From: Dicyema japonicum
Lineage: Eukaryota; Animalia; Dicyemida
DNA length: 64,000 nucleotides
Reading direction: 5' to 3'
Assembly: GCA_011109175.1 (NCBI GenBank)
Contig: RDEW01000029.1
Location: 755,472 to 819,471, forward strand
Below, piece by piece: positions 1 through 64,000 of the stretch. Under the pieces are notes generated by a model. That model worked only from the letters and a program-made list of their open reading frames with translations, searched no databases and was not told the DNA's origin. Numbering within the stretch: the stretch's first letter is position 1; every line of letters starts with the position of its first letter. The position numbers and the translations under genes are program-made.

Positions 1-171
1 TCGAAATAACTTATTTGTTGAATAACAAAATAATAGCAGAATAGGTTGTGCTCAAACACATTATTTCCATATGTATTCTTAACAGGACATTCACAAAAAA
101 CTAAAAAATATCAAAATAAAATAACCAGAAATGATTAAAACAAAAAGGTTATACATAATTGGGCCAAACAT
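1..171 (-). CDS. 5' part of a C-type lectin domain receptor gene (copy A); continues beyond the left edge
   Basis: Removing the 25-nt GT-AG intron at 101-125 gives M(FGPIM)YNLFVLIISVFCECPVKNTYGNNVFEHNLFCYYFVIQQISYF, a signal peptide plus the CTLD start. It differs from 38408-38647 at only 3 of 240 positions. Confidence 0.8.
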
Positions 172-240
172 TTAGGTATTATTTATTTTATGAAAATTAT
201 TCATTATTTTTATTTTTAATTACAATTTTATTAAAAAATT

Positions 241-1435
241 ACGTGTCTGTTGGCGGTTGTTGTTGCGATTATCGTTCCCACTTCGAGGAAAAAGGTACCA
301 GCAAAGTCAACTGAGATGTGTTCGTCTTGTCGGCTTGTCAGAACTCGGAAGCGTGGGATTTCCTGCTCTGCTTGTGAAGATTTTTTCTACCTCGGGTGTA
401 TCAAGTTATCCCAAGCCTCAACGAGCGTGCTTGGAGTATGGCACTGCCAGTCATACCTTGGCCTAAGCAGGGAGGTTCCCCCTGCCCGCGCCAATGTTAA
501 CTCTCCCGTTAATTGCCAATCAACCACTGACCCTGAAATGTTCCTACGCCTCATCTCTGAGTTACTTTCTTCCCGGACTATCCCTGTGAGGATTCCCAAG
601 GCCGTACGATCTGTCGCTGCGGAGGCTCTTTCCAAAACGACCGAAGACGCCATCCGAACTAACGCAGTACTTGATTGGATACGCTTATTTAGTTTTGAGC
701 CTTATGCTTGATCGAGATGGTCACGGAAGGTAGTCTCTCGCTAGTACCATGAGGACCAACATTCGTTCTTTTTTGGGAGCTATCCATATCCCCAGTTGTC
801 CTATGGCTTTTAACCATACGAAAGAAATACGTGATCAAAACGAGGAAGTCGAAGTGCTCAGTCTCAAGAGAACTGTCCGGTTGAAGTTAATAGAAGGTGG
901 CACCCGCGCAGCCATCAGGGCACTTTCCTCAAATGGACCACGAAAACCGACTCCAGACGCATACAATAGTTTATTGACCAAACATCCTCTGCCACCCCAA
1001 AACTTACGCCCAGTGGCTCCCCCATCCGGAGTTAGTCCCTAATTGCATCAGACAATGAAGTTTTCCTCGCAATACGGAATTTTGCCCCTAGTAGCAGTGG
1101 TGGGCTCGACGGATGAGACCTGGCTACCTGAAGGATCTACCTCTTTGTCCGTAAGAGACCAGGGACTTAGTCTTACGAATTAAATTACTTCACTTATGAA
1201 CTGGATAATGTCTGGAGTTCTTCCCGAAGTTATCCGCCATGTCATGTTCTCAGCCAATTTGATAGTCTTTGATAAGAAGGAGGCGGAGTACGACCAGTTG
1301 AGGTCGGTTTGTCTTCAGATGATTGGCTGCCAAAATTGCCTCCAGACATTCTATTCCACTCGTCACAAAATTCTTGAACCCCCCTCAAATAGGTGTCTGT
1401 TTTCGCTTGGGATGCGAAACCACTGTCCATTCAGT
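241..1435 (+). mobile_element. PHD-finger CRE-clade non-LTR retrotransposon, 5' half, decayed (copy A)
   Basis: Degenerate PHD (CSSC..CSAC..FYLGC..WHC), then IPVRIPKAVR..WIRLFSF, the GLDG..PGYLKDL region and the RT start, all homologous to the element at 34151-37281. Stops and frameshifts present. Confidence 0.85.
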
Positions 1436-2390
1436 GACCAATAAATCACATATTCAGAATGGGCCGATGGAGCGGAGTGCTACACGGGAACTTAAGCAGA
1501 GCAAGGCAGCAGTTTCCGAGACGGTATCTCGGGAGTTAAGTGAAATAATCGTACATCTGGACAAGCTATGTACACTACTGAAAGTGGATTTACGAAATAT
1601 GGTGGACCTGGCTGTGAAAAGCGGAGGCCACCAACAAAAACTATGAAAAAGTATTTAAAAATAGTGCTGTGAATGCCCGCTCCTTGGTGAAAAAGCATGA
1701 TGAACTAGCTCTACTTGCGAAGAATGCCAAGGTTGATGTCTTGGTAGTCAACGAGACGAAAATTAAACACGTAAGATATTATAGTATGGAAGGATATGAC
1801 TCGGTGGACATCTCGTGGAAGGATAAAGCAGTGGCTGGGACTTTTTCCTTAAAGAATTGCAAATACGAAACGATTCTATTTTATTGGCCGCCGATTCGGA
1901 ATTTGTGTTTGTCGATGTATAATGTGGATGGACGTGGATAAGTGTGGGAGGATTATCCTCTAAGGACTTGGCCCGATCTTCTGCGAAAATTGTTGAGTTC
2001 TTTGAAAGAACCCTGATGTCGATCTTGGTAGGTGACCTAAATGCTAATATTACGAGTTACAGATGTTGCAAATCAACGGGGATGGGCGACTCCTAGCAGA
2101 TCTGGAGCGAAGTTTGAGATGGAGTCTTGACGTCTGAGAAACCTAACCATTTCTCACACTATGACGGTGATATGCTGGGATTGGTCCTAGTGTCTCCACA
2201 ACTTCTAGATCATGTGGACAGAGCAAGAATACTGTGTGATATAGGGAGCGATCAATTCCCACAGAAGGTGATTATAAACCAGGAGCCGAATATTGTTGAA
2301 GATATTTTCATAAATTATGATACCTCGTCGATAGACTGGGGAGATTATCGTTGTTATTTGTCGAAGACCTTACAAATGAGGACTAATTCC
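1436..2390 (+). mobile_element. I/Jockey-type LINE fragment (ORF1 tail plus APE endonuclease)
   Basis: KIVL-NARSLVKKHDEL..DVLVVNETK, LVGDLN and DIGSD(Q) motifs. Paralogous to 39836-40790. Confidence 0.8.
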
Positions 2391-2780
2391 TATTCTAGCC
2401 TCCTCAGGCATGTTCGATTCTGGTTGCTAAAACAACTCCGAAAGGGCCTTGTCCAATTGAACCCTCTGCCCATATGGCATCTCAGGGCTCTGCTTCCTAT
2501 CTCCAGTGTCAGGCTCTCTAGGGTCCGCTTTAACACAATGGACTGTAGATAGGCCTGGAACTTCCTATCTACCCCAAACTTCTTCAGATAACCCTTGTGG
2601 TACTTTGTTGCAATTCCTTCCCACATCATTACTATAGGAATAACGAGGACCTTGCAACCAAGAATCTGCCCCATCTCGTTTGCAAAAAAGTTATACTTCC
2701 TTTTTTTCTCCACCTCCACATTCTGCAAACGGTCTTGAAACGTAATGCCTACCTCTATGATAAGGAACATTTTTTGGAAT
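2390..2780 (-). mobile_element. C-terminal restriction-like endonuclease domain of an R4/Dong-like non-LTR element
   Basis: ORF 2390..2770, IIEVGITFQDRLQNVEVEKKRKY..KVLVIPIVMMWEG, is a typical RLE tail (E-V-x-I, K-x-x-K-Y). Confidence 0.7.
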
Positions 2781-3489
2781 ATTATAGATTTTAATATTTT
2801 TTCTATGTGCGTGCTTGACAGTGTGATAGAGAAAATTTTTAAATTTGAGGTTTTTTTCTAGAAATAAAGATCTTAATTATCAAAAATGGTAAAATTAAAA
2901 TATATTTTGCCATTTCTGGATTCTCATTTCTTTTTGTCATTCAAACCATCTCCAAAACCATCTCCGTTCGAAGATCCTTGAATTGTATCACATTTGCATT
3001 ACGATTCTGTTGACGACTCCTTTACCAAATCTCCTACCCTCTTCAGAAGTAATAAATTTGTCATCAATTGTCTGGTATTTAACTTAAGACTGGAAATTAA
3101 TTATACCCTTTTTTCTCAATCACCCTAGGCTGAATCATTTTTAAGAAATGACATCAGCACTTCAGCAAAAATTATACTCTTACTTACTTTAACATTCTAT
3201 GGTTATTATAGAACCCATCAAGAGACAGGAAGCATTTCAACAAACGATTGCGATCGCAAGGCGTTTACGGAACCATCAATCGTTCACATAAATACCCTTT
3301 GTCTTTTGGCAGTGGTGTGTGATTTGTTATTCTATAGTAATCCTATTATGGACTAGAAGTAATCTAACTTGCAAGCCGCTTGTTCCTTAACAAGTTGTCC
3401 GTATTTTTCAATTTTTATTCGAAAAGTTGACCAAATAGGAAGCACAATGTCTCAGACTACAACTTTATATGTCGTTAAAACATGAATAC

Positions 3490-3660
3490 CTAGGGTTCTG
3501 CTTGTGTCGTGCTCTTCACTATCTGTTTTACCAGTTTTCTCCATGTTACTTTCGTTCTCGCATGTCTCCGCAGTTCATTGATGAATCCATGCATAAAGTC
3601 TCCGTTTAGGGTTCGAAGTGAGTCCTTGAGAGTTGCAATAGTGAACGTGGGGAAATAGAC
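3490..3660 (-). mobile_element. RTE-type LINE 3' fragment
   Basis: TIATLKDSLRTLN..ELRRHARTKVTWRKLV matches the RTE C-terminus; similar to 23470-23570. Confidence 0.6.
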
Positions 3661-3749
3661 AGACTGAGAGTACGATAAAGATATTAGAGAGGTGTCAACT
3701 AATCAACCAGCAGATATTGGGTTTATTTATTTAACAAAAAGTCCGTTCT

Positions 3750-4069
3750 ATCAGGTGGCTTAGTGGTTAGGTGTCGGGCTTAAGTGGCTTAGGCTACGGG
3801 TTCGAATTTTGCTGCTGTTCACCTGGTAGAAGTTTCCACGCATCTACGATGCAGAAAGGGTTTGACGAGTGACGCCGTCATCAGTGAATACTCACTGCGG
3901 AACTGGATTGTCTAGAAAGGACACTCACAAAAGAAAAAGAAAAAAAAAGAAGTGAAGATCATTCCTTGGTTCTACGATTAGTTAAAATTAACTGTTCTTT
4001 ACTTAAATAAAGTGTGTGTCCTGCCTATGCGGAGCTATAAATACTATGGCTCTCGTGAAAAGGCTTTAA
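3750..4069 (+). mobile_element. tRNA-derived SINE, family A, copy 1, with 14-bp TSD
   Basis: A box tggcttagtgg, B box ggttcgaat, core gggtttgacgagtgacgccgtcat. TSD aaaaagtccgttct at 3736-3749 and 4070-4083. Near-identical copy at 32016. Confidence 0.9.
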
Positions 4070-4639
4070 AAAAAGTCCGTTCTGAGGATATGTTCAATTA
4101 GATTTATTTTAGGCTGAACACAATTTAAATTATTTTGGTAGAGATCGTCTTTTCTCTAAATTAAAAACTAAACTATATGGTGTAACGGAGACTTAAATCC
4201 CTGGGATAATACGAAAGTGTGCTTTTTGTCAATCAAAACGTCTCTTGTCAACAAAACCACCGATTACTCCCATATTCGCTGATCGCATAAATCTCAGTAC
4301 ATAATCGTCTGAAACGACTCCAGACTTTAAATAATTGAATAATTTTTTAATCTCTCTTTTCTTTCCTTAATAAAATTTCAAATTTAAAAAATTTTTTTTA
4401 AAAGTTAAACATTTCATATTAGGTATACGAAGAATATGGAAGCAAAGTATAGGAATTAACGGGTAGGGGCAAATTCTTATACGTGCGTACATACGACGAT
4501 AATTTTAAATTCTCGCTTAGTCATCGTAAATTTTAATTAAATAAATTAAACATTTCGCTAATAAGTAAATTTAGGTTTAGGGATTAAATTTTATTAATTT
4601 TATTTAATTCATATTTTTTTATTCAACAAATAAATTTAT

Positions 4640-4710
4640 TTAGACAATAATTAGAACGACAGAATGGCAAAGGCTTTACCTCTGATAATAAAAGATCGTT
4701 TCTAAACGAA
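4640..4710 (-). mobile_element. CRE 3' tip (5'-truncated)
   Basis: Reverse strand encodes IRGKAFAILSF*, homologous to the CRE C-terminal RGNAHAIMTS*. Confidence 0.55.
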
Positions 4711-4739
4711 TAGAAAAACGTGGCGTCATGTGGTCTACC

Positions 4740-7500
4740 AGTTATGAAAGTTCTGGAGGCGCTCAGGAAGCACTTAATGCACCGCGGAAAAGGACCATTA
4801 ACTACCTCTCATCCGAAGAAGGACTCTTCGGACGACGGTCTCTTCCCTTTCTTAACCCCCCTCGGTTGAATGGGTCTCTGATAATTTCGCCAGTGACTTG
4901 AACTTAATCCAGGTCCTCCACTCTCAATTCTGCAGATAAACATCAACGGAATCAAAAGCAAAATTCTCGAACTACGGTCTTTCATTAAAAACAGAACATT
5001 GACCTGATTTTACTTCAAGAAAACAGACTTACTCCATCATCACCTACCCACATTTTCCAGGATACCACTGCATCCGCCTGGACCGCTCAAATCGTCGTGG
5101 TGGGGGTCTCCTCATCATTATAAGAGATAACATCTCAGCGAAACTACAATCACTAATAAACGATGGGACCACGGAAATATCTGGGATATCAATTACAAGT
5201 GGATTCGGGACTCTCAACATTACAAATCTACGTCCCCCTCCATCTTCTTGCCCAAAAGGATTCTCTCTAAACCTAACCAAGTTAAACAAGCTCGGAAACC
5301 TGATATTGTGTGGAGATTTTAATGCTAAACATCCAGCCTGTTAAAATCACATCCAGCAGACTCAAGAGGATTATCTTTATTAAACCAACTCACCTCTCTG
5401 ACTATCCTCAACAACCCCAGGAAGCACACTAGGACTCCTTACAAGGAAAACGAAGCTTCAACGTCCCCAGACATTACCTTCTGTTCCCCAAACCTTGTAC
5501 CGGACACATCTTGGACGGTGCATTATGGATTATCTTCCGACCACAATCCAATCATTAAAAAAGTTCTTTACCACAGAAAAGAGACTGTTTCATTTTTCAA
5601 CTATAAAAAAGCAAACTAGAATGACTATTCAAATTACACAAGCTCTAGTAAACTTTGATATGATGATATTCCCATCAATAGATAAAGCTATTGACTTTCT
5701 AAACAAAACTATTCTCATGGCGCGGAGAACATTCATTCCGCGTGGATCATTTAAATTCTACAATGAAACACTTGATCAGAACACCAAATTATTAATTAAA
5801 GAAAGGAATCGCCTAAAAAGACATGTAGCTTCCTTTCCCGGAGAGAAAAAGTCAAACAAAAACTCTCAATGACGAAATATCTAAAAGGATTAGAAAACTG
5901 AAGCCAACAGATGGGACAAACTAGTATCTTATCTTCCATTTCAGAATTCTGCTCAGACGATATAGAGAGAAATTAAACAATTTGGCCCAAAAGGAAATTT
6001 TAAAAGACAACAGACGGATCAGCAGTCTTAACAAGCTCATAAAATATTACGTCAATATAAGCCACAAACCTTTAAGGAAAATGGATGGCCTTCTTTATCC
6101 TCAATAAGACCGAAGAGAACACAGCCGATTAATTTTATCTCTCATTCAGATGTCAGTGAGAGTTTGAAGAGGATGAATTCTTCCTCTCATGTGGGCCAGA
6201 TTCTATCCCTGGTATTTTATTAAAACACCTTGGACCTATTGCGATTGATGCAATCACAGTGATTTTCAACTATTCAATAAACATGAATACAATTCCAAAT
6301 ATCTGGAAACTGTCCTATATACGCCCAATTCTTAAGCCTGGAAGCCTAAAACAATCCTGCATCATTTCGACCAATCTCTTTACTATGCACCTTATCAAAG
6401 TTATTGGAAAAATTGATTCTTAAACTTATAACCCTGTCCCTTCCTTTTTCGTCCTCACAACATGGATTGAGAAAGGGTCATTCAACTTCTACCCACCTAA
6501 CTTCCCTCAACCAATTTATCATTGAAGGCTTTAACACAACTCGTCGTCACTCAAAACAGTCGTTTGCGCGATCTATTAACAAAAGACTTTCGACTCTGTC
6601 TCAAAAAAAATCCTAACCCGGAAATTGTTGTTCTCCCGTCAACTCCAATATAAAACTTTGGCTGGCTAACTTCATCAATGGAAAAAGGCCCGGGTATACA
6701 TGGATGGGACCAAATCCGTTTTAAAATTACTACTCAATAGTGTCCTACAAGGTTCCTCTTTAGCACCAGACTTATTTAACTTATACAAGTCCGATTTAAA
6801 ACAACCCGATAATAAAGACAATTTCATCTGATTATATACTGACGACTTATTTATTGGATACCGTGATCAAAATATTCCAAAGGCATCAGCAATACTACAA
6901 GAATACCTTCACAAGATTCAAACTTGGCTAAATTATAATGGATATTTTTATCAACCAGACAAAAATACCTTTTACGAAGAAACTGAAAATCTTCGGGATC
7001 ACCTTCGACACACACATGTCTTTTCATCTCACGTCGACGGTATCTCTGGAAGCTGCTCAAGAAAGCTAGGGATAATAAAAACTATTTTCGGTGGCATTAA
7101 AACCCCTTTCCCAGCTTTGAAATTGTTGTACAAACAATTCATTGAGCCTTCTGTCAGCTATGTCTGTACGTCATAGGGAATCAATCTGTCATGGACGAAC
7201 AAACAAAGAATCCGGGACATTCAGGCCTTAACAGCCATTAATATTAGTAATCTCGGAAACTAAAAAAACTAATACCCTCATCACTTGAAGACCTTATCCG
7301 ACAAAATGGAAAAGATTTGCTACCCTGTGCAAGCAGTGTAACTCTCAACAATACACAGCTACGACGTGTCTCATGAGAAGGGTATACATCACCCCTCTCC
7401 AACTCCTATTCCCGAAACCACCCCGCCCACAGAGAAGTGTGTTGGATCCCAGAAGGCGCACGAGGAGAAAATGGAATTCTGATTGAGGCCTACGAGATCA
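4740..7500 (+). mobile_element. I/Jockey/Ingi-like APE-RT LINE, decayed, with 2A-like motif
   Basis: ELNPGP directly before LSILQININGI (APE start), LILLQE, CGDFNAKH, SDH, FRPISLLCTLSKLLE, QGSSLAP and YTDD; ends with the family 3' motif gatcacttaatta. Confidence 0.85.
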
Positions 7501-7539
7501 CTTAATTAATTTAGTAATTAAATTAACTATTGGTGTTCT

Positions 7540-7620
7540 TGGGTTAATAATAATAATTAGGACGACAGAATGGCGAAGGCGTTACCTCCGATAATCGCCA
7601 TTTCGAGCCTCTGCCTAAAC
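7540..7620 (-). mobile_element. CRE 3' tip (5'-truncated)
   Basis: Reverse strand RQRLEMAIIGGNAFAILSS*, compared with RQRLEMAVIRGNAHAIMTS* at 49113. Confidence 0.75.
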
Positions 7621-7649
7621 CACAGTCATTCCCGTGGCTCGTAGTGGAA

Positions 7650-8445
7650 CGTGGAGCACGTTGTGGTCGTTGTGGTGCCAAGAAGAAAGAAAAAAAGAAG
7701 AGAAAAAGAAAGGAAAATTAGAATAGAAAATACAGAAACCTAATCAGGCTAAGTCTGACTCTGCTCACTGCCATGCTATGGATTAAGCTATACTTAAAGA
7801 ATTACTACTTATACCTGCGAGATCAAAAGAGCTGTGTGAGTCTTGCGGATATCGCAACGCGAGAAGCAAGGTTGGAATTGTACATCTTGCAGGCGATATT
7901 TCCACCTCGGGTGAGTCCGAATGTCGAAATTGGCTGCGAGATCTCTTTAAAAATAGGACTGTGCATACTGTATGAATTCTGACCACGCTCAATGCAGCCA
8001 TCCGACTGAATTCAGTCATCTCTCTTACATTTATTTTGGACAAATCGAACCATTTTTGTTACGCCTATCCGAGAGTCGGAAAGGTAGACGGATTCCAATG
8101 AGAATACCAAAGGCAGCTCGAATTCCTGCTGCTGAATGCCTCACGTCATTAATTGATAAAGCTATCAGCACCAGCGACCAAGCCTCTTGGATACGTCTAC
8201 TGAGCTTTGCATCTACGAACCTTGGAATTTCTGCCTCAGAGCAAGCTCGCAACGGATCACTGGCCTTAAAAATCAAGAAGAATACTACTTCCATTTTGGT
8301 CATTTCAACGAAGCAATACTCTGGAATCGAGCCAGAGCAAGTACTTCGGTGCAAACAGTTGTCTACAGAAGCTGGGAGTAAACAGGAAGATTCTAAAGCA
8401 TTTCGAGAAATTATTTCGCCAAAAACGACCGAATCTGAATAGGAA
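7650..8445 (+). mobile_element. PHD-CRE 5' fragment (distinct subfamily)
   Basis: acgtg.. 5' end, frameshifted PHD (CESC..TSC..FHLG) and IPMRIPKAARIPAAECL..WIRLLSFA. Confidence 0.75.
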
Positions 8446-8739
8446 AACAAAATTTATCAGTAAAATTGATATTTTCAATTTTAATAGAAAAAATTGAAAT
8501 AAGGATTTTTTCAAAAGTCTAAGAAAATAAAAGACTGATACCTAAATTTGTAGAAAAATAAAATAAGTGAAATGAATATGGCAAGACAGTGAAATTTTAC
8601 TTATTGTAATATATGATGATGATCCGTGAATATTGTCCTTGTTGATCAACGTGATCGGACTCTGACGTGAAAAATGATAATTACAAATAGAATGGCAAAA
8701 CTCGTTAGGTGATAAGATTCACAAACAAATGATGTTTGT

Positions 8740-9450
8740 AGTTTACGTGGGAGTGACCGATGGTTGCGAGGTAGCAGTCCACGGATGTTCACCATGTTCT
8801 GAACACCGGATTGCCTTATTGTCGGCTGATGGGACTCTGAGACGATCGCGGAGTCAATACTGAATGTCAAATTCGATGATCTGGGCTGGACTATGTGCAA
8901 ACAATAGGCGAGAAATGGGGGCATTGGGTTGAGATCCCCCCTTGAAGCCCTGCCTGCCTACTTTTCATCCCTTGCGAGCTGTAGTCGCTTGGCCCAAGCA
9001 GTCCTACATAAAGCAACCGGACATACCTTGGACTCGGAGCTTGACAGAGTTTGCAAGTTGTGGGGTGAGTTGGACTTGGAATTCCCGTCGAACTTCGCTT
9101 GCCAGAAGAGTTGGGACTCAATTGCATGTATGAGCACTCTGGAGGCCGCGAAGAAAAGCGCCAACCAACACCGACTAGCAAGCATTAAGTCGGCGGCACA
9201 TCGCGGAAATGGAGTCTGGTCAGCAACCAGTACCTATACACTATCTGTAAATCTGAAAGCGGTTCATTTCGAGGCAGACCACGGACAACACTTCCTCTGA
9301 CTTTAAATAAAGACATAAAAAATGAAAAATGAGACGGGAAAATATTGATGACTTAGACGAACTCCAAAAATCGAAATCTCAAGAGGAGCGTGGAAGCGTC
9401 TGACGGCAAAGATTATCCGGGGTGCGGCACAAGCGACATCAATTGATTAA
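8740..9450 (+). mobile_element. Chimera: internally deleted CRE RT fragment joined to an RTE 3' end
   Basis: GCEVAVH and LRSP..LPAYFSSL..SWD (CRE) up to about 9230, then FRGRPRTTLPLTLNKD..DDLDEL..WKRL (RTE C-terminus). Confidence 0.7.
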
Positions 9451-10576
9451 CTCTCTTGTTGTTGGGAATTTGCATTATTATATATATTGTGGAGATTCGG
9501 CTATTCATATTAATGCTTATTTTCCAAAAGCTGGCACACGAGTCGTCCAACGAGGCGATTCTACTGTTCTTGGATGAAACTAAAATATTATAAACTTGAG
9601 AAAATATGAGAAGCATTTGGGTTCTCTTAAAGGAAGTGAATTTGCTTATGAGGATCAGCTTTTGCGAGGGTAGTTTTGTATTAGAGTAGGGGCAAGTGAT
9701 GGAAAAGTCTGACTATCTTCTGATTGAAGTCCTGGTATTAACATCCGGATTGTTAAGAATAACTACTAGGGCAGCCAATATATAGTCTCCCTGGCTGTCA
9801 GTTGGTTGAGACCGCAACCAATGAGGATTTGGCGCTCAAATCACCAGTTAAAATCAGGTCCTTTAATCTAAATACCCCTAAAAACAAAAATCGAATTTTT
9901 ACTTAATTTCCAAAAATAGAGGTCATTTATTTTCGCCTAAATGATTCACGACGAGTTTTTACTTATGCCATCAAAAGCATTGCTTTAGAAAGGATCAGTA
10001 ATCTGCCGTGGATGAATGCGAAACTTCTTAATCCCTGGAAACTAGAATTCATTTGGTGGCCTGCCTTATTAACACTATAAGACTGGTCAAATCTCATGGC
10101 AATGACTAATGGACAATTCAATCTGCTCTTTAAATATTTTGGAAACTCATCAAATCCCGCTCTTACTTTTTATTCTGTAGGCCAAGTTTAGTCATATTGA
10201 CCATGAATGATAATTTATTAGTAACAATTTAGGAGTAAAAGCTTCAAAAAATGTTATGCACGTGGAATACCGATATGAACCATCACTTCTAAATTACCAT
10301 AGATACCTGAAGTTTCTAAGAAATAGTCCTCACCTTCACCGAGAATGCAATAGAGCTTATACTTCCAACAGCTGAGGATGACATAAGTATCTTCAGGGTA
10401 TCTACGAGGAATGGTGGTTATTTTAAGTCCCCAGATTTAGGTTATCTTAATATTTGGCAACTAAATCCACAAATCCAGACGAAGAAGGAAATATTAACTA
10501 ACCAAATAAGAGACCCGATAACAGAATCCCGGAGAGCATGGAAAGACCTAGAGAAGAAAATGCCCATAATCTATTA
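9450..10576 (+). CDS. Candidate micro-intron gene, product unidentified, possibly 5'-truncated or decayed
   Basis: Runs of natural-looking open frames (e.g. TYAIKSIALERISNLPWMNAKLLNPWKLEFI, DWSNLMAMTNGQFNLLFKYFG) separated by short GT..AG segments. I could not build a fully consistent model. Confidence 0.35.
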
Positions 10577-10712
10577 GTCATGTGACTCCTCAGAGAAATT
10601 CTAATGGGGAAGGTAAAGTGGTCCTTTCTTGAAATTCCCACAAGCAACAAGCACGTGCCATAACAAAAATAGGGTAAATAAGTAATTAATTTATTAGTAA
10701 TCATCAAATTAG

Positions 10713-11210
10713 TCAATTAACGGCCTTATTAAGCTCTTCATAGCATATTCTAGCTATGGTAGCCTCTGCCCTTTCGGCGTCATCCTTAGCATTGCTTACA
10801 GCATGCTGGCTGTTTGTTAGTCCTTCTCTCACAGCATGCTTGTCGATGTCCTCTAGAGAGCACAGTTCCTCAGCCAAGATGCTAACAGCACCTGAGGCAG
10901 CGACTGTGAGACTTCCACTGCTTGCTAGAAAGTCAGAGACATTGATACCAAAATATTTGTGAACATCCCCAGTCTCAGTATAGACAGAAAGGACTCCAGG
11001 TCGGAGAACCCCTAAAAGTGGCACGTGCTCTGCTAGAATGCCAAGATCTCCGTCAAGAGTGCAAACATCAATTTGCTTAACATTATCACCATTAAAAAAT
11101 GTCTATTTTATAGTAGAAGGTATTACTTGAGTGGGAGTGCTCAAAGTAAAGGCCATTTGACTGGCTCGGCGAAATGACTGGCGGAAGAGACTTTGAGCCA
11201 AAGAAAGCAT
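10713..11210 (-). CDS. ATP5F1D: Mitochondrial ATP synthase F1 subunit delta
   Basis: Two 24-nt GT-AG introns (11103-11126, 10925-10948) give MLSLAQ..MAFTLSTPTQ|TFFNGDNVKQIDV..GDLGILAEHVPLLGVLRPG..KYFA|SSGSLTV..ILAEE..ERAEA..*, collinear with animal delta subunits. Confidence 0.95.
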
Positions 11211-11339
11211 TGCCACAACTAACGATTTTTAAATAGTTTTGTATATTTTAATAGTTTACTTTATTTTAAGAAATTTATTTAAAATAATTATTTGAAAAGC
11301 CGATATTGTAAGCAAAGTTTCTCAGTTTAACACATGGTT

Positions 11340-12230
11340 TCAATGAGAAAATTCACTTAATGACGGTTCAATAAATATACAAAATGTTATCGACTCTGTT
11401 TCGAGCTTCTTCTGACGAAAAAGATCTTCATGTCCATTGTTCATCCGAACATAAGCTATGGATGGAGAATTTTCATTCGTGGCCATGTAGTAGTGCATGT
11501 TTAATGAAACAAATTCAATATTACGTTTACTCCCTAACATGGTTACACGAAGATCTACTCTGTCTCCTATTCTTCTACACTAAATGTCAACTATTTATGA
11601 CCATATTTCAATGATACGCGTATATCTTACTATAACTGCTAGGTGGTGGTTCAACATCTTTACCACGTGTTTGATTTCCATCAATATGCTATCTGTATTG
11701 GCATCACTCAGTTTAAATTCATCACGAATATGAGAGTGAACATGAGTCATTCCTTGGGGATGTCTGTATTCCATTTATAAGATATCGAAGACATCGTAAT
11801 GACACTTACTCATCACAATGAGGAAGTCACGAGTAGGGGACTTCAGGAGATAAATGTTTTGAAGGCTATTAAACAAATGAGCCTCATGCCTGATGTAGCC
11901 TGTATCAACGGCTTCATCATCATCACCATCGAATACATTTGTTCCGAATAAAGATTTACCCTTTCCGTTTCTAGAATTTAGAATGTCAACTCACTTTGGC
12001 GTTCTTTTAAAAGAACATCAATTGCCAGTCTTCTATAGAGGCTTAGACCAAAAACAATGGCCTAGTGAGAAAAATTTGAGTGTGACTAGTCCATCTAAAG
12101 AAACCAATAATTGAGGATTTCAGAATAGTGAACATTTGCATTCTACTAGGGAACACGATCTTTCATGATCTTTCGTTTATAAAGGTTTTTTTATATGTTA
12201 CTGGTCCACAAAAACTTATAGGTTTCATCC
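11340..12230 (-). CDS. Candidate micro-intron gene, product unidentified
   Basis: Plausible introns (gtgagttgacattctaaattctag, gtaaagatgttgaaccaccacctag) flank open frames such as GKGKSLFGTNVFDGDDDEAVDTGYIRHEAHLF. Model incomplete. Confidence 0.4.
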
Positions 12231-12299
12231 TAGAAAATCAGTAAGAAATCGACTCTACATCTGATTTAGAGGATAAATAAATTCTGTTTAGAGGATTAA

Positions 12300-13050
12300 T
12301 ATAGAACCTGAGATTCTTGTAAGCAGGCATTTCAAACACGTGGTACGCACATAGGATTGTTATATAGTCGATGACATCGGACTCTTATCCTCCCGTCATT
12401 AAATGAGACCACCAGAGAAAAGCAGTGGATTTCTTTCAATGTGTCAAATTGACAGGTCTCGATTATGAGTATTCTACGTGATCAGATAACGTCATAGACT
12501 TAAACTTTACGGTCGCTTTTTTCAGATAGCAAAGTGACATGTATCTCTATTTGAAAGTTGAATCTTCCATAAATATAATTTTATAAGGAAAGACGATATA
12601 AATCCATATAATTGATAACAAAGGTTGTCTCTTCCTCGTAAATCAGTGTTTAAATTCGAGAACAGGATACTTCAATAAAAACCTGTTCCAAAATAAAATC
12701 CCATTCGCAGAGAGAAAATACAAATGAAGTGACATCCGTAAATTTAATTCCATACTTAACGATTGTCCATAATCCTCCTCCGAGACTTCTTGTCCGGTCA
12801 TTGCAAAGTACACAATATCCAGGAAAACAAGGGGTTGGGGAAGTTATAAAAAGCTTATCTTCTTGGATGAAGAAAGTGTGGAGTCGGGACCCAGATTAGG
12901 TTCTACATCACCAGCCAGAAGTAGCAAAGAGAAAATAGGGAAATTGGTAGGACACCCTTCTGAAGGTCGTAGAAGGGTAGGGAATGTGAAACGGTTCTCT
13001 TCAATGCGAAACTTGCACTGAGTGCTTCCAAAACAATAGAAGAACAACAG
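12300..13050 (-). mobile_element. APE-type LINE 5' fragment with 2A-like peptide
   Basis: FSLLLLAGDVEPNLGP at 12886-12930, followed by FPGY..DR..GGGLWTIVK and SDH endonuclease motifs. Confidence 0.8.
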
Positions 13051-13162
13051 AAATCCTGCAATATAATGATGACAAATAAAATTAATAAAATAAAAATATT
13101 AGTAAAATAGATTTTATTAGAGATTCAAAAAATATCACATTTGTTTTGTTGAGTTATCTAAA

Positions 13163-14265
13163 ATGCCTCCAAAAAAGCAACTTAACAAAAAAGAGGATCA
13201 AAAAAGAAAGGAGAAAATAATCGAAGTATACTAACTGGTCATTTCAAAGGACAAAACTTTCGGAATCAAAAACAAAAAGGGCAACAAACAACAGAAATAC
13301 ATAAAAAACGTGACCCAGCAAGTCAACCAAGTGAACAACGCAAAAGTAACTTTCGCACTCAAATTAGAAAAACGAGCAACAAAACACCAAGAAAACCAAA
13401 CTGGAACAACAGCAAGAACTCCGCCAGTACTTTAACCCCGTGGTAGACGTCCCCAAGATCCAGGAAGGTAGAGGACCTCCTCATCTTAGGGGCTGACCCT
13501 AAAATGATTGTGTGCCCCTTTTTTAAGCAAGGAGTCTGCACGAAGGGGAAAAAGTGCATGTATTCCCACGACCTGCAGGAAGGTCGTCACAAAAACATGT
13601 ATATCGACACACGTGCCTGTGATGAGGACTCTAACAGGACGGAAATTGTAGAAATACCTTTTATTTGCAGATCTGTAAGTACTTTCTCGAAGCTGTTGAA
13701 AACGACCTCTTTGGTTGGCGATGGGTCTGTCCAAATGGGGACACATGTCAGTATCGACACTGTCTCCCACAAGGTTGACTTGTCAGTCATCCCAGGCTAC
13801 ATTTTGAAGAAGGACAAGCATTTGGCTGAGAAGGAAAAGGAGATGACGATCGAGGAGTTCATCGAGAAAGGGGTAGGGATTTTGTATGATGAGTAAGAGA
13901 GCTAGTTTGGTCGGAGATCTGACTCCAGTGACCGCGGAGACATTTTCCGCTTGGAAAAAGAAGAGGTTAATGGACGAGATGGAGAAGAAAACTGCGGAAA
14001 GGAAAAAGATGAAGGCAAAACGGGGACTCGGCAATGAAGTAGTGTCTGTGATTTATTTAGATGACTGGGCGAGAGGTCTTGGAGGCAGAGGTGAGGGATG
14101 AACTCGAAATTGATGGTGGTGAGGACATCAATGTGCCTGAGAGTAAACCCGAGGAAGGTGACCTTGTTTATGAGGTTAGAGGTGGACTTTTTGGATGTGG
14201 ACGAGGACCTGTTTTTGAAGGAATGTGCGTTGGATGAGGAATTGGCTGATTTGAATATTGATTAG
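13163..14265 (+). CDS. ZC3H15: Zinc finger CCCH domain-containing protein 15 (DFRP1/Tma46)
   Basis: Eight GT-AG introns of 22-25 nt (13226-13249, 13346-13367, 13468-13489, 13648-13670, 13774-13795, 13873-13897, 14039-14060, 14158-14179) give one open frame: MPPKK..EKIIE|[75 protein letters not shown]. Confidence 0.95.
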
Positions 14266-14769
14266 TCATTGGGACCCATTTGAGGTTGACTGTTCATCTT
14301 TCTGAATGAAATAATTTAATTTTTAAATTTTTGTTGTAGGACAATATTGTATGTTTTGATTTACTTTACTATTATGTTGATTTTGTATGCCCATCGTTTT
14401 AATGTTTTTTAGTTTAACATGGTGGTGGGTACCTTTATGTCTTTGTTGCTTTGTTAGTTGTCAAAAGCCTCCTACCTTTTATGAGACTTTAATATGCACT
14501 TGAATTTATCTTATATCGTTTGAAAAATTTCCTTAACGATTGTTGTTCTTCCTGTCGGCAACCTCCTGGCGGGAAAAACAATATAAAACTGTAGATTCAA
14601 CATTTCTCCAATGCCTGAGACTACCTAATAGTTCGCTTTATAGCAAGTTAATATATAATCTCCGTTGATTTTTAAGCCATTTGCAAATGATGCTCACATT
14701 CTGAACAGTGTCTTACGGCGATCGTTTTTGTCACGTTTACCTAATGGCCTATATCAAAATTTTTGTCAA

Positions 14770-14960
14770 AGATGATGAATAACAAGTACTGACTAATAAA
14801 GAAAGCTGGAAATTGCTCAAGAAATTCACCAAACAAATCACTGTGGACATAATGCTTTGGATTTGTCGAAGGAGATTTTGCGGTATTAAAAGATGCATTA
14901 TTCGTTAAGTGGTATTGCAATGTTTTCCAGTTCGTAGTGCCACTGCAACAAAATAACGAC
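14770..14960 (+). mobile_element. Possible integrase zinc-binding (HHCC) remnant
   Basis: EIAQEIHQTNHCGHN, then a frameshifted RRRFCGIKR..VVLQC. No catalytic core recognised. Confidence 0.3.
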
Positions 14961-16199
14961 TTAGTCATATTTTCTGTTCCAATTTGAAAAAAATAAATAA
15001 TTTTGAAGAACAATTAACAAAGAATTTTTAGAATAAATGCCTTAAATGAACAAAAAAGATATTTAAATTTTATTAAAATTTAATTCCTAGCTATTTTTCT
15101 TTGCTTAATATAACTGCAAATTCCATTTTGACTACAGGTCTTATTTTTTCGATTCTTGTTAACTATTTTCTGAATCATAAAGAATTTTCATAAATGTTTC
15201 AGCTACGTGTATTCAATATTTAAAAATCCTCAACTTTTAGAAGATCGAAAATCATGTTCTTCTGATTGCTTTTCATTAATACCAATTTCAAGACTTTCGC
15301 CATTGGAGTTATTCAAACTCTGAAACTATTCTTGATCATCTCTTAAGATAAGTCTTCCTAAGCCATTTTTAAAAAGGATCTATTCTTTAAATTAAATTTC
15401 TTGTAAGAATTCTATACTGAAATATATTAAGTTTCTAATAATTCCGTCAAATAGATTAACTTGCGTTAACGAATATCCATGGGTTGAAGAAAACCTGTAC
15501 TATTTTAGGAAGAAGCAATATTTGTACCATGCTCGGTAGCCCACAATGTGGAGGGAGTTTGTCAATCAATATTTAAATTCGTTTTTTTCATTTTTGAGGT
15601 GTACATCAAAATTAAGCAGTGGGTTATGTGCAGCTTTAAAAGACGGTTTATATTTATCCAATCTTTCAAAATACTGCCCTTTTTCAGTAAAAGATTTTTT
15701 CTGGATATCGTCTTCAAAAAAGTTAGAGAATCTATATTTTCTTATTTACAATTTACACTGAATTTTTTCATTAAAATAATGCGAGTATAGGAGACATGTG
15801 TTAATAAAATTTTATTTTTCCCAATTTTTATTAAAAATTAAATTAATATTGGCCAATATGGAGAATAGGACTTTTCTTAGAAAAAAATATCAAAATGTGG
15901 CCAATTTAAAGATTGGCAAAATCGCTAGGGTAGACTGTATGTATCTGTAATTTTTAAATAATCTATTTTTGTGAGTCATACATTGCTTTCTGTGCAAAAA
16001 GCAAACATCCATAATCATGTCGAGGTTAGTCGTAATTCTCAACGCCATGATCAGCCACAAGGACTTCTCGAGACCCTGCACCTTAAAAAGTTAAAGTTAT
16101 GTTTTGGAGTTTGTCAGATGGCTTATATTAGTCCCACCTCGTGGCCAGAATATTTCCACAGTTTTCTCTTCTCTAATTGGTCCCACTTGTTAGTTGGTG

Positions 16200-16400
16200 T
16201 ACACGATCTAGGCTCTCATTCGTAGGCCATTAATCATGTCCTCCACCACATGCTTCATCAGTTTAAGATCATCCTCTTCCTCGCTCAGTCATCAAATAAT
16301 CTCTTGCTAACCGCCAACTTGATCGCTGTCTCCTTGTCTTCTCAGTCAACGATAGTATCTTCTTCGTTGAGAAGTACCATCCCTCACACCCAAATATTAA
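16200..16400 (-). mobile_element. LINE 3' fragment
   Basis: LIFGCEGWYFS is homologous to LICGSEGWFYS at about 42115. Confidence 0.6.
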
Positions 16401-16517
16401 GCTAGGCAGAATTATCCCCCAGAAGATAAACAGAAAGGTCGCCCTGTTGACTTGTAATTTGTGTATGCATAAAGGGCCTGGAGGGCTTTTTTCGTTCTTA
16501 TTTTAATGTCATTAAGG

Positions 16518-18000
16518 CAGAAGTTGTCAAACGGTGTCCCACGGCACATTAAGTGTGCCGCGAAACAATTTCTAGTGTGCCGCCAGCCAAATACAAATTT
16601 GTATAAATTTATATACATTTTTTGACCTAATTAATTTAAAAAGATAAACAAATTAAAATAATTACTAAAATTAAAATAATCATTTTTTTATTATATATTA
16701 AATGACATTTACATTGGATAACCATTATTTATTAATTTTTTAATAACGTGCTTATGGGTAATCAGTTCGTCGTTCTTATAAAGATTCTTATTTGTCATTT
16801 GGATTTATATGCAAAGATAAAAATAAACTACCTCAATGTTTAATTTCCATGGAAGTCTTGGCAAATAATGCTATGGTTCGTAGCAAACTAAAGAGATATT
16901 TCACTTCCAAGCATCCGACTATTCCGAAAAATTTTGAATTATTTTATCCATTTGAAAAAAACAACACTAGTATTTTAGTTTTTACTATGAATCATAGATC
17001 TAGTCAAATGATGTTCAGTGAAACTTTTTTAAACACAAAGGAATCATTGAAATGTTCATACCTGATCTCAGAATTGATAGCAAAACAACTAAAACCTCAC
17101 ACTATTGGCGAAAATTTGATAATCCCTGCTTGTCGTATTATTGCTCGGACTATGTTTGGTCATAAATATGAACAAAAAAATAATGAAGATACCTTTGTCA
17201 GATAACACTGTTTCTCGTCGGATTTGTGCTTTGTCGGTAAATATTGAAAATAATGTCTCATTTTACTATTAAAGAAACTCCGTTTTCATTACAACTTGAT
17301 GAATCCACGGATATTTCGAGAATGGCACATTTGTTGGCATATATACGATTTGTTTATCATGGTGAATCGATACAGGGACTGATTAATAAACATTTAATAA
17401 TTTTGGAAAACAAAATTGATGCTTATTTTCCAGACTTAGAAATTGAAAAATTCGATTGGGTTATTATTTTTAAATATTTTTAGATACGAAATCCTTTTCT
17501 TGTGTCAGAATCAAAACACTTATCTGTTAAAGAAAATGAAGAACTTATTGCACTGTTTAATGATCGATCCTTAAAATTAATGATGACGGAGTCAGACATT
17601 GGAGAATTCTGTATATATTCGAAACATATATCCCAGTTTATCATAACAAGCACTGACCATAATTTTACAGTTTTTAACGACCTATTTATGCGAAACAGGT
17701 TTTTCTACGATGCGTGAAAGTTTGAGAACATTCATATTATAAAATATAACAAACGTGAAAGTTTGAGAAACATTGATGCTGAAATGCGGGTAGCTTTGTC
17801 AATTATTCGACCTGATATTGATGATATATGCAAAAACAATAATAATTAAGATTTCATTTTTTATTAATAAAAATTTGGGCATTAAATTACCAATTTTAGT
17901 TTTACACGTCTTAAAAATTTATATTTTTATTTTTTAATGTGTGCCGTGGATTATTTTTTACGATTAGTGTGCCGCGAGAATTATTTTTTGAAAAGCTCTG
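16518..18000 (+). mobile_element. hAT (Buster/Charlie) DNA transposon, internally deleted
   Basis: Perfect 8-bp TSD cattaagg (16510-16517, 18001-18008) with central TA. Imperfect TIRs cagaagttgtcaaa / ttgaaaagctctg, gtgtgccg subterminal motifs, and transposase pieces PQC..KLKRYFTSKH, KPHTIGENLI and FSLQLDESTD. Confidence 0.92.
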
Positions 18001-18099
18001 CATTAAGGTATGTGCCTTTGTGGTCGATTGTACCTCATAAGTAAAGGAGTGACTGCACTCTCGTCACTCCCAGTATTTATAGTTGATCGTGATACAGTT

Positions 18100-18370
18100 T
18101 GAGCCGATTTTTCCTCAATGAGTAAGACTTTTCACAGAGTTCCAGGCCTCTCCGATCACACAACTCCTCGACACATATACTTTGATAACGTTGATTTACC
18201 CGACATATCCATGATTAAATAGATTTTGTAAAACAAATAGCAAGATCTACGGTCTCCCTTTAACATCCTCATGCTAATGAAGTCAAAACCCGGTTAATTA
18301 ACCTTGCATTCTTTAATTGCCATCATAATGTCCCACATCGTTATGTCTCTTTGGTAAGCCATCACAAAGT
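18100..18370 (-). mobile_element. LINE RT N-terminal fragment
   Basis: DITMWDIMMAIKECK..PGFDFI, compared with DITLAEVRTAIRECKNKAPGFDNI at 41040. Confidence 0.6.
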
Positions 18371-18559
18371 CATAACTAGGGGTGATAAAGTTAATAAAGT
18401 AAAATTTTAATATTTTATATAAAAATTAAACAAATTCTGTTTTTCATTATTTTTAAACGTTCGTAATTATAGTTTTGCAAAATTTAACAGTTAATTATTC
18501 AAAGTGAACCCCGCCGACATCATTGACGTTGCGTTGCCTTTTTTTAAGCGTTCTCCCTT

Positions 18560-19560
18560 TATGTTATTATAGGCACGTACGGGATGCCAAGATCATGACA
18601 AAGCATGCGCAACACGAAAAATTAACAATCTAATTAACATCGCCCATCTTTTTAGATCCGTTGCCATGTTCGGTAGCATATCTAGATCATCCCCATCTTT
18701 AAAGCACTTTCCAATCCTCCTGAGATCTTGATCTAGGATTACAGGCAGTGTTAACACGAACGATAAAATTCTCGTCCATTGCTATGTTGGCAAGGATCCC
18801 CATATCGTGCGGAGTATGTGTCCAAACAGCCTCCATCTTGAATCAGTAATATCACATGATATTGGTTTAGTTCCTGTTCTCTAGTATAAGATTTCGAACG
18901 ATGAAGAATTTAACTTTTCGAGTTCCTGCCTTGTACATGCCCATGTACAAGGCACAATATAATAGGATTGGCCTCACAAGGGCATTGTATAGTCTCATTC
19001 GAGTTTTAATGTCAAGCCCTTTGTGCAGAAGTCAGGTCTTCTTTATTTTGTTAAAAGCGACATTAGTTAGTGTCTTCCTTCGTTTTATATCTTCGGTGTC
19101 ACCGAGAAGGGATTTTTTTTGATCTACGCCAGTGCTCCTTGGTCCTTTCCTCACTTCTTTTTAGCTGCGTGATTTCGGTTTTGTTTGTGTTTACTTTTAA
19201 TGACCATTCAGCCGTTTTATCAGGCATTTTCTCCAAAAGTGCAATTAACTTTTCTTTGTTAGTCGAAATAAAGTCCACGTCATCCGCATATTGCTATTTA
19301 TGCTCATTCCTTCTTCGATATGAGACTTCAAGTCTCGTAGAGCTGCCTCCAGATAAATAATAAACAAAATCTGGTTAATGGATCTCCGTGATAGGCGTAC
19401 CAATTGTCGTTTTCAAATGTCCTCGATAAAGCTTTCCCAGTCCTGACCATCAAACTTGTGTCCGTAAGGAGTGTCCTGACCATCCCAATCGTTGAACCTC
19501 CAAGAAGTGCTCCAGTATTTGCAGCAGAAGTGCTCTAGTAATTCTTCGTCTAATTTTCCC
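18560..19560 (-). mobile_element. RTE-type LINE, 3' part
   Basis: YADDVDFIS, RLYNALVRPILLY and SRWRLFGHILR, plus a 3' UTR gcgc..gtgcc followed by taa repeats. Confidence 0.85.
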
Positions 19561-20199
19561 TGATCCGTGTTAATTATGAGTTTTTTGCTATTTTTGATAC
19601 GAATTATTGTGAGTTTACGGACTATTCAAAATAGTCGCAACTTCTTGTTGGTTAGAATTATTGTTTCCTTCTTAAAGTCAGTGTATTCCTTGGTAGTTTT
19701 CTGATTTTGGCGATAGCTTCATAAGACTTCATCTGACTAAGCAACATTAATTGTTAACGAATTTCCAAGAGAATTTCAATTGCATAATAACCATTAGTTA
19801 TTTTGTAAACTATGCTTCAACAGCGAAATGCTTGAAAAAGTACTTTGTTAACTTTCACAGGTTGTCAAAGAAACATAAAATTTCCATTGGTAAGGATTTT
19901 TTGATATAGATAGATCGTTTTACAACATTTAGCAACAAAAAAATTAAATGTTATGTTGAACGGGATAATTTTATGTTTTTTAATAATGGTAATCTTCACC
20001 AGAGTATTTTGTCAAGGAGATGATAGGAAGATCCATTTCAACTACTGTGTCGTGTCAGAAGTACTCTCCACCTCACGAATGAGATCTGTTTGACGAAAAT
20101 TGGCCATACTGAAAACTCCATCTTTTGGATTCAGTTTCCGTATATCTAATTAAATTCAGTTTCCATTTAATTAAAAACATTACCAGAACTATCACGGCT

Positions 20200-20480
20200 C
20201 GGATAAATTTTAAAAATTTCAAAGGCTCAAATGGATGACCGTTTAAGAACCGCCATGAACTATCTTTTAAAGCAATTTCAGGCGAAACGAATTCCTCCGA
20301 CTTTAAAAAGAGTATGACGAGTTTTTAACCAAGTTTAATATATAGGCTATATACACCAAGAATGCATGGATGACGATCGATATCTTCAGCAAATGGCTGC
20401 AAAAATTAATAATGAAATGTTCTTACAGAATCCAAAAATTGTAATTCTTTATAATGCTTGATGTCACATTTTTTGAAGCA
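20200..20480 (+). mobile_element. pogo/Tigger transposase remnant
   Basis: YTKNAWMTIDIFSKWLQKL..M..Q..KIVILYNA matches the DDE_1 AWMT..F..WL motif. Confidence 0.55.
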
Positions 20481-21299
20481 CTTTGAGTATATAATGATTT
20501 CAGACTTAACGTCTCCAAGAATTTACGGAAAATACAATACTGGGAGGAATTAGTGATTACTTTTGTACTTATAAATAAATGTCTATTTGAGCTATTTAAT
20601 TAAAAAAAATTAAAAAATAGTTATGAAAAAATGGATAAATTATTTTACTCTGTATTTGCCGCGTTTTCTATTGGGTCGGGGTTGAACTGTATGTTGTTTT
20701 TCCATTTTTTGCAATAGAAAAAAACTTATTAACAGATAATTATATCCCAGAAACTTCTTAATAGGGGTGAGCAACGGTCAATGCCAAAAGAGGCAAAGAA
20801 TTCAGCTTGCATATTAGTGTTAATTAATTACAATTGATTTTCTTGCATTAATTGAAGTTTTAATGACTTTCTCAATAATATCATGTATTTGTGCATTCAC
20901 GTATATATATCAATTTCGTAGATCAAACCAATTTTTTACAACTCTATAATAAATGAATGTAAAACTCAAAAATAGTTTCGGTCAAGTTACCTGTGGCATA
21001 AATTTTCTACACTTTTACATAAAAGGAAGTCGATATCCAATACCTCAAACAAATTTTCTGAACTTAGTGTTCAACTTACGCAAAAAAATAATATTCGATT
21101 AAGCATTAGTGACCTCATTGATCTTAGAGTCGGTAGATGGAATTCACCAGGATATTTTCTAATAACAGTCTTAACTTTTTCAATGACCTTCTTGATTGAA
21201 GGAGGCACATGTTAATATTTCATTAAAAAATTCGATAAAATAAAAAATAAAAATCAATAAAAAATTTGACTTTATTGACTATAAACGAGTTCCTGCAGA

Positions 21300-21620
21300 T
21301 ATGATCTGACATAGTTCTCGGTTTATTCACATAGGTGTGTGAGATGACATGAGGAAGACCCCAACCATATCTCCTCCATTGTGAGAGAATTGAATTGGGT
21401 TTTCTGATGTCAGAACCTCAATCCCAGTATGTTTTATAGCACCTGAGCTCACGTTCTTCGTGTTAAAATCTCCCATCAGGATCAACATCGAGCTTCTCTA
21501 GAAGAACTACTGACATAAATGTGCTTAAGGATTCATACTTCACCTTCAGCAAAACATCGACTTAATTTTTGAGTAGAATAGATTGACAGCCTCGGTCGCC
21601 GTAACATAAAAAGTTTGACA
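21300..21620 (-). mobile_element. APE endonuclease fragment of a LINE
   Basis: ILMGDFNTK and SDH motifs. Confidence 0.55.
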
Positions 21621-22759
21621 TGAAATAAACAAACTGATAACCAAAGCAGGGCAACGAAAACAGTTTAATGTTATTCAATAAATAAAGTTTTTTTAGAAAA
21701 TGTTAATTTCTTTCAAACAATTCCTAATTATTAGCATAGTAAGGAAATATCTCGAAAGCCGATAAAGAAATTAGCCCCACAAAGGAAAAATATGATCTCT
21801 TCATTAATAATTCACCTTAATAGCAATTTTCCTTTATTTAGAGAATAAAGTTAATTTATTATGTCTAAATAGCTAGTTGTTAATTTGGTAGCAGTATTAA
21901 GCGTGGTGGTGGTATCCACCAGATTTCGTGGCGGATGAAATCCCTTATCTTCCTTCAGTGAGCACTGAGAAGGCAACAAACCCCAGTGACATCAGAAACC
22001 TTAAATTCGTCCAATCCGTCTAAAATAGAAAGAACTTTAATATTTAACATGATGTATTTACTAAAGCAAGGTATAACACAACTAGGAAGGTCTAATTTTT
22101 TTATCGTAATTCCACAAAGTAATTATTATTTGAATATAAGCCCTGACACTAAAAATACGCATAGATGATTCTTGGATGGTTCCTTATTCTAGTAGTTATA
22201 AAAAATTAAAAAATTACAAATTTTAGTAAATTGAATAATTTTCGAAAATTACTTAAAACAAAAAATTGGCTTGGCTATACGTCATGATATCCGAACAATA
22301 ATAAATCACGAATATAACAGTATGGAACTCAAGAAACTCATAATAGAGAACTTGAAGGGTGAGTTAAGGAGGTATTAGATTCGGAAATTGTGAATCTTGA
22401 ATCTTCTAACAATCAACATAGTTATATAAAATTGAGTAATTTAGTTGAACAAATATCAACAAAGTTCAAGTTAAAAAACTCTTAAAGGAGGCTAGTTTAC
22501 CGAGCTCCCTCTATTCCATACATTATCGAAATATCTACAATCATACAGAAATTTTGAGCCGATGCCATGTCCAATGAGAAGAGCTGTTCAGGATTTTCGA
22601 CCCCGCCGGACTCGTCCTCACCTTTGTCGGTCTGGGATCACTTAGTTAGATGAGAACTTTTATTTCTTTCTCTTTGACTCAGTGATCCTGGGGGTAATAA
22701 TAATATTTAAAGTCCAATCAACGAAATATTCAAGACTCATTGTCCTGTTGACAATTCAC

Positions 22760-23570
22760 AGGGATATTACTGCTTATACAAAAACCCGGTAAAAGCGCAG
22801 ACCCACTTATGAACATGAGGTACAAAGTTCTATTAACGTGTCTGTGAAAAACTTTTTCTATTATAACTCTGAGTCGGATATCATGTTCTGTTGTTCGATA
22901 TTTATCAACAATTTAAAGTGGATTTAGTCAGGATGGCCTACCGTGGATCTCTGAAGCCATCGTGGGTCAAAAGCACCAAACTGATGTGCATTCTGGGAGT
23001 TGACTTTTCGAAGGCTTTCGACTCTATCTGCAGAAGTAAACTACTGCTTGTACGCAAGGACATTATTGATAACGACTGCCTAAGGATTATATGATTTGAA
23101 AAGTGGAGATTCATTAAAAAGCTCGGCTCGTAAACTGATTTTACTGTACAACTCAGGAACGTGGGGAACGTCGAAGGCAGGTTGTAGCAGACTTTACAGA
23201 TACCACAGAAATCAGCTGAGAAGAATTGTAGGCATCAAATGGTCTAAGCAATTAAACATCAGGACTCTTTACGAGTTATGCAAATGCAGGCAGATAGCGA
23301 AGGAGTCATCAAATCTCGCTGGCGAATTTGGACATATTCTCGGTGACACCAAATACTCTCATTGTGGGAAATTTCTTCAATCAAAATGTAAATTGAGGCT
23401 TTCGTGGACGACATTAACTAAGCTTTCTCTGTCTGGATCAAGATTATGCCCAAATTGGTTGAAATAAGAACATCGGAGACCTCCATGAACTACTGAAGTG
23501 TGTGAAGAGGAAGTTTGCATGAGAAAACTGGTAGAACGGATGGCAAGAGAGCGGCAATAGTGGAACCCTA
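22760..23570 (+). mobile_element. RTE-type LINE fragment, internally deleted
   Basis: LGVDFSKAFDSICR, LLYNSGTWG and HRNQLRRIVGIKW motifs. Confidence 0.8.
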
Positions 23571-24236
23571 AGTATTAAATTCAAATAAATGCTGTTTTTA
23601 TCAAACAAAACTGAACACATAATTATTTTTTAGTAAAATGGTTCCATTCTCCCTTCAAAGGGGATTTTGAGTAGGAAGTCTAGGTCCTCTGTTTCGTCTA
23701 GCTTTATTTTTGAATTTCTTAAATCTTCTTGGATTGTAACGAGTGGTATCTATCTCGGTCTTTTTCGAGTGCACTCGAACTATGTTTTTATTACATGTTG
23801 GCATGATTCCAATGTTTGTTTCCATCTCATTCAGCAATTTTTTAATTTAGGAAACCCTCTATTGAGTGATAAATTGGTATTGAAATATTAAGCTATAAGG
23901 ACCCACTATCCCCTGAGGATCCTCCCAAATCTTTGTTTAGCAGAAAATGATCCTTTTTTGGGCCAGCCTTCACTGGGCGCCATCTTAGACAAGTGGATCA
24001 CACGACGACACTCTATTAAGAAAGGGAAGAAAAGGAACAGACAAAACAAACATAAATCTTCAACCAATCAGCCACATACACCATGTGGCGTCACGCGACC
24101 TTCAAAAATTTTCGTAGTAGGGCCATTAAAAATTTGTTTATAATCTGGCGAAAACAAATATAAAAATAACCGCAAAACTCTTAGTTTTTTTTAAATATTT
24201 AAATATATTATAAGTAAATTAAAATAAATTGGCGAC

Positions 24237-25322
24237 ATGTATAACAACTGTGCTGGTTATGAACTGAAGCTCAATAATCTATACGAGAGATGTCTCATGT
24301 ATGATTTTCTTGCTTCTACGTTCAAGCAAGATTCAAATCAAGTGGAAAAAGCCATAAAGTAGTGTATTAATTTTTATCCATACTAGTGACTTTAATTTCG
24401 TCAGTTCTACTCCATTGATTGCTAAAGTAAGACCTCCTATATGCAACAAAACTCCCAAAAAATCGAACAACTAGTATTTTGTGTATATAAAATTAGTCCG
24501 AAAATGCCTTCAAGTAATGAATTCGCGGATTTTCTAGAATCTTTGAGCTCCACTTCCCGAGTTTTTAAGAGGTAAATCATATGCTTATTAATAGTTCGTC
24601 TAAGGCGGACAAGGAAGAAGCGGGAAAATTGGTCGAAATACTATTCAAAATTTTCAACGAAACCATTTTCGACAACAAATTGCCCTCAAATATGAGAGTT
24701 GAGTTTAATCCAAGACTGGTAAAAACTGGGGGAAGAACTTATTCCACATTCGGTGCTGACTTAAGCCACGAAAGCCGGATAGAATTATCTCCAAAAGTCT
24801 GTGATAGACCAGGTTAGTCCAGTATTTTACTGTAGAGAGAATTCGAGAACTTTGATCCACGAAATGTGTCATTCAGCTGTTTGGATTATAAATAAGACAC
24901 GTGGTGGCTATGGTTCTCTTCGGAAATGCTGGTAATGTTCGTTTTCAATTTTAGGGCTTGGAAGGTCCGGAAGACCATTCCAAGTTTTCCAGTGATTGGG
25001 AGATGCCACTCATACTCAGTTAAGCACAATTTTCTATACAAGTGTGAATCTTGTCAATTCATGTTGTTTCCTCATTTATTGCAGAATCGCCAGGCACTCC
25101 CGGTTGAAAGAAACTCAGTGTGAATGTGGCGGACTTTTGATGAGAGTTAATAATAAGGGAGAGTTAGTGGTTTCTCGTCCAGCGACTCCATTTGCAAAAT
25201 TTGTGGGTGGAAATTTTGGCAAGGTTAAGAGGGAGAATCCTAATTTAACTCATGGAGAAATTATGAACAGTCTGAGTAAGGCATTCTCTGAAAGTTTTAA
25301 TTTTTCAAAACAACAAAAATGA
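24237..25322 (+). CDS. GCNA: GCNA/ACRC-like SprT metalloprotease (SprT, zinc finger, HMG-like tail); apparent lesions
   Basis: Six introns of 22-28 nt (24359-24386, 24474-24496, 24572-24594, 24813-24835, 24932-24954, 25063-25084). Motifs FNETIFDNKLP..FNPRLVKTGG..RIELSPKVCD, TLIHEMCH, RCHSY..YKCESC and PFAKFV..HGEIMNSLS. One-base frameshift near 24848 unless the 24837 acceptor is used. Confidence 0.85.
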
Positions 25323-26689
25323 GAACTAGATTTTTGTAACTATTTTGTATTAAATTCTTTGTGATTATCGTGCTATTCGTAACTGCGAGAAAATCTACCC
25401 AAATATTATTAATTTGTTAAGTGATTGTAATTTGTAGCCATTTATTCAATTCACTGGAAATCATTGCCTTTTCTCTGTTGAGTTTATTGCCAAACCTTTT
25501 ATCTCCTCTATTCGCATCCATATCAAGGAAGACGAAGAGAAAATTTAAGCTTGATTATTCTGCAGCTGAAAATTAGCCTGGAAACGTTAAACTACAAGAT
25601 GCTAGTAGTTGGTAAGAGTGTGTTGGCAACTATGAAAATGGAGTGTTCTCTCAGCATCTTGATCTAGTCAACCAGCTGGGATATGAGGAAACAAGGTTGG
25701 TTAGCAATTAATAGTGATTACAGGTTAAGTGAAGGACTACAATATGAATCAGACTACTATTTCAGCCTGAAAGTTGTAAAGCAACTTACTCGGTGTGTTG
25801 GGAAGTTTTTCAGAGGCGATTCGGTCCTCATGGTATTTACATTTGCAGTACTAAAGTGAGAACATAACATACTGAGTGATTGTAGAGAATCAGGGCATTC
25901 AATTGGAGATTAAACGCTATTTTCTTGTTATTTAGTCAATGCTATGTCATTGGACCATCTTTAGAAGAAAGGTAGATGTTATGTACCATGTGGAAATTGC
26001 GTGAGACGGCGATTTCAGTGGCGAAGACACTTAAGTCCGCAATTTACGGATTTCTTAGCGGCCACCATCCATGGTCTTTTTTCTTAGCTTTATTATCCGT
26101 TTAATGGCTTTAGTTTTCAGCTGGTGAAATTGTTTTTACGATTATGTCACGTAATCTCAATTTTTGACATAGCCTCCACACTCTGCTGCCAGATTATCCC
26201 GATTCCGTTAACGTATCACGGAAGTTAACATGTGAATCATGGAGTCATTTGGTCACTTCTAATCTGTTGCCAAGTAAAGTGAATGACAGGCATTGAATGG
26301 TGAACGGCCACAAAGTCAAATTGCTTGAATGACCTTTTTATTAAAGCGGGAGAACCTCTCAATACTGTCCTCACAGCAGTGCTGCCTATTCAGACTGTCA
26401 ATGTGATCACAAACTTTACAAAGCGAAGCAAAGAAAAGCCATCGTTTGAGATGACAGTTTCTCGATCGGAGCGTGGTCACTGATTATAAAAGACACAGTT
26501 ATGTCAATTCGACATCAACTAAGAACTTTAACTAGACCACCCCCACATCTCCACGTTGTTCCAGAGTCCGCCAGCAACAACTTCATACCTGAAATAAAAA
26601 GAAAATTTACCAAAATAGTCAAACACAAGTTATCGAATAATTTCTACGAATTTTACTTTGCTTAATTCTTTTTTTGGTTTAGCTGGTGA

Positions 26690-29480
26690 CGTGGCTCTTG
26701 AACTCAATGTCTGGAAAACACAATATCAAGTTATTGGACTTTAACCAAAATACAAGATTTCAATCGCCTGCCTTCAGGAGACCAAACTAGTCAAAGGGAT
26801 CGAAGAGCAACATGGAAACTTTCGACTAATCTTCCTTCCAGGTGGAAACAAGCACTATGGGCTAGGATTTGCCGTCAGGAATGATCTATCCAAGAGAGTC
26901 TGCCGCTAATACAGTGTGAATGATAGAATCGGGGTGTTGCAATTGAAACTGGATGACCTCAACCCGTCGAAGAAATACCTAATTATAATAAACGTTTACG
27001 GCCCTCACAGTAAAACCCTGAAGAGATTGATGACTTGTACACCAGTCTTTCTGCGTCTTCTCCAAGTATGCTCTCTCAACATTAGTAATGATCGCAGGAG
27101 ACCTAAATGCGAAAGCTGGCACCCAGGTTACGACCGATGATACATCATGGGAAGGCATGGTAGGGGAAAAGAAATTTTCCGGGAATCCTACTAACTAACT
27201 TCTGTTAAACGAACAACCTATTTTTATGCAATACAGCCTTCATGCATTTAGCCAGACATAAATCTACGTGGTCGGGACACAGAACAAATCCCGAAGGGCG
27301 AGTGATAAATATGTACAACCAGATTGACTATATCATATGCAGGTAAAAAGATCGAAGGATTACACTTGATGCACGAGCTTATGGTGGATCGATTATCGAC
27401 AGCGACCACAAAATGGTTATTGCTAGACTTTCTCTAAAGAGATTTATGGTACTACAAAGAACGAAATGGAAGCACATTGAAACCACAGAATCCAACTCTA
27501 GGCGTTATAACTTGGAATCCTTAATCAGTCAATCAGAAGGGGCCCTAGCATTCAAAGAATATCTGGATGCAGAACTAGAAAACATGCCTACAGATTTGAA
27601 AATCTTGGGATTTTGTAAAGCAGTCAATACACAAAGGAGCCAATCTGCATCTATTAAAAGAAAATGAGAAAATCCCATTGCATGTACACGGTGAAGGACC
27701 TTGCAATAAACAGAAGACCTTGCCAATAGCAGATTAAAACTATCAAAGCAGAAATAAAAAAATCTATCGCCAGCATAGCAGAATAGAGCACTGGACCAGA
27801 TTAAGAAGATAGAATCTCATAAGGACAACGCTAAATTCTACGAGGCTGTTAAACAGATAAAAGGAAAGAGACCCCATCAACCGATAATGATAAGAGATGA
27901 CAAAGGAACGCAGATTGCGGACCAAAGGGAAGTGGCGGAAATTATCGCTGCCTACTTTGGAAAACTTTTCAATCCAAGAACGAGGAAAATTGGACGAAGA
28001 AATCACACCATTTGAAGTTGAACTTGCGAATTCCAAGTTGAAAAACAACAGGACTCCTGGCCCCGACGGACTCGGTGGTGAATTCTTCAAATATGGAACC
28101 CAAAAGCTGTATGAATGCATCGCTAGGATCCTGAATGAAATGTACTATTATGGTCACACGCTGACCCTAGGAGAGGGTATCTTGATACCTGTACAGAAGG
28201 CGAATAAACCAAGAGCTAAGGTGGAGAACCTCCGTCCAGTTATATTAATGAATTCACTTCGGAAAATTCTGGCGAACAAAACATTACAAAGGATAGAAAG
28301 ACGCCTAGATACATTTCTGTCGCTATATCACAACGGATTCCGAAAAAGAAGATCTACTTCCGATGTTATGTTGTCCCACAAGTGGAGATTTGCGGTCGTT
28401 CAGAAGTTCAAAATGTCTAAATCCATCCTCTTAATCAACATTTCGAAAACCTTCGACTCTGTCGACTGACGGAGGCTAATACTCGTTCTGGGGAGTTTCC
28501 TAGACGCTTCACTGTCAGAATGGCCACCACCCTCCTAGCTGATACTTGACTCACTGTAAGAGTCGGGGGAGCCTTATCTCGCCGATTTGAGACGACAGGG
28601 AACCCATTATCACATATCCTTTTTGTCATATATCTTGAAACTGCTTTACGGGAATCAAAACCGATAATGGGTGAAAAGACAAACATTATTGCGTATCATG
28701 ACGACGTAGACTTTATTTCAAACGACAAAATACCGCTCACCCGCTTGATGGAAGAAGTGTCTGGAAGACTAGCCGAATGGTTCCTAACAGTAAATCTGGA
28801 CAAGACTGAAATAAATGAACTCAAGAGGGAAGAAACAAGGACGGAGGAGCACTGGCGCAAGTGCAAAAAGCTTGGCTCCCTCCGGAAAAATTACAAGAAG
28901 GAAAACCCTAGCACAAACTGCCCTCTCCAGATTAATGAACACCTGGCTCCACAAAAAACCTTGATATTATAACAAAAACTCGATTATACAACTAGTGAAA
29001 CCCATACTACTGTGTAACGCTGGTACCTGGGCCTCCTCAAGAAATGAACTGAAGAGGCTTAATTCGTTTCATAGAGACCAACTACGGCATATGATGTTCG
29101 AAAAAGTGATACGAAGATGTTATCTAATCTTCTTTATTAGAAGACGAAGACCTCAGAAATTTCTAATGAGATTCTGGATACACGATGGAGGCTTTTCGGC
29201 CATATTCTGCGACTGGACCTAGATGCCCCGCGAACGTAGCCATGGAGGATTATTTCATGTTGGTGGCCCGTTTTCGTGGCCCCAAGGACGACACTGCCAG
29301 TCGTCCTCGACGAGGACCTCAAAGAAATGGGACGGCATCTTGAAGTGGAGAGGATCTTGATTAGCTACGCACTGCGGCTTTGAATTGGAGGAAGTGGATG
29401 AAATTAACCAGTGATTTGCTAACTCGTGTTGCACATGCTTTGTCAAGTCCCAAGTGATAAGTGCTAATAATAATAATTCT
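26690..29480 (+). mobile_element. RTE-type LINE, near full length, decayed
   Basis: IACLQET, YLCNTAF..NQIDYI..SDHK (APE); TPGPDG, ENLRPV, QG-type RT block and YHDDVDFIS; 3' gcac..gtgc(taa)n tail. Confidence 0.9.
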
Positions 29481-29639
29481 ACGCAAATTATATTCCTAAA
29501 TTCAATCATCACAATCTGACATGAGTTCTTATCACAAAATCTAACTAAAAATCAAGCTGAATACCGTTCAATAGCAGTAACTACAGGAAACACGACAAAT
29601 CCATGATTTTTATTGAAGACTCCCTATTTTTTTCCTAAT

Positions 29640-31345
29640 AGAGAACTTTTCCTAGATAGATGCGGCCGTTGGATTTATTAATAAAATGATTTTGTTTGCC
29701 CGAAAAAAGTTTATTCCAATGGGGCGATTCAAGACTTTTTCAGATAAATTCGATAAAGACCGAGGGTACTTATTGCAAGAAGAAATAAACTAAAGAAAAC
29801 TATAGATAAAACAGCATCCTTGAATACTGAAATTACACATCTGAATAAGGAAATTACCAAAAGGATCAGAAATAAAAACAAAAAAATTGGGAGGCTGCTT
29901 TGCATATATGTAAACAGACATGCGAAGACATCATCCTTAAGGAGAACACTACGGAAACTCAAAAAGATTCCCAAATAACATACACCAGGTAATAATCCTG
30001 ACACAATTATGAAATTTTATGTCAGTTTAAGCCACAAACATAATTGAAACTGGATCATCAACCGAAACACAAAAAAATCCATTCATCGAATATTTCAAAC
30101 CACTGGATGTATTTCATGCAATTAAATACATGAAAAATACAAAATTCAAAGGGCAATATCGATTCTTTGTGGCCTTTCAAGAAGATTGGAAAATTAATCC
30201 TCACAATATTACTCATTCGCTTGATCTTGCAAGTTTCCAACATGGCTTCAGATCGGGATACTCAACTTCACACATCTAACAAAACTAACTCAGTTCATCT
30301 CGGATGGACAGAACTACTCAAAACCACATAAAAGAACGGTACTTGTCGCTCTGGATATCGAGAAGGCGTTTGATTCAGTACCCAGGAAGACTCTAACAAC
30401 AAAAATTTTTGACACCGATATCCATCCGAAAATCCAGATGTGGCTGGCCAATTTCATTAATGGTAAAAGAGCCCTAGTTATCATGAATAATAGAAAATCA
30501 AGATAACAATACCTCCCCAACGGGTCCCTCAAGGATCCCCTTTATCACCAACCTTGTTCAATTTATTTACAAGAGACCTTCCAAATCCAAAAATCCGAAA
30601 TACCATCCCTTCTGTTTTATGCCGACGATCTCATTGTCGCCAGCAAGACACCAAGACCATAAAGAAGCTGCGCGAAAGGTTCAGGAGACGCTCGACATTA
30701 TGAACCCATGGATTCTCAAAAACCACATGAAAATATTCCCTGGGAAGTCGAGCATTGCGATTATCTCCTCCTACAGGAAACATACATCCTTCGATCCTAA
30801 ATTAACTTGGAATGGAGAGCTTATCTCAGTTAATAAGAACCCATCAATCCTTGGAGTTACATATGACCCGTTGATGACGTCCACATATCATGTAAACACA
30901 ATAATTACAAGAGTTCAAAAAAAGATGGGAATCCTAAAGACCATTGCTAGATTTCCAATATCTTCACTTTCTCATCTCAAATTATTATACAAACAGTATA
31001 TTTTACCGACAATGGAACATGCATGTACGGCGTACACCCTTGTCAGCATCCACGCAGAACAAATTAGAGGTCATACAAAACCAATGTTTCCGGATCCTTC
31101 TTAAACGTGACAGAATGACCCTTACGTCGAAAATGAGGAACACATTAGATCTCAAAAGTTATGGACATCTCGGTGACGAACAACAAAAATTCTTGAAAAT
31201 GGTGCGATCTTCTGGTAGCCCTTTTGAAGATGAGTTTTTTGCCTACCAGAAGTATGCTCGCAATTTCACTTTTTGGACGATCATAAAAGATTGCAGACAA
31301 AATCGGAAACAAAGAGGACGCACTGACACCGGGATCACTTAATTA
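29640..31345 (+). mobile_element. I/Jockey-like LINE, RT and 3' part
   Basis: QHGFRSGYST, LDIEKAFDSV, FYADDL and ILGVTYD motifs; ends gggatcacttaattag like 7495, 22640 and 57020. Confidence 0.85.
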
Positions 31346-32015
31346 GACGATAACTTTTTCCTCTTTCCTGCATTTCCGGGGTTATATTAATAATAATAAA
31401 GAATAAAAATTAACCTGGACAGGCTTAATGCCTGGATAATAGAAAACTGGCTGGTGGTGAATGCAGAGAAGTCGTCTACGTCACTATTTACCTCTGACAA
31501 AAGATTGGGAAGGAAGACAGTCACCTTGAAGTTAAACAAGGTCAGCATCCCATTCAACAGATGTCAAAGGATCTTGGGAGTGACAATTGATATGCATCTC
31601 TGTTTACAAACCTATTATTGAAATGCGAGAAAAAACTGAACGAATTGAAAAGTTTATCGGGAATATGAAAACAATGTTTTTGTTGCAAAACAAAGTCTTG
31701 ATTTCTTTATTATCTTTTCAGGTAAATTTTAGTCATATTTTAGGACTTCGTGGATTTTAGTATTTTTTGTTAGTTTCAGTGAGGTAATTAAATACATTTT
31801 TATTGTTTTTACAAGTTTTCAAGGTTTGTTTATTCTCCTTCTGAATATTATGAGCATAAAGCAAACTAATCGGCATGTGTTCACACATAAATAACACAAT
31901 TTACTAATATTTCTGATTTTCATTTGATATAATATGTTTGTGTACATTTTGCCTTCTATACGATTACAAGATGAGCTTCTAATATCTTGGTCCTCTTCGA
32001 TTTCTGCGTTAGTAA

Positions 32016-32322
32016 GCCGGGTGGCTTAGTGGTTAGGTGTCGGGCTTAAGTGGCTTAGGCTACGGGTTCGAATCTCGCTGCTGTTCTCCTGGTGGAAGGT
32101 TCCACGCATCTACGATGCAGAAATGGTTTGACGAGTGACGTCGTCATCAGTGAATACTCACTGCGGAACTGGATTGTCTAGAAAGGACACTCACACAAGA
32201 AAAAGAAAAAAAGTGAAGATCATTCCTCGATTAGTTAAAATTAACTGTTCTTTACTTAAATAAAGTGTGTGTCCTGCCTATGCGGAGCTATAAAATACTA
32301 TGGCTCTCGTGAAAATGCTTTA
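32016..32322 (+). mobile_element. tRNA-derived SINE, family A, copy 2
   Basis: Collinear with 3750-4069 at high identity, with the same RTE-like tail. Confidence 0.9.
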
Positions 32323-32991
32323 TATAATCCCGGCCTGACAAATTTGTAAGAGACCGGCGAGTATTAAGTAGGATGCAACAAATGCCTGTAGCTTTCATAG
32401 ATCAGTAAGTCTTGGCATTGTAGACGAATACTGTAATTCAAGAATATTCAAAAAGGTGAATTACTGTCAATTTGGAAGAGTTGCAAAAGGAATAGAAAAC
32501 ATTTTTACAAGTTCACTTATGTTTGTAGAGAGGGGTGGTGCCCACATCGTAGATGAGCCAGGTTCACTCAGTCCATCGGAAGAGAGGATTTTGATTAGAG
32601 AAGAGGGCCCGCTGTAGGATTTTATTATCATCGATTCTACTCTCTTAAAACATGGCATCCTAACGAAAAAAGTTATTAGAATTCTCAAGAACCCACATAT
32701 CAATCACAGACTACGTATGCGAATTATTGAGAAAATAATTTGAAACGACCATGAGAATTATCTGTCATTTATATGTATACTTCCGGGAATGAAAGAGGAA
32801 AGATCACATCACCTTTATCGTACAAAATATCATATTTTTAAGACTATAAGGTTTATTCTTAGAGCATTCCTATTAACCAAAAAAGGAATGCATCTCATTG
32901 CGGAGGTTTCTTTTTCCAGCATAGCCTCAAAGCTAACAGACAAAGAAATCCTTCCTGCGGGGTTCAATCAATTTCAGCTACTTTAGAATAC

Positions 32992-33386
32992 TAATTGAGC
33001 TTAAATGACACAGTTAATTAAATTCAGTAATTGGGCTTAAATGACTCAGTAAACTAAATTCAGTAATTGGGCTTAAATGACTCAGTAAACTAAATTCAGT
33101 AATTGGGCTTAAATGACTCAGTAAACTAAATTCAGTAATTGGGCTTAAATGACTCAGTAAACTAAATTCAGTAATTGGGCTTAAATGACTCAGTAAACTA
33201 AATTCAGTAATTGGGCTTAAATGACTCAGTAAACTAAATTCAGTAATTGGGCTTAAATGACTCAGTAAACTAAATTCAGTAATTGGAATTAAATGACCCA
33301 GTTAACTAAATTCAGTAATTGGGGTTAAATGACCCAGTTAACTAAATTCAGTAATTGGGCTTAAATGACTCAGCAAACTAAATTCA
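32992..33386. repeat. 36-bp minisatellite, about 11 units
   Basis: Unit ttcagtaattgggcttaaatgactcagtaaactaaa: 7 identical copies at 33023-33274, 3 variants after and 1 degenerate before. No unique spacers. Confidence 0.95.
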
Positions 33387-33875
33387 TTACTGTAAGTTGT
33401 TCATATGATTAAGACCCGGAGACTCGGTTCTTGCCAACTAAAGAGCAGAGTTTAAATATTTTATAGGAATAACGACTGATGATGCTATTTTAAGGACTAA
33501 ATGGTGAGATTAGCTGATTCAAGTCGCATAGAAGAGGTAATGTGAGGTAGACGAAAGATCATTGTCATTAATCTTTATAATTAAGCTATTAATGATCTTG
33601 GGATTTGTCTGATAAAAAATGTTTTCAAGGATACTCTAATAAACAAGTTTAGAAATGAGGATTTTTTTTCTGTAATAACAGTTTCCATATTATTAGACTT
33701 CATGTCTTTACATTCTCCACTTTCTGTTATAGAAGACATATAGTAAAAACTATGTTATAATAATATCCACTGGACATTTGATTGTAGTAATTATATTTAT
33801 AAATCTTAATATTTCAACTTTTGAAAAGCACCAATTAATTCTAATTAATTCAATATTATATATTGTTCACCTATA

Positions 33876-34140
33876 ACCTAGTTACAAGTTACATTCATAA
33901 ATATGTGACCTATATTTGAAAACCAGTATTAACCCCATAAAACACAAACAATTAACTAATTTAATTATTTTTTCTGCTTTTGAAACGACTATAGAGTTTA
34001 AATATTTTTTTATTTTGTACAAACATCGTTTTTTCTAAACTTTTTTATATAAAATACATCAAAATGGTAAGACAAAATAAAACTCCACAAAGAAACCCTA
34101 ATAAAATCCCTGAAAATTAAAAATTTTAAAATAACCTAGT
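33876..34140 (-). other. Duplicated TM and cytoplasmic exon cassette of the lectin gene
   Basis: Diverged copy of 37283-37552: 26-nt intron, exon GILLGFLCGVLFCLTIL, 24-nt intron, tail (I)KNDVCTK*. Confidence 0.75.
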
Positions 34141-34150
34141 TAAAAAAAAA

Positions 34151-37100
34151 ACGTGTTGTCGTTGTGTTGTTGTTTTTCGCCTATTGTGATTATTTTCCTA
34201 TTTTTGACTTTCTCTTATTGACTATTTTCGCCTATTGAGACTATTATCCTATTCTTGATTTTCGCCTATTGAGATTATTCCCCTATTATTGATTTTCGCC
34301 TATTGTTGATTCAGTGGAATGTTACTCGAAAAGTCATCGTCTAATTGCTCTGCCTGCAACATGAGCAATTTGAGAAAGTTTGGAATTTCTTGTTCTGCCT
34401 GTGGAGTCTTCTTTCACCTCGGGTGTTTGAAGCTCTCTCAGGTCTCTATCCGTGCTCTTGGGTATGGCACTGCCGCTCGTGCCTTGGAATTGGTTCGGGG
34501 TTTCCTAATGGTCACGCGAGTGCATGTACCTCCGGGGAAGACCTTTCCCATTTGGATCCAGATTCGCTGCTCAAAATTATCAATGAACGCCGGTCATCGA
34601 GGAGTATCCCGGTGAAGATCCCTAAATCTGCCCGCCCCCTAGCTGCCGAAGCCTTAACTAAAGCAATCGACGATGCACTCCGCTCCGACTCTATAAACGA
34701 CTGAATACGTTTGTTTAATTTTGCTCCTTTCGCTCTTGGCTCCTCCAGAGATCGCAATCGGAAAGAGTCTCTCTTGATTGAGATGAAGAACAACATCCGC
34801 GCATTTATAGATGGAACTCACTTTACGGACCTCACGTCCTTCTGCATCCGTGCAACTGAGACTGGAGTTCAACTCGGGAAACGGAGATTCTTCGCCTAAG
34901 AAGGACCGGACGATCGAAGTTGCTTGAAGGAGGAACCCGATCCGCATTGAAGGCCCTCTCACTCTCAGATGGACCACGCAATCCAACCATTGTTACAAGA
35001 CTCTATTGGGGAAACATCCACCCTCTCCGAATGACCTACGCCTTTGCTCGCCCCATCAGAAGTGAGCCCTTTGACCACGTCGCCTGAGGATGTCATCACG
35101 GCGTTATGGAACTTTGCACCAAGTAGCTGTTGAGGTCTCGATGGCTTAAGGCCCGGCCATCTTAAAGACCTTATTTCATCGACTATTGGAGACCAAGCAA
35201 GTCGTCTTTTATACTCACTCACTTCTCTTATGAACAGGATATTATCTGGACATCTACCTGATTTGATACGCCATATCTTGTTTTCGGCTAGTCTGATTGC
35301 CGTCGACAAGAAGGGCGGTGGAATCCGCCCGATCGCGGTCGGATTCACTTTCAGAAGACTAGCAGCCAAGATTGCTTTCAGATTTTCTACGTCAATCTTG
35401 TCAAAATCCTTACTTCCCAGTCAAGTTGGAGTCGGAGTTCGTCTTGGATGTGAGGCAGCCGTTCACTCCGTCAGAAGATTCAGGAACAGCAGCATTCAAG
35501 ACTTTAAAAGGCACATTATGGTAAAACTGGACATCAAGAACGCTTTTAACAGCTTAAGAAGAGACTGCATTCTGGAGGCCTGCAAGGAAAGATGTCCGTA
35601 CATATTTGAACTGGTCAATTATTCATACGGAAAACCTTCATCACTATTGCACGGGGATTTCATAGTTCCATCGTCCTCAGGTGTTCAACAGGGCGACCCC
35701 CTCGGACCACTGCTGTTCTCCCTCGGCATTGAGAGGATCACGAAGCTCTCTAGATGCCCACTCAACATCTGGTACCTCGATGACGCTGTCTTAGGAGGTC
35801 CCCCGGAAACGGTCTTCCAGGACTTAGAAGTACTCATCCCCGCGCTGTCCGAGGTGGGTCTTCAGTTGAATATAACGAAATGTGAAATAACAAACTGTGG
35901 TCTTGCTGACGATGACTTCTCTTCAATTGTTCAAAAATTTTACTCCTTGTTTCCCGGTGGGATTTCGACCCCTGAAAATGAATTGATTTTTCTTGGATCC
36001 CCGATCACTAGTAATGCGATGAAGCATGTCCTCCTTGACAAAAAACGACTCCTATGCGATTCGCTGGAAAGATTACAGCTGCTGGACTTGCACACAGCAC
36101 TATTCCTATTGAAAAGAAGTCTCAACATCCAGAGAATCTCCTATCTACTAAGGACAGCTCCATATTATTCTCAACTGGAGCTGCTCGAGAATTTTGATTT
36201 GTCTCTCCTCAGCTCGACGGAGCAAATATTTAATGTCCGATTCGACGATGATACATGGATGCAGGCTACACTCCCAGTTAGATTCGGGGGTCTTGGAATC
36301 CGTCGAACTTTGGACGTCTCACTTCCCGCTCATTTATCATCACTCACGGCCTGCGAACCTTTGGTCAGGAGGATTCTACACTCCCCACCCGAATTCTCAA
36401 CTGACCAAGAGATAATCCACGCACGAGAAGCCTGGAATGCCACCAACCTCCCCCTGCCTCCTTCCCAAGATCGCCAGCGAAACCTGGACAACTTATTATG
36501 CTGGAAATCATTTGGACTCCTACTGGAATCTGCCAATCAGCACCGACGCGCTTGTTTGCTTTCGGGGGCTTCCCCTGAGAGCGGAGCTTGGCTAAACGCC
36601 ATCCCCAATGGAGCTTTGGGCACTTTTCTGGATGATGAATGCGTTAGAACTGGTATCTCTCTGCGGCTGGGACTAAAAGTATGTGTACCTCACCCGTGCC
36701 GATGTGGTCCTGATAGACTGCTATGGCCTGCACCCTCTCGCCTGCAGGAGGAGCGCTGGCAGATCCCCAAGGCACAAGGCTCTGAATGAAATTGTCAGGC
36801 GAGCTATGGATGCTGCTGGATACTCGGCCATTCTTGAACCGGTCGGGTTATGCAGAAGTGACGGGAAACGACCGGACGGGATGACCATATTTCCATTTGA
36901 GGCCGGGAAACCACTGGTTTGGGATGTGACATGTACAGACACGTTCGCCCAGAAAAATCTTCACGAGAGTGCTACAAGGGCCTGTTCAGCATCCGTAAAG
37001 GCGGAGAAGGCCAAACTCGTTAAATACGTCGACCTTCCCGATGATGTCAAATTTGTTCCCCTTGCTATGGAGACTTCCGGATCCTACTCCCCCTCTACAC

Positions 37101-37281
37101 TCGAGTTTTTCGGACGTCTTGGAAACCGGATCACCTCATGCACTGTAGATCTCCGTGAACGCCGCTGGCTATTTGAGCGAATTTCGCTCGCAATTTTGAG
37201 AGGGAACAGCCACGCAGTGAGGGCGGAAACTACCTGACTTCTATTGTTTAAATTTACTTGTCAATAAAGTCAAAATTTAAA
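34151..37281 (+). mobile_element. Full-length PHD-finger CRE-clade non-LTR retrotransposon (PHD-RT-RLE), a few stops and frameshifts
   Basis: PHD (CSAC..CSAC..FHLGC..WHCRSC); RT (IRPIAVG, QVGVG, KLDIKNAFN, GVQQGDPLGPLLF, WYLDD); CCHC knuckle (CRCG..HPLAC); RLE (RHKALN..KRPDG..LVWDVTC..ETSG). Flanked by aacctagttaaa at 34133-34144 and 37282-37293. Confidence 0.93.
34174..34306 (+). repeat. Tandem motif array in the CRE 5' UTR
   Basis: Four copies of ttttcgcctattg interspersed with cctatt variants. Confidence 0.8.
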
Positions 37282-37366
37282 AACCTAGTTAAACAAGTTT
37301 ACATTCTTAAATATAAGTGACCTGTTTTTGAAAACCAGAATTAAGCCATAAAACAAAAAAGATTCA

Positions 37367-38578
37367 CTATTTAACTATTTTTTTCTGCTTTTGATTGATT
37401 CCTCCATGAAGTGTAGCTGTTTTTTCATTTTTGTGAAAATATCGTTTTTTTCTGAATTTTTTTATATAAAAAACCTCAAAATGGAAGGACAAAATAAAAC
37501 TCCACAAAGAAACCCTAATAAAATTCCTGAAAATTAAATAATTTAAAGTAACCAATATAATTTAATAGACCTTTAGAGCATTCTGACTCGACTGAATGTG
37601 CAGATTCTGATCCACTTAGTTTAGAAATATTTGAAGGTTTATTTGTTGTTGAAATCATTTGTATCGATTCTTCCATAACTATAGATTTTAAGGTGGTACT
37701 AGTTGGGGTTTCTTCAGTTGCTTGGTTAGTAGTTGCAGAAATTGGGGTCGGACTATAAGCGGTTGTTTCTGTCGTTCTTTTAGTAGTTTCAGAAGTTGAG
37801 ATCTGACTATTAGCGGTTGTTTCTGTCGTTCTTTTAGTAACTTCAGAAGTTGAGATCGGATCACTAGCAGTTGTTTCTGTCGTTCTTTTAGTAGTTTCAG
37901 AAGTTGAGGTCGGATCATCAGCGTTTGTTTCTGTCGTTCTTTTAGTAGCTTCAGAATTGGAGGTATGACTATTACTGATCATTCCGACTGGCTTTTTAGT
38001 AAATGTAATGGTTGTTTGTGGTAGAGCATCTGTTTATTAAAGCATAAACTTACTTGTTTGACATGCGAATCCTTGAAAATATTGAGAATTATAACAATTA
38101 CAACGTTTCCATCGCCAAGCAAAATATTTTGATAGACAAATACAGTTTTCAAAAGTAGAATAAGGATCGGGAACAAAGTCTGTATAATTCAAAGGTTTTC
38201 CTTGAAAGTAAAAAACTTATCTACCATTAAACATCCAGACCGAATTTTCATAATATCCAGCTATGTAGATACGAGTATTATCATCAAAATGCCTTGTATT
38301 TAAATATGCACTAATATTCGTTGAAGTTTCATCTGATTCAATTAATGCCTAAAATATCAATGAAGATTACAATTTCCGCTCTCATTTGGCTGCATAACTT
38401 TTTAGCATCGAAATAACTTATTTGTTGAATAACAAAATAATAGCAGAATAGGTTATGCTCAAACACATTATTTCCATATGTATTCTTAACAGGACATTCA
38501 CAAAAAACTAAAAAATATCAAAATAAAATAATCAGAAATGATTAAAACAAAAAGGTTATACATAATTGGGTCAAACAT
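37367..38578 (-). CDS. C-type lectin domain, Thr-rich mucin stalk, TM receptor (copy B; first intron donor mutated)
   Basis: Introns 38508-38532 (AT donor), 38349-38370, 38201-38224, 38030-38053, 37527-37552 and 37452-37474 give CP..CYYFV..DAKKLC..ALIESDE..IAGY..GKPLNYT..ENCICL..WKRC..GFACQ, then the mucin stalk, LLNYIGILLGFLCGVLFCPSIL and RKKR..*. Confidence 0.88.
37745..37970 (-). repeat. 54-bp coding repeat (18-aa STSETTKRTTETT-type mucin unit, about 4 copies)
   Basis: Visible in ORF 37515..37982. Confidence 0.9.
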
Positions 38579-38647
38579 TTAGGTATTATTTATTTTATGA
38601 AAATTATTCATTATTTTTATTTTTAATTACAATTTTATTAAAAAATT

Positions 38648-39835
38648 ACGTGTCTGTTGGCGGTTGTTGTTGCGCTCATCGTTCCCACTTCGAGGAAAAA
38701 AGTACCAGCCAGGTCAACTGATATTTGTTCGTCTTGTCGGCTTGTCAGAACTCAGAAGCGTGGGATTTCCTGCTCTGCTTGTGAAGATTTTTTTTACCTC
38801 GGTTGTATCAAGTTATCCCAAGCCTCAACGAGCGTGCTTGGAGTATTGCACTGCCAGTCATACCTTGGCCTAAGCAGGGAGGTTTCCCCTGCCCGCGCCA
38901 ATGTTAACTCTCCCGTTAATTGCCAATCAACCACTGACTCTGAAATGTTGATACGCCTCATCTCTGAGTTACTTTCTTCCCGGACTATCCCTGTGAGGAT
39001 TCCCAACGGCCGTACTACCTGTCGCTGCGGAGGCTCTTTCCAAAACGACCGAAGACGCCATCTGGACTAACGCAGTACTTGATTGGATACGCTTATTTAG
39101 TTTTGCGCCTTACGCTTGATCGAGATGGTCACGGAAGGTAGTCTCTCGCTACTACCATGAGGACCAACATTCGTTCTTTTTTGGGAGGTATCCATATCCC
39201 CAGTTGTCCTATGGCTTTTAATCATACGAGGGAAATATGTGATCAAGACGAGAGAGTCGAAGTGCTAAGTCTCAAGAGAACTGTTCGGTCGAAGTTAATC
39301 AAAAGTAGCACCCGAATAGCCATCAGATCACCTTCCTCAAGTGGAACGCGAAAACCGATTCCCGACGCATACAATAGTTTACTGACCAAACATCCTCTGC
39401 CACCCCAAAACCTACGCCCAGTGGCTCCCCCATCCGGAGTTAGTCCCTAATTGCATCAAACGATGAAGTTCTCCTCGCAATACGTAATTTTGCCCGTAGT
39501 AGCAGTGGTGGGCTCGACGGAATGAGACCTGGCTACCTGAAGGATATACCTCTTTGTCCATAAGAGACCAGGAACTTAGTCATATAAATTAAATTACTTC
39601 ACTTATGCACTGGATGATGTCTGGAGTTCTTCCCGAAGTTATCCACCATGTCATGTTCTCCGCCAATTTGATAGTCTTTGATAAGAAGGAGGCGGAGTAC
39701 GACCAGTTGAGGTCGGGTTTGTCTTCAGATGACTGGCTGCCAAAATTGCCTCCAGACATTCTATTCCACTCGTCACAAAATTCTTGAACCCCCCTCAAGT
39801 AGGTGTCGGTATTCGCTTGGGAAGCGAGATGTGAA
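38648..39835 (+). mobile_element. PHD-CRE 5' half (copy B of 241-1435)
   Basis: Constant offset of 38407 to copy A at the start; about 95% identical where compared. Confidence 0.85.
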
Positions 39836-42320
39836 ACCATTCAGTGAGGACACTCATAAACCACAGTATAAAAGATTTCCGGGTACATGGTCATATCGCC
39901 GCGCATTTCAAGGAGAAGAAGTGTCTCAAGTGCAGAGGGGAACACGACCTTGTGTGTGAATTTTCTCCAGATGTGAAGACAAATTGTATTAATTGTGGAG
40001 GACCAGGGCATAATACCCGATACAGAGGATGTCCTGCTATGAAGGAGGCAACCAGGAAAATGATCCCTATAAATACAGAGTCAAGAAAGGAAGCAGTCAA
40101 GTCAACACAGAAGATGAAGAGGACCAATAAATCACATATTCAGGATGGGCCGGTGGAGCGGAGTGCTACACGGGAACTTAAGCAGAGCAAGGCAGAAGTT
40201 TCCGAGACGGTATCTCGGGAGTTAAGTGAAATAATCGTACATCTGGACAAGCTATGTACACTGCTGAAAGTGGATTTACGTAATTTGGTGGACCTGGCTG
40301 TGGAAAGCGAAAACTATGAAAAATTATTTAAAAATAGTGCTGGTGAATGCCAGCTCCTTGGTGAAAAGGCATGATGAACTAGCGCTACTTGCGAAGAATG
40401 TCAAGGTTGATGTCTTGGTAGTCAACGAGACGAAAATTAAACACGGAAGATATCATAGTATGGAGGAATATGACTCGGTGGACATCTCGTTAAAGGATAA
40501 AACAGTGGTTGGGAATTCGATCTTTTTCCTTAAAAATTGCAAACACGATACGATTCTATTTTATTGGCCGCCGATTCGGAATTCGTGTTCGTCGATGTAT
40601 AATGTGGAGGGACATAGATAAGTGTGGGAGGATTATACTCTAAGGACTTGGCCCGATCTTCTGCGAAAATTGTTGAGTTCTTCGAAAGAACCCCGATGTC
40701 GATCTTGGTAGGAGACCTGAATGCTAATATTACGAGTTATTGATGTTGCAAAACAACGGGGATGGGCGACTCCTAGCAGATCTGGAGCAAAAGTTAACTG
40801 GAAAAGCCCATGTTTCTGGAAAATGTACAGAAGGCTTACTAATGGAAATTTAAAGGCGAAGAGTATTGTGCTGGCCGATCATGAGAGAAGAACAATTTCT
40901 TTGGAAAGACTACCTTCGGTGTTCAGGAAGCAGCTCGAGATATACAAGGAGTTGATCCTCTTAGTATTATACTTGAGTAGTTTTCAGAGGAGATATCTAA
41001 TTCTATGGATTACTCTATGGACGAGCTGAAAATTCTGGAAGAGGACATCACTCTGGCAGAAGTCAGAACTGCTATACGCGAGTGCAAGAACAAGGCTCCT
41101 GGATTCGACAACATTCCCATGACTATGTTTAAAAAAGGGTCCGATGAACTACTATTTGTTCTAAAAAAGATGTATAACTCGAGTTTTAAGCTCGGACATG
41201 TTTTTCCGCTATGGAAGCGTTCTATTATGAAGATGATCCTCAAACCTGGAAAGTGGATAAAAAATTCTCTTAGTTATAGACCAATAAGCCATATAAGTTA
41301 TACATCAAAGATTATGGAACGAATTGTATTCAAGAGATTGAATCGGCATATGGAAGGAAGTAACTTTCTACGACCTTACCAATTGGGTTTTCGTCCGGGA
41401 AGATCGTGCGGAAATTGTATATTCTCGCTAAATTACGAAATTACAATTGCATTTAAGAAGAAAAGTCATTTAAGCCTTGATTGCCTTGACATCTCGAAGG
41501 CGTTCGACAGTGTATGGAAGCCTTAATTTGTCAACTTGTACAATCAAAGATATCCAAACAAATGTTCCTATGATTGAAAGACTATTTGACTGGAAGGATA
41601 TTTTATGTGGTAGTCGGTGGAAGATATTCTGATGGTACATCGTTTAAGAAGGGAGTACCGCAGGGATCTATTTAATCTCCCCTTTTATTCAACGTATTTA
41701 TGGAAGATTTTCAGTCATCGCTAACGTCAGGACCAAGCTGATGATATACGCTGATAACATTTTAATCTTGGATTCGTCTTTGAGGGCATACCTTTCAGAG
41801 CGCCGTCTAGGAGCTTATGTTAACAATGTCCAGGATTGGTATGATCGGAGAGCCTTGAGATTCTCTACGGAAAATACCAGTTATTTACGGACAAGCAGGC
41901 TGAGTAAGCATCACGACGTGCCTTACACTCTTCACATAGCGAAAGTTTCGTCTCTGAAATACCTTGGAATTGTAATTGATGGGAAAGAATCATATCTGAA
42001 GGAAATCGAAGAGCCGAGAAAGAAGGCTGTGCAAGCATTGTTCTGTATTAGAAGTCTAAAGTTGGATGGTGATACCTTGCTTTTTGTTTTTCGTAATGTG
42101 ATTTTTCCAAGACTTATCTGTGGAAGCGAGGGATGGTTTTACAGCCCCTAGAGAAAGAGGATCCTCGCTAGACTTGAGAAAACAAGGCGATCAAACTATC
42201 ACTTGGAAAAAAATTATACGAAAGTCTGGCGAAGAGAACAAACTTGTCAGGCCAGTCAGTGAAGTTATTGAAATCAAGATGTGTAACTTCCGAGACCAGC
42301 AGAATGGTTATTTGTAAGGC
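39836..42320 (+). mobile_element. I/Jockey-type LINE with gag-like ORF1 zinc knuckles and APE-RT ORF2, decayed
   Basis: HGHIAAH..CLKCRGEH..CINCGGPGH..YRGCP; KIVLVNASSL; APGFDNI, SYRPIS, QLGFRPG, DISKAFDSV, GVPQGS and IYAD. Confidence 0.88.
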
Positions 42321-42559
42321 TGTAATAGTGGGACATTTTAAGAACAAAATAGTACAATTAAGATAATTTAAGACAAAAATAAGACAATTTTGCTATTTTT
42401 TAAATTATTTTGTATTTTTGACGTTCAACTATAACAAAATATAAAAAATTCTTAATCTGGGTTTTAAATTATTCTCAAAAATAACTAATCTAAGAATTAT
42501 TTTAGGACAATATATATGGAAATTAACAAAAACTATAATCTTACTTTCATCGATAATTA

Positions 42560-43546
42560 AATTGAATTGTGTGTTTCTCATTTGTTACACGATTTTACGT
42601 ATACAGTGTGCATATCCGGAAATAGATGGCTTAATTGCAAGCATTAAAGCTGCTACAGTAAAAAACCGAAAACGTCGTAATTTGTTCAAGGATGTTGGAT
42701 ACCAACCTGATGTGGTAGTTACTAGGTATACTTTTGCTTAATTCATGCAGATGGGGAAGTTGGTTTTAAGCAGTGAAATATTATTTCATGAATTTTTAAA
42801 TAATTTTTGAAATTGTTAACGCATTTTATTCATATTGATTTTTAGTATCAAATGCTAAACATCATGTCAACATTATTAAGTTTAAATTAACGGAAATCAT
42901 ATTAAATTATTCGCAAATAGTAGATCTTCTTAAACTTTCAGAGTGTTCTGACTACTCAATCAATCGGGTATATTATGATATACAAGGACTACATTTTGAT
43001 AATGACATGGCAAATATCAAAAATTATATAAATAAAAGAATGGAGGCAAATGGATTTAAACCTATTATTGAAATGACTGAACCAAAAATTAGCCAACAAG
43101 ATTATTTTTCTCTTACACGCTGTCAGACATCCTCTGCATCTATTGAAAGAGCTATTAAAATGCTAAAAAATATTTAAAAAAGGATATAAACTTCCATCCA
43201 GACAATATCAAGCATAACCTTTTATTATATTACAATAAAATTTAAATGTTATATTTTATTATTTTAAGTTATAGATTTTACAATTTTAAATGCTAGATTT
43301 TATCATTTTAAGTGCTAATTTTTATAATTATAATTGCTAGATTTTGTGATCTTTTAGCGCTAAAAAATTTTTTTTAACTGCTAGAAACAACTTGCCCTAG
43401 TTATTAAGTTATAGATTTTACAATTTTAAATGCTAGATTTTATCATTTTAAGTGCTAATTTTAATAATTATAATTGCTAGATTTTGTGATCTTTTAGGGC
43501 TAAAAAATTTTTTTTAACTGCTAGAAACAACTTGCCCTAGTTATTA
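42560..43546 (+). mobile_element. hAT-family transposase 3' half with a 25-nt intron and a tandemly duplicated right end
   Basis: YPEIDGLI..PDVVVTR|WGSW..AVKYY..SSASIERA..KNI. Right end caacttgcccta is duplicated with a 140-bp period (43264-43546). Confidence 0.8.
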
Positions 43547-43959
43547 CGATTCCTTAAAAATATACTTTTTAAGCATTTTAACGCGACTCATGTGGACGAT
43601 CTCGGTATGTCCCTCATTTGATTGAAGTGTCATTCGCTTGTTAGACAATATTTCTAAGACTTTCACTTTTTTAAATTTTCCGAAAGAATTGATTGACATG
43701 ATGGATCACGTGACAGATTCATGTCTGAAATAAGACCTACATACAATAAAACGGCTTCAAACACTTAATTTAATTGTTCTGTTTTTTAAATTGATTTTTT
43801 AAATTTCAAGGCTTTTTAAAGTAGAATCTTTAAGGTTTTCAATTAGACTATTAAATTTTCCGTCAATTTGGTTATAGGTACTATATATGTAGTCATCCGT
43901 AGTGCTTGCCGTAAGATCATAAAATTTTTCAATCAAACTATCAAATTCTACAAGAAACG

Positions 43960-44590
43960 ACCCAACAAAACCNTGAGCAAGACTCGAACCGGACGTTGAA
44001 GATATTTTCGCTGTCGTACGGAAGAATACGTTAATCTGTGCGAGTTGATCACACTGGGTGAAATAGGGAGAAGTCCTAGAATTTACTTTAACTTCGTTCT
44101 CGGTGTATCCGGGGTTAATAAATTAATAAATAAATCTAACACAGAGTTCCTTGTGAGAGTTAGAAAAACCTACTCAAGAAAATTCGAAACAAACGCAGGC
44201 ACTCCTCAAGGAGACTCCATATCTCCGCACTTTTCACAATATACTATGAGGGAACTGAGACATTATACCAAGGAAAAATAGAAGAAGTAATTTAATATGA
44301 TGATGTTGACCTAATCTCTGAAGACTAAGAACTCCTAGAACATGCACTAGAAAAAACACCAAATATACTTGGGAAAAGGTTTCTCACTGTAAACAGGGAA
44401 AAACAGAACGGATAGAACAACGATCTGAAAGGCGTAAAGAAAACATCGACATCTGAAGACGACCTGGACACACTGAGGGATCTGGCTAAGAACAGAAAAG
44501 CCTGGAAAAAGCTAACTCTTTTTCTTATATTTTTTGCTGCACATGCGGAGCATAAATATTATGGATCTCGTTAAAGTATAATAATAATAA
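43960..44590 (+). mobile_element. RTE-type LINE 3' fragment
   Basis: FETNAGTPQGDSISP, YDDVDLIS and DLDTLRDLAKNRKAWKK, then a gcacatgcggagc..(taa)n tail. Confidence 0.8.
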
Positions 44591-44594
44591 GGGG

Positions 44595-45240
44595 GAAGAG
44601 CGGCTGTCGACATTAAGGAGTAAGCGTTTCCTCGGACAACTGAAATCCCAATTCGTTCCCTCAGCCAGACAGCTCTCTGCGTCTTTCTAACGATAAGCCA
44701 ATTTCCTCCAGATTTCCTTCAGGAAAGAGGCTGTAAAACGAAAGCGATCTCCAATTTCATTATATTTTTTAATCTCGATTTTCTTAGCCAGATCAGCTGC
44801 CGATGCAGCAGATGGATAACTGAGCATCATCGACTTCTAGAAAAATCCATACAGGTGTATTCCCGTACTAGCGAGTTTCCCTCAGTCAACAGAAAGATTA
44901 TTAGCCAATCAGGTTTTTCCCCCGTCTCCGCGGTCTAATCCCAGCACTACCTGGAAGCCTGCAGCTTCAAGAACACGCATGACAATGTTGTTCATAGCAG
45001 CGTGGCTGGGTGCTCTTCCCCCACTCCGTTCGCACGTAAGCGGATGCAGCCCTTTGGTATCAACAATCGCTCCACAACGACATTGGTGTTCGACGCATAC
45101 ATCAGCTCCCAGGGGCTGTGCAATATCCAATCCGTATACAGTTCTTGTAAAAATGGGTCCCCAAGGAGGAACACGGAAGTGCATCGATTGTGGAAGAGAA
45201 CATCTTAGCCGACGAACATTCTTTTGTCTGGGACAGGGAT
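44595..45240 (-). mobile_element. CRE 3' fragment (CCHC plus RLE)
   Basis: ALPCSSLG, CVEHQCRCGAIVDTKGLHPLTC..HAAMN and the ERIGISVVRGNA-type end. Confidence 0.8.
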
Positions 45241-45415
45241 AGGAAAGAGGGTTTATGTCTCTTTACAAAAGTGAAGGAATCCAGTTCAAAGGAGGAACAC
45301 GGAAGTGCATCGATTGTGGAAGAGAACATCTTAGCCGACGAACATTCTTTTGTCTGGGACAGGGATAGGAAAGAGGGTTTATGTCTCTTTACAAAAGTGA
45401 AGGAATCCAGTTCAA
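45163..45415. repeat. Exact 126-bp tandem duplication at a CRE breakpoint
   Basis: The unit starting aaggaggaacacgg occurs at 45163 and 45289. Confidence 0.9.
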
Positions 45416-46252
45416 CATATATAGCTGCTGTGGGTAGAAAATCATAAACTTTTACTGCTGTGAGTAGATTATCATAAACATTTAATATTTCCATTAATGA
45501 AAATCTTTGCAGCACATTTAATATAAATCATATGAATGTTCCACCATTACTCCAATTGGAATTGATGGACCTTCAATCATAATTTACCTCAGTTCTCAAG
45601 ATTGAAAATTTGATGAATTTTATAGTTTACATCCCAAATAAAAATATCCGAATATAAACACGTTTCAATTTCAGTAAAATAATTCACTAAAGAATAAATA
45701 TCGAAATAAATTGACAGATAGTCACCTAAGTCAGTTGTTGCGATTTACGTTCGGCCACACATGGTCGAGGCTAATAAATTACAAAATTTTCTATAGCAAA
45801 ATCAACTTAAATATACCCAATAAGTTACCTCTAATATTAAAAATTCTATAGAACCCAAAAATTGAGAGATCCAAATTAAAAGATAAACCACCAAATGTCA
45901 CAAAGCAATGGTAATCCTCGTGCTATAAAAATTTTGGTTACTTCTGTTTCAAGAATCTTGTCACCAACTTTTAAAATTTCTTAGTCGTTAGTCAACCTTC
46001 TTTTTTAAAACATGATTTTTTCATGGCAATGGAGGAAAGTGTTATTCTTCCTTGCAGTTGTAACTAACAAAATTCACAGATTAAAATATATCCACCAAAA
46101 ATAAAGTCAATAAACGAGTATCAGAAATTTTTTTATGCAGTTTTGGTTTGACGTCTTTAAAAAATTCATGTTTTTTTCTTAGTATAAATGCTCTCTTCAA
46201 TACTTTACTTTTGAAAGCCATCTCACATGTGAATGCAACAAAAGAAAAAAAA

Positions 46253-46578
46253 GTAACCACTTCCACGTTGCCGTAAGCACGTAAAATTCCTAGGGTTTCG
46301 CTCATGCCGAACACACACTTTATTTAGTAAAGATCAGTTATTATAACTGATGGTAGAAGGAGAAGAAAGGAATGCTCTTCACTTTTTGTTTTCTTTTTAT
46401 TGTAAGTCCCTTTAGACTATCCATTTTTGCAGTGAATCTCCACTGATGATGGCGTCACTCGTCAAGTTCTTTATTGCATCGTAGATGCGTGGAACCTTGC
46501 ACTAGGTGAACAGCAGCGAGAATCGAACCCGTGACCTAAGCCACATAGCCTGATACCTAACCACTGTGCCACTCGACT
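46253..46578 (-). mobile_element. tRNA-derived SINE, family A head and core with a family-B-type tail
   Basis: Head and core as at 3750; tail gagcgaaaccctagg..gcttacggcaacgtggaagtgg as at 54655. Probable TSD caacaaaaga (46236-46245, 46583-46592). Confidence 0.85.
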
Positions 46579-46899
46579 AATACAACAAAAGAGTCTTAAA
46601 TTCATTTTCTTTGCATAACTCAGCAAATAGACGAGAATTGAGTGCTTTGATTTTAATATAGTTCATCGTCTTAATTATGACATTCATTACATTTTCAAAT
46701 CGTCAGGCATGGTTTTCATCATTAATGCATGACGGTAGATAATGCAATATATATCAATAGCATTTGAGGAAAGTTTGAAATCCGGCCATTGATGCCATGC
46801 ACTTCAAAAAATCTTCAAGTTTTTTCCAATATATCCCTGGCGGTTGTATTAGTGCTGAGAGTTTCACAACACAAGGATTCATTTTTTAGACGATACACT

Positions 46900-47065
46900 T
46901 TTGTAATTAAGACTGAGCACTTCCAGTTCCTCGTTCTGACCACGTATCTCCCACGTATGGTAAAAAGCCATGGGACAACTGGGGATATGGATACCTCCCA
47001 AAAAAGAACGAATGTTGGTCCTCATGGTGATATCGAGAGACTACCTTTCGTGACCATCTCGANTT
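46900..47065 (-). mobile_element. CRE internal fragment (same family as 241-1435)
   Basis: tcgagatggtcacgaaaggtagtctctcg..catgaggaccaacattcgttc matches about 713-870. Confidence 0.75.
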
Positions 47066-47242
47066 TGTGCAGAATATCGCCTTAAATCGACAAGATCTAC
47101 GATGTATCGGTCCATAAGCAATGATAGGCGTAATTACAGGTTTAGTCGCAAGCATTCGTTTAGACTAACTTGTTAAAATTAATAATTAACCTGACAATAA
47201 ACGCATTTAGATACCACAGTAGCAACTTCACAACGGCAAATA

Positions 47243-47470
47243 TCAAACTTCAATGTATTTTAGCTTTAATTCAGCTTCCTCAATACAAAAGAATCGCAAC
47301 TCCCGACCATTTTTAGTAATGTAGGCTGCGGATTCCATGAAACTAAAACTTTCGGCGTATCGTTTGATTTTTGCCCTTTCCCTCCAGTCAATGAATTCAT
47401 CGAGTAGTCCGGATTCAGTGAAAATCTTAATTTTTTCAATTGTTTCACGTGTTAATTCCACTAGAACCAT
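47243..47470 (-). CDS. Orphan 75-aa ORF
   Basis: ATG start after an AT-rich leader and natural charged composition; no family recognised. Confidence 0.35.
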   Translation of the reverse strand: MVLVELTRETIEKIKIFTESGLLDEFIDWRERAKIKRYAESFSFMESAAYITKNGRELRFFCIEEAELKLKYIEV

Positions 47471-47547
47471 ATTTTATAATTAATAATTAAAATAAAACTA
47501 TATAATAAGTTTTCTGAAAAAATATTATTTTTGCATTTTAAGCATTG

Positions 47548-47640
47548 ACCTCGCAGCCCGGAAAGAAAGTCAAGAAAGAAGTTGGTATGCGGAAAGAAAG
47601 TCAAGCGGACAAAAAGTCAAGTGGAAAAAAGGTCAAGGAA
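47548..47640 (+). repeat. Array of ggaaagaaagtcaag-type motifs, possibly a DNA transposon subterminal region
   Basis: Four to five degenerate copies; no matching opposite end confirmed. Confidence 0.45.
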
Positions 47641-49112
47641 GCACGCAATTCTCCCGGTCTGATTTGGGGGAATCGGTTTACGCTCACCTGCGGATGTCGC
47701 TTTACTCACGTATTTGTTTTTCCGAAATATGTGTGCTTCCCTTGTTGACGTCGTTCTTCCCCTCTCTTTCGAACGGTGCTACGTTCTTCCCTTTCCTAAA
47801 GGGTAAATGTCTAGCATGGGACTGTGCATAAACCTACACTTTTTCCCAGTCCAATCTCGTTAACTTGGCTGGGGCTGCGTGACCTCATCCCTTCTTCTCT
47901 TTTCTTAATTATTTGATTAATAATTATAATAGTTAATATTTCTACGCAAATTCTTCTTTACTGTCACAAGTAATCGAATATAGCTTCACGTTAGTCAATT
48001 TAGTCTGGTCTTGTCGTAAAATGGATGTGTGAGGGTAGGATTTTGGGAGCTAATGGATTCCAAGTCTCCTTTACCGCTATTTTAGATAAAGGTTTTTTAG
48101 TTTTTAATAATTTTTTAATAAATTCTATATTAAAAGATATATGATTTTTAGCGCTAAAATTTGAGCAGCTTTCGAACATTACCATTTTTTGATTTAAAAT
48201 TCTTTATCAAATTAAAAAATCTTTAAAAATTAGTGTATTATCGACTAAATTTTCATTAATTTTTTGAAATGCGTCGTCAGATGTTAGGTTGTGCAACACA
48301 GGGTATTACATCTCGCAAATTATTTGAGGGGACATAATAAGGTCTTTCGATATTTCTTTGACTTTTGTTTCGAATTTACCATCATAAACCAAAAATATAA
48401 TCAGTCAATCTGCGACTGATCTAGTCGATGATGAATTTGCTCAAAAAAAAAAAATTGGTTATCACATGTTCTTGTTGTAACCAATGATAGACGAAAAGTT
48501 CTAAGAGAAATTAAATTCTCAATTTATTAACAAAACCAAATTGAAGTAGTTAATTTAGAACTATTAGCAAAGTTATCTCGCTCGTACCACCCTTTCCTGG
48601 ATGCGTTTGTTAATCGCTTCCAGTTCTCTCTGTTTTGCGATAGTCCCCTCAGGAGTTCAAATTCAGAAATGAATAATTTAAATTATATTATAAAAAAATA
48701 TTAATTTTATTATAGTTAATTTTATCTGGAAAACCAAAAGTAATAAGATAACCACGTTGCAACTCGTGGTTAGTTTTCTTGTTGTGCATTGTTTTATTTA
48801 TTTTTCAAATTTTATTCTATTATATTAATGGTTTGTATTTGTATTAAAATTGATTAAATATATTGTTGAATTACAGAATTTCGTATAATATTCGATATTC
48901 TGTAATCGAATTCGTGTTATTTTGACAATAATTTAATCTTTTTTCATCTCAACCATTAATCTTTTTCACTAATACTTTTTGGATTTTATACACGAACATT
49001 TTTTTTTACCTATTTTCATGTTTATTAAAATTGGTTTGTACGAGACGTGGAATGGGTCTTTCTTTTTCTATTTTAATTAATCCCTTTTATTTTAAAACTC
49101 TGAGAAATTTAA

Positions 49113-49450
49113 CTAAGAGGTCATGATGGCGTGAGCGTTCCCTCTGATCACTGCCATTTCAAGCCTCTGTCTCAGCCAAAGCCCTTCGCGGGGTTCATTA
49201 CTTTTCTTCGCAATTTTTTGTCCAATATTTGCAAGAAAAGTGTTAGTCATTGTTCCCATGACCCCCGAAGTCTCAATGGCGATCGGTACAAAAAAATAGT
49301 TCTTTATAAGGGATTCGTATTTCCTCATCTTTGCAATCTCGGCCTTGTCTGCAGCGTCTCCCGGCGAGTGTGCCGACGTCAGCACCCGCGTTCCAGAAAA
49401 GGTGTCCACGCATGTGGCGTCCCAAACGAGTTGGAGAAAAGTATGAACCG
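49113..49450 (-). mobile_element. CRE 3' end (RLE)
   Basis: LVWDATCVDTF..KMRKY..FVPIAIETSG..RQRLEMAVIRGNAHAIMTS*. Confidence 0.88.
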
Positions 49451-49996
49451 CTGCATACTCAAGGCAGTTATGAGCGATTTTCACGGCAGCTTTAAGAGAT
49501 CTCTGTCTATTCAATATTCAGATTATTAATTTCTAAAATATATACCTTGCTATATAATTGGAAACATGCTGTTCTCCAGATCCGATGGCAAAGACATCGT
49601 GAGTGACCGCGTGTGTTCTACTGCGGGACACAACGAATGTCTTTGCCATCTCCGAAATAACCTCCACGACAATTATTCTCTTAATGTTTTAAAATATTCA
49701 ATACGCAGTTTTTGTTCCTCGTGTGTTCTTGGGCGACCGAATTGTTAGTTGGGTTCATTCCTATCAATAGTGAACATCTAATACCTCAATGAGTCCCGTA
49801 TTGGAATTTGGGAGTAATTATAATTAATAAGCATCAAATAGTTATAATTTATTTTCAAATATAAAATTTAACAAATTTATTTCATTTTAACAAAAAAGTC
49901 ATCAATCTTGGTTTTTTTATTTGCTTTTCTCATCCTGCTTCCTATCACATCAAGACAGTTTAGGGCGTTTTCGTCAATTTCAGACCAATAACGGAT

Positions 49997-50250
49997 CTTT
50001 ATAGACCAATAACGGATCATGTCCAGCTTCAATTTTTTGAATGATACTGTTTAGTTGAATATTCGTAAATTGAGATTTGAATGAATGAATTATTGGTCGT
50101 CAAATTTCACATTGGTGATGCGTCTTTATAGACTAATAACGGATCGTGTCCAGCTCCAATTTGTTGAATGATGCTGTTTAGTTTAATATTCGTAAATTGA
50201 GATTTTAATGAATGAATTATTGGTCGTCAAATTTCACATTGGTGATGCGT
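49997..50250. repeat. 127-bp tandem duplication at a CRE breakpoint
   Basis: The unit starting ctttatagac occurs at 49997 and 50124, with a few mismatches. Confidence 0.85.
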
Positions 50251-51900
50251 TCAATGGTGGTCCGGAAGAGACAATCCATATCGTCGAGCTGTTGCATTTT
50301 CAGGTAGCAGGGTGCCCCCCGAAGAACGTAGTTCAGCTTCTGTGCTGACAAGGCGTTTCTTAGCAGGAAAAAGGAGGTATGTGCGTCCAGCATCTCCAGA
50401 CGTCTGAATGTTGTTTTTAGTTGATGTTCTGTTATTAGAGAGTTATTGATTCCAGCATCAGTAAGAGGGCATCCAAGTATTTCTAGTTGTTCTGATTTGG
50501 TTTCTGTAGCTTTAAGAATGACCACTCTGAACATATCAAGAATCAAGTCCCATTCAGGCTGCGGAAATCCAAAATTGATAACTTCACACTTATTGGTGTT
50601 TTGGGTTAGGCATAGGGATTCCAATTCNGATGGGTAGTATGTGAAGCATTCCTCAAGAATTGTGTCACGTCGTATCGAGTTGAAGGCATTTTTAATGTCA
50701 ATTTTGACGATTACAAAAGGAATGTTCTCGTTCTTTTCGGTGAATGTTCGGACAGCGTGAACTGCCGCTTCACAGCCCCCAGGTGTGCCGACCCCTACTT
50801 GGGCCGGTAGTAAATGTGTTGTCAACGTAGGCAGGATTGCTCTGCCTACAAGCTTCGAGGCCAACCGACGAAAGACCAGGCCAATAGTAATAGGGAGTAT
50901 TCTCCCTCCCTTCTTGTCGAATGCGATTAATTTGGCGGAAAACATTACGTGTCGAATTGTTTCTGGCAGTATCCCTGATAGCATCCTGTTCATTAGTCTG
51001 GTGATAGCCAGCACGAGCCGGACACCAGAGTTGCCCGTGTTATGAGCGGTAAGATCTTTGAGGTGACCCCGACGGAGCCCATCTAGTCCACCACTGCTGC
51101 TCGTGACGACAGAAATGATCCCATCTTTTATGTCCTCTTCAGAGACAAGTAAATTGGGTGAATGTCCTGGGCAAGGAGGGATCCGGTGGTCGTCCAGGAG
51201 ACTTGGGTGGCGCTCAACAAGTGATGCGTAGGACTGTTCAGACAACTCAATTATACGGTTTTGATCTGAAAGGATCCTCACTGCAGCACGGATTCCACCT
51301 TCCGAAAGTTTTCGATGGATCGCACTTCTTAATCTCTGAGTGTCCGAGATAGCCGATGTTGGTTTCTCATGGTTTTGGGATTTGTAGGTGGGCTTTTCTG
51401 AGTCTGTTAATAGGTTCCTTGAGAAGAATGTGTGGACATTCTCCTTTACTAATGACGTAAGTGATTTCTCTTCTTTCACCCTCTTATGGGGTGTGCATAG
51501 TGTGAATGGAGCGAAACAAAATAGTCGTAACCAATCCTCAGAGTCGTCCGAAAAAACTTCCCTTTCGATACACTCACACAGACAGTCCGCGACAGAAATA
51601 CGGGCAGCTTTGGGGATCCTGATCAGGAGTCTTCGTGTATGTGTCAGGTTTGAGATCATTTCAAGTATTTCCTGATGGTCAAGTGGGGCATGTTTAGAAG
51701 GGTAGCGTAGGGAAGAGTTTGTCGTATTATCTAAAAGGAGACATGCCCGACAGTGCCAATCGGAAATGACCGCCAGGGCTCTTTTAGTCATTCTGGCACA
51801 GGACATGTGGAAGCCACCCGAGCAGGCCGTGCAATGGATCATCCTCTTTCTTTTGTTCATCGTGTTGCATTTTTTGCAGTTGTAAATAAACCCGAAAGCG
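50217..51900 (-). mobile_element. PHD-CRE 5' two-thirds with an intact C4HC3 PHD finger
   Basis: CKKC-x10-CTAC-x4-HMSC-x13-WHCRAC (51741-51878) is in frame with RIPKAAR, GLDGLR.GHLKDL, QVGVG..GCEAAVH and KIDIKNAFN. The QGD/YLDD core is deleted. Confidence 0.9.
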
Positions 51901-52491
51901 GAATTTAAATTTGTAAATTAAGTTGCCGATTATTGATATGTTTTTCATAGTAAGCTCTTTCTTTATTTTCAGATATTTGGAAGTTGAATCTTTCATGATT
52001 ATAATTTGTGAAAAAAGACGATATGAATCTATTTAATTGATAACAAAACTTGTCTTTGTGTAAATCAGCCTGGAGTAAACACAAGAATGTCATGTTTCCA
52101 CATGCGGACTTGAATCCATAGCGACAGAATTTGCAGTCGCCTCAATTTTTTTATTCTTCTTGGACAAATCACTATTACTCCAATACGGGACTCAGTGAGG
52201 TATTAGATGATCACTATTGATAGGAATAAAGCCTGCTCAACTTTCAATACCGTCGTCAGAAAATACACAAATTACAACAATTGCATCTAACACGTTAAGA
52301 GAATCATTGTCGTGGAAGTTATCTCGGAGATGGTAGAGACATTCCTTGTGTCCCAGCGTATACAGAGCGCGGTCACAAAAATGCCTGAAGAATCCTTCTA
52401 CTAGGGGGCGCACGAGAGAAGACAGCCAATCAGAGTTAAATGAGCGAAAGAAACCTGTTCAGTAACACGCGAGCGAATGGATGTAGAATTA

Positions 52492-52672
52492 CATACATAA
52501 GGGCACTTCCGCGTCTGCCATAAGCTAAGTGCCTAAGGTTTCGCTCGTGCCAACCACATAATTTTTTAAGAGCAAGAGAGAGAACAAGGAGTGGATCTCA
52601 GGATGGAATGTCGAGCTTCTCAGCCTTCAGCCGCACTACAATAAAAAGAAAATATAACACAAGAGAATAACT
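52492..52672 (-). mobile_element. SINE family B insertion with an inverted 5' part
   Basis: 3' tail on - (52492-52590), internal segment on + (52591-52688), and a 16-bp direct repeat aatggat(g/a)tagaatta at 52476-52491 and 52673-52688. Confidence 0.75.
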
Positions 52673-52689
52673 AATGGATATAGAATTAA

Positions 52690-52950
52690 TAAAAACAAAA
52701 AATAGCTTGAACCAGGGGCCAGAAGCGCTGGAAGACAGCGCCTGGTCGATAAAGACTGAGAGGGATTTAGCCACAGTGAGCCTGGCCGATTTTAGAATCC
52801 TGGCCGGAATGATGGATTCGCTTCGGAAAGCTGATATGAGTTTAAGAAATGCCAAAGGGGTGGGATGGCGCTCGGGAATTGAGAGTGAGGTAACTCGGGT
52901 AAATTAGGAACAAAGCAGCTCGGACACTTCCAGCATTAAATCATGGCCGA
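52690..52950 (-). mobile_element. PHD-CRE 5' fragment
   Basis: WKCPSC (PHD end), then IIPARILKSARLTVAKSL..WFKLF. Confidence 0.65.
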
Positions 52951-52994
52951 GCTGGCCCTAGAGAGCCCGGCGCAGGATAAATAAAAGTACAGGG

Positions 52995-53095
52995 GGCATG
53001 AGGAGCAGCTGAGTGGTCTAGTATTTGTTACTAGTCCCCCTTGTCCTGGGTTCGAGTACCAGGGGCTGCCCGTGCCGGAACTCCGCTTGGGAAAT
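52995..53095 (+). mobile_element. SINE family-B-related tRNA head, truncated
   Basis: A box agctgagtgg and B box gggttcgagtacc, then ggctgcccgtgccggaa as in family B. Confidence 0.6.
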
Positions 53096-53759
53096 GGATT
53101 TTTGGCAGGAAAAACAAGTTGTCATGTGAGAGAAAACTTAGTAGTTAAAAAAAATGATAATAAATTTATGTCACAGTCCGAATAAAATACACGCCGAATA
53201 ATTACATTCTTTAATTTTACTGAATTTACAAATTTACACAACAAAATGTTTAATTGTTATTAAAAATATGATTTCTAATTTAAAATTCATTAATTTTTAA
53301 TAAAAAATTATTTTTATTCTACGCACTTAAGCTTTAATTCGAGTTCATGTATCGTTCATGCCGCTCGATTGACGATGCATCAAAGTTAGGGTCCTTCATT
53401 TCTTTGATTTTTTCTAGTGTTTCCTTATATAGTCTCACTACAAGCATGTTTTCACGCTTTTTTAAGTAAAAAATAATAATGTGATTCTAGAAAATAAATA
53501 ATCAATTATTTATTCTGTCAGACTAATTTTTTTAATTTCTATTTTTTTCGTCCATTTGTTTTTATTCGGACTGGGACAATTTATAATATAATAAAAATTA
53601 ATTCAGACACATTTCTCAGTTGTGCGAAAGTTTTATTTATTGAATGAACTTATGGATTGATTGAAATTCGATTGTCATTCGAATTTATTAACTAATTTGA
53701 TTAATTTATAAGTTCATTAAATTCACAAAATCGAATACCGTATCACAAATCGATAAACC

Positions 53760-54140
53760 AAAAATTAATAAATCCAAAAATCAAAAATAACTATGGAATT
53801 AAATTACGAGGTTAGGAAGAAAAATTTTTTTTCCTCCCCTTGTATTTGACTCCACTTTTCGATATTGTCCACGCTAAATTTTTTAATATCATGTTACTTA
53901 CAGAAAGAGAATCCTTCTGTACCCGAACTTTTAGCTGCAGCAATCTCTAGGCATTCGTGCCCTAGATTGACTGCAGCTCGGAAGGAGCGTTTATTATTTT
54001 TAGGGTATCTAGAAAATAAAATAACTAATGTATACGTTTTTGCATGTCTTATCACATTTTGATGAAATCATGTCGATTTTCACCCACAACTGATGTTACC
54101 ACCACCTCACCAACTATTTCTAGCACAATTGCTTCCTAAA
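53760..54140 (-). CDS. Candidate micro-intron gene fragment, unidentified
   Basis: Introns gtatacattagttattttattttctag and gtaagtaacatgatattaaaaaatttag flank YPKNNKRSFRAAVNLGHECLEIAAAKSSGTEGFSF. No complete model. Confidence 0.35.
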
Positions 54141-54330
54141 ACTTAAATATATAATCATACACAAGGAGAAGAAAATTTATTCGAGTCTGATTTCAGAACC
54201 GAACAAATGGAGGATGTCGTTGGCCTGGATTCGCCCCTAAGAGTTTTTTAACTTACAATACCTTAATTTATTGCGAATGTGATTGCTAAAAGGGACACAC
54301 CCTGCGAATCCAGCCAACAGGCCATCTCCA

Positions 54331-54706
54331 GGCCAGGTAGCCGAACGGTTGAGCACCCCTAACCGGAAATCTCATGGTTCCGGGTTCGATTCCCAGAGGC
54401 TGCCTGTGCTGGAAGCTCCGATCGGGTTTGACGAGTAACGCCGTCATGGACATCTTATCATACACGGACTCCGCGTGGAATGGATCTCCGGATGAGATGT
54501 TGAGCTTCCTAACGTTTTAATCAGCCGCACTACAATAAAAAGAAAAACTTAAGACAAGAGAAATTAAAGGACCTCCTTATTCGGATTTAATTAGAATACT
54601 TAACTCTCTTGTTCTCCTTTCTCTTGCTCTTAAAAAATAATTGTGTGGCTTGCACGAGCGAAACCCTAGGCACTTAGGTGCTTATGGCAACGCGGTAGTG
54701 CCGTTT
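54331..54706 (+). mobile_element. tRNA-derived SINE, family B, full length
   Basis: A box tagccgaacgg, B box ggttcgattc, core gggtttgacgag at 54424, A-rich then pyrimidine-rich spacer, and a gcac..gtgc tail. Confidence 0.88.
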
Positions 54707-55569
54707 ACATTTTTTTACAAACAATCTCCAATTTGTTTAATTTTGGAGACCTCGTCAAAGTCTATAAAATTAATTTAGAAATGAATACATTTTACGACTT
54801 TCTTGTTAATTCTTTTCGTTCTCCGGGAGTCGGCTACTAGCACGAATCCCCTCCTCGAACGAATGCAGACAATCGTTGTTCCTGATACGTTCATCTTATT
54901 ACAATGAAAATTGAAACTATTTTCGCTCTTTTTAAAAGTTTATTTGATTTTTTCAAAAAATTGTGATCATTTTCGACAAAAATGATATAGAATTTGGCAT
55001 TGTATTGGAAGATAAGCTTTTTGCTGGAAATGCTGGCAGACTTTTTAGCACATGGAGACATTTCATTGGATTGCAGAATTGTTACGTTCATGCTTATTAC
55101 ACACATAAATCTTTAATTGATAGCATACCTTTCGGGGCATTCTACGGAGTTTCAGAAAATAATCAAGTCTAGAAATGCATAAGGAAACCTCAGAAGAGGC
55201 AAAAAAAATAAAGAACCAGTAAATCCCTACACACGGAAATCTTTAGTAAAAGGCGAAAGATTTATACGCTTTGCATAGGAATCAGGGTACTCGTGATATT
55301 TCTATGTTTCCAATATAATGACTTTTTAAAGTAAAATTATAATATCTTAAAAATTGCTTTAATATCTTGTAGGCAACATTTTATAATTACATAATTTTCA
55401 GTGACATATTCTTTCTATTATATTAATATTAATAAAGTATTTATATTTAAATAATAATTTAAAGTAATTATATTTAAATAGTACCTATAAATACGCCCGA
55501 CACAAGACAACCTGGGTAGGTTGTAGAAAAAACGAACAAGGAGAGGAACTAAAAATATATAATCAAATA

Positions 55570-56000
55570 GATTATATTTTGTGCAAGCAGTCCCAGAAGA
55601 GATTATTAGTCGACTCCCGTTCGTTCGGAGGAGCCCTGACAAACAGCGATCATAAGATCGTAGTCAGCAGATTAAATCTGAGAAGGCTTTACGGAATTTT
55701 GCATGCAACTCACGCACATGCTAGTAAAACGCAAAGGATTGGGGGTGAGGAACTAATAAATAACCCTGCACTCATCACGAAATACCAGCAGCGATTGGAT
55801 TATTATCTTTCCAACATTCCCATGGATGGCTTACCCCACATAGTGTGGAAAAGAACTTCAGAAGCTATAATAACGGCTGCCAAAGAAACTGTCGGGATTC
55901 ACGATACTACACTGAAGGGAAGGTATAAAGGACCATACAACTCAACCGTCAATGAATTGTCTACACGTCAACGAGATTTAAGACTCCAAATGGNATGTGG
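55570..56000 (+). mobile_element. RTE-type APE fragment
   Basis: DSRSFGGALTNSDHKIVVSRL..YQQRL motifs. Confidence 0.75.
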
Positions 56001-56220
56001 ATATTTTGGGGCAAGAAGCTTTGTCCAATAACATTAAGATTTTTCTTTTCTGACTAATCATTTTTTCATTAATTTTTTGTTAAGCCAGGATTTAAAAAAT
56101 GTCTCGTCATCCACGAATTTTTAGAAGAAGAGTATAAACCCAGTCACCTTTCTTCAAGAAAACTTTGGAAAGTATCTCATTTGATGGTTAAATTAAGCGA
56201 CGATTGAGTGTTTGTAACTA

Positions 56221-56550
56221 AATCTCTTGGTTCCGGGTTCGATTCCCAGAGGCTGCCTGTGCTGGAAGCTCCGATCGGGTTTTACGAGTGACGCCGTCAT
56301 GGACATCTCATCATACACGGACTCCGCATGGAACGGATCTCCGGATGGGATGTTGAGCTTCCTAGTCTTCTTCAGCTACACGCAAACAAAAGAACAGTTA
56401 AAAAGACAAGAGAAAACTCTCCCACCTCGGATTAATTAGAATTAATAGTTACTTGTTCTCTTTTGCTCTTGTTCTTGTGTGGCTGGCACAAGTGGAGGCT
56501 CAGGTACATGCGTGCCTCTGTCTTCGCGGACGTGCCGCTATTATTATTAT
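56221..56550 (+). mobile_element. SINE family B, 5'-truncated, third tail type
   Basis: Matches 54370-54650; tail gcacaagtggaggc..gcctct..gtgccgc(tat)n. Confidence 0.85.
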
Positions 56551-56673
56551 TAAGCGATGATTGTTGGAATGCACGTATTCGGATGTTTTCAGAACCATGG
56601 AAGAGGATCGAAATGTGAGCTCTATTTTTTTGAATACTACTAAGTAAATTTTGTCATTTGTGTAACTTATTTA

Positions 56674-56910
56674 CAGTCAAACCCCTTCAAACCGATTTTT
56701 CTTGGGACCTACAGAATTGTCCGGTATAGAGGGGAGGCCGGTATTTTGAACAAGTCATTAAATTTACTTATAACGAAAAAGTGAAACAGTAAAATTAATT
56801 AAAATCTGTCAATAAGGATTGCCTCGTATTTTGCTTCGATTCAGCAATCGCTTTACTGTTCAGATAGATCAGTCTGTTGACGGGAAGTAGTAATGCAGGG
56901 TTTTTATTGC
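56674..56910 (+). mobile_element. Possible Tigger-like MITE
   Basis: TA followed by cagtcaaacccc, a pogo-type terminus; right end degenerate. Confidence 0.4.
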
Positions 56911-57019
56911 AAGCAAAGTGGCAGATTTGGTCTAGCATTTGTTAATTTCTTTATATGTTTTGGCTCTGTTTGCTTATTTATTTTATTTTTATTCACCAAG
57001 ACCACAGTAAGACCGAACT

Positions 57020-57285
57020 AATTAATGTGTGATCCCGATGCAAATCGCACGGCGGAGATCCTCCGGGAAGGTTCGATCCTGTGCAAAGTGCATCGTCCTG
57101 AGGCGACGATGTCCCAGGGGGAGAGATTCTATTGGTCCTTTTTCGGTGGGCCTTAGGTTCCACCTGAGCGTTTCCAAATCCAATTGAAGATTCCAAGTGA
57201 ATTGGTGGACCACGTAACGCCACGCTAAGATCCGATAGGAANAACTGGCCCAGCATTTCTTCCATCCGAGTCTAATCGAACCGAG
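57020..57285 (-). mobile_element. I/Jockey-like LINE 3' end
   Basis: Ends gggatcacacattaattag (family 3' motif); related fragment at 60760-60870. Confidence 0.6.
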
Positions 57286-57307
57286 ATTCGAATAAAAGTA
57301 TTTTGAG

Positions 57308-57595
57308 TTGTTCATTTACGAGGTCATTGGAAATAATCACGTGTGGGTCCCAACTCACACATATAAGGTTGTTTTGTGCCAGTCTCAAAATGATACTTAT
57401 TTGGGGGCCTTTATGATTCGAAATGCGTGCTGTGGGTACCCAGAAGATTTTTTGTACAACATGGTATTTTTTGAAACTTTGAGTATAAATTAGGTCAGTA
57501 TTGATGAATTGGAACAAGATCTTGGATTTGATTTTTTCCCGGAACTTGATAGAACAAATGTCAAGGATTTACGTGAATATCTGAAAAAAGATTAG
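57308..57595 (+). pseudogene. EXOG: 3' half of an EXOG/EndoG-family sugar-nonspecific nuclease gene
   Basis: YEVIGNNHVWVPTHTYKVVL..LGAFMIRN..|VSIDELEQDLGFDFFPELDRT..* with a 30-nt intron (57464-57493). The catalytic DRGH half was not found upstream. Confidence 0.7.
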
Positions 57596-57769
57596 ATTAG
57601 TTTAAAGATTTTTTCTGGTTTTTTCTTGGTTATATATTGATATTTATTTCAGATTATTTCATCTTATTAGGAATTTTTTTATTTATTCTAATTATTTTGA
57701 TGAATTAATTTTAATTATGTTCATTTTAGAAAGTATTAATCATTTTATGGAGTTACTATTATTCTTTTG

Positions 57770-60300
57770 CCTACAAGAGATGAAAATCGAAAATGGACGC
57801 GGTGAGACATGGAACAACTACCGACTGATTCTCTTCCCAACTGAATGCAAGCACTGCGGCATGGGATTTCCCCTACACGTGGATTACCTCAAAAAATTAC
57901 ATCGCTTTTGGAAAGTTAACGACCGAATATGTGTTCTACAAGTCAAACTAAACGAACTATACCCGTCCAAGAGTCTATTAACTGTCATAAATATCTATAC
58001 ACCACACTGTAGACGAGTAGTCAAGAACCCCGGTGAGCTCGAGGAATTCTACTCAGAATTATAGGGTTTTCCGAGCTTTAGCGTCGAAAGCGCAAGCATT
58101 AGTGTTGATGCGTCAAGCATTAGTGTTAATGGATATATCAACCACATATTCTAATAATGCTTTTTCGTCCCATATCTTTGTTGCGAGAGATATGAATGCA
58201 AATATGAAAGGCGAATGGGACCAGAAGAATCCTCTATTAAGACATGGGCGCAGAAGGAGAAATGCATCTGGAACCTCTCTGGTGAACTTCTGCGAGGAAA
58301 ATAGCCTTTTCCTGTGCAACACGGCCTTCACGCACTCACCTTGACGACGTGGCATAGACAGAGAAAAAACTCTGTCGGGGAGACCGTGAATATATATAAT
58401 CAAATCGACTACATTATCTGCCGAAAGTCCCATAAATACCTGCTAAACGATACACGTTCCTACCAGGGGACAACAACTGACAGCGACCACGGGATCATCA
58501 TTGCAAAACTTTGCGTAAAAAAAGCACACGACTGGGAAAAAATACACTGAAAACGCGAACGAGGCGAGATAAAGGCCCAATATACACTTTCAGACAGAAA
58601 AATTGTGGTTAGAGCCCACTTATAAAGACAAATATCACAAGCAAATCGAGACTCTTATGGAGAAAACCGCACCGGAATCATCAGTACGAACTCTGTGGGA
58701 TCAAACAAAGCAGGTAATCTCCAAGTCGGCCAATATATGCCTTGGTGTACGAAATCATTGCGCTCTAAAACTGGATCACCACCCGAACGTGCCAGATATG
58801 GCAAAACATCGCAGAGAGCTACGGCTAAAAACGGCAAACACGTCAAACGAGATTGAAATAAAAGAGCTTAATACCCAACAAAGGGAACTAAAGTGGAAAA
58901 TCAAAATGATGAACAGAAAACACTCACGGGAAATTATTACATCCCTATTAAAAAATGTGGAATGCCCAAAGGACAATTCAAGGATGTATGCGGCTGCTGC
59001 GGACTAAGAAAAGACAAAACATCCTTCACATCAAAGACACAAATGGAAAATTCGTGGGTAACCCGAAAGAAAAAGCAGAATTGATTGCACTACATTTCGA
59101 AACACTGTTGAATATAGAAAATAAGGACTTCCCCTTTCCAGTGAGAAGCAAAGGCGCTAAAAATCCCAATCACAGTGGAAGAGGTGGAATCAGCGATAAA
59201 TAAACTGAAGAACAACAAGAGTGCTGGGCCAGACAACATAAGCCCTGAACTCCTAAAATATGGACCAAAATTGCAAAACCCTTAATGACATCTTTGAAAC
59301 TAATACCGAACTAAGACTTGGAAATGCATCATTAATACCCATACAAAAACAGAACAAATTAGAAGGACCAGTAGAAAATCTCCGCCCGAGAATACTCCTG
59401 AATTCGATATACAAGGTGCTGGCAAACATTGCACTAAGCTGGATAAAGGGTGTAGCTAATCTATACTTACCAGCAAGTCAAAGTGGGTTCCGAGAAGGGA
59501 GGTCTACGGCAGACATTGTATGGAGCCACAGATGGCGCTGTACAACGCACCAAAGATTCAAGAGCGCAACGACTGTGTTGGGAATAGATCTCTCCAGAGC
59601 TTTCGACTCAATAAACAGGCAGAAACTGATGATTGTGTTTGAGCAAATATTGGATGAATCGTTGGTTAAGATAATCAGATTACTATTGGCGAACACAAGA
59701 TTTTCTGTGCGGACAGAAGGAGCAACTTCCCGCAGTTTCAAAACGACGATTGGGACACCCCAGGGTGATTTTCTCTCCCCTTTTTTATTCACCATATACC
59801 TTGAATCTGCACTCCGCGATTTCCGTAAATGCTATATAGGAGACATAGAAAAAACATCTTATGCGGATGCTGTGGATTTCGTATCACCGGACGTGGCCGC
59901 ACTCCAACACCTACTAGAAAATGCACCTAAGGAGCTTGGTAAATGGTTTCTCAGCGTAAATGTAAACAAATCTAAAATTACGGAAATCAAGGGAGATGTG
60001 GTAGATTCCCGGTGGAGGGTATTTGAGCATGTACTAAGAATGAAGCCGGACGCAACCGCTAACGAAGCGATGGAAGATTACTTTGACAGTTGCGACAAAC
60101 CCTTCCGCGGGCGACCTAGATCGACACTTCCGACTGCCTTAAATAAAGACCTAAATCGTGTGAGGAAAAACCTAAAGACGGGGGAGGACCTGGACGAATT
60201 GAGATCACTCGCATTCGACAGAGGAAGATGGAAAAACTAACTATAAATATTGTTTCTTTAAGTGTAGCACATGCGGGGCATTTCGTGAAAGTGCCATAAT
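57770..60300 (+). mobile_element. RTE-type LINE, long, decayed
   Basis: APE (LCNTAF, NQIDYI, SDHG); RT ORF 59260..60240 (ENLRP, GIDLSRAFDS, GTPQGD, YADAVDF); C-terminal GRPRSTLP..DLDEL; gcac..gtgc(taa) tail. Confidence 0.9.
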
Positions 60301-60459
60301 AATATTATTCTTTTGGTACCGACCGGGTTTGACGAGTGGAGGTCTATGTTGATCGACACAAACAACTCCTTCTCCCTATCTCTGCATTCGGTTAGCTAGT
60401 TATGACTGGGTTGCCACCACGATGTGCAACTTGGGGGTTATGAAAAAATTCTTTTGGTC

Positions 60460-60760
60460 GAGGTGGTGAGCCGAGCGGTCGAAAATTCGTTGTTGACTTC
60501 CTTGGTTCCGGGTTCGATTCCCAGTGGCTGCCTGAGCCGGAAGCTCCGATTGGGTTTGACGAGTGACACCGTCATAGACATTTCATCACACGCGGATTCC
60601 AAATACAAGTTGGTCTTCGGATGGGACGTCGCGAGCTTCCTAGTCTAGAACAGCCGCACACCAATGAAAAGAAAACTCAAAGACAAGAGAAACTCACTCA
60701 TTCATAATTTCGGATTAATTAGAATAAATAGTTACTTGTTCTCTCTTGCAGGTGTGGTCT
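60460..60760 (+). mobile_element. SINE family B, diverged copy; tail replaced by a LINE fragment
   Basis: B box ggttcgattccc, core at about 60552, and ggaagctc/gagcttcc stem. Confidence 0.82.
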
Positions 60761-61181
60761 GTCTCAGACAAGATTTCAGTGCTTCCAATCAAATGGGGAA
60801 CCAGACCCATTCGAATTTCCAATCGATTAGACTCAGACGGAAGAAATGCTGGGCCAGTTACTACCCAAATATTGTTAAAACACAAAATTAAATGGTTTCT
60901 CCAAAATTTTCTTGAGAATCGGTTACAGCGAGAATTTTTGATGCATTGCTCAACCGGGACTCATCCCAGTTTTGGCACGTGGATGAAATAACTCACTATC
61001 TCCTACCATCAGAACCCTGACTTATTTACACAAAAAGCACCGCGCTTGATTCACAAAAACTTGCCTAATTTAACATTTTAAATTAAACTTAGCAGTACGT
61101 GTTTTGAAAGATAGTCTCAAAATAACATTATGTTAGTATGTCCTAAATTAGTACGATTATCTGGATTAGAAGAGAGTCAGA

Positions 61182-61637
61182 CTACACAAGAGTGCATCTG
61201 TCATAAGATACAAATTCACATCCTCTACTATATATTACACTCTGAAATAAACTAGTAAGAGATATAGTAAGCAACATACTTTTCCTGATTCCGGCACCAT
61301 CGGCGTCTGCGCCACTAATCGTATTGTTTCCATCTGTAGAAATATTTTCTTCGTTTCCAATCGTATTGATCGTATTGTTTCCATCTGTAGAAATAGTTTC
61401 ATCGTCTCCAGGCGTATTGACCGCATTGTTTCCATCTGTGGAACTAGTTCCTTCGTCTCCAATCGTATTTTCTTCATTTAGTCCCAATGCACTCAAAATA
61501 GTTTGTCTGTCATTTCCAAATTCTCTAAATTCTGCAATCAATTCTCGACTGGGGATGACATTTCTATAATTACGAATAAGTAGACTACAGTTTATTTTTC
61601 TTATATAAAATACTGCTTGCATCATCATTATCATCAA
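61182..61637 (-). CDS. Candidate last exon(s) of a surface protein with 17-aa acidic repeats
   Basis: Three copies of an NTIGDE..STDGNNTI-type unit (51 bp), then hydrophobic MLLTISLTSLF. Upstream micro-intron-like segments contain stops. Confidence 0.45.
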   Translation of the reverse strand: MMIMMMQAVFYIRKINCSLLIRNYRNVIPSRELIAEFREFGNDRQTILSALGLNEENTIGDEGTSSTDGNNAVNTPGDDETISTDGNNTINTIGNEENISTDGNNTISGADADGAGIRKSMLLTISLTSLFQSVIYSRGCEFVSYDRCTLV

Positions 61638-62959
61638 AATTTAATGCCTTGAGAAATCGATATATGATAATCGCGGGTGCATATTGCTTACATTAAAAAA
61701 GTGAATCTACTTTACATATGAAGTAGTCGGACTTTTCATCGACTATAAATATTTTATATTTACTTCAACCTTCTTTTGCACTACCGAGAAATACTTTCAA
61801 TCTTCCAATTCCATTAATAACTTGATATCCTTCATGACTAGTTGATCTACAGTTTGACTAACACACATGTCAAACTCGATAATCTCAACCGAGATATCTT
61901 CTTCTTTAGTGACAGACGAAATACCCACTAGATGAGCCAGTGCCTACCCAGTTAAATAATCACTAAACATATTTGAAAGCATCGAATAACAAAATCTGAA
62001 TTAAAATCAAAATAGATTACTCTGTTCGGATCGTATTTGACTTTCAGTTCAGCGGGACCTATTTGGGGCCAATGAAATAATACTTGATATGTAATGCAGC
62101 ACCAATAACCCAATCAGAATTATTACTATTCAGCTTTGGGTTTCCCCTTATATCTGTGTAATTAGGCTAAGTATTTCTGCATTCTTATTTAGTTCCTTAA
62201 AATTGGGACATTTCAAATTTAATCTTCTGACCAACTCTAGCAGGCGTGGCATTGAGGAGACGGACTGATCGTGAAAATTTTATCATTTAATAATTAGTAA
62301 TTTAGAATTTGTGGGCATTCATGTGCCATGACTCAAGTCGAATAAAAATATTGAGGAAATGATTGCGAATGGTAACGTATTAAATTATTCATCAATTGAT
62401 TGCTTCCCCAATGGAAATTGGCACATTCCAATAAACTTAATTATAGAAAACCCCAAAAATTGGTTTCTAAACAAAGTCATCGCTTTTTAACAATACTGTC
62501 TGGTCTTTATAGATGATTTTCAGAATGGCCCGCAATGTTTGGACTATGGTCTGACTGAGTATTGCATGTTTTCACCATTTGCACTACAACTCTGATTTTT
62601 GTCATTTTGACGTTATTGGCCAATTGGTCGCAGATTAACGGGGAAGGTATGAGCTCATTATTCTTATGTTTATTGGTTCTTCGAATCTTTTCTTATTTTA
62701 AATACGCATTCCTGCACGAAATAAATATTCCAAATATTTTTTAAATAAAGAAAATGAATTTGTTAACAATATTTTATGGTCAGACAAATCAAAAACACAA
62801 CTTTGGAACTGACATGTTGTGAACAGACAACTGAACTACAAATTATTTTCATTCATATCATTGAGTTTTGTTTTTGCTTTTAATGGAATGAAAAAACTAT
62901 CTTTTCGTTCCTGAATATTATTTTTTTAAATCATTTAATGATTTAAAAGCATAATAAAT

Positions 62960-63031
62960 ATGATAATCCGGGACATTCCGGGACACATAGATCCGGGACA
63001 AGGCTCCATTATCCGGGACAAATTGTAAGCC
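62960..63031 (+). mobile_element. Probable hAT right end (ccgggaca subterminal repeats)
   Basis: Four ccgggaca motifs ending in taagccta. Confidence 0.45.
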
Positions 63032-63120
63032 TAACTATAGATGCTCTTTTTTGTAGGCGCAGTACCGGCTGTTTCCCGAGACATAAAGCACTCAACAGAA
63101 TCATTAAGAACGCCCTAGAC

Positions 63121-64000
63121 CAGTGCTTCCTGATTGGGGGTGCCTGAAATTTTTTAGGAGGTGCCTGGAACGATTTTAAAAATCATGATTACTTTTACAT
63201 ATATTTAAATAATTTACAAATAAAATATATAGCAAGAAAATTTAAGTACATTTAATTTTTGAAAACTCGTGGTTTTTATGTCAACGTGTGTCAAAATTCG
63301 AAAATGGAATGAAGACTATGTTAACTATGGTTTTACGAAAATAATCATTGATGGAATCGATCGACCCCAGTGCATCCTTTGTGATGCAATCTTTTCTAAC
63401 TCTAATTTGAAACCATCGAAGCTGAACAAGCATTTTTTGGTTATGCACGGGGGAATAAAACGTTCAGGAAATGACTTCGAATGTTTGAAGGCAAAAAGGG
63501 TCAGATACGATATTAAAGGAACGCTTCCGAAGCATGGATTTACCTCCATTGACAAACCGTTACTTTTAGCATTATTCCAAGTAGCGTATGAAGTTGCAAA
63601 ATCGAAGAAGTCGCATACTATTGCCCAGACTCTTATTAAACCGTGTGCATTGGAAATTGTGAAAACAGTTCTGGGTCCAGACGCCTCACGAAAATTGCAG
63701 CAGATTTTTTTGTCAAATAATTCTATCCGGGATAGAATTATTTGTATCAGTGATGATATTCTTAATCAAGTTGTTTCGGACATAAAGAATTTTTCCATCA
63801 AAATTTCAATCCAGTTGGATGAATCTACTGATGTTGATAATTGCAATCAACTAATTGTTTTTGTTCGTTATGCGCAAAAAAATTTAATTGCCGAAGAGTT
63901 TCTTTTTTGTAAACCTCTCGAAAAAGAAGCCTCTACAAAAAATATTTTCCATATACTTGAGACTTTTTTTAATGAACATGATATTCCATTGGAAATTATC
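63121..64000 (+). mobile_element. hAT (Buster) transposon left end with an uninterrupted transposase frame
   Basis: cagtgcttcc terminus preceded by ccctagac (central TA). The frame from 63278 to the window end (241 codons) has no stop: RKWNEDY..PQCILC..KPSKLNKH..HTIAQTLIKPC..SIQLDESTD..FVRY..EEFLFC. Confidence 0.92.

Follow-up and report, generated by a model that had tools for sequence, protein, structure and literature searches.

RLE-type LINEs, which carry a restriction-like endonuclease (RLE), serve as the textbook example of sequence-specific retrotransposition; one of them, R2, is being engineered for gene insertion. A zinc-finger/Myb (ZF/Myb) head is held to be common to all early-branching LINEs (PMC5678591). 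The locus considered here raises the question of what such an element does with a PHD finger in the place of that head, and how it moves in the genome. All coordinates are positions in the window, the 64,000-nt stretch of DNA that was analysed. Taken as a whole, the locus is probably explained as a dead copy of a dispersed RLE-bearing LINE, which moves by target-primed reverse transcription (TPRT), uses a PHD finger as an anchoring head and belongs to a probable cephalopod radiation classed as 'CRE'. No description of a PHD finger in RLE elements was found in the open literature (Repbase Reports and Kapitonov 2009 lay outside the search).

The element at 34151-37252 on the forward strand is a full-length yet broken copy of a non-LTR retrotransposon, with PHD finger, helical linker, reverse transcriptase (RT), CCHC knuckle and RLE in this order. 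Its 5′ end lies at 34151 and its conserved 3′ end at 37252, and the tail and the target duplication reach 37284. The PHD, RT, CCHC and RLE that the first-pass annotation placed here were all recovered, the first two as Pfam matches and the others as motifs. The features are the following:

34133..34144, + strand: left target-site duplication AACCTAGTTAAA, an exact 12-bp match to 37273-37284
34145..34150, + strand: extra A-run at the junction of the target duplication and the 5′ end of the element
34151..34318, + strand: 5′ UTR, beginning with ACGTGTTGTCG, the 5′ end common to full-length copies in the source genome
34346..34482, + strand: PHD finger (C4HC3; Pfam PF00628), with a 1-bp deletion near 34459
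34483..35229, + strand: variable spacer and conserved helical N-terminal domain, with motifs conserved in 37 homologues
35230..36696, + strand: reverse transcriptase with thumb and linker (Pfam RVT_1, E 1.2e-14)
36697..36745, + strand: CCHC zinc knuckle (CRCG at 36697, GLHPLAC at 36725-36745), with a 2-bp deletion near 36707
36746..37237, + strand: restriction-like endonuclease domain and stop codon (GKRPDG at 36863, WDVTC at 36920, AEKAKLVKY at 37001)
37238..37272, + strand: very short 3′ UTR ending in CTATTGTTTAAA (to 37252), followed by an A/T-rich tail that is specific to the copy
37273..37284, + strand: right target-site duplication

The left target duplication lies inside a flanking tandem repeat with a unit of about 265 bp. 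A-runs of variable length occur at the same 5′ junction in the full-length copies L027, L030 and L034. The 5′ UTR contains 17/34-bp tandem repeats (TRF, 34167-34311), the number of which varies by copy, as in the 34-bp indel between the window copy and L018. The PHD finger is split into two pieces, a first half at 34346-34426 and WHCRSC at 34465-34482, and the truncated first half alone matches PF00628 with an E of 2.4e-5. The helical domain is marked by the motifs IPVKIPKSAR (34606-34635) and GLDGLRPGHL, immediately 5′ of the RT, and the RT by GGGIRPIAVG (35314), KLDIKNAFNSLRRD (35524), GVQQGDPLGPLLF (35680) and YLDD (35773-35784). All copies are alike up to GTTTAAA, beyond which differing A/T-rich tails or poly(A) follow.

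Five frameshifting deletions interrupt the copy, near 34459 and 36707 and, within the spacer and helical region, which also bears stops, near 34863, 34992 and 35050. With these frameshifts and stops, the window copy lacks the single reading frame that had been claimed for the element; the claim holds for intact relatives, such as L015:2212-5112 with 967 aa. Intact parts are also found in L018 (PHD) and L002 (RT-CCHC-RLE), and the CCHC knuckle is unbroken in L002 and L008, as CRCGILIDCYGLHPLAC. The window copy differs from a near-intact relative by about 2.3% and would be a recent insertion, since dead, of an abundant, dispersed, early-branching LINE. The intact protein, about 970 aa long, would consist of a basic PHD finger, a flexible spacer of 20-40 aa, the helical N-terminal domain, the RT (YLDD), an alpha-helical linker, the CCHC knuckle and the RLE.

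Further copies of the family are present in the window:

241..1460, + strand: 5′ part of a copy, from a degenerate PHD to the early RT, in a duplicated segment (tblastn, regex)
7650..9219, + strand: degenerate copy that retains a frameshifted PHD, the linker motif and a portion of the RT
38648..39888, + strand: duplicate of the copy at 241-1460
44614..45197, − strand: fragment (end of the RT, CCHC, RLE) of a more distant subfamily, with 25-37% identity to the RLE piece
49125..51881, − strand: near-complete copy that belongs to another subfamily, of L015 type (tblastn pieces: PHD, mid region, RT, RLE)
52951..53031, − strand: partial PHD fragment

The PHD-bearing 5′ ends proposed by the first-pass annotation at 241, 7650, 38648, 51878(-) and 52950(-) are all real. 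Those at 241 and 38648 do not count as independent, because positions 1-2111 and 38408-40791 form one duplicated segment with 92-94% identity. Of the PHD copies, two have degenerated (about 304-440 and 38711-38850) and one, at about 7800-7950, is frameshifted. The perfect C4HC3 with a WxC core expected at 51741-51878 was confirmed by regex match and translation as a PHD finger with WHC, read from 51878 to 51741 on the reverse strand.

Beyond the window, 67.5 Mb of the source genome, which is Octopus-like, contain at least 4984 RT candidates at first look, and public data hold hundreds of full-length homologues. These thousands of genomic candidates and hundreds of homologues exclude a chance origin of the architecture. 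At least seven lineages of the source genome, whose terminal branches measure 0.5-1.1 changes per site, join in one clade with 100% support, so that the radiation of subfamilies suggested from the window alone is genuine and deep. The family is high in copy number and appears to be recently active. A search of RNA runs gave none with the element; the sequence was present only in four runs of unrecorded type, which come from one sample and study and consist of assembled contigs.

The mobility of the family is recorded in the edges of its copies. Target duplications of 9-12 bp flank five of ten full-length copies and are mutually unrelated: AACCTAGTTAAA, AAGTAAACATGA, AACATTGACA, CTTAACCAA and AGTTTCC(GG). 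The full-length copies bear A-rich or poly(A) tails, and 5′ truncation is heavy, with 710 3′ ends versus 40 5′ ends at first look in the same 67.5 Mb. The hallmarks of TPRT (target duplication, 5′ truncation and 3′ tail) are thus all present, and together they indicate a family that is not site-specific and most likely moves by TPRT as in R2, with no fixed target sequence. Because clear target duplications number only about five, a loose preference for A-rich edges and A/T-rich DNA is possible. A repeat as the target, at which the location of the window copy in the 265-bp satellite hinted, is ruled out by the unrelated flanks of the other copies.

The body of the protein is that of an RLE-type LINE. 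The RT matches RVT_1 with E from 1.2e-14 to 6.5e-19 in the window and intact copies, and the PDB sequence matches of the window RT are R2 proteins. The full-length AF2 model (pLDDT 88.7) finds R2 structures as its best Foldseek matches (E 2e-23), which cover model residues 115-967, and its fold is also like those of L1 ORF2p and group II RTs. In VIA-align, R2Bm 265-1107 is placed on residues 115-963 with Z of about 24-25 over about 700 residues. The CCHC pattern C-R-C-G-x7-H-x3-C is nearly invariant in 37 homologues, and so are, in the family alignment, the RLE residues D841, D857, E884 and K887 (RPD...WD...E..K), in line with the model-based prediction that the C-terminal domain is a PD-(D/E)xK restriction-like endonuclease. 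No Exo_endo_phos match, which would mark an APE domain, was found in the Pfam search of the window or the family proteins. The family thus has a LINE/group II-type RT, a CCHC before the endonuclease and a C-terminal RLE without APE; what departs from the RLE type is the N-terminus, where a PHD stands in the place of the C2H2 ZF and/or Myb.

This position follows from the structural alignment. R2 aligns from model residue 115 onward, so the PHD and the spacer fall in the place of the R2 ZF/Myb, and the helical N-terminal region matches the R2 segment directly after the Myb. The occurrence of a C2H2 finger there in close relatives agrees with it, so the replacement of ZF/Myb by PHD that the first-pass annotation had proposed stands. 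The PHD would therewith fill an R2-type slot and, across related lineages, trade places with a lone C2H2 finger.

The identity of the N-terminal domain is supported by profile, fold and conservation. In profile searches both PHD and RVT_1 match, and the intact PHDs score 27.0 and 27.2 bits (the latter in L018) versus the Pfam PF00628 cut-off of 24. The AF2 model of the N-terminus has a pLDDT of 88, and each of its 50 best Foldseek matches in the PDB is a PHD finger or a protein that contains one, with AL1 as the best (TM by target 0.85, rmsd 1.2 Å) and Pygo, BPTF, PHF8, PHF2 and TAF3 among the others. As modelled, the domain is a true PHD finger. Constraint on it was gauged by conservation across homologues, because divergence between subfamilies is too great for dS to be used and, inside each subfamily, the copies decay neutrally. 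The eight zinc ligands are invariant in 37 homologues with a mean identity of 37%, W51 is nearly invariant, and the pairwise identity of the PHD is 40% (27% without the ligands) versus 16% in the adjacent spacer. Such conservation marks the PHD as an apparently old, selected part of the clade.

Relatives outside the source genome carry the same head. The PHD design also occurs in hemipteran (Diaphorina), barnacle, cnidarian and arthropod-cluster relatives, so it is not peculiar to the source genome. The same PHD, with its spacing, flanking motifs and position, is present in 46 of the best 120 homologues, from many sources, and many of the remaining ones are predictions that begin inside or just past the PHD. 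Other relatives have a single C2H2 finger at the N-terminus, or none: PHD is found in Diaphorina P0202, C2H2 in P0182 and P0127, and both in P0061 and P0179. Capture of host sequence is known in LINEs, and relatives bear many odd extra domains, namely OTU, RFX, a nuclear-receptor zinc finger and UCH, the last at the C-terminus of barnacle-related elements. A PHD at this locus could also be an accident of one genome, either an exon taken from the host or a Cys/His pattern arisen by chance, with no role in the element; with the finger at one position in so many of the best homologues and its zinc ligands invariant, this is hardly credible. The PHD-headed RLE design is real, old and widespread in animals. 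Together with the other heads of the relatives, the dispersed integration and the high-copy, recently active clade, it shows that the head is an exchangeable module.

The binding partner of the finger can be approached through its surface. H3-binding PHD fingers have an acidic surface. The 48 family PHDs are strongly basic, with a mean net charge of +4.5 and a pI of about 10.8, and an N-x-R-K-R/K loop, conserved behind the first Cys pair, lies on the face that normally receives the basic H3 tail. The cage positions, which we take from BPTF, ING2 and PHF2 to be an aromatic before Cys1 and the Trp at His-2, are aromatic in 0/48 and 12/48, respectively; the subfamily of the window copy is among the twelve (FFH). 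Neither the aromatic cage nor the acidic peptide groove of an H3K4me3 reader is thus found as a family trait. Because of the positive charge and the missing cage, nucleic acid or an acidic surface is the better fit, and from its sequence the finger is more likely a nucleic-acid or general chromatin anchor than an H3K4me3 reader.

A finger that reads histone tails (methylated or unmodified H3), steers integration to chromatin states and so replaces DNA-sequence targeting would share the genuine PHD fold, the nearest solved structures of which are mostly H3K4me2/3 readers, the weak sequence matches to the PHDs of PHF2, PHF8, CFP1 and AIRE, the insertions without sequence specificity and the constraint across phyla. 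Its structural neighbours and the twelve His-2 aromatics keep histone binding possible; the basic charge, the loop on the docking face and the cage that is not conserved make the reading unlikely. Of the chromatin-guided targeting proposed by the first-pass annotation, the loss of sequence-specific targeting is borne out by the unrelated target duplications, and the histone-reading finger is not favoured. The preferred reading is that the PHD may serve as a tethered anchoring module and, with no regard to sequence, recruit the protein to DNA, to chromatin or to its own RNA. A bolder version, in which a large, ancient metazoan RLE clade swapped the ZF/Myb head for a tethered PHD that recognises a chromatin feature (histone tail state, nucleosome surface or DNA shape), is doubtful. 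If true, this would be the first LINE whose RT-endonuclease protein itself is aimed by chromatin and not by DNA sequence. It would also be a naturally modular scaffold, the aim of which changes as the head is swapped (PHD, C2H2, RFX, nuclear-receptor finger).

The family plausibly corresponds to what RT trees and RepeatMasker label 'CRE' in cephalopods, a radiation to which it was matched via a published tree and the lineage pattern. Like the CRE clade (CRE1, CRE2, SLACS, CZAR; RepeatMasker 'LINE/CRE'), it is RLE-type with a CCHC knuckle; to our knowledge, no classic CRE element has a PHD. The label is plausible because the published octopus RT tree has such a radiation, in which 13 deep clusters from O. 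sinensis form the sister group of the CRE elements of trypanosomatids (PMC10294476 supplement), and among molluscs 'CRE types' occur almost solely in cephalopods (PMC10294476). The tree also has R4/Dong-like (three shallow lineages), EhRLE-like and Hero (two clusters) groups, and its octopus-CRE link spans long branches of 0.86 + 1.46 (PMC10294476). The classic members of CRE insert specifically into spliced-leader genes (PMC4640811), whereas the family, with unrelated target duplications, is dispersed and high in copy number. Relatives also abound in Lepidoptera, in which the classic RLE element is Dong/R4. A search among the lepidopteran relatives for an old 'reverse transcriptase [Bombyx mori]' record found none.

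Such observations would suit a family unrelated to CRE, in another RLE clade (R4/Dong/Rex6-like, EhRLE-like or Hero) or in an unnamed clade of its own. This placement is rather unlikely, as the seven or more deep lineages fit the 13-cluster CRE-sister group and not the three shallow R4-like lineages or two Hero clusters, and the distance of the RT from R2 and L1 is unusually large (E 6e-5, versus 1e-12 to 1e-14 for another RLE LINE of the same genome), as expected of the most basal clade. HERO elements are likewise RLE-type, mostly without site specificity (PMC4640811), and live in invertebrates. Their RT motifs A and B differ strongly from those of the family: judged by eye on residues 486-588 of HEROTn (103 aa, the sole HERO reference), identity is roughly 15-20%, with LWLDLANAYGSIPH and GIITGCTISVIIF where the family has VKLDIKNAFNSLRRD and GVQQGDPLGPLLF. 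Membership in Hero is unlikely on this one fragment.

The family accounts for a sizeable share of the octopus-genome repeats and is a natural case in which to ask how an RLE LINE is aimed when no DNA sequence directs it. It is already counted in repeat surveys, and its PHD domain is visible in automatic annotation. The value of the case is limited in that chromatin reading, its most exciting part, is not supported by the sequence of the finger.

Among known systems, R2 (R2Bm, R2Tg; TPRT complexes 8gh6, 9dou, 9nl2/3) is close in build, with a single ORF, RT, alpha-helical linker, CCHC and C-terminal PD-(D/E)xK, and its whole body superposes from the N-terminal helical domain to the C-terminus. 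It differs in its head, which is C2H2 ZF plus Myb instead of PHD, in its insertion at one 28S rDNA site instead of dispersed sites with 9-12 bp duplications, and in its RT, which has YADD instead of YLDD and is of low sequence similarity (E 6e-5). The PHDs of BPTF, ING2, TAF3, PHF2/8, Pygo and Alfin-like proteins have the C4HC3, the fold (TM by target 0.6-0.85) and the Trp that precedes the final two Cys in common with the family; canonical histone readers are acidic and have a cage, whereas the family PHD is basic, with no conserved cage and with the N-x-R-K-R/K loop. A PHD finger is also carried in ORF1 of Jockey/CR1-type (APE) LINEs. There it belongs to a separate ORF1 protein, whereas in the family the RT-RLE protein itself begins with it, as a fused head in the target-DNA-binding slot.

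The long plus-strand coding region at window 34151-37281, split into pieces in the three-frame translation and ORF listing, contains all four domains assigned to it by the first-pass annotation: PHD, RT, CCHC and RLE. Its first piece matches the PHD finger in Pfam (E 2.4e-5 although the domain is cut), and a 519-aa piece matches RVT_1 (E 1.2e-14); R2 proteins are its top matches in the PDB sequence search. The RT is followed on its 3′ side by a CCHC knuckle (CRCG ... GLHPLAC) and by GKRPDG and WDVTC, motifs of a PD-(D/E)xK endonuclease. The copy is 97.7% identical to a near-intact relative, against which it shows frameshifting deletions near 34459 (within the PHD), 34863, 34992, 35050 and 36707 (within the knuckle). 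It is therefore a dead, but young, copy. The single ORF proposed for it fails here and holds in a relative, L015 of the same genome, where positions 2212-5112 encode an uninterrupted 967-aa protein. Within the window copy's own subfamily, an intact PHD is seen in loci L018 and L003 (CSACNMSNLRKFGISCSACGVFFHLGCLKLSQASIRALGVWHCRSC), and intact RT, CCHC and RLE in L002. A first look at the genome (67.5 Mb, 377 contigs searched) gave at least 4984 RT candidates; many copies are 97-100% identical, with further bands at ~80-90%, 62-75%, 51-55% and 41-49%. The top named database matches are Octopus sinensis proteins, at 89% identity, which marks the genome as that of an octopus or a near relative.

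Further PHD-bearing 5′ ends, previously placed at 241, 7650, 38648, 51878(-) and 52950(-), were checked by tblastn and translation:

~304-440, PHD 5′ end, degenerate
~7800-7950, PHD 5′ end, frameshifted
38711-38850, PHD 5′ end, degenerate
51878-51741, minus strand, PHD 5′ end with the perfect C4HC3 claimed for it and WHC as its WxC core; L015 subfamily, nearly complete over 51881-49125
53031-52951, minus strand, PHD 5′ end, partial

All are real, but those at 241 and 38648 belong to a single duplicated segment and do not represent two insertions. This segment (window 1-2111 and 38408-40791; 2.1-2.4 kb, 92-94% identity) holds the 5′ third of a PHD-LINE copy, and its second copy has ~275 bp extra at 39847-40122. 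A 155-aa ORF at 37515-37982(-) lies over a 54-bp tandem repeat (4.6 copies) and encodes Thr/Ser/Glu-rich repeats (TSTSETTKRTTETTA), which could represent a mucin-like exon or simply a minisatellite.

The identity of the N-terminal domain as a PHD finger is confirmed by its score, predicted fold and ligands. In intact copies it reaches 27.0 and 27.2 bits, above the Pfam curated cut-off of 24. Of the 120 top-ranking full-length homologues, which share 35-43% identity with the query across 98% of its length, 46 have a complete N-terminal C4HC3 with the shared signature C-x2-C-x2-3-N-x-R-K-R/K ... C-x2-C-x3-(F/Y/W)-H-L-S/T-C-V-G-L-T ... W-x-C-x2-C; many of the remaining homologues are gene predictions beginning within or just past the finger. 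When 37 full-length proteins averaging 37% identity are aligned, the eight ligands are invariant and W51 nearly so. Pairwise identity is 40% in the PHD (27% without the ligands) versus 16% in the following spacer. AF2 models residues 1-135 (pLDDT 88) as a PHD core joined through a disordered spacer to a helical domain, and the top 50 Foldseek PDB matches of this model are all PHD fingers or PHD-containing proteins. Closest among them is the PHD of Alfin-like AL1 (TM by target 0.85, rmsd 1.2 A); Pygo, BPTF, PHF8, PHF2 and TAF3 come next.

The solved R2 complexes are the nearest structures to the full-length model (pLDDT 88.7, pTM 0.83): Foldseek gives E 2e-23, and VIA-align gives Z ~24-25.6 with ~700 residues aligned. 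R2Bm 265-1107 overlays model residues 115-963, and the conserved body is thus predicted to begin at the helical domain, the equivalent of the R2 segment just after Myb. In the modelled protein, the slot of the R2 ZF/Myb target-binding head is filled by the PHD and spacer, in agreement with the earlier claim that the PHD sits where RLE elements usually have C2H2/Myb. Among the numbered database homologues, the head is a single C2H2 finger in P0127, P0182 and many lepidopteran sequences (C-x2-C-x-K-S-F-x4-R-G-L-x-I-H), a PHD in Diaphorina P0202, and both together in P0061 and P0179; some related lineages have no recognisable head. The N-terminal head is clearly modular. Extra domains occur in some relatives: a DNA-binding domain of RFX or nuclear-receptor type, an OTU protease, or a ubiquitin hydrolase at the C-terminus. 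Relatives among P0007, P0009, P0030, P0034, P0037, P0060, P0077 and P0113 have a full UCH/USP domain that follows the RLE, with Pfam E values as low as 2e-65; one such protein is annotated in the barnacle Amphibalanus. Others in this set have an N-terminal OTU protease, RFX DNA-binding domain or nuclear-receptor zinc finger. Fusions of a deubiquitinase to a LINE protein seem to have been little described.

The PHD may, as proposed, read histones and guide insertion through chromatin, but the sequence does not favour this. The structures nearest to the N-terminal model are H3K4me2/3 readers; however, an aromatic residue precedes the first Cys in none of the 48 family PHDs, and in only 12 does one stand two positions before the His ligand, where BPTF, ING2 and PHF2 have the cage Trp. 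The fold is similar, but the cage residues that define H3K4me2/3 readers are not kept. Moreover, the 48 domains are strongly basic (mean net charge +4.5, pI ~10.8; +5 in the window copy's subfamily, +7 in L015), and the conserved N-x-R-K-R/K loop is situated where the basic H3 tail normally pairs. Such features would suit contact with nucleic acid or with an acidic surface, or a part in nuclear localisation, better than H3K4me3 reading.

In the alignment of copies, the element begins at 34151 (ACGTGTTGTCG...), and its conserved 3′ end falls at 37252 (...CTATTGTTTAAA), only 15 nt past the stop codon; beyond it follows a copy-specific A/T-rich stretch, frequently with terminal poly(A). Clear target duplications flank the window copy and four of nine other full-length copies:

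window copy, target duplication AACCTAGTTAAA
L027, target duplication AAGTAAACATGA
L030, target duplication AACATTGACA
L034, target duplication CTTAACCAA
L031, target duplication AGTTTCC(GG)

These are 7-12 bp long, and the five have no sequence relation. The window copy lies in a ~265-bp tandem repeat, which is ruled out as a fixed target, the flanks of other copies being unrelated. The first-look candidates comprise 710 3′ ends versus 40 5′ ends, the usual LINE 5′ truncation. Unrelated duplications, unrelated flanks and truncation together argue for LINE-like movement by target-primed reverse transcription that is not site-specific. Units of the host repeat at 33880-34144 and 37285-37560 are interrupted by the element, and the repeat resumes directly after the target duplication. 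A variable A-run of 6-16 nt separates the upstream duplication from the first element base (window 34145-34150, L027, L030, L034); this would fit an RT that jumps to a poly(A) tail on finishing the cDNA. Between the GTTTAAA end and the poly(A) or target duplication, an A/T-rich segment of 6-50 nt differs in every copy (window 37253-37272; L002-L034), often with AATAAA or ATTAAA; short 3′ transduction or untemplated addition may account for it. Tandem repeats of 17/34 bp (window 34167-34311, TTTTCGCCTATTGAGA...), differing in number between copies, make up the 5′ UTR, which may be an internal promoter region.

Among molluscs, Martelossi et al. (PMC10294476) report CRE types almost exclusively from cephalopods. 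Their RT tree places 13 deep clusters of O. sinensis as the sister group of SLACS/CZAR/CRE1/CRE2; a further ~20 clusters, all very shallow, fall into three R4/Dong-like lineages, six stand beside EhRLE and two in Hero. In a tree of genome copies and database homologues, at least seven deep lineages of the window's genome group with four unlabelled ENA sequences in a single clade (support 100%); the 13-cluster group fits them best. As for Hero, RT motifs A and B of HEROTn (residues 486-588) are strongly different. By sequence, the PHD-family RT is unusually far from R2 (E 6e-5) and L1 (E 0.008), whereas that of L040, another RLE LINE of the same genome, is much nearer to both (1e-12 to 1e-14). 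Given this lineage pattern, the HEROTn difference and the RT distances, the family is quite likely CRE-like, an assignment made indirectly, through its fit to the published tree. L040 itself (1220-4117(-), G000:C313) encodes 966 aa with FMDD, the knuckle CKHCNSAKKTVDHLATRC and KPDIFVWD, a long acidic C-terminal extension and no N-terminal finger.

The architecture is real, conserved and widespread. Precomputed Pfam annotation already shows PHD together with RVT_1, as do ESM Atlas clusters with 97-201 members, and mollusc repeat surveys already include the family. The full-text literature search found no paper linking a PHD finger to RLE-type LINEs; Repbase Reports, outside that search, may mention it. 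The element is an RLE LINE, probably CRE-like, that inserts without site specificity and has an exchangeable head at its N-terminus, here a basic PHD finger. A structural review places a ZF/Myb region in all early-branching LINEs (PMC5678591), and R2 has this region where the family has its PHD and spacer. PHD fingers have been reported from the ORF1 of elements of the Jockey superfamily (APE type; PMC4120745), whereas here the PHD heads an RLE LINE. Unlike most RLE clades, which are site-specific (Kojima and Jurka 2015, PMC4640811), the element is dispersed. To the trypanosomatid CRE elements the family has a long-branched link, and it differs from them in dispersed insertion and the PHD head.
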